64,000 nucleotides of DNA from Anaerolineae bacterium (GCA_034429475.1 DAOUGD010000123.1:6934-70933), one strand, 5' to 3'. Shown: positions 1 to 64,000, counted from the stretch's first letter. The notes: a model not told the origin generated them from the letters alone. Numbers and translations are program-made.

Positions 1-2865
1 CATGGCGGTATTGGCGTACACGCTGAAATAGTTGTTGCCAATGGGGTTCGTGGGGACGTCCAGTGTGCCGCAGTTGACCAACATCACTTCACTGTCGGCG
101 TCAATCGTGAACGCGCTGGCGTCGTAGGTGATCTTGCCGCCGACGACGACCACCGTCGGGGCTACGGCACCCATATCGCCGATCAGCGGCGCAGGGCCGT
201 CGTTGTTCACACCGCCGGTCCAGCCGTTCTCGCTCCACAATTGCATCCCCATTCTGTCAATGCGCCCGGCAGACGGGAAGGCGGTCGTAGGACACTTGAT
301 TTGCTGGCAAACGCCGCTGCGCGTGGGGAACGTGTCGCCGGAGCAGGCCGTGATGCGCACGCGGTAGGTGAACGTGAGGTTGGCGACCTGGGGTGAACAG
401 AACTCCCCGCCGCCAAGACACGTATAGATCGTCATTTGCGGTCCCAGATAGGTCAGCGCCAGCGCGTAGGGGACGTACCCGGCGGTGAAGGTGCCGCTGG
501 TCAGCCGCACGCTGCCTTCGGGAATGGCCGTATCCGTCGGGTTCACGTTGCTCTTCACCGGCCTGAAGACGCCGCTCGCGCCCCGGTAAGCCGGCCCGGA
601 GAGGTACAACTGCCCCGCAAAGCCGCGCGCATAGTCGTAGGTGCCTGGAACGGGATTTCTCCCGTTATCCTGGTGATTGTGGTCCAGAATGTCAATGTCC
701 ACGCGGGCATGGCTCCCGGAGGGTAAGTTGATATTCCACAGGGTCAGCGGATTGTGAGTATCGAAGCCGTCGCCGTTCCAGTAGTAGGTGATCACGGTAC
801 TGCTGTTGATAGGAACGGAGAGGTCAGCCTTTTCGCCAACCAGGCGGATGTCGTAGCCGCTGGATGGGGCGCTGGTGGTATTGGGCGGGACGCGCAGCCG
901 GTATTCCTGTCCCGCTGCGTCGCGCCCGTTCAAGAGGATGTAGCTCAAGCCTCCGGCTTGAGGCGGATCCATCGTCTGCGCCGTATCCGTCGTGTCATAG
1001 AGGTCCAGCAGCACGCTGCCGCCCAGGTTCTGACCGTACAGGTCGTTGTAATTCGTCGGCGGGTTTGGCCCGAAAGTCCCGCCCAGACCGCGCGCCACCG
1101 CCGCCTGCCAGTGACTCGGCAGGGCTTGCAGGCGGTACTCGTGATCTACGTGGAAATAGGGATCGTTGCTGAGGGGATTGCTCAAGCCGCCGGCGATGCC
1201 GGTGATCAACTGCCCTTCGTTCAGGGTAGGCCCTGAATAGATCACCACCAGCCGGATACCGCCGCGCGGTGGGGGGGTGTACTCGCCGGTTTCCCCGGTG
1301 TAAAAGGCCTCGACGTCGCGCAGATCGTCTTTGGTGAACTGATCGGCCACGTAGAACCCGCCGCAATCCGGGCGCGACCAATCGCTGCAAAACTCGGTTG
1401 TCTGGCGTACGATGACGCCGTAATTGGTGCCGCCTGGGTTCAGTGCCGTCGGCGCCCAGGCCTGCGCCAGAGTGGTTACGTCCCACGTCACCGAGTCAAA
1501 GCTTTCCAGGTCGCCCCGGCTGTAGGAGAGCGTCGAGTCGCCGATGACGGAGAGCGCGGTGGCGTCATACTGCGGCGGCGTGGAGCCGCTGCTGATCCAG
1601 GTATCGTTGCTCAAGGCGTAGGCTGCCGCGCCTACGGTCATATAGTTGCGCGTGGTGTAGTTGATGTCGGTCGGCGCCAGCACCAGGTAGGCATTGTTGA
1701 TGACCGTGTTGGGCGGCATCATCGGCAGGGCGAACTTGACCATGATGCGCGCCACCCCGTCGAGGAACTGCCCCAGTTCCGGCGTGGTCACATTGTCGTT
1801 GCCCCAAAAGCTCCCGTCATTGTGATACCGGGCGCGCCGGACGACGGTGCCGGTGCGCACCTGGAACACCGGATCGAGCACGACCGGATACTGGCGGTCG
1901 GCGGCGGCGAGCCACTCGCAGGGGATGCGCGCCGCGAGTTCGACTGTACTGGCGTCGGCCCCGGCGGCCAGAGTGTAGCTGCCCTCGACGCGCGCGGCGG
2001 GGTTGCCTTCCTCGTAAGCCGACGGGGGTTGCAGCCAGAGCGTCTCGCCCTGCGCGTTCACAAAGGCCAGCTCGTCGCGGGTTTCCAGCGGCAGCTCCGC
2101 CGGATCGAGCGGCCGGCCGTTAAGCTGAAGCTGTGTGCCGGGGAAGAGGTGCAAGGTGACGCGCAAGTCCACAAACCCCGACCGGCTTCCGAACCCGGTC
2201 AGGGCTTTCGCTATTTTCAGGCTGTACGCCGCCTGCCCGTAGGCACTTTCCCACCGATCTTGCAGCGCGGTGTCGCTCCAACTGCCGGCATAAGTCACAG
2301 TGCGCGCGTCCGCGCTGAGTGTGCCGGTGAGCGCGTCCGCGTCGGGCAGCGGCGTCGCCAGGGACGTGACCTGCCCGGCGGCGTTCACAACTTCTAATGC
2401 ACGCGGTTCCCATCCCACGCCGGATTGATTTATCGTGAGGTTAGCCTTACTGCTGCGCGGCGACAGGCCGGTGTTGATGGCGTTGGTCGTGTTGACCCAG
2501 CCATTTGCGACGGCAGTAAAGGCGGGGTCAATGCGCTGCCACGCGCCGTCGGCATCCTGATAGTGCATCGGGTGTGAGTCCTGCACGACCATGGTGCGTC
2601 CGTCGCCCAGGTCGAAGGTGGCGCTGTCGGCGGTGCGGTCGGCTACTCTTTCGGTTGTGTCGGCGGCAGTGGCGGGCTGTGTGTCCGCCAGGGGTGCTTC
2701 GGAAATGGCGGTGGGCGATGCCGGAACAACGGTGGGTATCGGTTGAGGCGGTCCGGCGGAGATCAGCGGCGGGGACGCGGGTCGCGTTGCGGCGTCCCCG
2801 CCCGTCGCTGGCGCATAGGGCGCGCTGCTCGTCAAGAGGCCCAACGCCAGGATGAACTGGCTCAT
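1..2865 (-). CDS. large secreted protein, partial (C-terminus lies beyond window start); N-terminal signal peptide MSQFILALGLLTSSAPYAPA
   Basis: Own translation of the minus-strand frame (codon tops = 0 mod 3) is uninterrupted and protein-like from ATG at 2865-2863 down to position 1 (ends ...NNYFSVYANTAM at the edge). The minus-strand ORFs listed in the track here (995..1486, 1565..1807, 2120..2413) are Arg-rich alternate-frame artefacts. The track omits edge-truncated ORFs. Confidence 0.6.
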   Translation of the reverse strand, partial: MSQFILALGLLTSSAPYAPATGGDAATRPASPPLISAGPPQPIPTVVPASPTAISEAPLADTQPATAADTTERVADRTADSATFDLGDGRTMVVQDSHPMHYQDADGAWQRIDPAFTAVANGWVNTTNAINTGLSPRSSKANLTINQSGVGWEPRALEVVNAAGQVTSLATPLPDADALTGTLSADARTVTYAGSWSDTALQDRWESAYGQAAYSLKIAKALTGFGSRSGFVDLRVTLHLFPGTQLQLNGRPLDPAELPLETRDELAFVNAQGETLWLQPPSAYEEGNPAARVEGSYTLAAGADASTVELAARIPCEWLAAADRQYPVVLDPVFQVRTGTVVRRARYHNDGSFWGNDNVTTPELGQFLDGVARIMVKFALPMMPPNTVINNAYLVLAPTDINYTTRNYMTVGAAAYALSNDTWISSGSTPPQYDATALSVIGDSTLSYSRGDLESFDSVTWDVTTLAQAWAPTALNPGGTNYGVIVRQTTEFCSDWSRPDCGGFYVADQFTKDDLRDVEAFYTGETGEYTPPPRGGIRLVVIYSGPTLNEGQLITGIAGGLSNPLSNDPYFHVDHEYRLQALPSHWQAAVARGLGGTFGPNPPTNYNDLYGQNLGGSVLLDLYDTTDTAQTMDPPQAGGLSYILLNGRDAAGQEYRLRVPPNTTSAPSSGYDIRLVGEKADLSVPINSSTVITYYWNGDGFDTHNPLTLWNINLPSGSHARVDIDILDHNHQDNGRNPVPGTYDYARGFAGQLYLSGPAYRGASGVFRPVKSNVNPTDTAIPEGSVRLTSGTFTAGYVPYALALTYLGPQMTIYTCLGGGEFCSPQVANLTFTYRVRITACSGDTFPTRSGVCQQIKCPTTAFPSAGRIDRMGMQLWSENGWTGGVNNDGPAPLIGDMGAVAPTVVVVGGKITYDASAFTIDADSEVMLVNCGTLDVPTNPIGNNYFSVYANTAM

Positions 2866-3113
2866 TACTCGTAACCAATAACGCACGGGAAATGTTTGCT
2901 GAGTCAAGGTACCCTCCTTTGCTCATACAATAGGGGAACATGGGAAATAGGCGATAAAGGTTTTTTTTGCGTGCGCGACATAACCGCGCGCAAAAGGACT
3001 TCCTTATTCTCCTTCTTCAATCGTCAGACGGCAACCTGAGTTATGCAGATTAGTTTCTTAAAGTCCATTACTCAGCGGCTTTTGAGTGCTCATTGCAGCG
3101 ACTCCGGCTATGT

Positions 3114-3512
3114 CTACGGCGCAGGGAACAGGGCTTTTTCGATGGCATCGGTCATGCCAAAAAAGTACGGCATGATCCCACTAGGGGCAATGGTAAAGAC
3201 TTGTTTTTTACCTGCGGTATCGGGCGCTTTCAGACCAATACGGCGCAGCCGAACCCCTTCCAGTTTGACAGAACTGCGCGCATCATGCAAGACGTAACCG
3301 GCGCTGATGTTTGCTGGAAACAATTCTGGATACTTGGCGATCATTCCGTCCAGCCAGTTTCGGTAAGCTTGGCAATCATCCACGATTTCATTGTACTCCT
3401 CCGGTTCGATTGGCAGCGTTATTCTCTTTTGCGGTCGGGCGACTTTTGCCTTGATTTTGGGAGGCTCTCGTTGAGGTATCCTGGCTATTCTCCTGGCTGA
3501 GTTGTAACCCAA
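3114..3512 (-). CDS. hypothetical protein in a low-GC (about 50%) patch; possibly a foreign gene fragment
   Basis: 132-aa ORF with normal amino-acid composition and a basic N-terminus; surrounding 2.95-3.59 kb is markedly lower in GC than its neighbours. Confidence 0.4.
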   Translation of the reverse strand: MGYNSARRIARIPQREPPKIKAKVARPQKRITLPIEPEEYNEIVDDCQAYRNWLDGMIAKYPELFPANISAGYVLHDARSSVKLEGVRLRRIGLKAPDTAGKKQVFTIAPSGIMPYFFGMTDAIEKALFPAP

Positions 3513-3586
3513 TCATCCTCACTTTCTGTCAAACTACAAATTCCGTCAGAATCAGCATTTTGTATCTCCTTGTTTTTGCGGGCAAT

Positions 3587-4537
3587 TCACACCGTGATAA
3601 CGACGTTGCCTTTTTTATGTCCTTGCCCGACATAGCGGTGCGCTTCAGCGATCTGTTCGAGCGGATAGCATCTATCTATGACCGGTTTTATCTTCCCCGC
3701 TTCAATCAACTCTGTGAGGAAGTCCAGATCTTTGACCTTCGCACTTGACGGCCTCAAACCCGTTGCCGCAAACTTTACCTTTTTCCCGCCGCGTTTTGCA
3801 GTCCACAATGCTTGAAGCATCATTGCCGGCGTAGGGACCGTCGCAAGATAGATGCCTTCATCCGTCAGCGAATCTTTGCACGCCGCAAACGAACGCTTGC
3901 CGACCGTGTCAAAAATAATGTCGTAGGACTTGCCGTTTTCGGTAAAATCCTCCTGGGTGTAATCAATCACCTGATCGGCGCCCAAAGATTTGACCCATTC
4001 CAAATTCGCGGTACTGCATACTCCGGTCACCTCCGCCTCGTAGTATTTAGCCAGTTGTACCGCTGCAATGCCAACAGACCCAGAAGCGCCGTAGATCAGC
4101 ACGGTTTGTCCACTCTGGATCTTGCCCTTATCTCTCAGAAAAGGCAGTGCGGTTAAGGCTCCATTCGGAATGCTGGCGGCTTCGTCATAGCTCAGATTGA
4201 CTGGCTTGATAGCCAGCCCCCCATTTTCAGGCATACATTTGTATTCAGCATACGCGCCGAACGAGTCAATGCCGAATACCTGGTCGCCTGGTCGAAAGTG
4301 GGTCACGCGGCTGCCAACTGCTTCAATCACCCCGGCCAACTCTTGCCCCAGGATCGGATGTTTGGGTTTCAGGAATCCATTAAAACCTGGGGAAGCCCTC
4401 ATGTCTGGGTCTTCTTTTACGACGGTTGTCGCATGTATTTTTATCAGCACCTCATGCGCTTTAGGGGTGGGCTTTTCCACCTCTTGGAGTCGAAGAACCT
4501 CTGGCGGGCCAAATTTCGTGTAAACAACCGCTTTCAT
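3587..4537 (-). CDS. zinc-binding alcohol dehydrogenase / quinone oxidoreductase (MDR superfamily)
   Basis: 316 aa; start [15 protein letters not shown]; Rossmann motif [15 protein letters not shown]; typical MDR length and layout. Confidence 0.9.
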
Positions 4538-4638
4538 GTCATCCTCCAGGATTACTTTTTAAAATTAGGGGATTGAGAGTCAATCTCTCCAATACTCTTG
4601 CTTGCTGTTGAAACTTGAAGTCGAAGAGGTTGTAGGTA

Positions 4639-5298
4639 CTACGCTGCCCGGCTTGGATTACTGCGCAGCAACGCGATCCCTAGCCAGACAAACCAGACGA
4701 TCTGTCCCAGACCAAAGAGGCCGGTGAAATCGGTCATCGCAGGGATGATCGTGATGATGCCCACCGCGCCAACCAATAGGCCGAGGACATTCAAGGCTTT
4801 GGGAAACCCGCCAGACCGCAGCGCAGACAGACTGACCAACAGTGTCCAGATGCCGCCGAGGATTTCGCCGTTGGCATTGCCCAACCCGTTGGTCACGGCT
4901 TCAATGCCTTGCCAGGTCAACGCCGCCTGGACCGGGTCTTTAGCATAAAGTGGAACAATCATAGCCAGCCCGGCATTTGCGACCATGCCGCTGGCAATCA
5001 GCGAACCGGCCCAGATGATCCCAACCGCAGTTGCCACTTGCATGAGCGCCGGCGCGCCGGACTTCAGCCGGTCATACAACGCCAGCGAAAGGACGAGCAG
5101 CGCAAAGCCAAAAAAAACGTACATGAGCAGGTTGGTTGAAAAGATGACTGTCTGCTTTTCGACATTCAGGGTAACTTTTTGAGCCGGGTCGGTGAGGCTG
5201 AGATAGTCCAGGACGGCGATAAAAGTAATGATTCCGATCAGGTGAGCAATTGCCATGTACAGCGCGGCGAAACCGCCAAATTTTTGCAGGGTTTTCAT
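4639..5298 (-). CDS. DUF4386-like integral membrane protein
   Basis: Start refined to internal ATG (MKTLQKFGGF) preceded by GGAGAAAAC; multiple hydrophobic helices; ORF track gives a longer 4639..5526 version. Confidence 0.65.
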   Translation of the reverse strand: MKTLQKFGGFAALYMAIAHLIGIITFIAVLDYLSLTDPAQKVTLNVEKQTVIFSTNLLMYVFFGFALLVLSLALYDRLKSGAPALMQVATAVGIIWAGSLIASGMVANAGLAMIVPLYAKDPVQAALTWQGIEAVTNGLGNANGEILGGIWTLLVSLSALRSGGFPKALNVLGLLVGAVGIITIIPAMTDFTGLFGLGQIVWFVWLGIALLRSNPSRAA

Positions 5299-5494
5299 GT
5301 TTTCTCCATTTTCAAACGACATTGTGTTTTGTGTCATCGGTATTTTGTCCAATCTATTGTTTTGAGAAGCTAACCAATTCATGACAGTGCGAGAAACAAT
5401 AGTCCGATACAGAATTGACCAGAAAGAAGGTTGTGGGTTATCCATCATTTTTTCTATCCTTTCCGTCTCAATCAGACCGCGCCCAACTGTTTTA

Positions 5495-5905
5495 TCAGGC
5501 TTCAACGTTGCGCCATTTCCAGGCAAACCCGATGATCAGGAGCAGGCACAGGGTCTCGATGCTGGCGATGAAGATGTAGTGGGGATAGGACGACATTCCG
5601 CCCCAGATATAGGCAATGGTGACGAGGCTCACGATGATATTGGCCCAGCGATTGATGCCGTACTTCAACACACGGGACAGGATGATCATGGCAATGGCGA
5701 GATTCCCCATCACCGCGCCGATCAACATCAGCTGGGGAATGGATGCGCCAGCGCTGGCTGAGAATTTCGCCAATTCATCTGTCACGCCAGGGATGAACAG
5801 CGAAAGAATGTCCGCTTTCAGCATGTTGATCATGACAATGACCCACAGGGTTGAAAGCAAAGTCTTTATGTCGATTTTCTTGGCAGGATGTACTTCTGTG
5901 TTCAT
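5495..5905 (-). CDS. DUF6326-like small membrane protein
   Basis: 136 aa, 4 predicted TM helices; stop overlaps the start region of the upstream gene (operon). Confidence 0.6.
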   Translation of the reverse strand: MNTEVHPAKKIDIKTLLSTLWVIVMINMLKADILSLFIPGVTDELAKFSASAGASIPQLMLIGAVMGNLAIAMIILSRVLKYGINRWANIIVSLVTIAYIWGGMSSYPHYIFIASIETLCLLLIIGFAWKWRNVEA

Positions 5906-6159
5906 TATTCTCCTTTCTTTTGTTCCACTTGAATGATCGAAACCAATGGCATACCCAGGTCACGTATTTTTTTAAGCAGTCCATGCAATGCGGCCTGGTC
6001 AATCACCGGGCCGGTTAGCAATGTATCGCCGTCCGCTTCCAGCGTGATGGTCAGATCTTCAAACCAGTCTGCCCATTGGCTATCCAGATGGCCTTTGAGC
6101 CTGATCTGGTAGACCATAGGCTGAACTGAATCAGGCGGCGCAGTGAGTTTGCTTGACAT
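5905..6159 (-). CDS. conserved small hypothetical protein (MVYQIRLKGHLDSQWADWFEDL...)
   Basis: 84-aa ORF with protein-like composition; alternative start at internal ATG 6117; same operon as flanking membrane proteins. Confidence 0.5.
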   Translation of the reverse strand: MSSKLTAPPDSVQPMVYQIRLKGHLDSQWADWFEDLTITLEADGDTLLTGPVIDQAALHGLLKKIRDLGMPLVSIIQVEQKKGE

Positions 6160-6173
6160 TCGTTCGTGTCCGT

Positions 6174-6380
6174 TTAGGCGACGACATGCTTTGATATCAC
6201 CAAAGATAACGAAAAGAACACATTAATAGCCCGAACAGCGACTATTAACTCTGTCGCCTCGGCATCAATGTAAGAATACCAATTCCATGCTTGGGGAACG
6301 AAGAAATGCCATATACCAAAACCAATCGAAGCCGTGCTACCCATTGTTACTAGAACTTTAGCGAATTGATTCATCATCAC
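6174..6380 (-). CDS. small two-TM membrane protein
   Basis: 68 aa, two hydrophobic helices, low-GC patch directly downstream of the LuxR-family gene. Confidence 0.4.
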   Translation of the reverse strand: MMMNQFAKVLVTMGSTASIGFGIWHFFVPQAWNWYSYIDAEATELIVAVRAINVFFSLSLVISKHVVA

Positions 6381-6539
6381 ACATCCTGGAAAGATCTGTG
6401 TATGTCTAAGTCACTTGCTCAAGACACAAGTAATATACCAGCACCCCAGTGTTGTTGTATAGACACTTTGGTGTTGGTTGGAGGTGTTGTTTTTTTGAGT
6501 GAGTGAAGGGAAAATGTTGGGGAATACGAAAACTTGACG

Positions 6540-9185
6540 TTACAGCAAGCCCAGCTCGCGGGCGCGGGCGATGGCTTCGGTGCGGCGTTGCACCTGTAGT
6601 TTGTCGAAGATTCTGCGGTTGTGCCCTTTGACCGTGTCCAGGGCCAGGAAAAGCCGTTCGCCGATCTCCCGGTTTGAGAGTCCCCGGTCAATCAGCTTCA
6701 GTATTTCTAACTCGCGTTGGCTCAATGGCTCAAGCAGTGCGAGTTTTGGATCCCCAACTCTCGATGGTGGCGTGGTTGGCGGTGGCTCAAACGCGGCAAG
6801 GAGTTTATCCACATAACCGAGCCGTTTACGATCATAGCCGTGCAATTGCTTCTCAAGCACCAAGCGAAAATCAGAAATCATCAATCGCATTGGCTCGCCT
6901 TCATCCACAAAGAGGCGGATAAAGCCCCCCGGTTCCGCCAGTGCCAAGGCTTCGCCAAGCAAATCTAGGGCCTTTTTCTTGTCGCCACATACATAAAGTG
7001 CGACCGCCTGCAGAACTATCGCCTTTAGCTGCTCATCCACCCAACCGTGGGCTGCCATCTGTTGACGGTACGACTCCAACATCGCCAGCGCCGTAAAAGG
7101 ATCATCCTGGGCTATGAGCACGCGTGCCTGGGTGAGCGGGAGTTCATACTGCCGGGCCAATTGAGCAGCTACGGCCAGATTATCCTGGCGAAGCAAGATG
7201 CGCACCTGTAAAGTAACAATGTCATGTATTCTCTGTACAAAGTTTTGCTGGCGCGCGGATTGCTCAACCTTCTCCAATATGTCGGCTGCGCCAGAAATGT
7301 CTCCCCGGGCAAGTTTCAGGCGGGCAAGAAATACCTCACAGTTAACGAATCTATCAACTGTGCGATCGTACTGCCGCGCCAATTCAAGACTCTGTTGAGC
7401 GTAGTGTTCTGATGCGTCCAGATCGTTCCATTCGAAGTATATGCGGGCAAGGCCAATATACTCTTGATCAGCATTGGGAGGTCCCTGATCACTGAGCAGT
7501 TGCAAGGAGGAGCGGTAGCTTTCGGCTGCTTGGTAAAGTTGGTTTTCCGCTTCCTGTATGTTGCCCAGTCCGGTTATAGCCGACACAGTGAGATGGATAT
7601 TCCCGGGTGCCTGCCTGATAGAACTGGCTTTGGCATAGGCCTGACGCGCATCGGTCCGATTTCCCTGAAGTTGGTAAGCAAACCCCAGCGTTCGGAGAGC
7701 TCTACTGCAGAAAGGCAGGTTTTCGGGGTGCAGATACTCCAAGGCTCGGCGCGCTTGGATGATTATGGCTTCTGGCTGGTATCGAGCAAGCGCCAACGTA
7801 GCTCTTAGAGCGGCAATTTGTCCCATCAGGTCGCGGGTATTGCCATCGGGATCAGTATTTTGTATGGCTTTTTCAGCCGCTTGAAGTTTCTCTTCGACAC
7901 CGGTTGTCTGTCCAGCGTTTAGTTCCAACAGGGCAGACATCACCCACAACCACGGTCTGGCATCCAATAAGGCCTTTGGTAACAGATCCAGCCAGTCGAG
8001 TACGGTGGTTACCGCGGCACGTGAGTGCAGGGGAATCTGGCCTCCTGTGATTAGGCGCTCGGCGCGCTCGACATCATTGGCAGCAGTGGCATGGTGAAAG
8101 GCTTCAAACCCCAGTCCATTGTCTTCATACCATTGGCTGGCACGAACGTGGAATACGGCCACGTCGCTATCCTGCTGCAAGCGTTGTCGGAGCAGATCGG
8201 CAAAGAGCTGATGATAGCGGTACCAACGCCGCGCGTTGTCCAGGGGCACAACGAACAGGTTGGCATGTTCGAGGTATTCCAGAGTTTCTTGACCTGGGGA
8301 ATCGGGAAAAACCGCTTCACACAGAGGGCCGCACAGGCGACCGAGGATAGATGTGCGCAACAGGAAAGCTTGAATATCTTCAGACTGTTGGGTTAAGACT
8401 TCTTCCATCAGATAATCCAGCACGAAACGGTGGCTTCCGGTGAACGAGTGGATGAAGCCGGCAGTATCTGAATGGCCCTGCATAGAAATCGCAGCCAATT
8501 GCAGGCCGGCAATCCAGCCTTCAGTGCGATTTTCCAACGCCGCAATCTCTGCGGCAGAGAGGTTGAGAGCCATCACCCGGTTGAGAAACTCGGCGGCTTC
8601 AGCGGGCGTGAAGCGCAGATCGGCGGCGCGCAGTTCGTTCAATTGGCCACGGGCGCGCAAGCGGGCCAACGAGAGACGTGGATCCTCACGGGTGGCGATG
8701 ACCAGGTGCATCTGCGATGGTTGGTGTTCGACGAGAAAGACCAGGGATCGATCAACTGGTTGAGAATCAATCGCGTGGTAGTCATCGAGGACGAGGAGAA
8801 AGGGATCGGAGATGACGGCAATGTCGTTGAGCAAGGAAGTCAAAACCGCTTCGGCGTGCAGCGGTTGAGGGGATTGGAGTGCGGGCAACAACCCTTCACC
8901 AATTCCCGCCTTGATCGTCTGTAACGCTGCGATCAGGTAAGCGAGGAAACGCGCCGGATCGCTGTCCCCTTCATCCAGCGACACCCAGGCAACCGGCCTG
9001 CCACAACCCGCGGTCCATTCGCTGACCAGTGTGGTTTTGCCAAAACCAGCAGCGGCGGAGATGAGCGTCAGCTTACAGCCCCGCGCCAGCCCTTCATTCA
9101 ACCGCTCGCTCAGGCGCGGGCGTGAGACAACGCCAGGCCGAGGCGAAGGGATATACAGTTTCGTGGCTAAAATCAGCGCAGGCAT
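6540..9185 (-). CDS. LuxR-family transcriptional regulator, large ATP-binding type (LAL / MalT-like)
   Basis: Start MPALILATKLYIPSPR typical of MalT-like proteins; Walker A AAGFGKTT; TPR-like middle region; C-terminal LuxR HTH (LSQRELEILKLIDRGLSNREIGERLFLALDTVKGH). Confidence 0.9.
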   Translation of the reverse strand: MPALILATKLYIPSPRPGVVSRPRLSERLNEGLARGCKLTLISAAAGFGKTTLVSEWTAGCGRPVAWVSLDEGDSDPARFLAYLIAALQTIKAGIGEGLLPALQSPQPLHAEAVLTSLLNDIAVISDPFLLVLDDYHAIDSQPVDRSLVFLVEHQPSQMHLVIATREDPRLSLARLRARGQLNELRAADLRFTPAEAAEFLNRVMALNLSAAEIAALENRTEGWIAGLQLAAISMQGHSDTAGFIHSFTGSHRFVLDYLMEEVLTQQSEDIQAFLLRTSILGRLCGPLCEAVFPDSPGQETLEYLEHANLFVVPLDNARRWYRYHQLFADLLRQRLQQDSDVAVFHVRASQWYEDNGLGFEAFHHATAANDVERAERLITGGQIPLHSRAAVTTVLDWLDLLPKALLDARPWLWVMSALLELNAGQTTGVEEKLQAAEKAIQNTDPDGNTRDLMGQIAALRATLALARYQPEAIIIQARRALEYLHPENLPFCSRALRTLGFAYQLQGNRTDARQAYAKASSIRQAPGNIHLTVSAITGLGNIQEAENQLYQAAESYRSSLQLLSDQGPPNADQEYIGLARIYFEWNDLDASEHYAQQSLELARQYDRTVDRFVNCEVFLARLKLARGDISGAADILEKVEQSARQQNFVQRIHDIVTLQVRILLRQDNLAVAAQLARQYELPLTQARVLIAQDDPFTALAMLESYRQQMAAHGWVDEQLKAIVLQAVALYVCGDKKKALDLLGEALALAEPGGFIRLFVDEGEPMRLMISDFRLVLEKQLHGYDRKRLGYVDKLLAAFEPPPTTPPSRVGDPKLALLEPLSQRELEILKLIDRGLSNREIGERLFLALDTVKGHNRRIFDKLQVQRRTEAIARARELGLL

Positions 9186-9325
9186 AGGGGCAAGTATATA
9201 GCACATCCCCAAAACGGCCAAACGTCACGCATTCTTTCGCGTAAAATGTTACCGAAGGTACTATGGTTCTACCAAAAGAGAATGTTACCGGAGGAGAGCC
9301 ATGAGCGACGAGGTACAAATGACGA

Positions 9326-10012
9326 TTGATGAACGAAAGTAACGGGGTAGAATCAGGTATGCCGCCATTTGTCATCCAACCTTTTCAGCCACAGCAGACC
9401 GACACCGTGCTGCGCATCGCGGCCGATACGGCGTTCTTTGGGGCACCGGTCGAAACTTTCCTGGAAGATCGGCGCTTGTTCTGCGATGCTTTTTACCGGT
9501 ACTATACGACTTTTGAAACGCCGTCCAGTTGGATGGCCCTGGCTGCTAATGATGTGGTGGGGTTTTTGATGGGGTGTCGCGATTCTCGCCGGCAAGCCCG
9601 CCGCTGGGTGCGCCACATTCTGCCAGTCGTCCTGAGCAACGCGCTGCGGGGGCGGTATCGCTTGGGAAGGCAAACCTGGCGCTATGTGCGGGGACTCGTC
9701 AATATGGGGCTCTGGGAGGGAATACCCCATGTGGATTTGACGCGTTACCCGGCGCACCTCCATATCAATGTGGCCGCCAACTGGCGGGGGCAAGGCATTG
9801 GCCGGCAGTTGCTCCAGGCTTACCTGGCACAGTTGCACCAGGAGCATTGTCCTGGGGTGCATTTGAATACCACCGATCACAACCGTGCCGCTTGTCATTT
9901 GTATGAGACCAGCGGTTTCCAACTGCTGGCAGCCGGCACAACGCACCTCTGGGCGCCTTGGGGCGCCGACCTAGTGGAGTTTCGGTGTTATGGATTACAA
10001 TTAAGCGTATGA
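9326..10012 (+). CDS. GNAT family N-acetyltransferase
   Basis: Acetyl-CoA binding-like segment NWRGQGIGRQLLQAYL; start uncertain (alternative ATG at 9359). Confidence 0.65.
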   Translation: MMNESNGVESGMPPFVIQPFQPQQTDTVLRIAADTAFFGAPVETFLEDRRLFCDAFYRYYTTFETPSSWMALAANDVVGFLMGCRDSRRQARRWVRHILPVVLSNALRGRYRLGRQTWRYVRGLVNMGLWEGIPHVDLTRYPAHLHINVAANWRGQGIGRQLLQAYLAQLHQEHCPGVHLNTTDHNRAACHLYETSGFQLLAAGTTHLWAPWGADLVEFRCYGLQLSV

Positions 10013-10491
10013 GCGGTTTCCTGGCCTTCTCATTCACCGTTTAGCGCCGCGCCGCCGCAAGGGCCGGGTAAGGAGTCGGCGATGTTCCAGGCGTCGTCGC
10101 CGCGTTGCTGCTGGCCTGCAAAAGTATACTGGTCACCATCCCTGGCAACCTTCTCAAAAAGAGGAAACGAATGAACAAGCGCCAACCTCTGACGATGATT
10201 TCGGCGGTAGGCGGCGTGTCCTACACTTCCAGAATCTCGGCCGAAAGCGGGAAGGCGAACACCATTAACCAGTGCTACCCGAGGTCAAATGCAACCCCCT
10301 GGCTATGTGCTGGAAGGGCGATAGTCACCCGCTGTAGGGTTGCATTTGCCTCAACCGGTTTTATACTCAAACCGTCGCAGAAAAACCGCGCGACTTTGTG
10401 GATCAGGAGGCAGAAATGAACTCATTATTCGGAAATCGGCGTAAGGTCAACCATTTAGCAAAGATATTTCTGGGTGTTGAAAGGACTGGAT

Positions 10492-11127
10492 ATGACTGTG
10501 ACTAATCAAGATTTCTATGAAGTCGTGGCCAGGCGCCGCTCCGTGAGAAGTTTCCAGGACCAGCCGGTGGAAGCGGAAAAGCTGCATCGCGTGCTCGCGG
10601 CAGGATTGAAAGCTCCTACCCACAATCATTTGCGCGAATGGCACTTTGTCTTTCTCCACGACCGGCAAAAGCGCCAGGCGGTTCTGGAATTGGGGGAGGC
10701 GTTCAGCCGTACCCCCGACCGGAGGTTTCTGGAAGAGACTCTGAACCAGATCACGAATCCCCATCAACGTGAAGTCTACTCCTACTCAGTTCCACTCCAA
10801 GAGAGGCTGCTGCTAACAGCCCCGGAGCTACTGGTGGTGTGTTTTCGTATGGAAAAACCTCTCGCCGAGTGTAAAACGCTCTTCGCGTTGAATAATTTTG
10901 CCTCAGTGTGGTTAGTCATAGAAAATATCCTGCTCGCGATGGCGGCTGAAGGGCTATATGGTGTCACAATGGTTCCTTTTAGAACAACAGGGGTCAAAAG
11001 GTTATTGAATATCCCTGACGACTACGAGGTCGCAACGTTTATTCCCCTCGGTTATCCCCAAAAAGAGCCGCGAGTTAGACAGGTTGAGATCAACTTGGAA
11101 GAGAGGACCCATACGGATACCTGGTGA
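10492..11127 (+). CDS. nitroreductase family protein
   Basis: RRSVRSF motif near the N-terminus and overall nitroreductase-like layout; start refined to MTVTNQDFYEVV. Confidence 0.8.
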   Translation: MTVTNQDFYEVVARRRSVRSFQDQPVEAEKLHRVLAAGLKAPTHNHLREWHFVFLHDRQKRQAVLELGEAFSRTPDRRFLEETLNQITNPHQREVYSYSVPLQERLLLTAPELLVVCFRMEKPLAECKTLFALNNFASVWLVIENILLAMAAEGLYGVTMVPFRTTGVKRLLNIPDDYEVATFIPLGYPQKEPRVRQVEINLEERTHTDTW

Positions 11128-11186
11128 CAAAGACAGGAACGGTCGGAACTGCACGAATATTCTTTGATAAAGTGGAGGTATCACTG

Positions 11187-11750
11187 ATGAATCTTCTCCG
11201 AAAATCACGGTGGGACGCCTATTTGCTGCTGGCATTGCTTTGCGGGGGATGGGTGTTGGCGGCGTGCGGCACGAAAGAACCCCTAAAGAGAATTGAGCCA
11301 AGTGACACGGTGGGCATCTACTCCGCCGTTATCCGGCAAATCTACGTTGCGGACGACACATTTGGGGGAACGCTCCAGCCACCCACGCTGTACATCATCC
11401 GGTATACCGACGACAAAGCCGGCAGCCCAATGGGAGAATCTGGTGAGTCGGTTTTGCTCGCGGAGTCGGCCCAATCCGAAGTGACGACGGCCCTGCAAGA
11501 CTTGCCCACGGAGATCGTATGGGTGGATGCCTTTGAGGATGTGGCGTTGGATGCCACGACTGGCAGTGTGGTCAATGGGGGGGCGATCATCACCCTCGGG
11601 AACATATATCCACAGGAAGATGGTTCCGTACAAGTGTCAGGGAGTATCTATGTAGCGAGTCTAGGAGCCGGTGGGCAAACCTACGTTCTGACCCAGATTG
11701 ACGGGGTCTGGGAAATAACCGGAACGACCGGCGGGCGGTGGATAAGCTGA
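11187..11750 (+). CDS. lipoprotein (lipobox LAAC)
   Basis: ATG at 11187 preceded by GGAGG; signal peptide MNLLRKSRWDAYLLLALLCGGWVLAACG. Confidence 0.6.
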   Translation: MNLLRKSRWDAYLLLALLCGGWVLAACGTKEPLKRIEPSDTVGIYSAVIRQIYVADDTFGGTLQPPTLYIIRYTDDKAGSPMGESGESVLLAESAQSEVTTALQDLPTEIVWVDAFEDVALDATTGSVVNGGAIITLGNIYPQEDGSVQVSGSIYVASLGAGGQTYVLTQIDGVWEITGTTGGRWIS

Positions 11751-11756
11751 TGGCGA

Positions 11757-12149
11757 ATGAATAGAAATACAGCCGAAACCTTAATCAGACAGTATTTTCA
11801 AGGCTGGCTCCAACAAGATGTGACGTTGGTCTTAAGTACCTTGTCGCCAAGTATTACGGTGGTGGAATGTTACGGGCCAGTTTACTGTGGGCTGACCGAG
11901 GTGAAACACTGGTTCCGTGATTGGCATACTGGGAAGGGGAAGGGCCAGGTAACCCGGTGGGATATCTTGAAAGTAATGTATGATGAACAGCAGCAGATGG
12001 CCGCAGTGGAATGGGATTTTGAGTGCCACTATGACGATCACTGGGGGTCATTCCTGGGTGCGAGCTGGGTCCGTTATGATGACGCCACGATCACCCGCAT
12101 TCAAGAGTACAAGATGGAGAAAGCACAGTATCGCCCCTACGGGCCTTGA
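11757..12149 (+). CDS. SnoaL-like / NTF2-fold protein
   Basis: 130 aa; pattern LIRQYFQGW...WGSFLGASWVRYDD typical of SnoaL-like polyketide-cyclase fold proteins. Confidence 0.55.
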   Translation: MNRNTAETLIRQYFQGWLQQDVTLVLSTLSPSITVVECYGPVYCGLTEVKHWFRDWHTGKGKGQVTRWDILKVMYDEQQQMAAVEWDFECHYDDHWGSFLGASWVRYDDATITRIQEYKMEKAQYRPYGP

Positions 12150-12227
12150 TCAAACCCCGATGGGCGTCGCAATACTCGTGGGATTCGGGACGCCGGAGTC
12201 GGTATGCCCGGGGATAAGGAGAATGCT

Positions 12228-12734
12228 ATGACCACAAAGCCCATTTCGATGATTGGCAACGCTCTGCTCAGACAACGCTCTGCGCCCATTGATTTCGCGA
12301 CCGATCCGGTCGCGCAGTACATTGCAGATCTCCAGGACACGCTGCGGCATTTCCAGCAAGCAAAAGGGATCGGGCGCGCCATTGCCGGGCCGCAAATTGG
12401 GTATCTCAAAAGCATCATCTATATGGAAACCGCCGGGCACAGGTTGGTGATGATTAACCCCACCGTCACCCACCGCAGTCCAGAAACCTTTGAGGTATGG
12501 GACAGTTGCTTTAGCGCCGATGTGGCCTTCTTTGGCAAGACCCGACGGCACCAGGCCATCACAGTCGCCTACGTGAATGAACGTCAGGAGCAGATTCACC
12601 AAGAGTTCGTCGGGGACTTCTCCGCGCTTTTCCAGCACGAGATAGATCACTTGGCAGGAATTCTCTTCACCGATCGCATCCTTGATCAGCAGATCATCAT
12701 GCGCAGTGAGTGGGAGAAACTATATCATCAGTGA
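12228..12734 (+). CDS. def: peptide deformylase
   Basis: Motifs GIGRAIAGPQIG (motif 1) and QHEIDHLAG (HEXXH); RBS AAGGAG upstream of ATG 12228. Confidence 0.85.
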   Translation: MTTKPISMIGNALLRQRSAPIDFATDPVAQYIADLQDTLRHFQQAKGIGRAIAGPQIGYLKSIIYMETAGHRLVMINPTVTHRSPETFEVWDSCFSADVAFFGKTRRHQAITVAYVNERQEQIHQEFVGDFSALFQHEIDHLAGILFTDRILDQQIIMRSEWEKLYHQ

Positions 12735-12905
12735 GAGTGGGGACTCTCCCTACAAATACAATGGATAATCCCGCGATGAGTTCCGCTAATACCACCGTGG
12801 TTGCGCCAGTATTCATATAGACAATCAGATAAAGTTTTGGACAAAGTTATGCTAAGTTGAGCGTAAAACCTAAGACAAGTGTCAAAATCATTATCTGAAC
12901 CTCTA

Positions 12906-13103
12906 TAGAACGCGAAGGGCAGATCCTGTTGGTTAAGTAGGTCTATGGTCCGCAGTATTGGTCTCTCCCTGGCGGCGGACAACGAGATCCTGGAGTGCGG
13001 CTACTTTGCCTATGATGGTCTGCCTGAACCAATTCGTGAGCATCTCCGCCAGCGGATTGAGGACTACTACCATTGCCCGAACGTCGTGATTCAGACTCAG
13101 TAA
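12906..13103 (+). pseudogene. NUDIX hydrolase gene remnant (in-frame TAG, frameshift, NUDIX box missing)
   Basis: Reads ...EREGQILLVK*VYGPQYWSLPGGG then shifts frame to ...LECGYFAYDGLPEPIREHLRQRIEDYYHCPNVVIQTQ*; low-GC spacer between def and the next gene. Confidence 0.45.
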
Positions 13104-13200
13104 GGTCAGAACGCGCGGGAAAGTCAGCGAAGTTTTATCACAGCGTATGCAGAATCAGACTTTGAGATGGTCCTTATCACTTTTATTCAAGGAGCACCCT

Positions 13201-13701
13201 ATGCAAGAAGATATCACGACCCTACAACGCGAAAACGAAGCGTTAAAAGACCTCAATAGACGGCTCGAATGGCGCTGGAATCACGCCCGATCGCAATACC
13301 TCACTTTTGTGGAAAAAGTCATTCCGTTGCTTGATCAAGAGCAACTCAGTGCGATATTTCAGGAATTGGGACGCAACTGCGCCCGTTCGCTTGGCTGGGC
13401 CCAGCGGTATATCGGGGATCCGGAAGGCTTTTTCCAGCACATGGAGCGCCATAGTGGAGAGCAGATCAGCTTTTCTGCCGACAGAAAAGTGATTACTGTA
13501 GTGACCCAAAATAGACCCTGTGATTGTCCCATTATGAAAGGCCGCTGTATTGCCGGCGCTTACTGTGACTGCTCCATCGGCTGGCAAACCGAGACCTATG
13601 AAACAATTTTGGGGAAAAAGGTGCGGGTGACCATCCAGGAAGCCGCCTTGAGAGGCTCCAATCGCTGTGTGTTTGAAGTGCAGATTGATGATGGACAATA
13701 A
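13201..13701 (+). CDS. hypothetical protein with N-terminal coiled coil and C-terminal Cys-rich module (CDCPIMKGRCIAGAYCDCSIGW)
   Basis: ATG 13201 preceded by AAGGAG; 3-prime end overlaps the downstream deaminase gene. Confidence 0.55.
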   Translation: MQEDITTLQRENEALKDLNRRLEWRWNHARSQYLTFVEKVIPLLDQEQLSAIFQELGRNCARSLGWAQRYIGDPEGFFQHMERHSGEQISFSADRKVITVVTQNRPCDCPIMKGRCIAGAYCDCSIGWQTETYETILGKKVRVTIQEAALRGSNRCVFEVQIDDGQ

Positions 13702-14227
13702 CAGCTACACCGAACAAGATCGGCATTTTATGACCCTGGCCCTGGCGGAAGCGCGGCAAGCCCTGGAAGCTGGCGACTATCCTGTAGGGGCAGCCCTGAC
13801 TCTCAACGGCGACTTGCTGGATACTGCCAGGAATTCGCTGTTCACCGACGCCCGTTGGACGGCCCACGCCGAACATAATCTGCTGGCGCGCCATTCAGGG
13901 CACCTGCTGGCTGCCTTCAGAAGTAGACAACCCTATGAGGTCTGTCTGTATACTACCCTGGAACCTTGCCTGATGTGTTTAGGGACCGCGCTCATCCATC
14001 GGGTTTCCCGCATCGTGGTAGCCTGTCCTGATCCGCACGGCGGCACGACGCGCCTTGAGCCTGAGCGCTTGGGGATTTTCTATCGGGAAGGATGGCCTGC
14101 GATTCAGACCGGCCTGTTCCGGGAAGAAACGTGTGAGTTGGTGGTGGAGTTCTTGCGGACGGGAAAGTTCATGTCATGGGAGACGATGTTGGCCGCCTTT
14201 GAGGCGCTGCGGAAAAGTTGGGAGTAG
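13688..14227 (+). CDS. cytidine/deoxycytidylate-type nucleoside deaminase family protein
   Basis: Zinc-binding motifs HAEHNLL and PCLMC; overlaps the upstream gene by 14 nt. Confidence 0.8.
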   Translation: MMDNNSYTEQDRHFMTLALAEARQALEAGDYPVGAALTLNGDLLDTARNSLFTDARWTAHAEHNLLARHSGHLLAAFRSRQPYEVCLYTTLEPCLMCLGTALIHRVSRIVVACPDPHGGTTRLEPERLGIFYREGWPAIQTGLFREETCELVVEFLRTGKFMSWETMLAAFEALRKSWE

Positions 14228-14268
14228 GGGATTGAGATCCCTCTGAAGTTGACTCAAGAATTCCATCG

Positions 14269-16008
14269 CTAATCTCCCGCGCTCACGGTCAGTTCCAGTT
14301 GGCGCTGGTAGAGCTGGCTATACAACCCACCCCGCGCCAGCAACTCTGGGTGACTGCCGATCTCGCGGATGCGCCCACCTTCCAGGGCGACGATCTTGTC
14401 GGCGTTGCGGATGGTGCTCAGGCGGTGCGCAATCACGAGCGCCGTGCGCCCCTTCAGCACCGCGTCGAGCGCCTGCTGGATCAGGTACTCCGCTTCGGCA
14501 TCCACCGACGACGTGGCTTCATCCAGGATCAGGATGCGCGGATCGGCGAGAATGGCGCGCGCCAAGGCCAACCGCTGCTTTTGCCCGCCGCTCAACTTCA
14601 CGCCGCGCTCGCCGATTTCGGTGGCGTAGCCCTGCGGGAGTTGCGCGATGAACTCGTGGGCATAGGCGGCGGTGGCGGCAGCGATGATCTCTTCGTCGGT
14701 GGCGGCGGGTTTGCCGTAGCACAGGTTCTCGCGCACGCTGGCGTTGAAGAGGAACGTATCCTGCAACACCACGGCGACGTGCCGGCGCAGCGACGCGACC
14801 TGCACATCCCGCAAATCGTGCCCATCCACCAGCACCCGCCCATGCACCGGATCGTAGAAGCGGCTCAGCAGGCGCGCGATGCTTGTCTTGCCCGCGCCGC
14901 TCGGCCCGACCAGGGCCACGACTTCGCCGGGCGTGATGTGGAAGTCTATGTCGTGCAGTACTTCCTCGCCGTCCTGGTAGCGGAAATGCACGTCGTCAAA
15001 CACCACGTCCCCCTCAATGGACTCCAGGGGGACCGCATTCGGCGCATCCTGGATGTCCGACACCTCGTCCATCAACTCGAAAATGCGCTCCCCGGCGGCG
15101 ACCGCCTGCTGGAGGATATTGTCAATCTCGGTCAGGCGGTTCAGCGGCTCGTAAAACGACGTGCTGTAGGCGAGAAACGCCACCAGCGTCCCCAGCGTGA
15201 CCTGCTCGTGCGCCACCATCCACGCGCCGAACCCCAACACCAACGCCGTCCCCAGCAGCGCCAGAAAACGCAACGCCGGGAAGCAGGTGCTCCACGCGCG
15301 GATGCTGCGCACCCGTTGGTAATAGTACTGCTGGCTGGCGTCACTGAAGCGCCGCAGTTCCGGCTCCTCCTGGACGAAGGCCTGCGTCACGCGGATGCCC
15401 GCCAGGTTGTCCTCCAGCCGGGCGTTGATGTCGCCCAACCGGTCGCGCACCTGCCGGTAGATGGGGCGCGCGTATTGGTTGAAATAGCGCAAGCCGAGCG
15501 CGATAAACGGCACCGGAATCAGCACGACAAGCGCCAACCGCCACTCCAGCGTCACCAGAATCGCCGAAGCGCCCAGCAGCCGCAGCAAATCCACCGCGGT
15601 CAGCGTGACCCCGTGCGTGACGAAGTTCTCCAGCGCCTCGACGTCGTTGGTGACCCGCGACATCAGTTCGCCGGTGGACGTCTGCTCGAAGAACGCGAGC
15701 GACAGCCGTTGCAGGTGCGCGTAAAGCCGCACGCGCAGGTCGAGGATGAAGCGTGCGCCCAGGACGTGGCGCACGTACTGTTCCACCATGCTGACCGCCT
15801 GCAAGAGCGCGTAAACGCCCACCAGCCCCGCGATCAACGGCCAAAGCGGGCGGGTGTCGCCCGTCGCCAGCACGCCATCAATGATGGCCCGCTGGAACAA
15901 CGGCGGCAGCAGGCTCAGCCCGGTGGCGAGCAGCATCGCTATGGCGGTGAGCAGCAGCGGTTTCCAATAGGGCTGTACGTAGGCAAAAAGACGTTTCAAG
16001 ATGCGCAC
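14269..16008 (-). CDS. ABC transporter ATP-binding/permease fusion (exporter type)
   Basis: N-terminal 6-TM domain; Walker A GPSGAGKTS; signature LSGGQKQRLALARA; Walker B ILILDEATS. The 586-aa + strand ORF 14299..16059 is an antisense artefact. Confidence 0.9.
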   Translation of the reverse strand: MRILKRLFAYVQPYWKPLLLTAIAMLLATGLSLLPPLFQRAIIDGVLATGDTRPLWPLIAGLVGVYALLQAVSMVEQYVRHVLGARFILDLRVRLYAHLQRLSLAFFEQTSTGELMSRVTNDVEALENFVTHGVTLTAVDLLRLLGASAILVTLEWRLALVVLIPVPFIALGLRYFNQYARPIYRQVRDRLGDINARLEDNLAGIRVTQAFVQEEPELRRFSDASQQYYYQRVRSIRAWSTCFPALRFLALLGTALVLGFGAWMVAHEQVTLGTLVAFLAYSTSFYEPLNRLTEIDNILQQAVAAGERIFELMDEVSDIQDAPNAVPLESIEGDVVFDDVHFRYQDGEEVLHDIDFHITPGEVVALVGPSGAGKTSIARLLSRFYDPVHGRVLVDGHDLRDVQVASLRRHVAVVLQDTFLFNASVRENLCYGKPAATDEEIIAAATAAYAHEFIAQLPQGYATEIGERGVKLSGGQKQRLALARAILADPRILILDEATSSVDAEAEYLIQQALDAVLKGRTALVIAHRLSTIRNADKIVALEGGRIREIGSHPELLARGGLYSQLYQRQLELTVSAGD

Positions 16009-16264
16009 AAAATCACCTCTGATTCAAAAGCTGGCGTTTGGTTGAAAACTGATCCGTGATACGCGATGGCCTTCTCACGCATCACGCATTATAACCTAAG
16101 CGTCTGTAAAAATATCACTTCCCGCTGCGGCCGGTCTCCGACCGCGCCACCACGGGGCATTGACCTGTCCGGCCAGCCAGCCTATAATCATAGGGCTGGC
16201 GCTTACCGACCTCGTGTGCGGGTGGGCGCCGACGGGAAGCATACAGAGCAAAAGAGGTGTAAAA

Positions 16265-16837
16265 GTGAATGCGCTTTGCTGGATCACCCTGGTCGCCGAG
16301 GTGTGTGCCGCACTGGCCGTGATGGTAAGCATCCTTTTTCCGCAGCGCAGAATTTGGCCGCCCTCTCGATCTCGCTCATGGATGGGGTATGGGATGTGGG
16401 GCCTGTTCATCATCTCCGCCATAGGGGTCATCGCGCTCGGCATGAGCGATTGGGGTTCGCTGAAACTGGCGCCGTGGGTGCGCTGGCTACTGGGCGCGCC
16501 CCTGTGGTTAGGCGGCAGTGGCCTGGCTTTGTGGGCGCTGATAGTTTTGGGGGTGGCTGCTAGTTTCGGGGATACCGGAACCCTGGTGCGCCGAGGCCCC
16601 TATCGTTTTTCGCGGAACCCGCAGTATGTGGGCTTTATCGCCGGATTGCTAGGCTGGGCCTTGGTGGCCAGTTCAGCCCAAGCCCTGATAGCCGCGGTGG
16701 TGGGGGTGCTCCCCCTGGCGTTGGTCCCTTTTGCCGAGGAACCGTGGCTGTTGGCCCGGTATGGCGCAGCCTATGCCGAATACCTGCAATCCGTGGCGCG
16801 TTTTGTCCCCCTGCCCCATTGCCGGGAAGTTGCATAG
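16265..16837 (+). CDS. isoprenylcysteine carboxyl methyltransferase (ICMT) / PEMT-family membrane methyltransferase
   Basis: Motif RRGPYRFSRNPQYVG; start set at GTG 16265; track has a longer ATG 16160 version. Confidence 0.65.
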   Translation: MNALCWITLVAEVCAALAVMVSILFPQRRIWPPSRSRSWMGYGMWGLFIISAIGVIALGMSDWGSLKLAPWVRWLLGAPLWLGGSGLALWALIVLGVAASFGDTGTLVRRGPYRFSRNPQYVGFIAGLLGWALVASSAQALIAAVVGVLPLALVPFAEEPWLLARYGAAYAEYLQSVARFVPLPHCREVA

Positions 16838-16846
16838 TGAGACCCG

Positions 16847-17386
16847 ATGCCTACCTTACTCGTATCCCCTACCCTATACATTTTTTCCGGGCTGCCGGGG
16901 ACCGGCAAAACCACCCTGGCCAAGGCGGTGGCCCGCCACCTCAAAGCCGCGTATTTCAGACTGGATACCATTGAACATGCTCTCCAAGAAGTGTGTAGCC
17001 TCCAGGTGCGGGGCGAAGGCTATCGCCTGACCCAGCGCCTCGTGGCCGACAATTTAGGCGTCGGCAACGATGTGGTCGTGGATTGCTGTAATCCCTGGGA
17101 ACTGACCCGCGCGGAATGGGAACGGGCGGCTACCGAGAACGGCGGCGATTTCATCAATATCGAGGTTATTTGTACGGATCAATCCGAACATCAAGCGCGC
17201 GTCGCACAGCGGGAAAGCGACATCGCCGGCTTCACCTTGCCCACCTGGGCCGCAATACAAGCCAGAGAGTATCAAGCATGGCAGCGCGCCAGGATCGTCA
17301 TGGATACCAGCCACCGCGACAGCGCCGCTTGCATCGCCGAACTGCTCCAGAAATTGGCGGCAGAAAAAGGCCGGTTAACTGCCTGA
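16847..17386 (+). CDS. P-loop kinase-like AAA family ATPase
   Basis: Walker A GLPGTGKTTLAKA; about 180 aa, like small nucleotide/antibiotic kinases. Confidence 0.7.
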   Translation: MPTLLVSPTLYIFSGLPGTGKTTLAKAVARHLKAAYFRLDTIEHALQEVCSLQVRGEGYRLTQRLVADNLGVGNDVVVDCCNPWELTRAEWERAATENGGDFINIEVICTDQSEHQARVAQRESDIAGFTLPTWAAIQAREYQAWQRARIVMDTSHRDSAACIAELLQKLAAEKGRLTA

Positions 17387-17450
17387 CCGGCGCAGCGCGC
17401 CCTGGGCGGACCAGCGCGCCGGTATTCGGTTCTTCGAGGAGTTAGATAGT

Positions 17451-17939
17451 ATGAAGGAGTTTAGACGGCGCATTTATCGTAACTTACCGGAAATCGTGAC
17501 CGATCTGCGGAACATCCTGGCGCAACGCTCGCACATGAAAGTGTTGCTACGTGGGACGTCAATCAGCGCCGCGTTTCGGGAACGGTTGATGTTGGCGGTT
17601 ACGGGGGTCAATGCCTGCCGATACTGTTCGTATGTGCATACCCAGCAGGCCTTGAGCGAGGGGCTATCGCCAGAAGAAATCGCGGACTTGCAGGAAGGCG
17701 AGTTGGCCGGCAGTCCCCCAGCGGAACAGGCAGCGTTGCTCTATGCCCAACATTGGGCCGAGACGCGGGGGCAGCCGGCTGCTGAAGCCCGCCAACGGGT
17801 CCTTGCTCAGTATGGGGCCGAGCGCGGCGCGGCGATGGAATTGGCTCTGCGGGCGATTCAGATGTCGAACCTGCTAGGGAACACCTTTGACTACCTGTTG
17901 TATCGCGCATCGTTTGGCCGGTGGGGCGGAGCGCACTAA
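17451..17939 (+). CDS. carboxymuconolactone decarboxylase family protein (AhpD-like)
   Basis: CxxC-containing core NACRYCSYVH in an AhpD-like helical context. Confidence 0.7.
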   Translation: MKEFRRRIYRNLPEIVTDLRNILAQRSHMKVLLRGTSISAAFRERLMLAVTGVNACRYCSYVHTQQALSEGLSPEEIADLQEGELAGSPPAEQAALLYAQHWAETRGQPAAEARQRVLAQYGAERGAAMELALRAIQMSNLLGNTFDYLLYRASFGRWGGAH

Positions 17940-18015
17940 GTGCTGGCGCCTAGATCCGGAGGAGGGTTTGCTAGACGCGCCAAATGGGTTATCTATTTTC
18001 CATGAGGAGGAAGCT

Positions 18016-18936
18016 ATGGTCAATTTCACGAGTCATTCCCAAGATTCTATTGATGTTGCAGAACTCGCGGCATTCACGCACCGAGCCTATCAGCTACTGC
18101 CTATTCCTTACAGACACGGGGAGACTCCGGCAGAGCTTGAAAACTTCCTGCAACAGCGTTGTCCTGATTTCATTGTGTTGGCGCGTGCGGCGGACGCGCT
18201 GCTGGGATGGGCCGGATTGTATCTTGGAAACTGGCAGGCCAACCTGCTCAGTTGGCATCCCCTGGTTATCCCGCCCAACCCGACCATCTCCCAACAGTTG
18301 GTGTGCCAGTGTATCCAGCACGCCGCCGCCTCTGGCAGAGAGCGGATGGAAGTGTTGCTACTGAATCTGACCCCAGAGTACCAGGACTATGCGGCGCAGT
18401 GTGGGACGATCTATCAGGCGGCGGGAATGGCGCGCGGGATGGAGTGGCAGTCTATGGAAGCTGGCTTGCAGTCGTTTGATTTTGCCCTCCGGGATATTCC
18501 GGAGACGTTGATGCTTCGCCCTCTAACCGAGATGGCCAAAGACGCCCTCTGGCCATGTTTTGATGCGGCCTTCGCCACGCAGCAATCCGCAGCGCAACGA
18601 TGGGAGAATTTTGAGGCATTTTTCTGCCAATTGACGTCCCTGGATGCCGACGCTTCCCTGGCGGTGGTTGACGGTGAGACCATCGTGGGGTTTGTCGCGA
18701 TAGGCGTGACGGCGGAAGAGGCGTATGTGAGCGGCATTGGGGTCATCCCCACGTACCGGAGACGGGGATTAGCCAGATATATGTTGGGGACGAGTATGCG
18801 GCGCTTGGCGGCGAACCACTACCGGAAGATGATCCTTCAGGTGGATCGCGAGAATCAGGCGGCGCTGGGATTATACCGGAACCTGGGATTCCAGAACGTC
18901 AACCACGGTTGGGTAAGCTACTTCTGGGAAAAGTAG
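18016..18936 (+). CDS. GNAT family N-acetyltransferase (two-lobed)
   Basis: ATG 18016 preceded by AGGAGG; C-terminal GNAT motif IGVIPTYRRRGLARYMLG. Confidence 0.7.
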   Translation: MVNFTSHSQDSIDVAELAAFTHRAYQLLPIPYRHGETPAELENFLQQRCPDFIVLARAADALLGWAGLYLGNWQANLLSWHPLVIPPNPTISQQLVCQCIQHAAASGRERMEVLLLNLTPEYQDYAAQCGTIYQAAGMARGMEWQSMEAGLQSFDFALRDIPETLMLRPLTEMAKDALWPCFDAAFATQQSAAQRWENFEAFFCQLTSLDADASLAVVDGETIVGFVAIGVTAEEAYVSGIGVIPTYRRRGLARYMLGTSMRRLAANHYRKMILQVDRENQAALGLYRNLGFQNVNHGWVSYFWEK

Positions 18937-19177
18937 CGCCCTACAAACGACGGCAAGTCCAGTCGTTTCCAGAACGGAAAGACTTCTAACCCCACCGCAG
19001 GTGCCACCCATAGGATAATCACCGTACCGTCGAACGGTGTCTGGCCAGCAGCATCTCCGCCGGGGGGATACACACGCCGCGCGTATCCGTGTCGCTCTCC
19101 GGCGTGTCCAAGCCATACGCCCGGCTGCCGGCGACAACACGGTAGATCAGGTGGGTCTCCCAAAAGGGGTCAGGCAT
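18918..19177 (-). pseudogene. nucleotidyltransferase (PF10127-like) N-terminal fragment, frameshifted and truncated
   Basis: MPDPFWETHLIYRVVAGSRAYGLDTPESDTDTRGVCIPPAEMLL then frame switches; only about 85 codons in total. Confidence 0.45.
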
Positions 19178-19403
19178 GGGCGACTCCTAATCGCACGCGG
19201 AGCAGAAAATCGTTGAGCAGGGACTTTCTATCCCGATACTGCAACCACAAGGGCACTGTTTGCCAGTCATCATACGCCGCACTCTGATCTCCAGTTGCGG
19301 TTAAGCCTTCGATTTCGCCATCGCTCATCCTGATAGTTACATCACTTCTTTAATTGGCTCGTCGCCCCTGGTCGTCCACGATGAGCTCGCCGCCTACACC
19401 GAT

Positions 19404-20633
19404 ATCAATGTCATTAAGTTAACGGGCCGACTTGTAGCACATTGAGAAGCGCTTGCGTCGCGCCCCTTTCCGGCGGGGGAACTTCCGCCCGGGGCGTACC
19501 GGTTCGGTGGTGTGAATCATAGCTTGCCAGAGTGCTTCCAACAGGTCACTGATTAGGCTACGCTGCAAGAGCAACACAACAGTGTCTTTCAAGATGGCCA
19601 AAGCATAGGCGCAGTTGACGCGATAGGCGTAGCATTTCGTTTGGCTCTGCTGCGTGACCTGCGTTTGGGCGGGCTGTGTCAAGATCACGGTGAGATTGGT
19701 GGTGAAGAGCGTGGCATAGAAGTCCTGCTGGACAGCGAGGGTGGACTTGCCCGACCAATTCTCGACCTCCACGCGGAGTTTGATGACCTTGTAGTCTTCT
19801 TCCACCGGCCAGCGCTGGTGGTAGAGTTCTTTGAAAAGGGCAAGGGGATAGGTGGCATTATCCAACACCGAGGTCGCCCCATTGTCCGAGGGGCATCCGG
19901 GCGCAGAAGTGCGCCCCGGTGCTGAGGATCAGCACGAACAACCAAAAGGCCGGATAGCCCCGATCCAAGAGCAGCAGGTCGCCGGGCTGGATATGTGCCA
20001 GGTGGTGGGCCGCGCATTCCCGTTCATCGCGTGTCTTGGGGCTGATCCAGGTGTCCAGCGTCAGTTGGTTCAACACGTCGAACAACTGCGAGACCCGCGC
20101 CAACGGTTTGTCGCCCCAGAGGCCGAAGTGCGCGATAATATCGGCGGTGACGGGTAATTCCGCCGTCGAGCCATCCATTCCCAACAACCGTCAGCCATGC
20201 CCGGTCTGGTAAGGAAAGTGCTGATAGAAATACGGTATTTGCACCGTGTTCAGTTCCACAAAGGCGCTGGCCCGCAGTTTCTGACGCGCCTGACAGAAGG
20301 CGCTCTTCGTGACGATCCGTTCTGCCACCACGGCGTGGCGGTCCAGGTTGAAGTAGGCGTCCAGTTCATCCTGGAGCGCCTGTTTGACCAGATTCACCAG
20401 GAACAGCACCACCAGCACAAACGGCAACGCTCGCTGGCGCGTGAACGCGCTCGGGGACTGGCGATGGCGCTCCATAAACGCCCTACTTCCCAAACGGCTC
20501 TGCAAGGTCGTGAGCAAATCGGCACACAAGGTTTGGGTATCTACGGACATAGTTATCCTCCTGGAATCAGCACTCATACGGAGGACATGATATCCCATTT
20601 GCATTCGTCTATCCTTAACTTAATGACATTGAT
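19404..20633 (-). mobile_element. IS4-family-like insertion sequence (1230 bp) with perfect 19-bp terminal inverted repeats ATCAATGTCATTAAGTTAA
   Basis: IR-L 19404-19422 and IR-R 20615-20633 are exact reverse complements; transposase lies between them. Confidence 0.7.
19419..20550 (-). pseudogene. DDE transposase (IS4 family, Y-x2-R-x3-E-x6-K signature YHQRWPVEEDYKVIK), inactivated
   Basis: Three collinear ORF pieces (20191..20604, 19858..20187, 19419..19868); in-frame TGA at 20191-20193 and a frameshift near 19858-19868; ATG 20550 preceded by GGAGGA. Confidence 0.7.
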
Positions 20634-20810
20634 GGCATCCTGTCTACTCAAGAGATCGCCAAGCGGATTCCGCAGCTTTCTGGTCAGCAACTCAGTAAGG
20701 AGGAATTAAGTGCCGAAGCGCTGGCCCTGGCGCAGTTCATTATTGAAGAGTTAAGGAAGGAGAAATAAAAAAATGTCCGATCTATTGTATTTAGACAATA
20801 AAATCAGACA

Positions 20811-20849
20811 TTTTTTATGTGTCGGGGCAGAGCGATTTGAACGCTCGAC
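20811..20849 (-). other. tRNA 3-prime fragment (variable region + T-arm GAGCG-TTCAAAT-CGCTC + acceptor 3-prime strand TGCCCCG-A) with no 5-prime half; putative att-site remnant
   Basis: Reverse complement reads CATTGAAGAGGTCGAGCGTTCAAATCGCTCTGCCCCGACA; no CGGGGCA partner for the acceptor stem within 100 nt. Confidence 0.5.
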
Positions 20850-20994
20850 CTCTTCAATGTCCGGGCATGTTAGCTCATCCTACATAGATTTTCCCCTATT
20901 CCCTCACCTAGTATATAACCATTCCGACGCGCCGCAACAGGCTTAGCAGGTCTGTCGCGGCGCTATTTTGTATTTCATCCTATGGAGGTTTCCA

Positions 20995-21285
20995 ATGAAT
21001 GTAACCAATCCTAATCCCCACACGCATATTGTTTTTCGCGGCGACCGCTTGCGCGCGTTGCGTCAACAACTGCATATCTCAGTGGATCGCATTGCCCGCG
21101 CTACCGAGTTGACCACTCACCACATCTATCGCCTGGAACACAACGACCGCTTCAAAGTATGAGGCATCACAATTGCCAAATTAGCCCTGGCCCTCAACAC
21201 CAGTTGTGATTACCTCCTCAATCTTACCGACGACCCGCGCCCCCACAACACTCCTATGCCCATAGAGACTACACTCGACCTATGA
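20995..21285 (+). pseudogene. XRE-family HTH regulator interrupted by an in-frame TGA (21160-21162)
   Basis: MNVTNPNPHTHIVFRGDRLRALRQQLHISVDRIARATELTTHHIYRLEHNDRFKV*GITIAKLALALNTSCDYLLNLTDD. The conserved HTH C-terminal half continues in frame after the stop. RBS GGAGG before ATG 20995. Confidence 0.55.
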
Positions 21286-21434
21286 CCCTACCATCAGCGG
21301 ACCACTCTCTATGGGATACCGCCGGTACGGCATCGCGACGAAGAAATATATCTTCTAATGAAAACTCCGCAATGCTATGAGAGAAACCCATGGCCACATC
21401 CTGCCCCTGGTCACCGCCACCGGGAGGCCTAGCC

Positions 21435-21869
21435 ATGATGCCATTCGATCTGCGTCAATACTGCGACCTGAGCGACAGTGACTTGGCAGTATTACTCAAT
21501 CCTGGCAGTGCCTCGGCAGCGCAACGCCTGGTACTTAGCCAGGAAGGATGGCTCGAATTACCCACCTTGGCCCTGACTGCCGCTGGCGCACAACTCCGGA
21601 CACGAGCGCTCCGGTTGATACAGCGCGAGGAAACCTTACCACAACCGCTAAGCCTGCCCGACTTACCACATGGTAGCCTCTCAACCCAGGTCGCTTGCCT
21701 GCGCTATGTCGCAACCCATCCGGGCGCGGCCTGGCGGTATCTGACCCAGTTGTTTGGCCGCGAGGTGGTGGAACAGTGTCATCACGCCGGTTGGTTGACC
21801 GGTGAATTACGCCGGGGTGCGCCGCAGGAATTGACGCAGTTGGGTATCCGGTACGTGCAGGGAAACTGA
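21435..21869 (+). CDS. hypothetical protein (island)
   Basis: ATG preceded by GGGAGG; protein-like composition; no recognisable motif. Confidence 0.45.
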   Translation: MMPFDLRQYCDLSDSDLAVLLNPGSASAAQRLVLSQEGWLELPTLALTAAGAQLRTRALRLIQREETLPQPLSLPDLPHGSLSTQVACLRYVATHPGAAWRYLTQLFGREVVEQCHHAGWLTGELRRGAPQELTQLGIRYVQGN

Positions 21870-21880
21870 GGAGGAGCGCT

Positions 21881-23524
21881 ATGGACACCGTCGAATCACT
21901 CAAGGATCGCCGTCGCATGTATTTGAGCGCCGCGCGGGAAAAGCTGTGCTTGTTGGCTCGCGCCGCCCTGAACGTCACATTGGACCCAATCAGGGATGTC
22001 CGCCTCATCGCCGGGCCACGAGCCGGGGCGCTACTGATTGACGCCGGGGTGGCGGGGGGCGCCCTCATGAACTATCTCCGCGCCGACGAGTGCGCGAACG
22101 CGCGCCAGATTGTGCGGTGGGAATTCACCGGGGACCCCACCGTCGGGATGGATGGAGTGTACGTGCGCCTGGAAGCCAATTGGCCCGCCGACCTGGCCGA
22201 TACCGCGATTGAACTCCGGGCCGTCAGCCGGCATCCCCTGGGTTACGGACGCTGGATCGCCGCGCAGAACGAAAACGGCGTCACTATCAACGGCATTTTC
22301 GATGACCAGACCCCCCATTGGTTGATCGGCGGCACGTCGGGGTCGGGCAAGACTACCGCGATCCTGTCGTTGGTCTACCAGTTGTCGCGCAGGGTTTCCC
22401 CGAAGACCCGCCGGGAGCGGGAACAAAAAGAACGCGACCACGAAGCGGAAATGGCTAAAAAGCACGGGCGCGCGCCCCGGGAGATTGTTCCGGAAAACCC
22501 AGATACCCGGTTAGTCCTGATTGATGGGCGCAACGGCGCCGGCCTGGCGGTGCTACAGAGGTTACCCCACCTGGTCGGCCCCCTGGCCACCGACATTGAC
22601 AGCGCCACACTGGCTCTGGCCTGGGTAGACGCGGAGATCGACCGGCGTAATCGTCTCATCGTAGCGCAGGGCGCGGCTGCGGTACGGGCGCTGCCCCGGA
22701 TTGTCGTGGTCATTGATGAATTTCAAGAGCTGTTTCAGGATCCGACCGTGCGGGAACTGGCCCGGAAGGGGTTAGCCACCGGGCGGGCCGTCCGGGTCAG
22801 CTTTGTACTGGCAACCCAAAGTCCCGCGATGGCCGCGTTCGGCGACGACACGTCGATGCGGCGGAACCTGAGTGGGCGGATCGCCTTGCGCGTTACCGAT
22901 GGTGATGCCAGTCGGGTCGTAATGGGCAACTCCGACTTCCACGCCGAACGGTTGGCGGGGCAGGGCGACTGCTACATCCTCACCCCGGAACGCACGCAGC
23001 GCGCGCAAATCTGCTACCTGGATCCGGAAGACATCGCGGAGGAACCGCAGTATGAACCAGAACTGGCCGAGTGGCCAGAACCGGCGCAAACCCTGCCTGG
23101 CCAAAGCCAGATGACCAACTACGCCTTCTCCGGGACGGAACTGGCCCACGCGCTCCACGCTGTTACGCAAGGCTGGGGGCGCAATCGGCTGGGAGATACA
23201 ATGGTTGCCGCCGGTCTGGGTCGTCCAGGGGGAGCGCGGGGGCCGCGGTTACTCAAGGTGGGACGTGAACTGCAAGACACCCTGGAAACGTTGGGGCTGA
23301 TCGTCGTAGTCGCCCCGACCACAGACTCCGACCTGGAGGCCGCAGACCCTGAGCAGGAGGCCGTAGATTCCGCGCCGGAAACCGCCAGGACCGAGCCAGT
23401 CCCGGCATTTTCCCCGACGGACGGGGAATGGGCCGAGATAGATCCTGACCGGGTCACCCCTACACCGCGCCGCGGGCGCGCCAGTGGGAAGCGCCGGGGC
23501 AATGGCAATGGGGGGCAACCGTGA
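21881..23524 (+). CDS. FtsK/SpoIIIE-family DNA translocase (TraB/TraSA-like conjugative transfer ATPase)
   Basis: Walker A GGTSGSGKTTAIL; Walker B VVVIDEFQELF; C-terminal Pro/Arg-rich tail. Confidence 0.85.
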   Translation: MDTVESLKDRRRMYLSAAREKLCLLARAALNVTLDPIRDVRLIAGPRAGALLIDAGVAGGALMNYLRADECANARQIVRWEFTGDPTVGMDGVYVRLEANWPADLADTAIELRAVSRHPLGYGRWIAAQNENGVTINGIFDDQTPHWLIGGTSGSGKTTAILSLVYQLSRRVSPKTRREREQKERDHEAEMAKKHGRAPREIVPENPDTRLVLIDGRNGAGLAVLQRLPHLVGPLATDIDSATLALAWVDAEIDRRNRLIVAQGAAAVRALPRIVVVIDEFQELFQDPTVRELARKGLATGRAVRVSFVLATQSPAMAAFGDDTSMRRNLSGRIALRVTDGDASRVVMGNSDFHAERLAGQGDCYILTPERTQRAQICYLDPEDIAEEPQYEPELAEWPEPAQTLPGQSQMTNYAFSGTELAHALHAVTQGWGRNRLGDTMVAAGLGRPGGARGPRLLKVGRELQDTLETLGLIVVVAPTTDSDLEAADPEQEAVDSAPETARTEPVPAFSPTDGEWAEIDPDRVTPTPRRGRASGKRRGNGNGGQP

Positions 23525-23775
23525 CTGTCGTTTTGGCGCTGGGATTAGCCGTAACGGCGTTTGGGTCCGGGCTGCTGCTCGCGCTGGGCGCCACCGTAGT
23601 GCTCCCCAGGACGATCAACATTCGGGAATCCCGGCACAGCCTGAGCCTGATCCTCGCCGCGATCTTCTGCGGACTGCTGTTGGGGGCGCAGGTGCGTGAC
23701 CCGGAAATCTGGGCCGTGACCGTGTTGATCTTAGGGGGCTTCTTTAGTTATTTAGAACAATATGCTCGTCATTAA
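23521..23775 (+). CDS. small membrane protein (GTG start overlapping the FtsK-like stop)
   Basis: 84 aa, two TM helices; translational coupling (ccGTGActg). Confidence 0.5.
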   Translation: MTVVLALGLAVTAFGSGLLLALGATVVLPRTINIRESRHSLSLILAAIFCGLLLGAQVRDPEIWAVTVLILGGFFSYLEQYARH

Positions 23776-23776
23776 C

Positions 23777-23874
23777 TGCCTGCCTGCCTGCCTACCTGGG
23801 GTGGCCCCGGCACGGGCGGAATTTTCCGGGCATTCCGGGGCGACGGGGGCACAGACAGGGTAGGCAGGCAGGCA
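23777..23874. repeat. long inverted repeat: 17-19-bp arms CTGCCTGCCTGCCTACCTGG / CAGGGTAGGCAGGCAGGCA enclosing about 60 bp with nested palindromes
   Basis: Arms are reverse complements (one mismatch); inner sequence has GCCCCG...CGGGGC and GGAAT...ATTCC sub-palindromes. Confidence 0.65.
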
Positions 23875-23896
23875 CAAACACTGCAAGGAGGGGTCA

Positions 23897-24382
23897 ATGA
23901 CTAAGAAAGGTAGTCCACACAAAACCGTCACAACCTACGCCACGCCCGCACCGACCGGAGATGAACTCCGCCAGCGCCTAATCCTCATCGGCGTCGGACT
24001 GGCCGGCGCGCTGACGCTCGCCCTGTTAGGGGGCATCGTCTACTGGCTCTTCACGGCCACTCTGAGTACGCTGCGCTGGTGGGCGGGATTGGCGACTGTC
24101 GGGGCCGCGCTGCTCCCCTTCCTGGGATATTTTCTGGGGACATCTACCAGCCGGGCGCATCAGGAAGGCTTGGCCGCCGGGGTACAAACTGCTCAGGATA
24201 TTATGCAGACCGGCGTCGCCACCACTATGCGGGCCGCGGCCGACACGGCGGAGGTCCGGATCACGACCGCGCACGCCTTACGCCCGCCCGCCGCTGCCGG
24301 CAAGCTGACGCTGGATGAGTTAAATCGGCTTGTCCGCACCTTGCCGTCAACCACGGCGGACGGAGAACGCTATCAGGGATAG
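23897..24382 (+). CDS. membrane protein (island; Spd-like candidate)
   Basis: MTKK start after AAGGAGGGG; two TM helices then an Ala-rich soluble part. Confidence 0.5.
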   Translation: MTKKGSPHKTVTTYATPAPTGDELRQRLILIGVGLAGALTLALLGGIVYWLFTATLSTLRWWAGLATVGAALLPFLGYFLGTSTSRAHQEGLAAGVQTAQDIMQTGVATTMRAAADTAEVRITTAHALRPPAAAGKLTLDELNRLVRTLPSTTADGERYQG

Positions 24383-24399
24383 ATCAAGGAGAAAAGACC

Positions 24400-24987
24400 A
24401 TGACTAAGAAATCGCTGATTCAGTCCATTACTTCAAGGCCGGCGTCTAGCGAGGGAGGCCGTCCTGGTGACCAAACTATGACCTGGCAGGTGTCCGCCCC
24501 CGCCGTGCTGGCCGTAGCACAACCGGCCACCGTCCCAGCTCTGACGCGCCCGGAGTTGTTGACCTGGCTGTACACGGCGCCAGCCCGCCGATCAGATACC
24601 ACGCTGGCTGCCGACCTGGATACAGGCCTGGTGACGATTCTCGTGGCGCACACTCTGCAATACCCTGTGACCTGGGCCGAGCCAATGGGCCAGGTGGGCC
24701 GCTTTGTGCAGGCCGCCTACCAGCAACGGGACTACCCCGATCCGGACTTGATCGTGGCGCTGACCACGGACGCCACAGCGTTTCAAGCCGCGATGCGCCG
24801 CTTCCAGATGGTACGTCTGAAGCCACACCGGGGTTGGGGTAAGTGGTATCAAGCCATAATGGCCGCCGCCCGCGACCTGGTCGCCCCCTTGCAGGCGCTG
24901 CGCCCCACAGCGGACGAAGCCCGGTTTGTGCTGCGGTGGGCGGCTCTGGTCGCAGCCACTGGCAGCCAGTACGGCGTGGTGGAATAG
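24400..24987 (+). CDS. hypothetical protein (island)
   Basis: MTKK start with AAGGAG RBS; protein-like composition. Confidence 0.5.
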   Translation: MTKKSLIQSITSRPASSEGGRPGDQTMTWQVSAPAVLAVAQPATVPALTRPELLTWLYTAPARRSDTTLAADLDTGLVTILVAHTLQYPVTWAEPMGQVGRFVQAAYQQRDYPDPDLIVALTTDATAFQAAMRRFQMVRLKPHRGWGKWYQAIMAAARDLVAPLQALRPTADEARFVLRWAALVAATGSQYGVVE

Positions 24988-24997
24988 GGGCGGAGCG

Positions 24998-25300
24998 ATG
25001 AAACGCATGGTGGGGATCATGGGGGCGCTGACCTGGATTGGCGTCTTCTTCGCCCTGGCGGTGGGCAACGCCGCCGGCGATGACATCGCCGCCGCGCTCA
25101 ATCGGCTGGCCGACGCCTGGCAACCCACACCTACCCCAACACCCATGCGGGTAGTGACCATGAGCGTAAGCCACGCCGCCGGCGACTCGCCGGTGCTGGT
25201 CTTTCTGGTCCTGGCCGGGCTGTTGCTCGGTGGGATCGGCCTGTGCGTGTGGCTCCGGCGGCGCGCCCACCCCCACTTACTCCCGGAGGAAACCGCGTGA
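24998..25300 (+). CDS. small secreted/membrane protein with PTPTPTP linker
   Basis: Signal-like N-terminus MKRMVGIMGALTWIGVFFALAVGNAAG and C-terminal TM. Confidence 0.5.
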   Translation: MKRMVGIMGALTWIGVFFALAVGNAAGDDIAAALNRLADAWQPTPTPTPMRVVTMSVSHAAGDSPVLVFLVLAGLLLGGIGLCVWLRRRAHPHLLPEETA

Positions 25301-25499
25301 ACGCGGCCATCGGGATTTCAATCGTCGAGGGCGCGGCGCTGTGGGATATGCCCCAGCCTGCTGCGTCACTGGCTCAAACAAGGCGTGATTCCCAGCGATT
25401 GGCTGGGGAATAAGGTTGTGTAGTTGACGCTGGCCGCACTGGTCACGCTCAGTAAATGGAAATGGTAAGGTTATTCAACCAGAAACGGAGGACGCACTG

Positions 25500-26735
25500 A
25501 TGGATGCTAATTTGGTCACGACACCGACAATGAACACCGACACCCAGCCCCAGTTCCAGGTCGTGGGCCTGGACGAAGGCGCGGGCGCCGTCAAAATCTA
25601 CACCGCATTCGGCGCAACGGAGTTTAACTCCCAGATCGCCCACAACGGGACGGACGCGCCGGGCGCGGTCGCCGGGCTGGAAACCCTGACCCCGCCCCTG
25701 CAAATCACCTTCACCGGCGGCACGTTCTACACCGGTCCCGGCGCGCACGCCTGGGGCCGCCCGGTGGAGAACCTGGACTTCGGCCGCTTCGCCGGCAGCC
25801 CGGAGATGGCGGCCATCCTCTACGGGGCCTTTACCCGCCATGTCGAAACCTATGGTACACTCGCCCCACTACGGCTCAAGGTCGGCCTGCCGCAGCAGGC
25901 GTTGGCCGGCGAGGCGGGCAAGGAAATCATCCCCGGCGTGAAAAGTTGGCTGACCGGCGCCCATCAGTGGGCGGCGCAGAACGGCCACGTCCCACCCGCG
26001 GCGCGTGCAGCGGCGCGCGAGCACCTGGAACGCTTCGCGGCAACCGCCAGCAAGGACGATCTCATTGCCCGTGCTGCGCAAGAAGGACTGACGCTGGCCC
26101 GCTCCTGGCACAAGGCCCAGATGGTGGACGCCATGCTGGACAATGCCGATCTCGTTGTCAGTTTTGGCGGCGGTACGCTCCACACGGATTACAGCCTGGA
26201 GGTGCGCGATGTGCAGGTGACCTCACAGCCGGTGGGGGCGTGGTTCGACTTCCTGTTGGACGAGGCCGGCAGTTTCCTCCCGGCGCGCAAGCCGCTGTAC
26301 GCCCAGGAAATCGGCGTCATCTCCATCGGTATGAGCACCGTGGAACTGTTGGTCGTACAGCAGGGCAAGGCCAGCCCCCGGTTCACCCGCGGCGAGACTG
26401 AAGGCGTGCAGCGACTGTTGGCCCTGGCGAATCCCCGCAATCACTACTCCCGCGGCGAGATGGACGCCCGGCTGCGCAGCGGAGCGCTCAACACCGAACT
26501 GCCCACCTTGTTGCCGATGTGGTGGCCGGACATCAACGGCCTGATCAATCAGGTATGGGAAAGCACCTGGGAGCGGTTTGGCGCAGTGATCATCGTCGGC
26601 GGTGGGGCGATCTTGTTGGGCGACTACCTGCGGCGCAAGTTCCGCGAGAAGGCCGTCATCCCAGATAGCCCCGTGCTGGCCGTGGCGCGGGGGCTGTACA
26701 AGTTCGGCGTGATGCAGACGCGGCAGGGGAAATGA
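25500..26735 (+). CDS. ParM/StbA-like actin-fold ATPase (plasmid segregation protein)
   Basis: Phosphate-1 like VVGLDEGAGAVKIY and a second phosphate loop ISIGMSTVELLVV; 411 aa. Confidence 0.6.
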   Translation: MDANLVTTPTMNTDTQPQFQVVGLDEGAGAVKIYTAFGATEFNSQIAHNGTDAPGAVAGLETLTPPLQITFTGGTFYTGPGAHAWGRPVENLDFGRFAGSPEMAAILYGAFTRHVETYGTLAPLRLKVGLPQQALAGEAGKEIIPGVKSWLTGAHQWAAQNGHVPPAARAAAREHLERFAATASKDDLIARAAQEGLTLARSWHKAQMVDAMLDNADLVVSFGGGTLHTDYSLEVRDVQVTSQPVGAWFDFLLDEAGSFLPARKPLYAQEIGVISIGMSTVELLVVQQGKASPRFTRGETEGVQRLLALANPRNHYSRGEMDARLRSGALNTELPTLLPMWWPDINGLINQVWESTWERFGAVIIVGGGAILLGDYLRRKFREKAVIPDSPVLAVARGLYKFGVMQTRQGK

Positions 26736-26740
26736 GCGTG

Positions 26741-26789
26741 AATTCTTTGACGTAAAGAATTATCGCTAAATTCTTTACGTCAAAGAATT
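26741..26789. promoter_or_regulatory. two inverted copies of a 21-bp near-palindrome AATTCTTTGACGTAAAGAATT / AATTCTTTACGTCAAAGAATT (centromere-like or operator site)
   Basis: Copies at 26741-26761 and 26769-26789 are exact reverse complements. They lie between the parM-like stop and the next small gene. Confidence 0.65.
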
Positions 26790-26809
26790 TCCGACCTTTG
26801 AGGTGCAAG

Positions 26810-27049
26810 ATGGCGCGTATTTCTAAAACTGAACGCCCCCAGCGCATCAATGTCTCTTTGTTGCTCTATCCGAGTCGGCATCAGGCCGTGATGGATTATC
26901 TGGGCCGCGCGGATGGCCTGAGCCGCGCGGCCAAAGTCATCAACGCCATCACGGTCGCCCTTACCGGCGGCGCGCTCGCCACCTCCCAGGAGGTGTCTCC
27001 GGATGAAGTCGCCACCATGTTGGCCGATATGGAAGGCTTGTTTAGTTAG
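26810..27049 (+). CDS. small protein downstream of the ParM-like gene (candidate ParR-type adaptor / DNA-binding protein)
   Basis: MARISKTERPQRINVSLLLYP... 80 aa; position analogous to parR; no motif proof. Confidence 0.45.
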   Translation: MARISKTERPQRINVSLLLYPSRHQAVMDYLGRADGLSRAAKVINAITVALTGGALATSQEVSPDEVATMLADMEGLFS

Positions 27050-27236
27050 TCTGACGGGGAGTCCCGCGTTTTCCAGGAGAACATTGATGACGCCCATTAC
27101 CTTTGCACACTACGCGGCCCTGGTCTCACCGGCCGACGCCCTGGCTGGCGTCCTCCGTCCAGGATGTCGGCCGGTGAAGCCCGCGCCGCGCCGGTGGCTG
27201 TTGTTCCCATTAATCTTTCACCAACAAGGAGAGCCG

Positions 27237-27578
27237 ATGTCAACATATCTCGATCAACTCACCCGGCGGCTGGCGGATCTATCCGCTATCAGCGCCATTC
27301 ACGGCGCAGAAAACACCGTTAGTTTCACCAGTCAGGGACAGGTCTGGCAACTCGTGGGCGACCCGGACAACGACTGTATCCACTTGCTCCAAGCGGACGG
27401 GGGCGAAAAACTGTCCTGGTCCTGGACGCAGTACGTGGCGCTGCCGGTAGATGTGCTGCTCATAGACCTGCTGCCAGCGTTGGGGTTGGCTAGTCTGACC
27501 TCTGTGCTGCAAATCGCAGACGGTCTTTTAGGTCAGCGCCGGGGGGAGCAGCGGTCGGCGCAACCCCTTTGGAGGTAG
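27237..27578 (+). CDS. hypothetical protein (island)
   Basis: ATG preceded by AAGGAGAG; the longer ORF in the track has an Arg/Pro-rich N-extension. Confidence 0.45.
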   Translation: MSTYLDQLTRRLADLSAISAIHGAENTVSFTSQGQVWQLVGDPDNDCIHLLQADGGEKLSWSWTQYVALPVDVLLIDLLPALGLASLTSVLQIADGLLGQRRGEQRSAQPLWR

Positions 27579-27585
27579 GTAACCG

Positions 27586-27981
27586 ATGCACAGTCAACCA
27601 CAGCCCATAAAAATCACCTTTACCGTGCCGCCAGAAATGGCGCGCATCTTAACGGAGCTGGTGAGTGCGCCCGCGCGCCAGCAACGCCATTTGGCCGAAG
27701 TGTTGATCGCCGAAGCCATGCAGCTCAACCAGGTCGCGGAAAAGTGCCGCGAAGCCACCGCCCCAAACAACCTGGATAACCCCCAGCAGCTAGCTTCTGT
27801 GCTCGAACAGCAGTCAGAATGGCTAACCCATTTAGCGCGCTGGCTATGGAATGTTAGTCAAGGCAGCAATGTCGCGGCTGAGGACTATCAAAACTCTGCC
27901 CCTATCCCGCTGGCAGTCAATGTGCAGCGCGAGTTAGATCGGGGACAAGCGGCGGGAGCTACCCGCGATGGCGACCAATAA
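27586..27981 (+). CDS. hypothetical protein (island), possible RHH-like N-terminus
   Basis: GGAGG RBS; IKITFTVPPEMARILTEL. Confidence 0.45.
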   Translation: MHSQPQPIKITFTVPPEMARILTELVSAPARQQRHLAEVLIAEAMQLNQVAEKCREATAPNNLDNPQQLASVLEQQSEWLTHLARWLWNVSQGSNVAAEDYQNSAPIPLAVNVQRELDRGQAAGATRDGDQ

Positions 27982-28110
27982 CCCCGCCGTAAGGCGGACC
28001 CTGGCCGCGCCGGCGGTCGCCGATGCGTAGCCGTTCCTCTCAACCGGGGGGCTACCGCGGCGCTCGGCGCTGGGCTACCTGGGGGGGCGAGTTAGGGAAA
28101 GGAACTCAGG

Positions 28111-28941
28111 ATGAGCTTTCGCTACTACGGCAGTAAGAAAAGTCTGGCCGCGTGGATTACGGAAATGTTGCCGCGCCACGTCTGCTACGTCGAACCCTAC
28201 GGCGGCAGCGCGGCGGTGTTGCTGCATCGCAATCCACCCGCGCCCCGCGAGGTGTACAACGACCTCGACGACCAGGTCGTGACGCTGTTCCGCGTGCTGC
28301 GTGAGCGTCCAGCGGAGTTGGCCGCGCAGGTTGCCTTCACCCCCTACGCCCGCCGCGAGGTGGAAACCGCCCGCCAGCCGCTGGCTCCCACCCACCCGGA
28401 CTATGACCTGGAAGTGGCCCGCCGTTTCCTGATCCGCGCCGGGCAGACCCGCGCGGGGGCCTCACGGCGGGATGTCCATTGGATCTGGCAAAAGGCAGGG
28501 AATCGGGGCGGCTACTACCCGGCGGAATGGGCCGAGTTGCCGGCGGAACTCCTGCGCATCGCCGCGCGCCTCAAGCACGTCCAGATCGAGCACACGGACG
28601 CGCTGACGGCGATTGTGCGCTACGACAGCCCGCAGACCTGCTTCTACCTCGACCCGCCGTATCTGTTTCCGCACAAGCAGCGCGCCGGGACGTACCGCTG
28701 CGAAATGACGCCGGACGATCATCGGGAACTAGCGCAGCTCCTTCACGACATCAAAGGCATGGCGCTCATCAGCGGCGTGCCGGGCGAGTACGACCAGTTG
28801 TACGGCGACTGGCGGCGCGAATGTCTACCGGCGCTCACCAGCAGTCACACGGTCACGCCGGAATGTGTGTGGCTCTCGCCGGCGGCGCAACGGTACGCCC
28901 CTCAACCGCGCCTGTGGGCCGAGGCCGGCGATGCCCTTTAA
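28111..28941 (+). CDS. DNA adenine methyltransferase, D12 class (Dam-like)
   Basis: N-terminal FRYYGSKKSLAAWI and catalytic DPPY (CFYLDPPYLFP). Confidence 0.85.
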   Translation: MSFRYYGSKKSLAAWITEMLPRHVCYVEPYGGSAAVLLHRNPPAPREVYNDLDDQVVTLFRVLRERPAELAAQVAFTPYARREVETARQPLAPTHPDYDLEVARRFLIRAGQTRAGASRRDVHWIWQKAGNRGGYYPAEWAELPAELLRIAARLKHVQIEHTDALTAIVRYDSPQTCFYLDPPYLFPHKQRAGTYRCEMTPDDHRELAQLLHDIKGMALISGVPGEYDQLYGDWRRECLPALTSSHTVTPECVWLSPAAQRYAPQPRLWAEAGDAL

Positions 28942-29245
28942 GCGTTGGCTGTATCCACGCAATTGGAAAGCGATTGCGGCGCGGATCAAGACGGCGGCGG
29001 GCTGGCGGTGTGAACAATGCGGCCATCCGCACGACCCGGTGGGGTACTATGTCCTGGCAGTGCATCACATTGATGGCGACCGGGCGAACAACGCGGACGA
29101 AAACCTGGTGGCGTTGTGCCAACGCTGTCACCTGGCGCTGCACGCGCGGAAGCTGGTCGGGCAACGGATGTTCGAGTTTGCCTGGCCCACCTGGTGGCGC
29201 AAACGCCAGCCGCCGGCGGAACACGCCGGGGAAAAACACGACTGA
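28931..29245 (+). CDS. HNH endonuclease
   Basis: HNH motif HHIDGDRANNADENLVALCQRCH plus CEQCG zinc knuckle; ATG overlaps the Dam stop by 11 nt. Confidence 0.8.
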   Translation: MPFKRWLYPRNWKAIAARIKTAAGWRCEQCGHPHDPVGYYVLAVHHIDGDRANNADENLVALCQRCHLALHARKLVGQRMFEFAWPTWWRKRQPPAEHAGEKHD

Positions 29246-29266
29246 TTTCGCACAACGGAGGAACCG

Positions 29267-29908
29267 ATGGAAGTGGATAACACATTTATTCCAGATAGAT
29301 TTGCAGATTTGATCGCTGCGGGGCTGATGTGCCCCTATTGTCATATTCCGCTGGTGGCAACTAACTTAGTTCCCCTACACAGATTAGCCATAGGAGTACA
29401 CGCGGGGCGGCCCTGGATCGGGACCACTCATACCCACGCCACTGGCGAACTGACTCACATTTACTGTGAACAGTGCGGCTACCCCGAAATCGTCTGGACA
29501 GAAGCAGAGCAGGTCGCGCTGCGCCAATACGAGATACAAGCCCTGGCTGTGTTCGAGCAGTACCCCGAACAGTTCCCGGTGTATATCTATCGCCAGGATG
29601 ATGGGTTACAGTTTAGCTTGGTTGAAACTGGCGCAAAATTACTCAAAACCATCTATCCGCTTTACCGCGTAATGAGCCGCTCAACATCTCAACCAACGCA
29701 TGTATGGGAGTCGGCGGGAAACGCATTTCACACCCCGGACGCCGCGGCGGCACAGTGTCATTCATTTGGCATTTACGAACAATGGGTCACACCCTTGCGT
29801 CTCTACACGGTGTGGCCATGGGAAGATCGGATATGGATACTACAACCGTTGCATGAAGAGGACTTGTGCAACTACCCGGAGTACCTGACGCCGCAGAGGG
29901 CAAGATAA
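29267..29908 (+). CDS. hypothetical protein with zinc-ribbon Cys pairs (CPYC...CEQC)
   Basis: GGAGG RBS; 213 aa. Confidence 0.5.
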   Translation: MEVDNTFIPDRFADLIAAGLMCPYCHIPLVATNLVPLHRLAIGVHAGRPWIGTTHTHATGELTHIYCEQCGYPEIVWTEAEQVALRQYEIQALAVFEQYPEQFPVYIYRQDDGLQFSLVETGAKLLKTIYPLYRVMSRSTSQPTHVWESAGNAFHTPDAAAAQCHSFGIYEQWVTPLRLYTVWPWEDRIWILQPLHEEDLCNYPEYLTPQRAR

Positions 29909-30949
29909 ATGATCCTGGCATTACCTATCTATACCTGGGGCGCCGCCCCGGAAAACCTGAAAACGCGCCGTCAACTGGCCGAAATGGGCTTACGGCCCGG
30001 CGGCCCGGAAGTGGCGCGCGTGGAGTGGTTCCGGCAGGGGACACCCAGGTTTGCCCGACTGTATGACGTGGCCCAGGCCGTGCCGAAGTCGCCGGCCACG
30101 TCTACGCAGTTAGCCGCACTGGCAAAAGCACGGCTGAAGCGGCAACAATGCCCGGTCTGCGGCTATGCCCTGGGACATATACCGGGTCGGCGTTTCTATC
30201 CACCCACCGATTGCCCACAATGCTGCGCCCGCCAACGCCAGGCAGACCGCGCGCGGGCGACCCAGCGCGCGCAACAGGCATTGGCGAATCCGCAAGCCGT
30301 CATCCTGGACACCGAAACGACTGACCTTGACGGCTACCTTGTCCAGATCGCCGTGTTGAGCGGGGACGGAACGGTGCTGCTGGACACGCGGCTCAACCCG
30401 GGGGCCGCCATCAGCCCGGACGCCCAGGCCATCCACGGAATTACCGCCGAGATGGTGGCAGCTGCGCCCAGGTTTCAGGACATGGAAGCCGAGCTACAAG
30501 CCCTGCTCACTGATCGGCCGGTGTGGATTTACCACGCCGATTTCGACATCGGGGTCCTGGATCGGGAAGTGGAGCGGGCACACCCCCGCGACCGCCACGC
30601 GCCGGGGGAGTGGACGCCAGCGTGGCCGAGTGCGCTGCACCACTATTGCGCGATGGAACTGTACGCGGCGTGGGTAGGCGAGTGGAGCGACTATTACCGC
30701 AACTATCGCTGGCAGCGCCTGCCGGGTGGGGATCACACGGCGCTGGGCGACTGTCAGGCGACATTGGCGGTACTCAAAGCTATGGCCACCGGCGGGAAAC
30801 CAGATGCCGGCTTTCAAACAATGGGCACTGATTGCCAATATTGCCCTACCTGCGCCCGATTTGTCTGGGTGGTGGGGTGCAACGCCGCCGGGCAATTCAT
30901 CTGCCCGGATTGTGGGGCAGTGACGCAGGAACAGGAGTTACCGTTTTGA
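29909..30949 (+). CDS. DEDDh 3-prime-5-prime exonuclease (DnaQ-like) fused to zinc-finger modules
   Basis: Exo I ILDTETTD, Exo II IYHADFDIGVLD, Exo III HTALGDCQATLAVLK; CPVCG and CPDCG zinc fingers. Confidence 0.75.
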   Translation: MILALPIYTWGAAPENLKTRRQLAEMGLRPGGPEVARVEWFRQGTPRFARLYDVAQAVPKSPATSTQLAALAKARLKRQQCPVCGYALGHIPGRRFYPPTDCPQCCARQRQADRARATQRAQQALANPQAVILDTETTDLDGYLVQIAVLSGDGTVLLDTRLNPGAAISPDAQAIHGITAEMVAAAPRFQDMEAELQALLTDRPVWIYHADFDIGVLDREVERAHPRDRHAPGEWTPAWPSALHHYCAMELYAAWVGEWSDYYRNYRWQRLPGGDHTALGDCQATLAVLKAMATGGKPDAGFQTMGTDCQYCPTCARFVWVVGCNAAGQFICPDCGAVTQEQELPF

Positions 30950-31383
30950 TGGACGAGGTCTGGCCTGGCGGGCGCGCTGGCGATCCGCGCGCTCTGGCGT
31001 TGTACCGGCGGCATTACTCGTGCTATCAGTATCGGGACGGCCGCCGCCCTACGCGCTTTGCCGGACCAGGGGACCGCCTGGTGCTGCTCACACCGGAATG
31101 CAATGCCCTGTTGGTATGGCGCAAATTCCGCGATGCCCGCGGGCAGGTCGGCGTGACCTGCGCCGTGTTCCGCAACGCAGGGCCGCGGTTGTCCCGCGAT
31201 TTGCTGCGCGCCGGGATGGCGCGGGTCTGGACGCGCTGGCCAGGCGCACGGTTATATACCTGCGTCAACCCATACCGGATTCGCAGCACCAATCCGGGCT
31301 ACTGTTTTCGAATGGCGGGATGGCGCAAATGCGGGCGCACGCAGGCGCGGCGACTGGTGATTTTGGAGGCATATCCAGATTGA
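30949..31383 (+). CDS. conserved hypothetical plasmid/phage protein
   Basis: ATG overlaps the upstream stop (TGATGG); ALYRRHYSCYQY...NPGYCFRMAGW. Confidence 0.5.
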   Translation: MDEVWPGGRAGDPRALALYRRHYSCYQYRDGRRPTRFAGPGDRLVLLTPECNALLVWRKFRDARGQVGVTCAVFRNAGPRLSRDLLRAGMARVWTRWPGARLYTCVNPYRIRSTNPGYCFRMAGWRKCGRTQARRLVILEAYPD

Positions 31384-31411
31384 GAGTAATGCTGTGAAAC
31401 AAGGACGAGCA

Positions 31412-31783
31412 ATGACCACCAACTCAGACTTCAAAGCCTGGTTATTAACCCAAATCCAGCCGCGTGGTTGGCGACTGGCCGACCTGGCGCGGCACAGTGG
31501 AGTACGCTACACTACCCTCAACCGTATCTTCAGTGGCACGCGGGGCATCGGCCCGGATGTCTGCCGGGCATTGGCACACGCCCTCGGGCTGCCCGCCGAA
31601 ATGGTATTCCGGCAAGCCGGGTTACTCCCGGCGGCGCCCGATCTGACCGCCATCCCGGAACTGCTGGCTGTGGCCCTGGCTATGCTCACCGCGCTGCCGC
31701 CATCCGAGCAGCAATTGATCGGCGAGTTCATTCAATGGCGCTACACCCGCCAGCCATTGGAAAACGCACAGGGGAAACGATGA
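31412..31783 (+). CDS. XRE-family HTH transcriptional regulator (repressor-like)
   Basis: LADLARHSGVRYTTLNRIFSGTRGIGPDVCRALAHALG. Confidence 0.6.
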   Translation: MTTNSDFKAWLLTQIQPRGWRLADLARHSGVRYTTLNRIFSGTRGIGPDVCRALAHALGLPAEMVFRQAGLLPAAPDLTAIPELLAVALAMLTALPPSEQQLIGEFIQWRYTRQPLENAQGKR

Positions 31784-32184
31784 CTGAGAGCCAGGTAGAT
31801 TTCACCGAATTGTCGCATGGCGCGCAACGCCGGATCATGCGCCGCCCCACTGTAGCAGTATTGGCACGGGTCAGTAGGGGCCGGGGCTGGAGCTTGATAT
31901 GGCCGCACAATGCGGCTCACCGGGAAGCATTGCTCATGCAAGGCTACCATCCCATTGGCAATATCCCGGATAAAGCGACGTGGTCCGCGCAACCCCCGCC
32001 CCAGTACGTGGTGCAGTGCGGACGCTGGGGCGTGCAGGTACACGCTGACGGGACGTATACCCTGCGCCGTACGGACTGCCCGATCACCCTGCGACTGACA
32101 GGGCCAGATTTGACCGACGCCACGAACGCGCTGGTGCAGGTCGAGGTTGCCCGCCAACCGGTATTACGGTCCGTTTCAGAATGA
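31780..32184 (+). CDS. hypothetical protein (island)
   Basis: ATG overlaps the upstream stop; the 5-prime part of track ORF 31468..32184 is an out-of-frame overlap. Confidence 0.45.
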   Translation: MTESQVDFTELSHGAQRRIMRRPTVAVLARVSRGRGWSLIWPHNAAHREALLMQGYHPIGNIPDKATWSAQPPPQYVVQCGRWGVQVHADGTYTLRRTDCPITLRLTGPDLTDATNALVQVEVARQPVLRSVSE

Positions 32185-32247
32185 GGCTGGAAAGCATGGC
32201 ACTTATGGTGGGAAATCTTATCAATAGCGTAGGAGTCGTTATACATC

Positions 32248-32592
32248 ATGCGGAATTTGTCTACATGGCTACTGGAGCAGCTGGAACAGCGGCGCTGGGA
32301 TGTTGGCGAATTGGCGCGGCGCAGCTACCTATCGGAACAAACAATTTACTCGCTGCTCAACCCCAAGACCCCCAACGTCAGATCGGATACCCTGCTCAAA
32401 CTGATCCGCACCCTCAAAATTTCGTTAGTCACCTTTGCGGTGCAGCTTAGCGGAATGCCCGAATATCGCCAGCCCGAAACGCTGGAAATCGCCGATCTGT
32501 GCGATTTGTTGGGGGATGACGAACGGCGCGTCATTCTGGGTATCGTACGCTCACTATTCTCTGAGGCGAAAGATGATCCAGACGAGATATGA
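32248..32592 (+). CDS. XRE-family HTH transcriptional regulator
   Basis: VGELARRSYLSEQTIYSLLNPKTPNVRSDTLLKLIRTLKISLVTF. Confidence 0.55.
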   Translation: MRNLSTWLLEQLEQRRWDVGELARRSYLSEQTIYSLLNPKTPNVRSDTLLKLIRTLKISLVTFAVQLSGMPEYRQPETLEIADLCDLLGDDERRVILGIVRSLFSEAKDDPDEI

Positions 32593-32814
32593 GCAGCGTG
32601 GGACAGCCGGCCAGCGGAGACTGGCCGGTAGAAATCCCGACCACGCACTGGGCGCGGTGGCTGGAACAGGCGCGGCAGGTATAACAGCCGCTACGCCCGG
32701 TTGAAAATCGGGCCGACGGCCCAAGCCTCGTTCATCGTGACCGTGCAGTTAACGCTAGACGAGTTGGGTGAGATTCTGGCCAGGGCAATACGCAATGGAG
32801 ATAGGGTGGTGAAA

Positions 32815-33663
32815 ATGGAAACGAAAGCCTTCGATGGCGCCCGCGTGTGGCAAGCGGCGCTGGGGGAACTGCAATTGCAGATGACCAGCGCCACCTATCA
32901 TACGTGGCTGAGTGATACGCGCTGGGTGGCGACGGATACCGACAGTGAGACACTGATCATCGCGGTGAAGAATGGCTATGCCGTGGAGTGGCTCTCCAAC
33001 CGGCTGTACCCGGTCGTCGAGCGCACCCTCAAGCGCATCACTGGCAACGGTTGGGCAGCGCAGTTCGTTGTTCAGGAGCCTACCCCCATCCAGCGCCCGG
33101 AGTGGTTGGCGACTGAAGTCGCATGGCGCGCCCCGGACTTTGATCCGAGCGACCCCAAGAAAGTGGCCGGGTGGGTACCGGTGCCGGAGTACGGGCAACT
33201 GTTCTGGGCGCCCTTGTTGGGGCCGATTGCCTGGCGGGTGTGGGAGATCGTGCGGCGTACCGACCATCAGGGCGCACCTCACGATTGGACACCGCGTGTG
33301 CGTTACAGCGCACCGGAACTGGCCCGGCTCGTGCCGTGCGGCAAGCAGGCCTTGACCGGGCGCAACCGGCAGTGTGATCCCGATACCCCTGGGGCGCAAG
33401 AAATGACGCTGACGCCACTGGGCCAGGCCGCCATGACGACTTGGGCGCGGCACAACCCTGGTGCGTTTGACCGGTTGCAGCAGTATGATTTGGCCGAGAT
33501 CACTGTCAGTGGCAGTGGCCGGCGCCAGGTCTATACGCTGAGTGTGCGTTGGCGGTTGCCATTGCTACACCCCACCGAGGTCGCGGAACTCAGCGCTGAG
33601 CTACAAATCCGCCATGACCAGTGGGTACTGGAACACGGCATGGATCCGGAGTTGTGGGCATAA
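32815..33663 (+). CDS. putative replication initiator with DnaA N-terminal-like domain
   Basis: ARVWQAALGELQLQMTSATYHTWLSDTRWVATDTDSETLIIAVKNGYAVEWLSNRLYPVVERTL resembles the DnaA_N fold pattern; followed immediately by iterons. Confidence 0.5.
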   Translation: METKAFDGARVWQAALGELQLQMTSATYHTWLSDTRWVATDTDSETLIIAVKNGYAVEWLSNRLYPVVERTLKRITGNGWAAQFVVQEPTPIQRPEWLATEVAWRAPDFDPSDPKKVAGWVPVPEYGQLFWAPLLGPIAWRVWEIVRRTDHQGAPHDWTPRVRYSAPELARLVPCGKQALTGRNRQCDPDTPGAQEMTLTPLGQAAMTTWARHNPGAFDRLQQYDLAEITVSGSGRRQVYTLSVRWRLPLLHPTEVAELSAELQIRHDQWVLEHGMDPELWA

Positions 33664-34207
33664 AACCACGATACGGTGCAAATGCACCGAATATATGATG
33701 CAAATGCACCGATAATGTAACGAGCAGGTGATTGCGTCCAGAGATCAGTACAGGAAGATTGCAGGAAGCGAGTTATGTTCACTCTGTCAGTGACGTGCGC
33801 CAATCCTACAGATTTGGGAAATAGCGCGGCGTTGATTGTGGTCTGTCTCCATAACCAAGGTCTCGCGTGCCGCTGGAACCCGCGAAGCCCGGTTGCCGGG
33901 GGCAACTTGCGGTCAGACAGTTTTACGTTCTGTTTGCCGGATATGGTAAAGGTGGGCGCCGAAACCGCCGATCAACTACGCCACCTTACCTGGAATTTAC
34001 ATAACACGGCTGAGATGATAGACACCGAAATTGCGGCATTTGAGCATGGCTGCCACTCCGCGACCACCACTGTCCGGTGGAATGGGATCGTCCGGAGGCC
34101 GATCAATCCCCGTTTTCGCTGCAAATGCACCGAATATCCGATGCAAATGCACCGATAATGATGCAGCAAACTGTCTAAAGAGTAATATCGCACACAAAAA
34201 ATTACTC

Positions 34208-34244
34208 GCCACCGTCCCCCAGGAGCACTCCTGGGGGCGGTGGC
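34208..34244. other. strong hairpin: GCCACCGTCCCCCAGGA-GCAC-TCCTGGGGGCGGTGGC, followed by CCTTTTAAAGG
   Basis: 16-bp stem with one bulge; within the iteron region. Confidence 0.6.
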
Positions 34245-34320
34245 CTTTTAAAGGGGTTGCCAGAGGCTGGAAAACCAGGCTACGGTCCCCGGGGCATAGC
34301 GGGGCCAGCCGCGCGATTTA

Positions 34321-34359
34321 GCCGCGCATATCCGAGGTTTTGCCCCGGATATGCGCGGC
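34321..34359. other. strong hairpin: 14-bp perfect stem GCCGCGCATATCCG / CGGATATGCGCGGC, loop AGGTTTTGCCC
   Basis: Perfect complementarity read directly. Confidence 0.6.
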
Positions 34360-34758
34360 ACTGTAACTCCGAACGCATCTGGCATTCGGTGCATTTGCAC
34401 CGACCCCAGGGAGACAAGATAAGAATTAAAGATAAAACAAGAAGCCATCTGGTTCTTTATCTTATGTATGAGTCTGGCGCGCGCAGGCGCACTGCCGGGC
34501 CCTTCTCTCCAGAAAAGCTCTGTAATAGTTTTGTTGCCATTCGCCGGTTAGAAAATGTTCTAGTATTGTGGACTGGCAGTCAAAGGGATTGGAACAAAAA
34601 ACAGGCAGATTGGCACGATTTAGCTAGAAAGTTATGTTATCATAATCCCCGATGCAGCGGGATTTTTAATTAGAATCCAGCCTAAAAAACGTCTCGTGAC
34701 CGGCGCTAACTGCGGAGGCGTTTTTTGGGTGTCAATTTTACTGTGGGGAATAAGCAAA

Positions 34759-34932
34759 ATGAAACCTAAGCAACAAGCCGCTGTTTTACGTCAAGTCGCC
34801 GCCGAACTCGAACAAGGAAAATGCTCTCAGGGATTACTTTCCGCCATCCTGACCGGGTTATTTGGTAGCTCAGAACCGTCCGCCACGCGCGGCAGTGGTA
34901 AAAAATCGACCACCAACAAAAAGAAGCGGTAA
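34759..34932 (+). CDS. small protein with Lys-rich C-terminal tail (SGKKSTTNKKKR)
   Basis: 57 aa; weak. Confidence 0.3.
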   Translation: MKPKQQAAVLRQVAAELEQGKCSQGLLSAILTGLFGSSEPSATRGSGKKSTTNKKKR

Positions 34933-34937
34933 TAAAT

Positions 34938-35249
34938 ATGCTCACATTGTTGACGACCGCGCTCACGATCAGTTTGCTTTCCATTGGCTTGCTCCTGCTG
35001 CGTTTGCGGCGCAATGTCGCTGAAGAAGCCCTGGGCAGCGCGTTGTTGGGCCTCGGCGGTATTCTGCTGATTTCCCTGACGCTGGCCGACGCGGTGTTTG
35101 CGCAGTTGTTGGGTGGGCAACTCCCCGTATATTTCTGCATCGGTCTGGGCAGCCTGACTGGTCTGGTCGGCGTCGGACTGACCCTGGCGAAATTCCGGGC
35201 CTATCGCCGCACGCGCCGCGAATTGACGCAGCGGTGTACGCAACTCTAG
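34938..35249 (+). CDS. small membrane protein
   Basis: 103 aa, three hydrophobic segments. Confidence 0.4.
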   Translation: MLTLLTTALTISLLSIGLLLLRLRRNVAEEALGSALLGLGGILLISLTLADAVFAQLLGGQLPVYFCIGLGSLTGLVGVGLTLAKFRAYRRTRRELTQRCTQL

Positions 35250-35300
35250 CTCGAGCACAGTCCCCGTCGGCTAACTGTCCCAGCCCATTGGATACCCCGT

Positions 35301-36404
35301 TTGATGAAAACCCGATTAGCCTATCTGGATAATCTAAAAGTGCTGTTGACCGTACTGGTGATCATTTTACACGCCAGCGCGGCCTATGGCGGCCCGACGA
35401 ATTTCAGCGTGGCTCAGGCGGCTGACAGCGCCCTGGCCCGGCTGGTTTTCGCCGCCATTGCCGTGCGCTGTCAGCCTTTCGTGCTCGGCTGTTACTTTTT
35501 CATCGCCGGATACCTGACACCGCCGGCGCAGGCCGGCCACGGAACGCAGTTTCTGCGGCGGCGACTGCGGCAATTAGGCCTCCCACTCCTGGCTTACGAT
35601 CTTCTGGGTGAACGGTTAATTGCGGCCGAAATCGCCCTGGCGGAGCAGGGTTGGCCAGCGGCGCGCACTGCATTCTGGGCCACGCCGCTGGTTATCGGCT
35701 CCGGGCCGCTGTGGTTTGTGGAGCGGCTGCTCTGCTTGACGCTGCTGTGGGTGTTGGCGGAAAAATGGCTCGCGCCGGTTTTGGTGCGGCTCCGGCTAAC
35801 CGCTCCCACGATAGGCTGGCTTTGTGGTGGTTTGGGGCTGGTGTCGTTTGCGGTGCGGATCGTCTGGCCGTTCCAGCGGGAACTGCAATTCTTAAGCATA
35901 GATTTCCCCTGGTTACCCCTGCAATACCCCGCGTACTTTCTCCTGGGAATCGCCGCGTACCGTAACCAGGAATTGGCCCGGCTAGATCGGCGCGCCGCAC
36001 TACACTGGTTGTTATCTGCCTGGGTCGTGTTGGGCTTTTTCGGCGGACTGTATGTCTACGGAGGCGGATTGGACCACCCGCTGTTATTCGCCGGCGGACT
36101 GCGCTGGCAGAGTCTCGCCGCCGCGCTGTTTGAGCAATACTTTGGTCTGGCGCTGACCCTGGGCCTGTTGGGAGTATTTCAGCAGTGGGGCAACCGCCCC
36201 TGGCCAGCCTGGTTGGCGCGCCCCACCTTCTGGGTGTACGGGCTGCACGCGCCGCTCCTGGTAGCCGTGTGGCTGCTACTGCGCCGGTGGACGCTCCCTT
36301 CACTGGTCGCCTTTGGTCTCACCAGCGTGACGACGGTGGGAGTCAGTTGGGGTCTGGCGCTGGTAATCCTGGAGGCTAAAAAACGATGGATGCCGCGAGT
36401 TTAG
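35301..36404 (+). CDS. acyltransferase family 3 (OpgC/OatA-like) membrane protein
   Basis: N-terminus RLAYLDNLKVLLTVLVIILHASAAYGG; about 10 TM helices. Confidence 0.8.
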   Translation: MMKTRLAYLDNLKVLLTVLVIILHASAAYGGPTNFSVAQAADSALARLVFAAIAVRCQPFVLGCYFFIAGYLTPPAQAGHGTQFLRRRLRQLGLPLLAYDLLGERLIAAEIALAEQGWPAARTAFWATPLVIGSGPLWFVERLLCLTLLWVLAEKWLAPVLVRLRLTAPTIGWLCGGLGLVSFAVRIVWPFQRELQFLSIDFPWLPLQYPAYFLLGIAAYRNQELARLDRRAALHWLLSAWVVLGFFGGLYVYGGGLDHPLLFAGGLRWQSLAAALFEQYFGLALTLGLLGVFQQWGNRPWPAWLARPTFWVYGLHAPLLVAVWLLLRRWTLPSLVAFGLTSVTTVGVSWGLALVILEAKKRWMPRV

Positions 36405-36631
36405 TCGGGATATTGGCCGGGACACCCTTGGAGGAACAATCCGGGGTTTTGCGCGCCGCCCTGGCGACTGTGTGGCAGGCGCAACTGGAGATCCGTTTGG
36501 ATTTCTGGGCGCAGGATGTCCTGGCGCAGGTACGCGCCAGTAGCGACATTGCCAGCGCGGTACAAGCCGTCGCGCCGCTCCTCGACGCGGATGTGTGGAT
36601 TAGCCCGGAGTGGCCGGATGCCGGAGACTGA
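36386..36631 (+). CDS. small hypothetical protein, translationally coupled between the acyltransferase and the kinase
   Basis: ATG overlaps the upstream stop; its stop overlaps the kinase ATG. Confidence 0.4.
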
Positions 36632-38525
36632 CATAGCGGCACTGACCGCACAAGTGGCGCAGCTGAAGCGGCGACTGGCCGACGCCATAGTGACGATGCA
36701 ACAAACCGAGCGGATGTATGCGGGGGTGCTGCAACACATCCCCGGCGCGATCCTGCTGATGCAGAGCGTGGATGGGCGATATTGGTTCGTGAATCAAGCC
36801 TTCTGCGAGCTGTATGGGGTGGCGGAAAACCACGTCATCGGGCGGGTGGCGGCAGAAGTGGACATAGACATAGACTTGTTCCGGCTCGGCCTGCGAACCG
36901 TACAAGCCCGTGGGCAGGTGTACCAGAGCGAGCACCAGCACGGAGAGCGCTACTTCTGGGTGCGATGCTTTCCGGTGCTGGACACCCACCAGTTTTCCGC
37001 CACCTGCGGGGAGATGTACGCCGTGGGCGGCATCGCCCTCGACATCACGGCGCGCAAGGTGGCCGAACTGGAACTGGACGCCTATCGCCAGCACCTGGAA
37101 GACCTGGTGGCCGAGCGCACGCGCGAACTGGAACAGGCGCGCGCTGCCGCAGAAGCCGCGAACCGCGCCAAGAGTGGGTTTCTGGCGAGTATGAGCCACG
37201 AACTGCGCACGCCGCTCAACGGCATTTTGGGGTACGCCCAATTGCTGCGGCAAAGCCAGGATATGACACCAGCGCAAGAGACCGGTTTACGCATCATCCA
37301 GCGCAGCGGTGAGCACTTGTTGACGCTGATCACCGACATTCTGGACATGGCGAAGATCGAGGCGGGGAAGGTGGCCGTGCAGACCGCGCCGGTACACCTG
37401 CCAGAGTTCCTGGCCGATATCGCCGCCATCATCCACATTCGGGCGCAGGAGAAGGGCCTCCGGTTTGCGCACATTTTTCCCGACCACTTGCCGGCGGCGG
37501 TGCAGACGGATGAAAAGCGGTTGCGGCAGGTACTGCTCAACTTATTGAGCAACGCGGTGAAATTCACCGAAACCGGCAGCGTCACGCTGACGACCAGTGT
37601 GATCGCCTCCACACCGACGACCATGACCCTGCGGTTTGGAGTGCAGGACACCGGGCCAGGCATCGCGGCGGCGCAGTTGCCGCGGCTGTTCCAGCCCTTC
37701 GAGCGCGCCGGGGACGCGACGTTCCAGCAGCAGCACGAGGGCACCGGTCTGGGCCTGGCGGTGAGCCAGCAGTTGGTCAAGTTGTTGGGCGGCGATGAGT
37801 TGCACGTCGTGAGCGAGGTTGGCGTCGGGAGCCAGTTCTGGTTCACCCTGACGTTGCCTATGACAACGGCGCAGCGTGGCGGGACGCAGCCCTTGCGTTG
37901 GCCTAGCGGCTACCCCGGCCCTCGGCGTACGATTCTGGTAGCCGACGACAAGGATGATAACCGGCAATTCCTGGTAGACGCCTTGACGCCCTTGGGCTTT
38001 ACCATAGTCGCGGCGCGGGACGGACGGGAGTGTGTGAACCTGGCGCACGCGACGCATCCCGATGTCATCCTGATGGATTTGGTAATGCCGGGCCTGACCG
38101 GCTTTGAGGCGACGCAGCAATTGCGGGCAGACCCGGCCTGGCGCAGTTTGATCATCATTGCCACGACGGCGAGTGTCTTCGACCTGGATCACGCGCCGGA
38201 CAGCACCGGACGACTGGCGGGCTGCGACGGCTTCCTGGCGAAGCCCATTGACCTGCCCGCGCTCCTGGGGCTGCTGGCGGAGAATCTGGGGCTGGCCTGG
38301 GAATACGCTCCGGAACGTCCAGCAGTGGCCCCGGAGGTGCTAACCGCACCCCCAGCGGACGTGCGGACGGAGTTACAGACATTGGTGTTGGCCGGCGACC
38401 TGCTTACCGCCGCGGAACAGGCGGGGAACTTGCTGGGGGAGTACGCCGCTTGGACGGCGGAGTTTCGCCGGCGCGTGGCGGATTTTGATGAAACGGGGCT
38501 ACTGGCCCTGCTCACGGAGGGCTGA
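36618..38525 (+). CDS. hybrid sensor histidine kinase (PAS - HisKA - HATPase_c - REC)
   Basis: H-box [18 protein letters not shown]; G-boxes [10 protein letters not shown]; C-terminal receiver [14 protein letters not shown]...[16 protein letters not shown]. Confidence 0.9.
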
Positions 38526-38528
38526 GAT

Positions 38529-39800
38529 TTGCAGACATTGGACTACAGCGCGCATACCGTGCTGATCGTGGATGACAATCCGCAGAACCTGCAACTGCTG
38601 GCCGACTTCCTGCGCGCCTGGAAATTGCGGGTGTTGATCGCCCGCAACGGGCCAGACGCCCTCAAACGCGCGGCGCAACAACTGCCAGATCTGATCCTGC
38701 TGGACGTGATGATGCCAGAGATGGACGGGTTCACCGTCTGCCGTCAGTTGCAGAAAGACGCCGCCACGGCCGCCATTCCGGTGATCTTTATGACCGCGCT
38801 GGCCGATGGCGACAACAAGGTGCGCGGCTTCGAGGCCGGCGGCGTGGATTACATCACCAAACCGTTCCACCAGCCGGAGGTGTTGGCGCGCGTCACGGCG
38901 CAATTGCGCATCCATCAACTGACGCGGGCGCTGCAAGCCGCCAACGCCGACCTCGAGGCCAAAGTGGCCGAACGCACCGCTGCCCTGGAAAAGGCGCTGG
39001 AGACCGCGCGGATCCTGGATGCCCGGAAGAACGACTTCATTGACATTATCAGCCACGAGCTGCGCACGCCATTGACGGTCATCCAGGGCTATGCCCAGAT
39101 TTTGCACCAGATGGTGACGCTACCGGCGGACAGCGCCGCGCCCCTCGCGGCCATCAATACCGCTACACAGCAATTGGCGAGTGTGGTGGACATGGTGGTG
39201 GAAGTGGCCCGGTTAAATGGCGACAGCCTGACACTGACGCCCACCTGGGGCAACGTCAATGACGTGTTACAGCGTGTCACCCGGATATACGCTGCGGAAA
39301 CCGCCCGGCGGCGGTTGACCGTGACTCTGCAACTGGGGGAACTGCCGGTGGCGTGGATGGATACCCAGGCGCTGTATCAGGCATTGGAGCACGTTTTCCG
39401 CAACGCCATCAAGTACACGCCCGACGGTGGGACGATCACGGTCAGCAGCGCCACGTATGCGGATACCGGCAAGCAGTACGTAGAGCTGGTCATCCGCGAC
39501 ACCGGGATCGGGATCGCGCCGGCCGAGCAGCGGCTAATCTTCGAGCAGTTCTATCGCGTCGGCCCGGTGGCGCACCACTCCACCGGCAAAACCAAGTTCA
39601 AGGGTGGCGGCCCGGGCCTGGGGTTGACCCTCGCGCGGGGCATCGTGGAGGCGCACGGCGGCCGCATCTGGGTCGAAAGTCCGGGGTACGACGAAACCGC
39701 CTGCCCCGGCAGTCAGTTTTTCATCATTTTGCCAGTGCAGGCGCTGGCTTCCCCAGAATCAGTGGGAGGAGCTACGCCGGCAGAGACGGCGATACTTTAG
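38529..39800 (+). CDS. response-regulator receiver / histidine kinase fusion (REC - HisKA - HATPase_c)
   Basis: VLIVDDNPQNLQLL...DLILLDVMMPEMDGF; [17 protein letters not shown]; GPGLGLTLARGIVEAHGG; TTG start as in track. Confidence 0.85.
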   Translation: MQTLDYSAHTVLIVDDNPQNLQLLADFLRAWKLRVLIARNGPDALKRAAQQLPDLILLDVMMPEMDGFTVCRQLQKDAATAAIPVIFMTALADGDNKVRGFEAGGVDYITKPFHQPEVLARVTAQLRIHQLTRALQAANADLEAKVAERTAALEKALETARILDARKNDFIDIISHELRTPLTVIQGYAQILHQMVTLPADSAAPLAAINTATQQLASVVDMVVEVARLNGDSLTLTPTWGNVNDVLQRVTRIYAAETARRRLTVTLQLGELPVAWMDTQALYQALEHVFRNAIKYTPDGGTITVSSATYADTGKQYVELVIRDTGIGIAPAEQRLIFEQFYRVGPVAHHSTGKTKFKGGGPGLGLTLARGIVEAHGGRIWVESPGYDETACPGSQFFIILPVQALASPESVGGATPAETAIL

Positions 39801-39818
39801 TAGATAGGGGAGGATAGT

Positions 39819-42800
39819 GTGAAAGGTAAAAGCTTACGGATATTACTCAGTGTGATCCTGGCATTCCTGGTGGGAACTAGCGCAGTAGGGGCCGCGCCGC
39901 CGCCCCCGTATCTGACATATCAGGGGCACTTATACGATAGCACCGGGTTGCCGGTCGCGGATGGGGCGTATGAATTTGCGTTCAGTCTGTGGGCTACCGG
40001 AATGGCCGGCACGCGGCTGTGGGGGCCAGAGACACAGACCTTGACCGTGCGGCAGGGTTACTTCGCGGCCACGCTGGGTCAGCAAACACCGTTGCCGGCG
40101 TTGTCCAGTACGGTGTATTTGGAAATTACGGTCAATGGGGAAACCCTGACGCCGCGCCAGCCGCTGCAATCGGTGGCCTTCGCGCTCAACGCGGAGGTGG
40201 CGGAAACCGCGCAAGACAGCGTGACGTTGGCCGGGCAGGGGGCAGACTACTATCGGGACTGGCAATATACCCTCAATGTCCCAGCCGGGTTCGCCGATGG
40301 GGTAGACAACGACACGATCTATACTGACGCTGACGCGCTAGCGGCCGTCGCGGCGGCGGGGTATCTGACCCAAACCGGTGCGTTCACCGATGCGCAAATG
40401 CTCAATGGGCAACCAGGCAGTTATTACCTGAATTGGGACCACCTGACCGGAATGCCGGCCGGCTTCGCGGATGGCGTGGACCATGACACCGTATATACCG
40501 ATGCCCAGGCTCTGACTGCCGTGGCCAGCGCCGGCTATCTCAACGTCAGTGACGTGATCACCGTGATGCAGATCGCCGGTTACGTCTCGCAAACGCAGGT
40601 AGAAAACTTGATCGGCGCCGCGGACATCGGCTGGGGCCAACTGAGTGGCGTGCCGACCGGCTTCGCCGATGGGCGGGACAATGACACGACCTACACGGCC
40701 GGCAGGGGCTTATCCCTGTCCGGCACAGAGTTCACCGTGGTCAGCGCGCCCTGGAGTGGCCTGACTGGCATGCCGGCGGGTTTTGCCGATGGGATAGATG
40801 ACAACACGGTGTACACCGATGCTGACGCCCTGAATGCTGTGACCGGGGCTGGCTATGTTACCACGACTCAGGTACAAACCCTGATCGGTGCAGCCGATGT
40901 GGCCTGGGGGCAACTGAGCGGCGTCCCGGCGGGTTTTGCCGATGGGGTAGACAACGACACGCGGTACACCGATGCGGACGCCATACAGGCCGTAGCCGAC
41001 GCGGGCTATCTGCTGGCTACACAGGTGATCTCCACGGTGGCGGCGGCCGGGTATACCACGGCTGACCAGGTGATCACGATCATCACCGGGACGGGGGCGT
41101 TGACGTTGACCGTCAGTCAGGCGGAAAACGCGGATCTGTTGGACGGCCAGGACAGTCTCTACTACCTGGATGCCGGCCACCTCAATGCCGGGACGATGGG
41201 TACCGCGTACTATTCGGCGGCCGGCGATCTGGCCGCCGAGGGCTATCTGGACAACAACGCCGGCACGGACTTACTGACCCAGGCGCAGGCCGATGGCCGG
41301 TTCCTCAACCCGGGCGAAGCCAACAGCGTGACCGGCGCGATGCTGGTAGACGGTACGGTCGCCGCCGGCGATTTGCAGGACGGCGCGGCCCTCGCGGAAC
41401 TGGCTGACGATGACGGGGTGGGCAGTGGGCTGGATAGCGACCTGCTCGATGGGCAGTCCAGCGCGTACTACCTGGCCTGGGCGAATCAGACTGGCGTGCC
41501 GGCCGGGTTTGCGGATGGCACGGATAACGACACCCAATACACGGCCGGGACGGGGCTAAGCCTGAGCGGAACGCAATTCGGCGCCGACACCACGTACCTG
41601 CAACGCCGCGTGAGCAGCACTTGCGCGGCGGGCAGCAGCATCCGCGCGATTGCGCCGGACGGCACGGTGACGTGCGAAACCGACGATAATGGCGGCGGCG
41701 ACATTACCGGCGTGACGGCAGGAACCGGACTGACGGGTGGGGGGATATCCGGGGATGTGACTGTGAGTGCGGACACCACCTATCTGCAACGCCGCGTGAG
41801 TAGCACCTGTACCGCCGGTAGCAGTATCCGGGCGATTGCCGCCGATGGCACGGTGACGTGCGAAGCCGACGACAATACCACCTACACGGCCGGCGCCGGC
41901 TTAGGGCTGACCGGAGCGCAATTCAGCATCGCCAGCCCTTACCAGTTGCCGCAAACCTGCACCGGCGGCCAAATCCCCGAATGGAACGGCACGGCCTGGC
42001 TGTGCGGCGCGGATGACAACGCCGGCGGCGACATCACCGGCGTCACGGCCGGGACCGGACTCTCCGGCGGGGGAACGACCGGCGCGGTGACGGTCAGCGC
42101 CGATACCACCTACTTACAGCGGCGCGTCAGCAGTCCGTGCGCGGTGGGCAACACCATTCGCGCCATCAATGCCGATGGTACAGTGAGCTGTGAGGCCAAT
42201 CTTACCCACCGCGGTGCCCCTGGCAGCAACACCAGCACGGTCGTGGATAACACCGGCTCTACCAATTCCTTCACCATTGGTGCGGATGGGTTGGGCTTGC
42301 TCAGTTACTACACCGGCAGCGCCCTGCGCGTGTTGCACTGTGGCAATGCCGCCTGTACCAGCGGCAATGTGATCACCACCCTGGGCGCCGGCGGGCGCGA
42401 CCCGGCTATCATACTTGGGCCAGATGGCCTGGGTCTGATCAGTCATTACGACCCGACCAATGGCGATCTGGCGGTGACGCACTGCACCAATATTACCTGC
42501 ACTACGAGTACGACCGCGGCCCTGGACAGCACCGGGAGCGTAGGCCGGTACACCTCCCTGATGCTGGGGGCGGATGGGCTGGCCCTGATCAGCTACTACG
42601 ATGTGACCAATGGCGACTTGAAGGTCGCACATTGTTCCAACACCAACTGTACGGCCGCCACGATCACCATGCTGGACAGCACCGGCGATGTGGGGCAATC
42701 CACCTCCATCGCGCTGGGCGGCGACGGCTTAGGCTTGATCAGCTACTACGATGCCACCAATGGCGACCTGAAGGTGGCGCACTGCTCCAACACCAACTGC

Positions 42801-43265
42801 ACCGCTGCCACCCTCACCACCGTAGACAGTCACGCCACGTACAACCTGGGGAACTACAATGCCCTGGCGGTGGGCGCGGATGGCTTAGGCCTCATTGCCT
42901 ATCGCGTGGACAACCTGGGGGTGCGCGTCCTGCATTGTGGCAATGCTCTGTGCAACAGCGGCAATACGATCACCCCCCTCGACACGACCAACCTGTATCC
43001 GACCAGTCTCTCCCTCACCATAGATGCTGCTGGGTTAGGCATCGTGAGTTACGGGGCCAATGGCCTGGTACGGGTGATCCGCTGCGGCAACGTGGCCTGC
43101 ACCACCGGTACGCTCGTACCCCTGGCGGGCGCTGGCGCCCTCGGTCACACGTCGGTCACACTGGGCACGGATGGGCTACCCCTCCTCAGCTACTCAGATG
43201 GGACCAACCTGCGCGTCGCCCACTGCGTGAACGAGTTCTGCATGGCGTACTTCCGCCGCCGCTAG
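39819..43265 (+). CDS. giant cell-surface protein with three tandem-repeat classes
   Basis: Signal peptide [25 protein letters not shown]; about 8 copies of G(M/V)PAGFADGxDNDTxYTDAxAL; 3 copies of [34 protein letters not shown]; about 8 copies of a 48-aa Cys-containing unit [29 protein letters not shown]. Confidence 0.8.
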
Positions 43266-43275
43266 GAGGCTGCTG

Positions 43276-44445
43276 ATGAGAATTTGGGGCCTGATGGCGA
43301 GTTTATGGCTACTGATCCTGAGTGGGCTTTGTGCTTCCCCGGTAGCTGCCCAAAGCGGCGGCTACCAGGTAGGGGGTGCTACCTACGCGGCCAACACCGG
43401 CGGCGTTCTGACCAGCGCCAGCTACCAGGTGCAAGGCACATTGGGGCAACCGGCGGTGGACATCTCTTTGGGGGAAAACTATGGCGTCACCGGCGGGATC
43501 TGGTCAGGGGTGCAGACTGCCGAAACCCTGGTGCTGGCGAAGGAAGCCCGCAGCAATAACGCGGCAGTCAACCGCGCCGAGGCCGGCGCGGCCCTGACCT
43601 ACATCCTGGCCGTCACCAACAATGGCCTCCGCGCGCAGGAATATGTGACCATTACCGATATTCTGCCCGCAGGGTTAACTTTGCTGCCGGACAGTCTGCA
43701 ATCTAAGTGGGGTGTCTTTGGTGTCGCAGGTGAGGCCCCCTATCGCGTGACCTGGACCATCCCCACGTTGCCGGCCAACGAGATCGCCGTGTTGACCTAC
43801 CAGGCGTATCCCCTGACCGGCACGGAAGGACTGACGCTGACCAACATGGCGGTCGGCGTGAGCGCGAGCGCCGGCCCGGTGACGGCGACGGCCAGCATCC
43901 GGGTCTATCGGCCTAACCGGCTATACCTGCCGCTCATCATGCGTGGCTATCCGCCGCTGGTTACACCGGTCGAGCCGGTATTACACCCCCTGGCCGACGC
44001 GCCGGCACAATGCGTGGGCGCAGCGGCAGTAGTGATCAGCGACATCTACCAAGATGACTTTGCCACGGCGAATGACAACGACTGGTATCAGTTCACGGCG
44101 ACGGCGTCAGGCTATATCCTGGAAACGAGCACCCTCGGCGCGCGCGCGGACACGCTCCTGTACCTGTATGCCCCCGCCGATTGCGTGAATCCTATCGCCG
44201 CGAACGACGACATCAGTTACCCCGGCAATCGCGCCTCGCGGATCGTCGCGGCGCTGCCGCCGGGCATGTACTACGCGATGGTGCGCAATTGGGATTGGCA
44301 GGTGTACGGCGTGGACACGGGGTATCGGCTCACGGTGGAAGTGGACGGGCCGCTCTCCGGCGACGGGGTCCGCCTGGCGCCCGCGCCGGTCGGCAATATC
44401 AAACCCACGCCGCCACCCACGCCCACCGTCGGAGACGCACGATGA
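43276..44445 (+). CDS. secreted protein with DUF11-like conserved repeat and pre-peptidase C-terminal (PPC)-like domain
   Basis: Signal peptide; ALTYILAVTNNG (DUF11-like); DNDWYQFTATASGY (PPC-like). Confidence 0.55.
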   Translation: MRIWGLMASLWLLILSGLCASPVAAQSGGYQVGGATYAANTGGVLTSASYQVQGTLGQPAVDISLGENYGVTGGIWSGVQTAETLVLAKEARSNNAAVNRAEAGAALTYILAVTNNGLRAQEYVTITDILPAGLTLLPDSLQSKWGVFGVAGEAPYRVTWTIPTLPANEIAVLTYQAYPLTGTEGLTLTNMAVGVSASAGPVTATASIRVYRPNRLYLPLIMRGYPPLVTPVEPVLHPLADAPAQCVGAAAVVISDIYQDDFATANDNDWYQFTATASGYILETSTLGARADTLLYLYAPADCVNPIAANDDISYPGNRASRIVAALPPGMYYAMVRNWDWQVYGVDTGYRLTVEVDGPLSGDGVRLAPAPVGNIKPTPPPTPTVGDAR

Positions 44446-45788
44446 ACCGGCGCCGGATGACCATCCTCGTAGCGGCGACCGTAGGGGGGCTGTTGCTTTG
44501 CTGCACCCTGGCATGCGTCGTGGGCGTCTTGACCGGTGTCATTCGGCCGTATGGGAACACTGACATAGCGCGCGGCTATGCCCCGGCCACACCGGCGGTA
44601 GCCAGCGCTGCTACTCCGCGTCGTCCGGCGCCCACTGTCGCTGAGGCCACCCCGCAACTGGCGGCCGGCGCTCCAGCATCGCCCACCGCTACGCCCGCGT
44701 ATCCCACGGCGCAACAGGGCGAGATCGTCCTGACGGTGCGCAATCTCAGCCCGCGCGTCATCTGTGAGGTGGTGGTATCGCCTACTGAAAGCGGAACGTG
44801 GGGGGAGCGCAATTTGTTGCTCGCGCCCCTGGCAGCGGCGGATTCCATCACGGTCCGCTTCGCCGCAACCGAGTTGTACGATGTGTTGCTGGTGGGCTGC
44901 GATGAAACCCCTATGGGCAGTTTCGCGGAACTCGCTACTGGCCAGAGCTACACGCTGAACGTGGGAGAGGTGGGTGATGAAGCGCAAATCCGGCTGGTTA
45001 ATCAAGGCCCGGTGGATGTCTGTGTCGTCATCATTGTGCCGGCCGGAATGGATATAACTAATGCGCACACCGCCGATCTGCTTGGCCGCAGTGAAGTGGT
45101 CGCCGCTGGGGACGCGCGCTGGCTGTTCGTCCCACCGGGGACGAAGGATATGCTGGCGCTGGATTGTGACGGCAACCCCCTCTCCCGACGACAAGGGCGG
45201 GAACTGGCCGCTCAGGGATATACCTGGTACGTGCCGGATGCGGATAGTCACACGCCGGCGGCAACAACCCGCCCGGCCGTCGGGGACAGCCAGAGGCGGG
45301 GGCCGGGCCATCCGGCCCCGCTGCCTCAGAAGGAGACGCCGCCTCCGACGCCAGTGAAACCTACGCCACCACCCACGCCGGGCTTACCAGAGCCCACCGC
45401 GCCGTCCACCGCCGTACCGGCTACGACCGCGCCGCACCCGGCCGCACCTACCAGCAATGAACCGCCCCCTACGCCGACCACGCCGGTAGTGATTTTACTA
45501 CCAGAAACGGGTTATGGGACGACGGGTGGGGACATCCGCGATCCCTGGCTGCTGCTGGCGCCCATCGGGTTACTGGGCCTGGGGCTGGTGTTGAGCGGTC
45601 TGGGCGGCATTTTACGCCTGCACCCGTACTGCTGGCTTGGTTTCCACGAGTGGGTCGCGCAACCGGACGGGCGGCGCCGTGAGGGGCAATATGTGGATGT
45701 GCCGCATACCTGCCTGGCTTGCGGGCGCCACCGGACGTTCCGGCTGCGCGCGCCGGCGGACAGCCAGGAAGGGTCTGAGGACGAATGA
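44442..45788 (+). CDS. membrane-anchored Pro/Thr-rich protein with C-terminal TM and CxxC zinc-ribbon-like tail
   Basis: ATG overlaps the upstream stop; the N-terminal extension in track ORF 44181.. is an out-of-frame overlap. Confidence 0.5.
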   Translation: MNRRRMTILVAATVGGLLLCCTLACVVGVLTGVIRPYGNTDIARGYAPATPAVASAATPRRPAPTVAEATPQLAAGAPASPTATPAYPTAQQGEIVLTVRNLSPRVICEVVVSPTESGTWGERNLLLAPLAAADSITVRFAATELYDVLLVGCDETPMGSFAELATGQSYTLNVGEVGDEAQIRLVNQGPVDVCVVIIVPAGMDITNAHTADLLGRSEVVAAGDARWLFVPPGTKDMLALDCDGNPLSRRQGRELAAQGYTWYVPDADSHTPAATTRPAVGDSQRRGPGHPAPLPQKETPPPTPVKPTPPPTPGLPEPTAPSTAVPATTAPHPAAPTSNEPPPTPTTPVVILLPETGYGTTGGDIRDPWLLLAPIGLLGLGLVLSGLGGILRLHPYCWLGFHEWVAQPDGRRREGQYVDVPHTCLACGRHRTFRLRAPADSQEGSEDE

Positions 45789-45822
45789 GCTGCCACCAGC
45801 GGCTAGACAGGTAGGGACCAGG

Positions 45823-46848
45823 ATGAAGGCACATCGTTGGTTATGTAGTTTAGGACTGTTGATCGTGTGTAATGTAGGGTTGCCGGTGGGCGCCCAAAAA
45901 GGTACGCCGCCGCCGACCCCCGCGCCAGCTACGGTGGCGCCGATTTACCCGACGGCGGAGCCGAAGCCCACAGACGTGCCGGTGGAAAAGCCCCCGGCGC
46001 TGCCCACGCCGACACCGGAGCCGCCCACCGCCACGCCAGAACCGCCGACTATGACGCCGGCGCCCTTGCCTGTTCCGGTGGCGCTGGACACGGCTACCCC
46101 GGCGGCGGCGCCGCCAGATACGGCTACACCAGAGTCGCCGACCGCCGCCCCGCTGAAAGCCACACCGGAACCACTGTTGGCTTTACCGACCGCGACGGCG
46201 ACGCTGACCGTCACAGAAGTTATCACGACTACCACAGTGATCACGCGCCCGCATCCGGTACAAGTCGTCGTCCAGCAAGTCCAGGAACGCATCGCGGCCC
46301 TTCCCGTCTGGGCGCAAGTCGGCGGGGCGCTCGTCGGCGCGCTGTTATGCGTCGGCGGCCTGGGATTGGCATGGCGTCTCGTCCACTACACGCGCCAGGA
46401 CTTGGCGCTGAAACGGCGTCAACTGACGGAAGATGAATCGGCGCGCGTGGCGGCGCAACGGCGCGAGGTGGAGGGGCGGTTAGCGGCCGATGCCCAGGCC
46501 TGGCGACCGTTCCTGGCTCAAATCATCACCGATACCCTGGGTACGGCGGTGCGCCTTGTCCCGAACGTGGCTGCTACTCTGAGCACCGATCCACCGGAGT
46601 TCCGCGTGACCGATGTAGTAACGCAGGCCGTCTATCAGTTCACCCCGACCGCGCCGGGCAAGAAGCTGGCGGCGGGAGAAAAGGTCTATCCTCTGACCGA
46701 TCCCCAAACGCGGGTCGAAGTGTTAGCCGTGTGGAATCATCTGGTACAACAGCAGCTCAACGGCGTCGCGCCGGCAATTCCCCGGCAAGCGTCCTGGACG
46801 TTGCACTATCTCCCCCCTGCTACATCACCCACCTTGAAGGTACGGTAA
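45823..46848 (+). CDS. Pro/Thr-rich secreted / membrane protein
   Basis: Signal peptide MKAHRWLCSLGLLIVCNVGLPVGA; long PTPxP linker; central TM. Confidence 0.5.
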   Translation: MKAHRWLCSLGLLIVCNVGLPVGAQKGTPPPTPAPATVAPIYPTAEPKPTDVPVEKPPALPTPTPEPPTATPEPPTMTPAPLPVPVALDTATPAAAPPDTATPESPTAAPLKATPEPLLALPTATATLTVTEVITTTTVITRPHPVQVVVQQVQERIAALPVWAQVGGALVGALLCVGGLGLAWRLVHYTRQDLALKRRQLTEDESARVAAQRREVEGRLAADAQAWRPFLAQIITDTLGTAVRLVPNVAATLSTDPPEFRVTDVVTQAVYQFTPTAPGKKLAAGEKVYPLTDPQTRVEVLAVWNHLVQQQLNGVAPAIPRQASWTLHYLPPATSPTLKVR

Positions 46849-46852
46849 AGGT

Positions 46853-47344
46853 ATGAGAATGGAACGCAAGGTTTTACAGCCACCATGGATCGAGGTTAGC
46901 GAGGTCACGCCCTTGGCAAAGGTATTCGGCCCGGAGTGGCGCGCTACGCCGCCCCCGCCCCGGTCAGATGTCCGCTGGCGCGTGGTGTTTGGCTATGACA
47001 CCCTGGCGAGCCGGGTGATCAACTATGTGGTCAATCTGGCGAACGCGCAGACACTGACGACATTAGGAGCGCTGACGGAGGCGCTGCGCGCCACGTATTT
47101 CGCTGACCTGCGGTTCGGCAAAGGCATCGGAGCACTCGGCACGGCGTATCTGTTGACGGCATTGGAGATCATTCCGCCGTCGTCGCCGCCGGCTACCGCC
47201 GCCACCGCCGGCGCACTCCGCCGGGCGGCGCGGCAGTTACGGGTCGTAGCCGCCAGCGTCCAGGAGCAGGTTACGCCGGATACCCTGGCGGCGTTGGGGC
47301 GCATCCAGCAAACCTTGCGCGAGCTATGTACCCCTGCGGTCTAA
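46853..47344 (+). CDS. hypothetical protein
   Basis: 163 aa, protein-like. Confidence 0.45.
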   Translation: MRMERKVLQPPWIEVSEVTPLAKVFGPEWRATPPPPRSDVRWRVVFGYDTLASRVINYVVNLANAQTLTTLGALTEALRATYFADLRFGKGIGALGTAYLLTALEIIPPSSPPATAATAGALRRAARQLRVVAASVQEQVTPDTLAALGRIQQTLRELCTPAV

Positions 47345-47346
47345 AA

Positions 47347-47446
47347 GTTAGAAAAACAGGTTCAACCGGTTCATAGGTTAGAAAAACAGGTTCGACAGGT
47401 TCAGCAGGTTCACGGGTTAGAAAAACAGGTTCAGCAGGTATCAGGA
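47347..47446. repeat. tandem array: 3 x GTTAGAAAAACAGGTTC units (30/39/30 bp) holding about 8 CAGGTTC(A/G) sub-repeats
   Basis: Read directly; intergenic, upstream of the SSB operon. Confidence 0.75.
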
Positions 47447-47548
47447 CATATACGTGGGTTTCCCCTGGTATTTAACCGGGGGGACTGACATGGGATGATC
47501 GCAGTGAATAGTATAGGTGATCCAGGGCCAGAAAAAGGGTAAAAACAC

Positions 47549-47983
47549 ATGGGGATAACGGAACGAGGCACGGGTAAAAACCACGGGCACGGGAAAGCCG
47601 GGCGCGCGGGGGAAGCCGGAACGGTGCGCCTGATTCGCTTCCTGGTAGCGTTGGCGGGCGGCGATCCGCGCCAATGCCAGTTACCGCCGTTGAAACGGCC
47701 CTTGCGGGTGACGGTGCAGCGGGGAGATACGGACGAATTACGGTACATCGTCATTGCGCCGGCGGGCCGCGCCGTAGCGGGGAACTTTGTGCATATTGCC
47801 GGGCCGGTGGTTGCGGTGAACGCTACTACGGTGCAAGTGCAGGGGAATAGCGAGGCTGCACCGGTGTCCGTGACGTTGGCCGGCGCCGGGAACGTGCCGC
47901 AGTTGGGGCAATGGTTGGCGGGTTGTGGACAGTTGCAGGGCCAAGCCATCGTCATTGAACAGTGGGAGGTCAAAGATGTTTAA
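47549..47983 (+). CDS. hypothetical protein, translationally coupled to the ssb-like gene (start uncertain)
   Basis: Its stop TAA overlaps the SSB ATG; Val/Gly-rich, possible beta-rich fold. Confidence 0.35.
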   Translation: MGITERGTGKNHGHGKAGRAGEAGTVRLIRFLVALAGGDPRQCQLPPLKRPLRVTVQRGDTDELRYIVIAPAGRAVAGNFVHIAGPVVAVNATTVQVQGNSEAAPVSVTLAGAGNVPQLGQWLAGCGQLQGQAIVIEQWEVKDV

Positions 47984-48383
47984 CCAGGTGTTTTTGATCG
48001 GCCGCATCGGGCGGTTGGAGGTGCGCCCGGTAAGTGAGAGCGGGCGACAGCAGACCCGCGCGCGGCTGGCGACGGTGCGCAAGTGGCGCGATTTGGCCGG
48101 GGCGCTGCAAGACAAGACCACCTGGCATACGGTGGTGGGGTGGGAAGCGAACGCCGCGTTGCTGGCCGAAGTGCAGGTGGGTGACACCGTATTCATCGCC
48201 GGGTACATTGACAATGACGACAGCGGTGCGACGTTTCACAGTTCCGTCGTCGCGCAGAAGGTACTGCGACTCGGCGGCAAAGCGGCGGAGTTGGATAGGC
48301 AACGCCTGGCCGAGCAGGTAGCGACCATGGATGTGGCGACGCAGAACTGGCTACGGAAACTGTTGCAAGTGTCGGAGAACTGA
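47976..48383 (+). CDS. ssb: single-stranded DNA-binding protein (SSB-like OB fold)
   Basis: MFNQVFLIGRIGRLEVRPVSESGRQQTRARLATVRKWRD...WHTVVGWEANAALLAEVQVGDTVFIAGYIDNDD matches the SSB N-terminal pattern; RBS GGGAGG. Confidence 0.65.
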   Translation: MFNQVFLIGRIGRLEVRPVSESGRQQTRARLATVRKWRDLAGALQDKTTWHTVVGWEANAALLAEVQVGDTVFIAGYIDNDDSGATFHSSVVAQKVLRLGGKAAELDRQRLAEQVATMDVATQNWLRKLLQVSEN

Positions 48384-48660
48384 GGGAGCGCATAGCGCCG
48401 CTGCGGCCAGTCGCTCTGACCCGGCACAACGACCTGGTGGTTGCGCGCGCCTCACCGGGAGTCGCTCGGCCTGGACTGCCCGGTATCCGCCTTGGTCCAG
48501 CATAACGCCCCGGACCTGGCGGTTACCCCCGACTAACCCGGGAGTTATCCGGCCTGACTACCCGGTATCCGCCTCGGCCCGGCACAACGACCCCGCGGCT
48601 TGTCCCGGTACGGGGGCTACGGCGGTACGCTGGCAGGCAAGCCGGGGCGAGACAACAAAA

Positions 48661-48690
48661 AAGAGAAGTCCGGGGGACTTCTCCTTTGGA
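48661..48690 (+). terminator. hairpin GAGAAGTCC-GGG-GGACTTCTC followed by CTTTGG
   Basis: 9-bp perfect stem read directly; downstream of ssb. Confidence 0.4.
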
Positions 48691-48781
48691 ACGGCGACCT
48701 CTCCCGGTAAGCTTTCATACCAGGCCACTATCCCTGGAAACGTGCTCCGCGCGGGTGATCTAACTAAACTATAACACGGAG

Positions 48782-49315
48782 ATGAAAATGCGCAACTGGC
48801 TTATTGCCCTCATTGCCGGGCTGCTCTTGATTGTCCCGCCGCTCGTCGGCTACGCCACCGCGCCGTGCGACTCATTGACGGCGCAGCCCCTGGTATTGTC
48901 CCCGTATCGGCTGGCGCAGCAACGGTATCTGACCCGCGCCGCCGCCGCGTTAACCGAAATGGCGGCCATCGCGCCAGAACTCCAGGCCCTCGCGGCGCAA
49001 ACCGCGCCGGTCAGCAGCGCAGAGGCGTTTCGCCGCGCCGGGCGCGCGACCGACCTCGCCACCCGGTTGGAACAAATCGCCTTGCCGGACCCGCCCGCCG
49101 TCTATACCCTGTTAGGGGAACGGTTGGCCCAGGTGCGTGATACCTACATTCTGGCTGCCGAAGATTTGCTGGCCTACCTGGGCAACCATGACCTGGCGCA
49201 ACTCCAGGCCGCCGGCGAGGCGTTGACCCTGGCGGATACCGTACGCGCCGAATTGGAGGAGGCCGTCGTCGGCCTGCACTATCCATTGTGCCGCGAGGTG
49301 TGGCGCAATGAGTGA
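48782..49315 (+). CDS. secreted hypothetical protein
   Basis: Signal peptide MRNWLIALIAGLLLIVPPLVGYATA. Confidence 0.5.
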   Translation: MKMRNWLIALIAGLLLIVPPLVGYATAPCDSLTAQPLVLSPYRLAQQRYLTRAAAALTEMAAIAPELQALAAQTAPVSSAEAFRRAGRATDLATRLEQIALPDPPAVYTLLGERLAQVRDTYILAAEDLLAYLGNHDLAQLQAAGEALTLADTVRAELEEAVVGLHYPLCREVWRNE

Positions 49316-50993
49316 AGCATTTGCCGAAAATGCCATCATCCAACTGCTGCGGGCGCAACTGGCGCACGACCAGGAGCAATTGGCCACCGCCACTTATCGG
49401 CAGAAACGCGCCGAAGAACTGCTGGGCAAATACCTGACCACGCTCTTTTCGGTAGCCTGGGGACAGGCGACCGCCGCCCGCGCCGACGTCCTGCGCTATG
49501 CCGAAGAAATGTTAGGGACGCTATCCGGCGCAGGCGGGCGCGCGCCGGACACGGCTGCCGCCATGACGGTGCTGCGCCAATACCTGGAAATTTTCGGCGT
49601 AACCTCCGCACCCGATGCCGCGCCCTCTGCCGTGATCGCGCTGGCCCAGCAGCACTTACCAACTATCACGCAGCAGTGGTCTACGCGGGCAAACGGGGAA
49701 GCGGCGGGCACCGCACCGGAGGCCGCACCCGCGATCACGCCGGACGTTGCGGGTGTCAGCGCCGTACTGCGTGCATACCTGACAGCCCTGAATGTGCCGT
49801 TCTCTGGCGCAGCCAGTCTGGTCAACCTGGCGGAACTGGCCCGGCAACAATTGCCACGGCTGAATCAACGGGTGGCCGCAGCCCCGCCACCGGTGGCGCT
49901 CCCTACGCCGCCGTCACCCGCCGTCGCGCCCCCCCCGCCGGTCGTGACGCCGGTGAGCAATCCTCTAGTATCCCTGCCTGGCTCCACCCTGCCGGATGCT
50001 GCCATCGAAGCCTGGCGCATCATTGGACGGGAACCCGCTTGGGAAAAAGCCGAGCCAGCCTTTGTGCAAGCCACCGGCCACTCGCCGGCAATGTTCCGGG
50101 ATATGGTAGAAGTACTGATGCAGCAGCACCTGTTAGGCTTGTACAAGGCGCCGGTCACCCCGCGGCACGCGGGGTTTTGCAATCCCCGGCTATTACAGAT
50201 CGGGGTTGCCGGCGCCGCGCAGTATCGCGCGCGCTTCGGGTGTGATCCGGTTCCCCTCAAAGAGTTTCTGGGCAAATACCACGTTACGGAGGCCTCCGCA
50301 CTTACCTGGTGGTTGATCCGCGCCACCCGCAATGTCATCCTCAATGGGCAACTGTTACCGGAGAACCCCTTTACTATCGAAGTGTTTGATCTGGCTGAAG
50401 GTATCCCGGACGGCTATCAGCGTGAATATGGCGAATGCCGGAATCCCAACAAGGCGGGTGATGAAAAATGCAGCGTACCGGATTTGTTTGTGGAACTCCA
50501 ACCACGCGGGGGGCCGCTAACCCGCGTGTGTGTGGAATGCGAGCGGGGCCGGTATGCCAATCAAGCCCTGAAACAGAAGTTGCGCTGGACCATGCACAAT
50601 TACGCGCAAGCTGGTTTTGCCGGGGTGTACTATGTCGCGCCGTCCGCAACCGAAGCGCGGCTGTTACACCGCGCCCTAGCAAAGCTGGCCGCCGATTTAC
50701 GGCAGACCCCGCAGATGGTGGAGCGCGGGATGCTGGCGCTCTTCACCTTTGACGCGCTGGTAGACCACTGGCTGCCGTCGCCAGCGATGGTGGATCGCTG
50801 GGCTGGTGACGCTGGTTTCCCGGCAGCAGAGGGATCGAACGCCGCAGATGCGGCGGCTGTAGCTGTGCCAACTGAAGGCGAAGTTAATAAGGCGGGAGGG
50901 GAACCGCCGACTGCGGCCCACGCTATCTGCCGGCTGAAACACCGGCAACGGCCGGGCAATGCAAACCGTGCGGTGCGCCCTACAGGAGAATAA
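49308..50993 (+). CDS. hypothetical 561-aa protein: N-terminal internal helical repeats, Pro-rich linker, C-terminal Cys-containing nuclease-like domain
   Basis: C-terminal region ...GYQREYGECRNPNKAGDEKCSVPDLFVELQPRGGPLTRVCVECERGRYANQALKQKLRWTMHNY...; loosely resembles the PD-(D/E)xK / Hjc layout (E ... PD ... ExE/K), low certainty. Confidence 0.55.
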   Translation: MSEAFAENAIIQLLRAQLAHDQEQLATATYRQKRAEELLGKYLTTLFSVAWGQATAARADVLRYAEEMLGTLSGAGGRAPDTAAAMTVLRQYLEIFGVTSAPDAAPSAVIALAQQHLPTITQQWSTRANGEAAGTAPEAAPAITPDVAGVSAVLRAYLTALNVPFSGAASLVNLAELARQQLPRLNQRVAAAPPPVALPTPPSPAVAPPPPVVTPVSNPLVSLPGSTLPDAAIEAWRIIGREPAWEKAEPAFVQATGHSPAMFRDMVEVLMQQHLLGLYKAPVTPRHAGFCNPRLLQIGVAGAAQYRARFGCDPVPLKEFLGKYHVTEASALTWWLIRATRNVILNGQLLPENPFTIEVFDLAEGIPDGYQREYGECRNPNKAGDEKCSVPDLFVELQPRGGPLTRVCVECERGRYANQALKQKLRWTMHNYAQAGFAGVYYVAPSATEARLLHRALAKLAADLRQTPQMVERGMLALFTFDALVDHWLPSPAMVDRWAGDAGFPAAEGSNAADAAAVAVPTEGEVNKAGGEPPTAAHAICRLKHRQRPGNANRAVRPTGE

Positions 50994-51188
50994 ATGATGG
51001 AAATTTGGATTACCCGCCTGGCATTGCTCTGGTTGGATGGTAGTATCTTGCTCCTGGCCGCGTTACTATCTGTCGGCCCGTATGTACTGGCCCTAGCTGG
51101 CGCGGGGTTGCTGGCTGGAAGGCCACGCTATCGCCGGCAACGAGCGCCGGGACGAACAGCGCCGCCGCAGCGATTCACGCTGCGGTAA
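50994..51188 (+). CDS. small 2-TM protein (MEIWITRLALLWLDGSILLLAALLSVGPYVLALAG...)
   Basis: Immediately follows the upstream stop; a paralog sits at 51942..52133. Confidence 0.5.
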   Translation: MMEIWITRLALLWLDGSILLLAALLSVGPYVLALAGAGLLAGRPRYRRQRAPGRTAPPQRFTLR

Positions 51189-51261
51189 GCGACGACATGG
51201 AGCCGCTCAGCCCGTCTGCGCGCTCCGACTAAGCCTGCTTGCGTAGTTGTGATAGCAACAG

Positions 51262-51942
51262 TTGCATCCCTGGCTCAGACACCCCCGGCAACAGCAGAGC
51301 AAATATCACATCACCGTCGCCTCGCCCATCACCTGGTGGCTGATCCGCGCCACGCGCAATGCCCTCCTCAATGGCCGGCTTTTGCCGGATAACCCTTTTG
51401 CAATCGAAGTGTTTGACCTGGCTGAGGGTATCCCCGAAGGCTATCAGCGGGAATACGGCGAGTGCCGGAGCGCCGACAAAGTGGGGGATGAAAAATGCAG
51501 CGTACCGGATTTGTTCGTGGAATTGCAAGCGCGCGGCGGACCGCTGACCCGGCTGTGCGTGGAGTGCGAACGCGGGCGATACGCCAATCAGGCCTTGAAG
51601 CAAAAGCTGCGCTGGACAATGCACAACTACGGCCAGGCTGGCTTCGCCGGGGTGTACTACGTCGCGCCGGCCGCGCCGGAAGCCCGGCTGTTACAACGGG
51701 CGCTGGGCAAACTGGCCGCCGACTTGCGGCAGACGCCGACGCTGGTGGAGAAAGGGTTGCTGGCGATCTTCACGTTTGACGCCCTGATAGACCACTGGCT
51801 ACCGTCGCCGGCGATGGTAGACCGCTGGGGGAGCGGCATCCCGGCGGAGGAAATCCCGGCCACTGCCGCGCGCGCCGTATGCCGGCTCAAGCATCGGCAA
51901 CGCGCCGGGAATACGCAACCATTGCCTGGAGGAGAAGAGTGA
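51262..51942 (+). CDS. stand-alone paralog of the C-terminal nuclease-like domain of the 49308..50993 protein
   Basis: About 85% identical to the first copy at protein and DNA level from ITWWLIRATRN onward; N-terminal 25 aa unrelated (start uncertain). Confidence 0.55.
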   Translation: MHPWLRHPRQQQSKYHITVASPITWWLIRATRNALLNGRLLPDNPFAIEVFDLAEGIPEGYQREYGECRSADKVGDEKCSVPDLFVELQARGGPLTRLCVECERGRYANQALKQKLRWTMHNYGQAGFAGVYYVAPAAPEARLLQRALGKLAADLRQTPTLVEKGLLAIFTFDALIDHWLPSPAMVDRWGSGIPAEEIPATAARAVCRLKHRQRAGNTQPLPGGEE

Positions 51943-52133
51943 TGGAGATTTGGCTGACGCGGATTGCATTATTGTGGTTGGATGGGAGCATTTTGTTGCT
52001 GGCGGCGCTGGTGTCTGTCGGGCCGTATGCGTTGGCGCTGATCGGGGCGACTTTGTTGATAAATTGGCCACGCAAGCCACAGAGGCGACAATCGGAGCGC
52101 GCGCTGGCACCACCACGGTTCACACTGCGCTAA
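51942..52133 (+). CDS. small 2-TM protein, paralog of 50994..51188
   Basis: MEIWLTRIALLWLDGSILLLAALVSVGPYALALIGA; ATG overlaps the upstream stop. Confidence 0.5.
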   Translation: MEIWLTRIALLWLDGSILLLAALVSVGPYALALIGATLLINWPRKPQRRQSERALAPPRFTLR

Positions 52134-52666
52134 AAACCCAGCGCAGAAGGTGGTACCAATTTCTCCCGCCGATGGCTGGGATACTACGACTAGTGCTTCT
52201 GAATGGCGCTGACGTCATTGCCATACAGCTCCGCTACTCACAATCCGAGGTAGAGTGATCCAAGACGAATTTGGCGGGTATTCTGGTTTCCTATGGTAAC
52301 GTTCCACCGCTGACGATATACTCTGACATCTCAACATGAACATAGTATGTGTGGGCGCAATACCCCCTACTTACGCAGTTTGACGGCCAGGGGCCCCCAC
52401 CCGCTACGGCTGGCATGGCTACCATACCAGCTATACTGCACAAAATCTTATGAGAAGCAGCGATCAGATTTCAAAGGGACATATTCCACCTCCGCTGCCC
52501 GACAATGTTGACCGCTACCGTCCATGGCATACCTCAATTGTGGGTTGATTTCAATTCCATTCTCCCAACCCAGGTCTCGGACTATCCATTATTGATAAAT
52601 GGAGTATCAACCAAGGTTAAAGAGGATGATTTTTGCCATAGGGTGGGCGTCAAAGTTTCGCAAGAC

Positions 52667-52769
52667 TCAAGACTACAAAAGTCTTAGCGGACAGTTGGGG
52701 GGACGACGATGCTACGTTGACCTCGGTTTTAGCTTGGCAGTGGGACTACGTTAGACTTTTGTAGTCTTG
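52667..52769. promoter_or_regulatory. inverted repeat TCAAGACTACAAAAGTCTTAG ... TTAGACTTTTGTAGTCTTG flanking about 63 bp, upstream of a PadR gene
   Basis: 19-bp arms are reverse complements (52667-52687, 52751-52769). Confidence 0.5.
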
Positions 52770-52858
52770 TTCGCGAAAAAGCGACGGACACCCTTTGCCA
52801 TACACTCTATTGAAAAAATGTCATTAGATGATATACTGTGGGCGGAGGTGAGAGACCT

Positions 52859-53248
52859 ATGCAAAATCGTGGACGACGTTGCGGAGGACGCGGCTGCGCC
52901 CGGCGGATGGGGCAATTCCTGGACCCCACCCTGCTTTTATTGCTCAAGGCCGCCCCGGCGCACGGCTATACCTTGTTGGGGCGGATGGCCGAGTTCGGCC
53001 TGGACTTTCTGGACGCTACGGTGATCTACCGCACCCTGCGCGAGATGGAGGAGCATGGTTGGGTGACTTCGACCTGGGATGAAGCCGCGACGCAAGGGCC
53101 GCCGCGTCGCGTCTATACCCTCACCCCCCTGGGCGCTGAGGTGTTGGCGTGCTGCGTTTCTCAACTGGAAACCACGCAAGCCACCATTCACCACTTTCTC
53201 GATCTGTATCAAGGAAGCGAATCAGCGAGTGAGCGGATCAGCGAGTAA
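52859..53248 (+). CDS. PadR-family transcriptional regulator
   Basis: LLLLLKAAPAHGYTLLGRMAEFGL...TVIYRTLREMEEHGWVTSTWD...RRVYTLTPLG; the 3-prime end carries 3 tandem 16-bp repeats (53218-53267) spanning the stop. Confidence 0.8.
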   Translation: MQNRGRRCGGRGCARRMGQFLDPTLLLLLKAAPAHGYTLLGRMAEFGLDFLDATVIYRTLREMEEHGWVTSTWDEAATQGPPRRVYTLTPLGAEVLACCVSQLETTQATIHHFLDLYQGSESASERISE

Positions 53249-53310
53249 ACGGATCAGCGAGTGAGAGCACTCAGCACTCAGTCCTCAGCCCTATCTAAGG
53301 AGGTTTGTCT

Positions 53311-53697
53311 ATGCAAATCGTCATTCCGGCCAACGGCGCCGATCTGGACGCCCCCGCCAGCCCGGTTTTCGGGCGTTGTCAGACGTTCATTTTTGTTGAC
53401 CCTGAGACATTAGCCTTCACAGTCTTGCCCAATCCGGCGCTTGACGCGCCCGGCGGCGCGGGGGTGCAAGCTGCCCAGACCGTGGTGCAACGCGGCGTGG
53501 CCGCTGTCATCGCGCCGAGCCTGGGACCGAACGCCTTCCGCGTCATCCAGGCGGCCGGCATCCCGGTTTATCAACAACAAGGCGCGACCGTGCGTGACGT
53601 GCTCAACGCCTTCAACACTGGTCAATTACCTCGCCTCGAAGCCCCCGGCGCCGACCACATGGGACTCGGCGGCGGGCATCATCGCGGGCACGCCTGA
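53311..53697 (+). CDS. NifX/NifB-like dinitrogenase FeMo-cofactor-binding domain protein (DUF134-type)
   Basis: MQIVIPANGADLDAPASPVFGRCQTFIFVD...VAAVIAPSLGPNAF...AAGIPVY; RBS AAGGAGG. Confidence 0.7.
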   Translation: MQIVIPANGADLDAPASPVFGRCQTFIFVDPETLAFTVLPNPALDAPGGAGVQAAQTVVQRGVAAVIAPSLGPNAFRVIQAAGIPVYQQQGATVRDVLNAFNTGQLPRLEAPGADHMGLGGGHHRGHA

Positions 53698-53783
53698 TTT
53701 TGGATTTCTCGTCACCTCTCAAACCATTCGACTGACGACTATTCGACTAACGACTACCCAACCATCTTTAAGGAGAGACTTCA

Positions 53784-54161
53784 ATGACTAAAATTGCGCT
53801 TGCCGTATTAGATGCCAATGGCCTGGACGCTCAAATCAGCCCGCACTTTGGACGTTGCCCGTACTTCATCCTGGTGGACGCCGAAGGGCAAGAAGTGCGC
53901 GCCGTCGAGACCGTCGCCAACCCGTATTACCCCGATCACGAGCCGGGACAGGTTCCCGCTTTCATCCACAGCCTGGGCGCGCAGGTGATGCTCGCCGGCG
54001 GAATGGGCGGCCGCGCCGTGGCTTTCTTCCAGCAGTACGGCATTGAGCCGGCGACCGGCGCAGCCGGCACGGTGCGCGAATCGCTGACCCGCTATCTGGG
54101 TGGAGAATTGCAAGGGGCTGCCCCGTGTGCGGAGAGTGTGGCACACGGGCACGCGCATTGA
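53784..54161 (+). CDS. NifX/NifB-like FeMo-cofactor-binding domain protein, second copy
   Basis: MTKIALAVLDANGLDAQISPHFGRCPYFILVD...QVMLAGGMGGRAVAFFQQYGIEP. Confidence 0.7.
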   Translation: MTKIALAVLDANGLDAQISPHFGRCPYFILVDAEGQEVRAVETVANPYYPDHEPGQVPAFIHSLGAQVMLAGGMGGRAVAFFQQYGIEPATGAAGTVRESLTRYLGGELQGAAPCAESVAHGHAH

Positions 54162-55012
54162 AACTCGCTATTGCCAGCGGCAAGGGCGGCACCGGCAAGA
54201 CAACGGTGGCCGTGAGTCTGGCCCTCAGTCTGGCCGCTGCCGCCCCCCTGTTGTTGGATTGCGACGTCGAAGAACCCAACGCCGCCTTGTTTTTGCGTCC
54301 GACAATGACGGCGCGGCGCGAGGTAGGTGTGCTGATCCCCGTGGTAGACGCAGCGCGCTGCACCCTCTGCGGGCGCTGCGCCGCAGTTTGCCAGTATCAC
54401 GCCATCACCGTCATTGGAAAACAAGTGCTGGTTTTCCCGGAACTGTGCCACGGTTGCGGCAGTTGTACGCGCCAATGCCCGGTGGCTGCGATCCGTGAAG
54501 AATTGAATGTGATGGGAACGTTAGAAACAGGGCGCGCGGGATCGGTAGAATTTTGCCAGGGAACGCTCAACGTAGGCGCGGCGATGGCCGTGCCGGTGAT
54601 CCGTCAGCTTAAGCAGTGGGCGATTCCGCCAGACGCCGCCGACCGACCCGTCATCCTCGACGCGCCGCCGGGTGCTTCGTGCCCCGTCGTCGAAACCCTA
54701 CGCGACGCCGACGCGGTGCTGCTCGTCACCGAGCCGACGCCCTTCGGCCGGCACGATCTGCGGGTGGCCGTGCAGGTCGCCCGCGACGAACTCGACCTGC
54801 CCGTCGCCGTCGTCGTCAACCGTGACGGCGTGGGCGACGCGGGCGTGGACGCCTACTGCGCCGCCGAGGGGCTGCCCATCCTGCTGCGCATCCCGCTGGA
54901 TCGCGCTATTGCGGAAGGAATCGCCAACGGGGCCCCCCTCATCGCCATCCGGCCAGAATATCAGCCACGTCTTGTCACATTGTGGGGAGAAATCCAGACT
55001 CTCGCTGCTTGA
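54158..55012 (+). CDS. MinD/Mrp(NBP35)-family P-loop ATPase with inserted 4Fe-4S ferredoxin-like Cys motifs
   Basis: KLAIASGKGGTGKTTVAV; CTLCGRCAAVCQYHA and CHGCGSCTRQCP; start taken as TTG 54158 (alternative ATG 54125). Confidence 0.7.
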   Translation: MKLAIASGKGGTGKTTVAVSLALSLAAAAPLLLDCDVEEPNAALFLRPTMTARREVGVLIPVVDAARCTLCGRCAAVCQYHAITVIGKQVLVFPELCHGCGSCTRQCPVAAIREELNVMGTLETGRAGSVEFCQGTLNVGAAMAVPVIRQLKQWAIPPDAADRPVILDAPPGASCPVVETLRDADAVLLVTEPTPFGRHDLRVAVQVARDELDLPVAVVVNRDGVGDAGVDAYCAAEGLPILLRIPLDRAIAEGIANGAPLIAIRPEYQPRLVTLWGEIQTLAA

Positions 55013-55030
55013 TTTGGCGTTAGGAGGAAC

Positions 55031-55992
55031 GTGTACCGGCAACTTTGGCTCATCGGGTTGGCTCTGTGGCTGGTGGGATGTGCGTCGCACGCAGTCCCTA
55101 CGGCGCCACCACCCACGCTCACGTCCGTGACGCCGCCTGCGGCATCTGCCACGCTCCCGCCGACGTCCACGGCGACGCCCACCCTGGCGCCGACCGCGAC
55201 TACCATTCCGTCCACGGCGCCGCCGGCGCCATTCACAGTGACGCCTGATAGTCAACCTATGGAGGTCAGAACGATGCTCACCATCACCGTATTGTACGAC
55301 AACGTGGCCCACGACGCGCGCCTGCAGACCGATTGGGGCCTCGCGTGTCTGGTAGAGGGCCTGGAACAACCGCTGCTCTTCGATACCGGTGGCAAGGGCG
55401 ACATCCTCCTGCGGAATATGCGCGCGCTGGGACTGGACCCGCAGGCGGTGCGCACCGTCGTCCTCTCCCACGCCCACGGCGATCACACCGGCGGGTGGCG
55501 GGATTCCTGGCCGAAAATCCTGACGTCACCGTCTATCTGCTCGCCTCCTTCCCCGCCGGGATCAAAGACACCGTTCGGCAAGCCGGCGCGACACTGGTGG
55601 AAGTGACCGGACCGCAAGCGATCGACGCGGCGGCGTATACCACCGGCGAACTCGGCGACCAGATTCGGGAGCAGGCGTTGGTGTTGGAGACGCCGCGCGG
55701 TCTGGTGGTCATCACCGGCTGCGCGCATCCTGGCATCGCCGCGATGGTGCGCCAGGCGCAGGCGACGGCGGCGGGCGACGTGACCCTGACGCTCGGCGGC
55801 TTCCATCTGCGCGACGCTAACGCCGCGTCCTTCGCCGCCACGATTGCCGAGTTGCAAGACCTGGGCGTCCAGCGCATCGCGCCGAGTCACTGCACCGGGG
55901 ATGCGGCACGCCGCGCCTTTACGGAAGCGTTCGGTGCAGATTACCTGGAGAGTGGCGTGGGGCAAGTCTTTGGCATCGCGGACGAAGAGTAA
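55031..55992 (+). pseudogene. MBL-fold metallo-hydrolase lipoprotein with a -1 frameshift at about 55495
   Basis: Lipobox LALWLVGCAS; Pro/Thr linker; frame A ends ...VLSHAHGDHTGG, frame C continues (V)AGFLAENPDVTVYLLASFPAG... One base shared or missing inside GGCGGGTGGCGGG. Confidence 0.6.
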
Positions 55993-56000
55993 TCCCGGCT

Positions 56001-56498
56001 ATGTCTGACGCACCGCTCATCCAGTATCGGCCCATCGGCGTCCTCCACACCCCATTCCAGGATATCGCCGGGATGCCCATCCAGCCGGCGGGCGCGGCGG
56101 GAGTAGGCGGTACGGCGGAAATTTTCCCCGAATTTGTTCCCGGTCTGCAAAACCTGGAAGACTTCTCACACGTCATCGTACTGTACCACTTTCACCGCGC
56201 GCCCGCGCCCCGGTTGTTGGTCACGCCGTTTCTGGACACCGAGCCGCGCGGCGTCTTCGCCACCCGCGCCCCGGCGCGGCCTAATCCCATCGGGCTTTCG
56301 GTGGTGCGGCTGCTGGTGCGCGAAGGGCCTATCCTATACCTGGAAAATGTGGACATGCTGGATGGTACGCCTCTGCTCGACCTCAAGCCCTATGTCCCGG
56401 CCTTTGACGGCGGCGCGGCAGATCGGGTGGGCTGGTTAGAACCCGCGCAAGCGCGGGTTCATAGTCATCAGTCCGATAGGAGATTTGATGAAACATGA
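56001..56498 (+). CDS. trmO: tRNA (N6-threonylcarbamoyladenosine37) methyltransferase TrmO/TsaA family
   Basis: YRPIGVLHTPF...NPIGLSVVRLL...DMLDGTPLLDLKPYVP. Confidence 0.8.
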   Translation: MSDAPLIQYRPIGVLHTPFQDIAGMPIQPAGAAGVGGTAEIFPEFVPGLQNLEDFSHVIVLYHFHRAPAPRLLVTPFLDTEPRGVFATRAPARPNPIGLSVVRLLVREGPILYLENVDMLDGTPLLDLKPYVPAFDGGAADRVGWLEPAQARVHSHQSDRRFDET

Positions 56499-57187
56499 AG
56501 AAATACCTAAACGCCTTACGTTTTCTCATTGGCACATTGTTGATTTACCTTGTCCCTGTGCTGTTGGGCTGGGGGTTAGGTGACTTGCCAGGCTTTTTCG
56601 CCAACGCGCCGCGCGCGGGGTATGCTGCGGTGGTACTATCGTTGGGACTGGGCGTCGTTTACCAGGCTCTTACCGCGCCGGAGGGGATTCACGGGGGGAA
56701 AGAGGAAACCGGACAGCGTGTGGCGCGGCAAACGGTCGTCAAGATCGTGATCATTCTGGTGATGTATGCCGCGCTGATTCTCTTGCCCTTCGCCGACCGC
56801 CGCAACCTGGGCGCGTGGAGCAACGGTGAAGCCTTACGTTGGGTGGGACTGTTGAGTGTGGCGTTGGGCTTCGGCCTGGTGCTCTGGTCAGGCATCGCAT
56901 TGGGGCGCTTTTACAGCGCCGACGTGACGCTGCAAAAAGACCACCGCCTGATCACCACCGGGCTGTACGGCGTCCTGCGCCATCCACGCTACCTGGGTGT
57001 TCTGCTGACGACGCTCGGAATGGCGCTGTTGTTTCGCTCATGGGTGGGTCTGCTGGCCTTCATCCCTATGCTCGGCGTGCTCCTGTTCCGCATCCACGAC
57101 GAAGAGGCGCTATTGCACCAAACCTTTGGCGCGGAGTGGGAAACCTACTGCCAACACTCCAAGCGTCTGCTGCCCTATATTTACTAG
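56495..57187 (+). CDS. ICMT/PEMT-family membrane methyltransferase
   Basis: ITTGLYGVLRHPRYLG...EEALLHQTFGAEWETY; ATG overlaps the trmO stop. Confidence 0.75.
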   Translation: MKKYLNALRFLIGTLLIYLVPVLLGWGLGDLPGFFANAPRAGYAAVVLSLGLGVVYQALTAPEGIHGGKEETGQRVARQTVVKIVIILVMYAALILLPFADRRNLGAWSNGEALRWVGLLSVALGFGLVLWSGIALGRFYSADVTLQKDHRLITTGLYGVLRHPRYLGVLLTTLGMALLFRSWVGLLAFIPMLGVLLFRIHDEEALLHQTFGAEWETYCQHSKRLLPYIY

Positions 57188-57200
57188 AGCGGCCCTCTGC

Positions 57201-57235
57201 GTAATTCGTAATTCGCAATTCGCAATTCGCAATTC
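57201..57235. repeat. heptanucleotide tandem repeat (GTAATTC)2(GCAATTC)3
   Basis: Read directly in the intergenic region upstream of the 57257 gene. Confidence 0.85.
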
Positions 57236-57256
57236 CCCACCCACTCGGGAGGTATC

Positions 57257-57733
57257 ATGCCCAGTTTACATCCCGGCTTGCCCGGCACGAAAGAAGCCTA
57301 TGGCCTCAGCCTCATCCGTGAAGACGGCCGGGTGGTTCTGCCGCCCCAAGCCATCGCGCATTACGGCCTGGTGGATGGCGATCAGGTCTTGTTGATCACC
57401 ACCCATCGCGGCGAGGGTGGCTTTGCCGTTTCACGGCAGCAGACGGCGGCGCAGTCCGTCTTTGCGCCATTCATGGTCCAACTCAGCGCGCTTGATACGG
57501 TGGCCTGGTTCCATGCGAAAGCCTACGCCTTGACGACTTTCGCGGCCGGCGGGATTCACCTGACGCCGGAACTGTTGGATGCCTACCACATCGCCGTGGG
57601 GCAGCGCCTGATGATCGTCAAAAGCACCACGGTGGCGATGAGTTGCACACCGGTCGAAATCTGGGAGCGCAAATTCGCCCAGCGGGGACTGGCAGTCGCC
57701 GTCGAGAACATGCAAAAACTGGAGGTGTATTGA
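57257..57733 (+). CDS. hypothetical protein with SpoVT/AbrB-like N-terminal swapped-hairpin signature
   Basis: EDGRVVLPPQAIAHYGLVDGDQVLLIT. Confidence 0.45.
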   Translation: MPSLHPGLPGTKEAYGLSLIREDGRVVLPPQAIAHYGLVDGDQVLLITTHRGEGGFAVSRQQTAAQSVFAPFMVQLSALDTVAWFHAKAYALTTFAAGGIHLTPELLDAYHIAVGQRLMIVKSTTVAMSCTPVEIWERKFAQRGLAVAVENMQKLEVY

Positions 57734-57740
57734 GTCATCC

Positions 57741-57780
57741 TTGACAAGCCTTGAAAATAGTTGTATAATCCAATTATTGG
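57741..57780 (+). promoter_or_regulatory. consensus sigma70-type promoter TTGACA-17-TATAAT followed by palindrome CCAATTATTGG (probable MarR operator)
   Basis: TTGACA 57741-46, 17-nt spacer, TATAAT 57764-69, palindrome 57770-80; 35 nt upstream of marR-like ATG. Confidence 0.6.
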
Positions 57781-57814
57781 ATAATCAAACTAATCTCGAT
57801 GAGGATGATGATGG

Positions 57815-58261
57815 ATGACGCTTCCCGATAAAGCCTACCTTCAGATCAACCAGGCCTTGTTCAGCCTGACGCACGCTTACGAAGCCCGGATGGCCGCCGA
57901 GGCCAGCATTGAGAACGACCTGAGCCTGGCCGATTGCTCGGTGCTGCTGGTGCTGCACCAGTTCGCGCCCACGACGGCGGCGCGCCTGGCTGAGATGATG
58001 GACATCAACCCCGGCACCATCTCGGTCTACATTCAGCGGTTGGCAAAGAAGGGATTAGTGCGACGGGTACAGGACGCCGACGATTTGCGCACCTGGTGGC
58101 TGACATTCACCGACGCCGGCCGTCCGGTGGCCGAGGGGATTGTGGCGGGCGCAGCAGCCTACACTCGCGATTTCCTGGCGGCGTTGGACGACGAGGAACA
58201 ACAAACGCTGCACCGGCTGCTGTTGAAGGCTTCCCACAGCCTGGGATTCGACTGGCAGTAA
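57815..58261 (+). CDS. MarR-family transcriptional regulator
   Basis: LSLADCSVLLVLHQFAPTTAARLAEMMDINPGTISVYIQRLAKKGLVRR. Confidence 0.8.
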   Translation: MTLPDKAYLQINQALFSLTHAYEARMAAEASIENDLSLADCSVLLVLHQFAPTTAARLAEMMDINPGTISVYIQRLAKKGLVRRVQDADDLRTWWLTFTDAGRPVAEGIVAGAAAYTRDFLAALDDEEQQTLHRLLLKASHSLGFDWQ

Positions 58262-58264
58262 GCG

Positions 58265-59569
58265 ATGAATCCTACAACGACAACCCAGCCGCTTCAGGGA
58301 GGGCAATTCGTCGTGTGGTTGGCCTCGCAATACCATCCGATCAATTTTGCTTTCATGGCCCGGATTCGCGGGGACTTCACGCTCCAACAGGCTCAGCAGG
58401 CGCTCGACAAGTTGCGGGTCAAATATCCTCCCCTATCCATGCGCGCGGTCAGAGAATCCGATGGGAGTGTCCACTGGATTTCCGATCCGGCTTTGGAACT
58501 TCCCATGCGCAGCATCGCCCGCGACCATACGGAGCGGTGGATAGCAGAAGTCACCTCCGAATTAAGCCAGGCTTTTGACCTGTTTACCCAACCTCCCATG
58601 CGCCTCGTCTTGCTCCAGGACGAGGAACTTTCAGAGATCCTCTTTGTCTGTCCTCACGTCCTGGCGGATGGCCTGGCTGTCGCCTATCTGGTGCGTGATT
58701 TTTTGACTTTTCTGGGCAATCCTGCGGCTGAGGGAGTCGCTATGCCGCTCACGCCGCCCATGAGTACGTTGATCCCTGATTTTCCAGGGAAACGCAGGGT
58801 CATCTGGCAGGCAAAACTAAAGGCCGGATTATTCAAGCTCGTGCTGCGCCCCAGCTCAAAACCTGATGAGGCCAAGACAGAGGCAGCGCATCGCGCCGCC
58901 CCTCCATATCACTTGTGTCCCTGGGTGTTGACCGCCGAACAAACCGCTGCTCTGGCGGCGCGGAGTCGCGCTGAGAGTACGACCGTCCATGCCGCCCTGT
59001 GCGCCGTTTTTTTGCGCGCCTTCGGCGAATGGTACGGTGATGGATGGCGGCGCACCATCCAAAGCCCGGTCAACCTGCGCGAGCGCCTGCGCAGCCCCGT
59101 GGGCGAGTCTTTTGGGCTGTTCGTCAACCTGGTGGAGTTCCGCGTCAACTGCGCGCCTGAACGCAATTTTTGGGCGGTCGCCCGCGCCATCAAACAGGGC
59201 TTCACCCGGCGCAGCGAGGATAAATACATCTTCAATTCTTTGGTCGAGGCCAACGTCGCCATGCCCAAACTGCGCGAAGTCATCACTCCCCAAATCGTGG
59301 CCCAAACTTTTATGGCGGTGAAGCATGATCTTTCGATCAGCAATCTGGGCCGCCTGGACCTCCCGATGCAATACGGCTCGCTGTATCTGGAAGCGCTCTT
59401 CGGTCCCATTCTCGGCGGCGATCCGGAGGATGTCGTGTTGGGGGTCGTCACCCTCGGAGACACTATGCACTTGAGCCTGTCCTTCACCGATTTGAAACTC
59501 AGCCCATCGCAGGCGGAACAGATCGCCGCAATCGCTATGCGGGAGTTGGTCGGGGCTGCAAACTGGTAA
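58265..59569 (+). CDS. condensation-domain protein (HHxxxDG-type acyltransferase; NRPS C-domain / WS-DGAT-like)
   Basis: CPHVLADGLA active-site motif; 434 aa stand-alone. Confidence 0.65.
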   Translation: MNPTTTTQPLQGGQFVVWLASQYHPINFAFMARIRGDFTLQQAQQALDKLRVKYPPLSMRAVRESDGSVHWISDPALELPMRSIARDHTERWIAEVTSELSQAFDLFTQPPMRLVLLQDEELSEILFVCPHVLADGLAVAYLVRDFLTFLGNPAAEGVAMPLTPPMSTLIPDFPGKRRVIWQAKLKAGLFKLVLRPSSKPDEAKTEAAHRAAPPYHLCPWVLTAEQTAALAARSRAESTTVHAALCAVFLRAFGEWYGDGWRRTIQSPVNLRERLRSPVGESFGLFVNLVEFRVNCAPERNFWAVARAIKQGFTRRSEDKYIFNSLVEANVAMPKLREVITPQIVAQTFMAVKHDLSISNLGRLDLPMQYGSLYLEALFGPILGGDPEDVVLGVVTLGDTMHLSLSFTDLKLSPSQAEQIAAIAMRELVGAANW

Positions 59570-59635
59570 TCCTGCCCAGGTTGATTTTTTTAGCAAAATA
59601 GTTGGGTTATCAAACTATTTAAAGGAGAGTTTCTC

Positions 59636-60931
59636 ATGTCTACAGAATGGGATTCCAAATCCGCAAAAACGTATTGGCCGCGGCCGTTTTTCACGCTGTG
59701 GAGTAGTCAGGCGTTGGCGATGCTGACCAGTGAAGTGCTCCAGTTCGCCTTGATTTGGTGGCTGACCGCCTCCTTCGGCTCGGCGACGGTGGTGGGGATG
59801 GCGACGATGACGGCGCTGCTCCCGCGCGCGCTGCTGGGGCCTTTCATGGGTGCGCTGGTAGATCGGTGGAGTCGGCGGGCGGTGCTGCTCACCAGCCACG
59901 GTGTCATCATCCTCTCGCTGCTCTGTTTGGGGTATCTTTTCTGGACAGGAACCCCACCGCTGGCCGTGGTCTACCTGATCATTCTGGTGCGCGCGTGCGG
60001 CAAGAGCTTCCAGATGCCAGCCATGCTGGCGACCACGGCCTTAATGGCGCCGGAGAAACACCTCGCGCGCATCGCCGGGCTGAACCAAATGCTCCAGGGC
60101 CTCGTTCTCGTCGTTTCGCCGGTGTTGGGCGCTGTACTGGTGTCTGCCCTGCCGTTGCCGGCCATTGTCGCCGTGGACATCGCCGGCGCGCTGTTGGCCG
60201 TTGCCGTGCTGGCTTTCGTCGCCCTGCCCAATCCGCCGCGCGGCGAGACTTTGACCGGATGGGGGGCGCTGTGGGCAGATGTACGCGCCGGCGTGCGGTA
60301 CGTATGGGACTGGCAAGGCGCGCCGGAGATGCTCGGTATCTCCACTGCCATGAATTTCCTCTCCGCGCCGGCTTTTATGCTGACCTCGATCCTGGTCATC
60401 CGGCATTTCGGCGGGGTAGAGCGTGAGTTCGGCATCATCGGCGCGGCGGTCGGCCTGGGGATGATCGGCGGCGGGATGGGCTTGAGCGTGTGGAGTGGAT
60501 TCCGCCGTCCGATGCAGACCTCGCTGGTGGGCATCCTGGGGATGGGGTGCGCCATTCTGACCGCCGGGCTGGCGCCGGCATCCGCCTTCTGGCTGGCAGT
60601 CGGGAGCATGGCCGTCGGCGGCTTGATGATGCCGGTGTGCATGGCCCCCATCCAGGCGTTGGTGCAAAAGAGCGTGACGCCGACGATGCAGGGGCGCGTG
60701 CTGTCGCTGTTCGATAGCATCTCGACGGCTATTGCACCCGTGAGCGTCGCCATCGCCGGGCCGGTATTTAACGCGCTGGGGCCGCAGGTCTGGTATATCG
60801 GGGCCGGCGCGCTGGCCCTGCTCATCGGCGTGAAGGGATTTGCCACGCCGCGCGTGCTGAATTTGGGGACGCCGGCGCCCGCCAGGGGGGATACTCTGCC
60901 GCCATCTCCGGTTTCGGTGACGCAATGGTAA
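59636..60931 (+). CDS. MFS transporter (efflux type)
   Basis: 12-TM layout; motif A-like GALVDRWSRRAVLL. Confidence 0.85.
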   Translation: MSTEWDSKSAKTYWPRPFFTLWSSQALAMLTSEVLQFALIWWLTASFGSATVVGMATMTALLPRALLGPFMGALVDRWSRRAVLLTSHGVIILSLLCLGYLFWTGTPPLAVVYLIILVRACGKSFQMPAMLATTALMAPEKHLARIAGLNQMLQGLVLVVSPVLGAVLVSALPLPAIVAVDIAGALLAVAVLAFVALPNPPRGETLTGWGALWADVRAGVRYVWDWQGAPEMLGISTAMNFLSAPAFMLTSILVIRHFGGVEREFGIIGAAVGLGMIGGGMGLSVWSGFRRPMQTSLVGILGMGCAILTAGLAPASAFWLAVGSMAVGGLMMPVCMAPIQALVQKSVTPTMQGRVLSLFDSISTAIAPVSVAIAGPVFNALGPQVWYIGAGALALLIGVKGFATPRVLNLGTPAPARGDTLPPSPVSVTQW

Positions 60932-61061
60932 CTGCAAAAACGTCTGGCTGATTGATCGGGTGTTTTGCTTGCCCCAATGCCGGTTCATTTCTGGTTCCTA
61001 CAGGTGTATAATCGTAGGAAGATACATTCCCAGATGGTCACCCATCCCTGGAGTATTTTGA

Positions 61062-61925
61062 ATGAAACAACTGGTCATCCTCAGCGGCAAAGGCGGGACG
61101 GGCAAAACGACGGTGACGGCGGCGCTGGCGCATTTGGCGGCGCAGACCTGCTCGATGGTGCTGGCCGATGCGGACGTGGACGCGGCCAATCTGGGGCTGG
61201 TGCTCGCGCCCGTCACGCAGGAGACGCACGACTTCACCGGCGGCGCGGTGGCGGTGGTGGACGCGGCGCGCTGTGTCGCCTGCGGGCGCTGCGCCGAGGT
61301 CTGCCGCTTCGACGCGATGCGCGCCGGCGACAGCTATCGCGTGGATCCGCTTGCCTGCGAGGGCTGCGCCGCCTGCGTCTACGAATGTCCGGCGGACGCG
61401 CTGGCGATGCAGCCGCAGCGCGCCGGGCAGTGGTTTGTGGCGACAACGCGCTATGGGCCGCTTCATCACGCCCATCTTTTCGCCGGACAGGAGAACTCCG
61501 GCAAGCTGGTCACGCTGGTCAAGCAAATGGCGCGCAGCCGCGCCATTGACGACAATGCCGACCTGCTGCTGATTGACGGGCCGCCGGGCATCGGCTGCCC
61601 CGTCATCGCCGCACTCTCCGGCGCTGACCTGGCCCTCATCGTCGCCGAACCGACGGTCTCCGGGGCGCACGATCTGGAGCGCATCCTGGGGCTGGCGGCG
61701 CACTTCAACATCCCAGCGGCAGTGCTGCTCAACAAGGCCGATCTCAGTCCGGCGCAGGCGGAAGCCATCGCGACCTATTGCGCAGCGCAGGACATCCCGT
61801 TGGTGGGACGCCTTCCCTACGATCCAACGGTGACAAAATCGTTGGTGCACGGCGAACCGGTCACGGCCACCGCCGGCCCGGTAAGCGCGGCCTTACAGGA
61901 AATATGGGCTAGATTACAGACATAG
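61062..61925 (+). CDS. MinD/Mrp-family P-loop ATPase with 4Fe-4S ferredoxin-like insert, paralog of 54158..55012
   Basis: MKQLVILSGKGGTGKTTVTAA; CVACGRCAEVCRFDA and CEGCAACVYECP; upstream inverted repeat CCTAC...GTAGG overlaps TATAAT. Confidence 0.75.
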   Translation: MKQLVILSGKGGTGKTTVTAALAHLAAQTCSMVLADADVDAANLGLVLAPVTQETHDFTGGAVAVVDAARCVACGRCAEVCRFDAMRAGDSYRVDPLACEGCAACVYECPADALAMQPQRAGQWFVATTRYGPLHHAHLFAGQENSGKLVTLVKQMARSRAIDDNADLLLIDGPPGIGCPVIAALSGADLALIVAEPTVSGAHDLERILGLAAHFNIPAAVLLNKADLSPAQAEAIATYCAAQDIPLVGRLPYDPTVTKSLVHGEPVTATAGPVSAALQEIWARLQT

Positions 61926-62069
61926 CGGGAATGACTACCAGACTATTGAAGGGTTTCGCCCACCCACATGGGCAAAAATGCTTACGCCGGATCATAATCC
62001 GGCGTTGGGGGAACGGCGGATTGTGATCCGCCCAAAGCATTGAAGTAAGGTTTTCGGAGGAGGGAAACG

Positions 62070-62630
62070 ATGGAACTTTTTCCAGAACTTAAATTGGGGT
62101 GGTTCAATGGCTGGGTTTTTCTGGCGTTGTTAAGTCTGACCGAGGGTGTCTGCTTCCTCATTTTCCCCAGAGCGGTGGTCACACGGCTCTTCGACCGCTC
62201 CGGCTGGAGTCAAAAGCAGGTAGTTTTCACTGTGATCGGCAAAGTGTGCGCGGTGGTGTGCCTGTTTTTGCTGGTTTTCACTCCCCTGAAACTCGGCAGT
62301 CCGGTCTTCGCCGTTGGCGCGGGGGTGGGAGCTTTGGGATTGCTGGGGGTGGTGGTCGCCCTCTTCAACTACCGGAACACGCCCTTCGATCAACCGGTGA
62401 CGCAGGGACTTTACCGCATCTCCCGCCACCCCCAAATCGTGATGGCGTCGGCAGTGTTGCTGGGCGGCGGCATCGCGGTTGGCTCATGGGCGGTCCTGGC
62501 CGCCCTCGCCGTCGCCAGAATTCTCAACCACTTTGGGATTCTGGCGGAGGAAGAAGTCTGCTTGAAGCAGTATGGGGACTCGTATCGAGCTTATCTACAG
62601 CGTGTGCCCCGGTATTTTGTATTCTTTTAG
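62070..62630 (+). CDS. ICMT/PEMT-family membrane methyltransferase-like protein
   Basis: VTQGLYRISRHPQIV...EEEVCLKQYGDSYRAYLQRVP. Confidence 0.65.
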   Translation: MELFPELKLGWFNGWVFLALLSLTEGVCFLIFPRAVVTRLFDRSGWSQKQVVFTVIGKVCAVVCLFLLVFTPLKLGSPVFAVGAGVGALGLLGVVVALFNYRNTPFDQPVTQGLYRISRHPQIVMASAVLLGGGIAVGSWAVLAALAVARILNHFGILAEEEVCLKQYGDSYRAYLQRVPRYFVFF

Positions 62631-62687
62631 TGAGCTGCCCACAGAGGGCAGTGCCAACCTGACATCATCAACACGGAGGTGTAGGCT

Positions 62688-63248
62688 ATGCAGTTATTTC
62701 CTGAACTCCATATCGGTCTGTGGAACGGCTGGATTTTCCTGTTGATCTATGGCCTTGTCTTTGGCGGCGTGGTCAGATCGTTTCCTAAAGATGTCATCGC
62801 GCGGTTGTATGACACCTCCCACTGGACGCCAACGCAGAAAACTTTCAGCCGCATTGTCAAGGTGTTCGCCCTGGGCATCTTCGTGCTGGTGGCGCTCACC
62901 CCGCTAAATGCGGGGACGGTGGCTTTCTGGTTGGGAAGCGGCATCTTTATCCTGGGGATGATCGGCGTGGTCATTGCCCTGTTCAACTTTCGTCACACGC
63001 CCATAGACCAACCGGCCACCCAGGGATTGTACAAGCTCTCCCGCAATCCCCAATGGGTGATGCTGGTAGTGGTTTTCCTGGGGACGTGCATCGCCATTGG
63101 CTCGTGGACGGCCTGTCTGCTGTTGGGCATCGGCGTCGGCTGCGCCCATTTCCGCATCCTGGCCGAAGAAAAGGCGTGCCTGGCGCAGTATGGCGAGGCT
63201 TACCGGGCCTACATGCGGCAGATCCCCCGGTATTTTGTCTTCTTTTAG
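62688..63248 (+). CDS. ICMT/PEMT-family membrane methyltransferase-like protein, tandem paralog
   Basis: ATQGLYKLSRNPQWV...EEKACLAQYGEAYRAYMRQIP; about 50% identical to 62070..62630. Confidence 0.65.
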   Translation: MQLFPELHIGLWNGWIFLLIYGLVFGGVVRSFPKDVIARLYDTSHWTPTQKTFSRIVKVFALGIFVLVALTPLNAGTVAFWLGSGIFILGMIGVVIALFNFRHTPIDQPATQGLYKLSRNPQWVMLVVVFLGTCIAIGSWTACLLLGIGVGCAHFRILAEEKACLAQYGEAYRAYMRQIPRYFVFF

Positions 63249-63507
63249 GTGGCCCAAATGAGCGTGCCTCGCCGCAACGCATCGCACACCTCTTCACCAA
63301 ACCTCCCAGGCTGATTTCCTGGATTGCGAGGCTCTTTTTTCTGGATTGCCCAGGGCAATCGCATTAGGGGTATTTTTGGGGCCAAAGTGGGGAATGCAGC
63401 CTTCATACGCCCCTGAAGTGGCGGCAGTAGTCGCCATCATAGCCATCATGTTGCCCCTCAGTGGGGTGAAAATATCCAAATGCGATTGCCCTGCTGGATT
63501 GCCCCCT

Positions 63508-63541
63508 TGACAAGGGTTTAATTCCACATATAATATACAAT
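63508..63541 (+). promoter_or_regulatory. sigma70-type promoter TTGACA-16-TATAAT upstream of PadR gene
   Basis: CTTGACAAGGGTTTAATTCCACATATAATAT; RBS AAAGGAGA then TTG start. Confidence 0.5.
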
Positions 63542-63567
63542 ATATAATATTAAAGGAGATAATAACT

Positions 63568-64000
63568 TTGACAACCCGACTGGTCATTTTGGGACTGCTG
63601 CGCGACCGGCCTCTGTATGGCTACGAACTCAAGCATATCATCGAGGATCACATGGGCGACTGGACGGCCATCGCCTTCGGCTCCATCTACTACGCGCTGG
63701 ATAAACTGGCCGGCGAGGGCTGCGTCGAGCAGGTTGGCGTCGAGCAGGAGGGCGCGCGACCGGCGCGCACGGTCTATCAGATCACCGAGGCCGGGCGGGC
63801 CGAGTTTCTGCGTCTGCTGCGCGAAGTATGGGCCTCGTTTGAGCGGCAATACTTCGCCATAGATGTGGGACTGGCCTTTATGAACGCCTTGCCGGTCGAA
63901 GAGGTCAAGCAATATCTCCACCAGCGTGTGGCCATGCTGGAAGAGATTTTGCAGCACATCCAGGAGCATCAGGCAGAGCAGATGGCGACCCCGGACATTC
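63568..64000 (+). CDS. PadR-family transcriptional regulator, partial (runs past window end)
   Basis: LTTRLVILGLLRDRPLYGYELKHIIEDHMGDWTAIAFGSIYYALDKLAGEGCVE...PARTVYQITEAGR; TTG start after AAAGGAGAT; absent from track because edge-truncated. Confidence 0.75.
   Translation, partial: MTTRLVILGLLRDRPLYGYELKHIIEDHMGDWTAIAFGSIYYALDKLAGEGCVEQVGVEQEGARPARTVYQITEAGRAEFLRLLREVWASFERQYFAIDVGLAFMNALPVEEVKQYLHQRVAMLEEILQHIQEHQAEQMATPDI

Follow-up and report, generated by a model that had tools for sequence, protein, structure and literature searches.

Partial tandem duplication of a putative relaxase/replication-initiator-like operon in uncultured Anaerolineae-type Chloroflexota

In a 64,000-nucleotide stretch of DNA from an Anaerolineae bacterium (hereafter the window), a nuclease-like domain and a small membrane-protein gene occur twice in a row. 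What is the function of the protein that carries this domain, and why is only part of its operon present a second time? A preliminary description, made from the sequence, had seen in this arrangement a resemblance to toxin/immunity or defence cassettes. Our analysis points elsewhere: the finding is probably a partial tandem duplication of a relaxase/replication-initiator-like operon, located in a mobile element of an uncultured Anaerolineae-type Chloroflexota. To our knowledge, almost nothing is known of mobile-element replication and transfer in Chloroflexota.

A two-gene unit present twice in tandem

A unit of about 1 kb, composed of the nuclease-like domain and the small membrane-protein gene, is present twice in tandem. 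The gene calls of the source metagenome give identical coordinates for the four open reading frames involved:

49308..50993, plus strand: 561-aa protein, its C-terminal part being copy 1 of the nuclease-like domain
50994..51188, plus strand: small membrane protein copy 1, 64 aa, with a hydrophobic stretch of ~37 aa containing WLDG and GPY and a basic tail ending RFTLR
51189..51261, plus strand: duplication junction (spacer), without homology to either flank
51262..51942, plus strand: copy 2 of the nuclease domain, a 226-codon ORF (226 aa, TTG start) with all putative catalytic residues (D52, D83, E101, E103, K113, K115) and no winged helix-turn-helix (wHTH)
51942..52133, plus strand: small membrane protein copy 2, 63 aa, its ATG overlapping the copy 2 stop, with a GGAGGAG ribosome-binding site
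52134..52226, plus strand: conserved downstream flank, where homology to a paralogous module ends (blastn of L006, L009 and L023 against the window, 72%)

A repeat search of the window confirmed the duplication as first described, with direct repeats at 50272-50571 / 51299-51598 (81%, spacing 1027 nt) and 50995-51113 / 51940-52058 (71%, spacing 945 nt). Using BLASTP, the large protein and copy 2 align with an E-value of 4e-123 and are identical at 168 of 231 positions including a 25-residue gap, or at 82% of aligned residues, while the two small membrane proteins are 68% identical (E 6e-27). As sequence comparison goes, this similarity is far beyond chance. DNA identity amounts to 80.8% in the initial 536 nt of the domain, which align without gaps, 62.6% in the tail following a 69-75-nt indel, 64.6% in the small membrane gene and 74.7% over the whole repeat, so the initial estimate of ~85% for both DNA and protein was somewhat high. 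With dS values of 0.8-1.1 the copies are not recent, in agreement with the same description.

The repeat boundaries are sharp, as identity drops to 44-48% in the flanks. The 5' edge of the unit coincides exactly with the linker that precedes the nuclease domain, which is the domain boundary in the structural model, and the 3' edge follows the small membrane gene. Gene coupling is kept in both copies: in copy 1 the TAA abuts the ATG, and in copy 2 TGA and ATG share one base. Both small membrane genes retain a GGAG-type ribosome-binding site. Neither a ribosome-binding site nor a promoter-like or terminator-like site is present in the spacer.

Since the sample is a metagenome in which related strains carry a single-copy gene, and paralogous modules of this genome break assemblies, two strain alleles might have been concatenated artificially. 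Nearly the same junction sequence, including a unique ~110-nt spacer, recurs however in a Logan contig (L021) from an independent, differently assembled dataset and is found on 7 JGI contigs, and each copy has its own distinct flanks. The tandem arrangement is therefore not an assembly artefact, an explanation to which we assign next to no probability.

Architecture and relatives of the 561-aa protein

The 561-aa protein is predicted to consist of an N-terminal helical region, a wHTH and a PD-(D/E)xK nuclease domain:

49308..49979, plus strand: N-terminal helical/coiled-coil region and Pro-rich linker, with a LLRxxL...YLxxLFP...QA block common to all full-length family members
49995..50270, plus strand: wHTH domain (model residues 6-90, pLDDT above 90), absent from copy 2
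50274..50993, plus strand: copy 1 PD-(D/E)xK nuclease domain (aa 323-561), assigned from model topology, conserved columns and Foldseek matches to Replic_Relax proteins

An AlphaFold2 model computed from a 17-sequence alignment (pLDDT 86.9, pTM 0.85) shows the wHTH followed by an alpha-beta-beta-beta-alpha-beta core, with secondary structure elements in the order H107-124, E131-137, E169-175, E181-187, H194-210 and E215-220. In this predicted core D168 at the start of strand 2, E186/E188 on strand 3 and K198/K200 occupy the places expected for a PD-(D/E)xK nuclease (model numbering). Conserved across the family are D137, P167-D168, E186, E188, K198, K200 and Y208, and even at 28-40% identity members share the acidic and lysine residues of the nuclease motif completely or almost completely. 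In copy 1 the putative catalytic residues are D361, D392, E410, E412, K422 and K424. The PD-(D/E)xK fold proposed at the outset is thus borne out by model topology and conserved motif residues. The wHTH has Foldseek matches in the PDB to MarR-family wHTH domains (probability 1.0), and one family member, P0011, matches the Pfam families Replic_Relax, PadR and MarR_2 over this region.

The family is rare, comprising 15 clusters at 50% identity among 1.84 billion protein representatives, and the sources traced for it are limited to Chloroflexota (two MAGs) and unassigned metagenome contigs. The module proteins of the window itself remain below threshold in Pfam, NCBIfam, PHROGs and PADLOC. Structural searches were more informative. 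Using Foldseek against BFVD, the top match is gp146 of Bacillus phage G (E 1.6e-7, probability 1.0, 277 columns; next phage JL, A7KUX4), a bona fide member of Pfam PF13814 (Replic_Relax; E 4e-25). When both domains are considered, the best structural matches come from Bacillus phage Replic_Relax proteins (E 1.6e-7 to 1e-6, 277-302 columns), with low TM-scores of 0.33-0.44, and the model accordingly suggests the Replic_Relax architecture of a wHTH followed by PD-(D/E)xK. In RefSeq the matching Bacillus phage genes carry the label 'replication initiation by nicking'. Replic_Relax has been counted among the PD-(D/E)xK families (PMC3424549) and corresponds to MOB_C (PMC5357655), and 0305phi8-36 ORF200 and SPO1 gp27.3 have been tied to the CloDF13 MobC relaxase by HHpred (PMC3357382).

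At the level of sequence all links to MOB_C are sub-threshold, with 11-20 bits against cut-offs of 25 and 200. Eight of the 17 members weakly match NCBIfam NF041423 ('MobC family replication-relaxation'), and no other model recurs; all these matches share one register, placing the nuclease core on profile positions ~140-230 of 240, and the best among the 17 members scores 19 bits where the curated cut-off is 200. PF13814 is matched by a single member of the 17 (P0011, 19.8 bits, E 9e-4), over the wHTH part only and below the gathering threshold of 25.3 bits, and the window proteins have no match to it at E <= 1. Aligned by hhalign to five phage Replic_Relax proteins, the family is colinear over 168 columns with an E-value of 0.029 and a P of 0.03, PD falling on PD, ExE on ExD and KxK on KK. 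The motif residues of the phage members (P173-D174, E191, D193, K205 and Y209) have family counterparts in register, and the Replic_Relax series PD ... ExD ... K ... Y can be read in the family sequences.

Judged by sequence motifs and the predicted structure, the closest relatives that can be named are 'restriction-endonuclease-like' relaxases of the Replic_Relax / MOB_C type. The domain had been considered unassignable to any known family and loosely similar to Hjc-type nucleases; Foldseek and profile searches place it nearest Replic_Relax/MOB_C instead, and an Hjc-type resolvase was rejected as a candidate. Generic nucleases, among them FokI and VC1899 (1xmx), appear in Foldseek PDB searches as weak matches that are not significant (E >= 0.019, TM <= 0.28).

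A Cys4 cluster, previously listed as a feature of the domain, is not conserved across homologs in the family alignment. The window protein has the pattern C377-x10-C388 ... C408-x2-C411, which corrects the spacing C-x9-C given before. C377 and C388 lie in a hairpin insertion limited to the clade of the window protein, P0003 and P0004, the least confident part of the modeled domain core (pLDDT 61). C408 is found only in this clade and P0008, and C411, the cysteine of 'ECE', is replaced by V, F or Y in several other members. These residues may form a clade-specific metal site.

Conserved neighbors, upstream repeats and the second copy

The genes and sites upstream of the nuclease gene give further clues to its function:

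32701..33663, plus strand: DnaA_N-domain protein, 320 aa (Pfam DnaA_N, E 1.4e-7)
47549..47983, plus strand: 144-aa ORF opening the conserved core module, present in the gene calls of every related locus
47976..48383, plus strand: single-strand binding protein (SSB), 135 aa (JGI call; Pfam SSB, E 1.3e-12; PHROG 44)
48431..48593, no strand: two tandem 81-82-nt direct repeats, iteron-like (repeat search, 72% identity)
48595..48687, no strand: two conserved hairpins, the first GCGGCTTGTCCCGG...CAGGCAAGCCGGGG, the second an A-run and 13-bp stem at 48659-48687
48782..49315, plus strand: upstream partner, a 175-177-aa protein with N-terminal signal anchor and a Cys pair (GYATAPCD ... PLCREVW)

Homology between the window and a paralogous module extends from 47598 to 52226. 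The conserved module runs from the DnaA_N protein and SSB through tandem repeats of 82-84 nt to the membrane-anchored 175-aa protein, the nuclease and the small membrane protein. The SSB neighbor is kept in L002-L009 and L014, and the order SSB, 175-aa gene, nuclease, small membrane gene is found in L002-L009, L014 and L015; L010, a contig that begins within the 175-aa-type gene, has the same order from there and continues directly with DnaB. In L014, a distant and compact locus, the DnaA_N protein is encoded directly upstream of the SSB-nuclease module. The window protein is 50% identical to it over the domain, and the 144-aa ORF is homologous to a 153-aa ORF of the same locus (E 7e-6). The 175-aa-type gene, whose stop overlaps the nuclease start, is the upstream partner in 6/6 loci examined, and its product has no family match in profile searches. 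Downstream, every family locus, single-copy ones included, has the small membrane gene as a conserved partner coupled to the nuclease gene in translation. The small protein ends in (R/K)FT(L/V)R family-wide and has only a weak, sub-threshold holin match.

Further upstream, the window encodes FtsK/SpoIIIE, a partition protein, a D12 methylase, an HNH protein, an RNase_T exonuclease and an XRE regulator. The FtsK/SpoIIIE gene (21881..23524) belongs to an MGE-like cluster 26 kb away and is absent from the compact related loci. Neither a nicking site nor an integrase, T4SS or adjacent coupling ATPase was identified. In L009 the neighborhood of the paralogous module includes an RHS-repeat gene.

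The direct repeats have a homologous array of 4.5 copies of 84 nt in the paralogous module L006 (TRF score 429) and of 2 copies in L002. We infer that they are candidate binding sites for the winged helix and a candidate origin. Neither of the two hairpins has an Rfam match, and the second resembles a minus-strand terminator. In L014 the motif GCGGCTTGTCCC is found again, there as a 14-nt inverted repeat.

We consider it reasonably likely that the 561-aa protein serves a mobile element of an uncultured Anaerolineae-type Chloroflexota as the DNA-processing enzyme of its replication/transfer module, and that the locus represents a partial duplication of its operon. The winged helix would bind the upstream direct repeats, and the nuclease domain (D392, E410/E412, K422/K424), presumably Mg2+-dependent, would nick one strand near them. 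This nick would start rolling-circle-type replication and/or transfer, while the two membrane partners would hold the complex at the membrane. The two copies swap sequence by homologous recombination, with crossover in an identical stretch of ~29 nt at the PD motif.

Could the protein be a transcription regulator, its PD-(D/E)xK-like domain serving as a non-catalytic oligomerization or ligand module? Steczkiewicz et al. 2012 called Replic_Relax a 'predicted transcriptional regulator' owing to the HTH fusion (PMC3424549), the wHTH is MarR/PadR-like, and the upstream repeats could be operators. Against this stand the near-invariance of the acidic and lysine residues at 28-40% identity and the constant linkage to SSB, DnaA_N and DnaB, which points to DNA processing. 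In addition, mutagenesis of pAD1 TraX confirmed the restriction-endonuclease-like active site in MOB_C (reviewed in PMC12857230). We regard a purely regulatory role as improbable.

The second copy requires an explanation of its own. Its sole possible full-length start is a TTG immediately 3' of an in-frame TAG and without a Shine-Dalgarno sequence; inspection of the start region found neither ATG nor GTG as a start, nor a ribosome-binding site. The ORF is nevertheless intact in the window at a dS of ~1 from copy 1, with dN/dS values of 0.115 in the comparison with copy 1, 0.087 with P0003 and 0.093 with the orthologue in L021, and the identical protein is encoded on 7 JGI contigs. In the related contig L021 a 25-nt insertion frameshifts copy 2. 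The suspicion that the second copy is a frameshifted remnant thus applies to this contig and not to the window. Copy 2 also has peptide stretches of its own, e.g. LHPWLRHPRQQQSK and ECRSADKVGDEK.

The closest single-copy orthologue, P0003, is a mosaic. To the left of a breakpoint (5' side) its informative sites are copy1-like 34:3, and to the right (3' side) they are copy2-like 91:28 (Fisher p = 5e-14):

50459..50489 (copy 1), equivalent to 51486-51516 (copy 2), plus strand: recombination breakpoint interval from the mosaic P0003 alignment

The breakpoint falls within the ~29-nt stretch identical in both copies, which encodes DEKCSVPDLF around the PD motif. Because this orthologue is a chimera of copy 1 and copy 2, the copies recombine. 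Moreover, between the window and L021 dS reaches 0.70 in copy 2 compared with 0.1-0.2 in the neighboring sequence, formed by the tail of copy 1 and the first small membrane gene, a difference that points to exchange with other alleles. Most likely copy 2 is a dispensable by-product of recombination; what keeps it coding is probably, for the most part, exchange with full-length alleles and not an independent function.

Part of the same evidence could be read in favor of a functional, retained paralogue, in which copy 2 and its small partner form a stand-alone catalytic subunit without DNA-binding domain that could pair with the full-length enzyme as a regulator, dominant-negative partner or second subunit. 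The ORF has survived a dS of 0.8-1.1 under a dN/dS of 0.09-0.12 in every comparison, every putative catalytic residue is kept, the unit begins exactly at the modeled domain boundary, the second small gene has a strong ribosome-binding site and stop/start overlap, and no terminator separates the operon from copy 2. The missing start signals and the frameshift in L021 argue against it, all other family loci examined, near and distant, are single-copy, and the mosaicism shows that exchange with functional full-length alleles can alone keep dN/dS low. We regard a retained paralogue as rather unlikely.

In CdiA-CT/CdiI and Rhs systems a C-terminal domain and a small partner gene are repeated after the main gene, from the domain boundary, as orphan modules, and the expressed copy recombines with the downstream copy. 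The locus resembles them in its layout, its recombining copies and the RHS-repeat gene of L009, so copy 2 might be such an orphan module, displaced by recombination, within a cassette for toxin-immunity or defence. The sequences of orphan toxin modules, however, usually show no relationship, whereas the copies found here are ~82% identical with a dN/dS of ~0.1 and are not diversifying. None of the five proteins has a PADLOC match, and the large protein carries a wHTH in place of a secretion or delivery domain. The small gene is not polymorphic but conserved family-wide with shared motifs, the neighbors are constantly SSB, the DnaA_N protein and DnaB, and the closest relatives are relaxase/replication nickases. 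The cassette first envisaged is hence very improbable, which strikes one candidate from the possible new defence or toxin systems.

A more speculative combination, to which we give little credence, is that copy 2 and the second small gene form a promoter-less, start-less 'silent cassette' (or a translated, wHTH-less nicking modulator) within an unrecognized MOB_C-like branch. With a silent cassette, homologous recombination in the PD-motif block shared by both copies would give the expressed enzyme another catalytic half, variable C-terminal loop and membrane partner, and cassette exchange could set specificity, e.g. incompatibility or exclusion, between co-resident paralogous elements. Whatever the role of copy 2, the family would be a so far unrecognized branch of MOB_C-like nickases confined to Chloroflexota, with a three-gene operon and an origin of 84-nt repeats of its own.

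Comparison with known systems

Under the preferred reading, a relaxase-like operon with a dispensable second copy, the locus defines a rare, unannotated MOB_C-related family with a conserved three-gene operon, which is directly testable because candidate origin repeats lie at the locus. The duplication shows that modules recombine among paralogues and alleles; no new biological principle is indicated. We know of no relaxase class less well understood than MOB_C, and of no covalent DNA intermediate observed for it.

The family shares with MOB_C/Replic_Relax proteins such as pAD1 TraX and CloDF13 MobC an N-terminal winged helix followed by PD-(D/E)xK and the motif order PD ... Ex(D/E) ... (K)xK ... 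Y. Direct repeats near the gene, membrane-associated partners and a mobile-element setting are further similarities; pAD1 TraX binds five direct repeats in its oriT (PMC12857230). Unlike MOB_C, the proteins carry at the N-terminus an additional conserved helical domain (100-230 aa, with a Pro-rich linker) and, at the other end, a conserved C-terminal extension, WLPSPAMxDRW ... (F/Y)KHK. Their partners are two small membrane proteins instead of a coupling ATPase, they are linked to SSB, DnaA_N and DnaB, and no member reaches the cut-off of NF041423 or PF13814.

The catalytic motifs are also common to the Bacillus phage proteins G gp146, SPO1 gp27.3, JL gp149 and 0305phi8-36 ORF200. At ~275 aa these lack the N-terminal helical region and C-terminal extension, sequence identity is 9-12%, and their genes adjoin a large TraG/VirD4-like ATPase gene. 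With generic PD-(D/E)xK nucleases (Hjc, the FokI cleavage domain, VC1899) the family has in common the core fold and an acidic/lysine active site, but its lysine would sit on the following helix and not in an ExK triplet. Finally, CdiA-CT/CdiI and Rhs modules differ from the locus described here in that its copies are homologous and under purifying selection, its large protein has no delivery domain, and its partner gene is conserved across the family in a context of replication and transfer.

Tandem duplication of a nuclease domain and a small membrane gene

The preliminary description had reported a tandem duplication of a two-gene module at about 85% identity. An ORF listing placed the four ORFs exactly where it had put them, and the gene calls of JGI contig Ga0226655_10000152 (107 kb), of which the window is a reversed piece, are the same (source community: JGI 3300021561 and related digesters):

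49308..50993, 561-aa ORF, large protein with the nuclease domain at its C-terminal end (copy 1)
50994..51188, 64-aa ORF, small membrane gene, copy 1
51262..51942, 226-aa ORF with TTG start, nuclease domain, copy 2
51942..52133, 63-aa ORF, small membrane gene, copy 2

A repeat finder detected direct repeats at 50272-50571/51299-51598 (81%) and 50995-51113/51940-52058 (71%). Protein alignment of residues 323-553 of the large protein with copy 2 gave an E-value of 4e-123, with 168 of 231 residues identical and one 25-residue gap; the two small proteins are 68% identical. DNA identity between the copies is 80.8% over the first 536 gap-free nt of the domain, 62.6% in the domain tail past the indel and 64.6% in the small membrane gene, against 44-48% in the flanks. 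The duplication is therefore real and its edges are sharp, while the copies are more diverged than first estimated. The repeat unit starts at K323, in the linker directly ahead of helix 1 of the nuclease domain, and extends through the small gene to its stop codon, so copy 2 comprises the entire catalytic domain with all conserved residues and lacks the winged helix. An assembly artefact was rejected, since the independent Logan contig L021 (SRR23426540) has the same tandem arrangement and a near-identical junction sequence. A simple recent in situ duplication was likewise rejected because dS is around 1 and the divergence is uneven along the unit.

A rare nuclease family and its probable relation to Replic_Relax and MOB_C

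Scans of the window proteins against Pfam, PHROGs, PADLOC and NCBIfam gave no usable match. Only 15 clusters were recovered when 1.84 billion representative proteins were searched exhaustively with HMMER, which marks the family as rare. P0017 was the only addition from a further profile search of indexed proteins, pattern scans with the close alignment returned no loci beyond those already known, and PDB sequences searched with a profile yielded no relevant match. Every full-length member has the same order of N-terminal helical block, Pro-rich linker, winged-helix-like region, duplicated domain and a C-terminal extension with the motifs WLPSPAMxDRW and (F/Y)KHK. Conserved columns of the domain are D137, Y150, P167-D168-L169, E186, E188, Y192, K198, K200, Y208, Y217-Y218 and D239 (numbering of the structural model). 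The conserved Cys4 zinc cluster that had been suggested was rejected: C377 and C388 sit in a hairpin insertion confined to the clade of the window protein and its homologues P0003 and P0004, and the cysteine of the 'ECE' motif is V, F or Y in other members.

By eye, the N-terminal 225 aa of the 561-aa protein (49308-49980) seem to contain a ~45-aa helical motif repeated in three copies, ELLGKYLTTLFSV..., TVLRQYLEIFGV...ALAQQHLP and AVLRAYLTALNV...ELARQQLP; most of the distant members appear to have one copy and the homologue P0008 two.

An AlphaFold run on three near-identical sequences (pLDDT 35) was replaced by one using a 17-sequence alignment, which reached a pLDDT of 86.9 and a pTM of 0.85. 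In the model, a winged helix precedes the alpha-beta-beta-beta-alpha-beta core typical of PD-(D/E)xK nucleases, with D168 opening strand 2 and E186/E188 on strand 3, which bears out the nuclease fold proposed from the first reading. Against the PDB, Foldseek returned MarR-type winged helices and otherwise only weak matches to FokI and VC1899. Against viral predicted structures, the top matches span both domains and are gp146 of Bacillus phage G (E 1.6e-7), a phage JL protein and A7KUX4. In a Pfam scan gp146 is a clear member of Replic_Relax (PF13814, E 4e-25), and homologues of it from SPO1, JL, CP-51 and 0305phi8-36 carry the annotation 'replication-relaxation' or 'replication initiation by nicking'; a tblastn search of plasmids with gp146 found nothing. 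Replic_Relax has been placed in the PD-(D/E)xK superfamily (Steczkiewicz et al. 2012, PMC3424549) and is the domain of MOB_C relaxases (PMC5357655), and the phage proteins had been linked to CloDF13 MobC via HHpred (PMC3357382). The defining features of MOB_C were taken as given in reviews: pAD1 TraX and CloDF13 MobC are restriction-endonuclease-like relaxases with an N-terminal winged helix (2025 review, PMC12857230).

At the sequence level, the homologue P0011 scores 19.8 bits against PF13814 over the winged helix. The sole recurrent family match is NCBIfam NF041423, 'MobC family replication-relaxation', found for 8 of the 17 members and always placing the nuclease core at about positions 140-230 of the 240 in the profile. 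Aligned profile to profile with Replic_Relax proteins of five phages, the family stays colinear across 168 columns (E 0.029), pairing PD with PD, ExE with ExD and KxK with KK. These matches suggest kinship with Replic_Relax/MOB_C, a weak but consistent signal. As no family member reaches a curated family threshold, we do not count the family as a member of either; we treat it as a new, divergent branch, distantly related to them and working like them.

Copy 2 and sequence exchange between copies

Sequences specific to the predicted copy 2 product are LHPWLRHPRQQQSK, ECRSADKVGDEK and GSGIPAEEIPATAAR. Its sole full-length start is a TTG right behind an in-frame TAG, with no Shine-Dalgarno sequence, and a search between the operon and copy 2 found no promoter-like or terminator-like site. 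The second small gene retains a GGAGGAG site; it begins with ATG in the window and with GTG in L021. Divergence between the copies is mainly synonymous.

Synonymous divergence (dS) and dN/dS of the module copies
Copy 1 vs copy 2: dS 0.8-1.1, dN/dS 0.115
Copy 2 vs 3' half of P0003: dS 0.49, dN/dS 0.087
Copy 2, window vs L021: dS 0.70, dN/dS 0.093
Copy 1 tail and first small gene, window vs L021: dS 0.1-0.2

P0003, the closest of the single-copy orthologues, has a mosaic sequence made up of the two copies. Its identity to copy 1 is 96% as far as the PD motif; past this motif it is 88% identical to copy 2 compared with 74% to copy 1, and it also has the copy 2 deletion. Copy 1-like and copy 2-like informative sites number 34:3 left of the breakpoint and 28:91 right of it (Fisher p = 5e-14), and the breakpoint lies within 50459-50489, a stretch of ~29 nt that is the same in both copies. 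In L021, a 25-nt insertion in copy 2 (GGAACTTGCCCTGAGCGAAGTCGAA, positions 987-1011, equivalent to ~51754 in the window) shifts the reading frame and introduces an early stop codon. The mosaic, the divergence pattern and this frameshift together show that copies and alleles of the nuclease family exchange sequence often. Such exchange can explain the low dN/dS of copy 2 as well as the tandem structure, so translation of copy 2 is not required, and we consider it rather unlikely that copy 2 is a functional stand-alone domain. Copy 2 would instead have arisen as a by-product of unequal or illegitimate recombination, and we regard the duplication as ordinary genome dynamics.

Gene neighborhood, candidate origin and proposed mechanism

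The order 144-aa gene, SSB, long intergenic region, 175-aa gene, winged helix-nuclease gene and small membrane gene recurs widely, in Anaerolineae/Chloroflexota MAGs and also in distant members at ~31% identity. MAGs GCA_029555965.1 and GCA_035340735.1 each have two paralogous modules of SSB, 175-aa gene, nuclease and small membrane gene on different contigs (L002/L003 and L006-L009), whose nucleases P0003 and P0004 are 58% identical. The P0004 module adjoins an IS21-type element (IstA/IstB) and an RHS-repeat gene, and MAG contigs tend to stop close to the paralogous modules. The distant locus L014 encodes, directly upstream of the module, a DnaA_N-domain protein that shares 50% identity within the domain with window ORF 32701..33663. 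Locus L010, whose contig opens inside the 175-aa-type gene, has the same order from there on and DnaB directly after.

The 175-aa protein (175-192 aa across the loci) starts with a signal anchor, contains a conserved pair of cysteines and matches no family. In the window (48782-49315), L002, L006, L010, L014 and the distant L015, one of the two invariant cysteines lies in GYATAPCD, close to the N-terminus, and the other in the C-terminal motif PLCREVW. The sequence suggests an extracytoplasmic, disulfide-bonded helical domain. The small membrane protein has WW/LDG, GP(Y/F) and a C-terminal (R/K)FT(L/V)R conserved in every locus, which makes its gene a fixed partner of the enzyme and not a polymorphic immunity gene. 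The toxin-immunity or defence cassette first envisaged was rejected as unsupported, and the PADLOC scan gave no usable match; of the preliminary description, the observation and the nuclease fold stand.

The SSB/175-aa gene intergenic region was compared in four loci:

Window, 48384-48781
L002, 4674-5090
L006, 6813-7480
L014, 2030-2404

Upstream of the 175-aa gene it has tandem direct repeats, 2 x 82 nt in the window and L002 and 4.5 x 84 nt in L006. Also present are a hairpin with GCGGCTTGTCCC, conserved even in a locus whose protein is only 31% identical, a 13-bp hairpin preceded by an A-run, and a conserved leader of ~90 nt with TATAAC just ahead of the ribosome-binding site. Rfam returned nothing for 44-54 kb, including this region. 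Repeats and hairpins form the structure expected of an origin or relaxase binding site, making the region a candidate for either.

Homology to the paralogous modules spans only 47598 to 52226, and no tRNA (tRNA scan of the window), integrase or att-tRNA boundary marks the element ends. Further upstream lies a cluster resembling a mobile genetic element, which also encodes a D12 methyltransferase, HNH and XRE-type HTH proteins:

21400-34200, whole cluster
21881..23524, FtsK/SpoIIIE
25500..26735, 411-aa partition protein (PHROG)
29909..30949, RNase_T exonuclease
32701..33663, DnaA_N-domain protein

Some 14 kb that look like cargo, with genes for an acyltransferase, large secreted proteins and two hybrid histidine kinases, lie between cluster and module. 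The 700 bp at 52134-52837, between the module end and a PadR gene, have no convincing genes and lower G+C, and the element may give way to the chromosome here. The orthologous MAG locus is syntenic up to a point just before this stretch, which holds most promoter-like sites of the 47.3-52.9 kb scan (8 found, 1.6 expected). The 3' terminal part of the PadR-family gene and the spacer behind it (53212-53265) contain a 22-nt direct repeat (AGGAAGCGAATCAGCGAGTGAG-like) in three overlapping copies, one every 16 nt.

The architecture, conserved catalytic residues, constant gene partners, upstream repeats and recombination between copies are established by these comparisons. We propose that the winged helix binds the upstream repeats and that the two membrane proteins bring the complex to the membrane. 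No account of elements of this kind in Chloroflexota turned up in a literature search. The main significance lies in this uncharacterised MOB_C-like module and its candidate origin. By analogy with MOB_C, for which a covalent DNA intermediate has never been seen (PMC12857230), the PD-(D/E)xK domain would nick nearby and start rolling-circle-type replication and/or transfer; pAD1 TraX binds five direct repeats located 70-120 bp from its nic site (PMC12857230).
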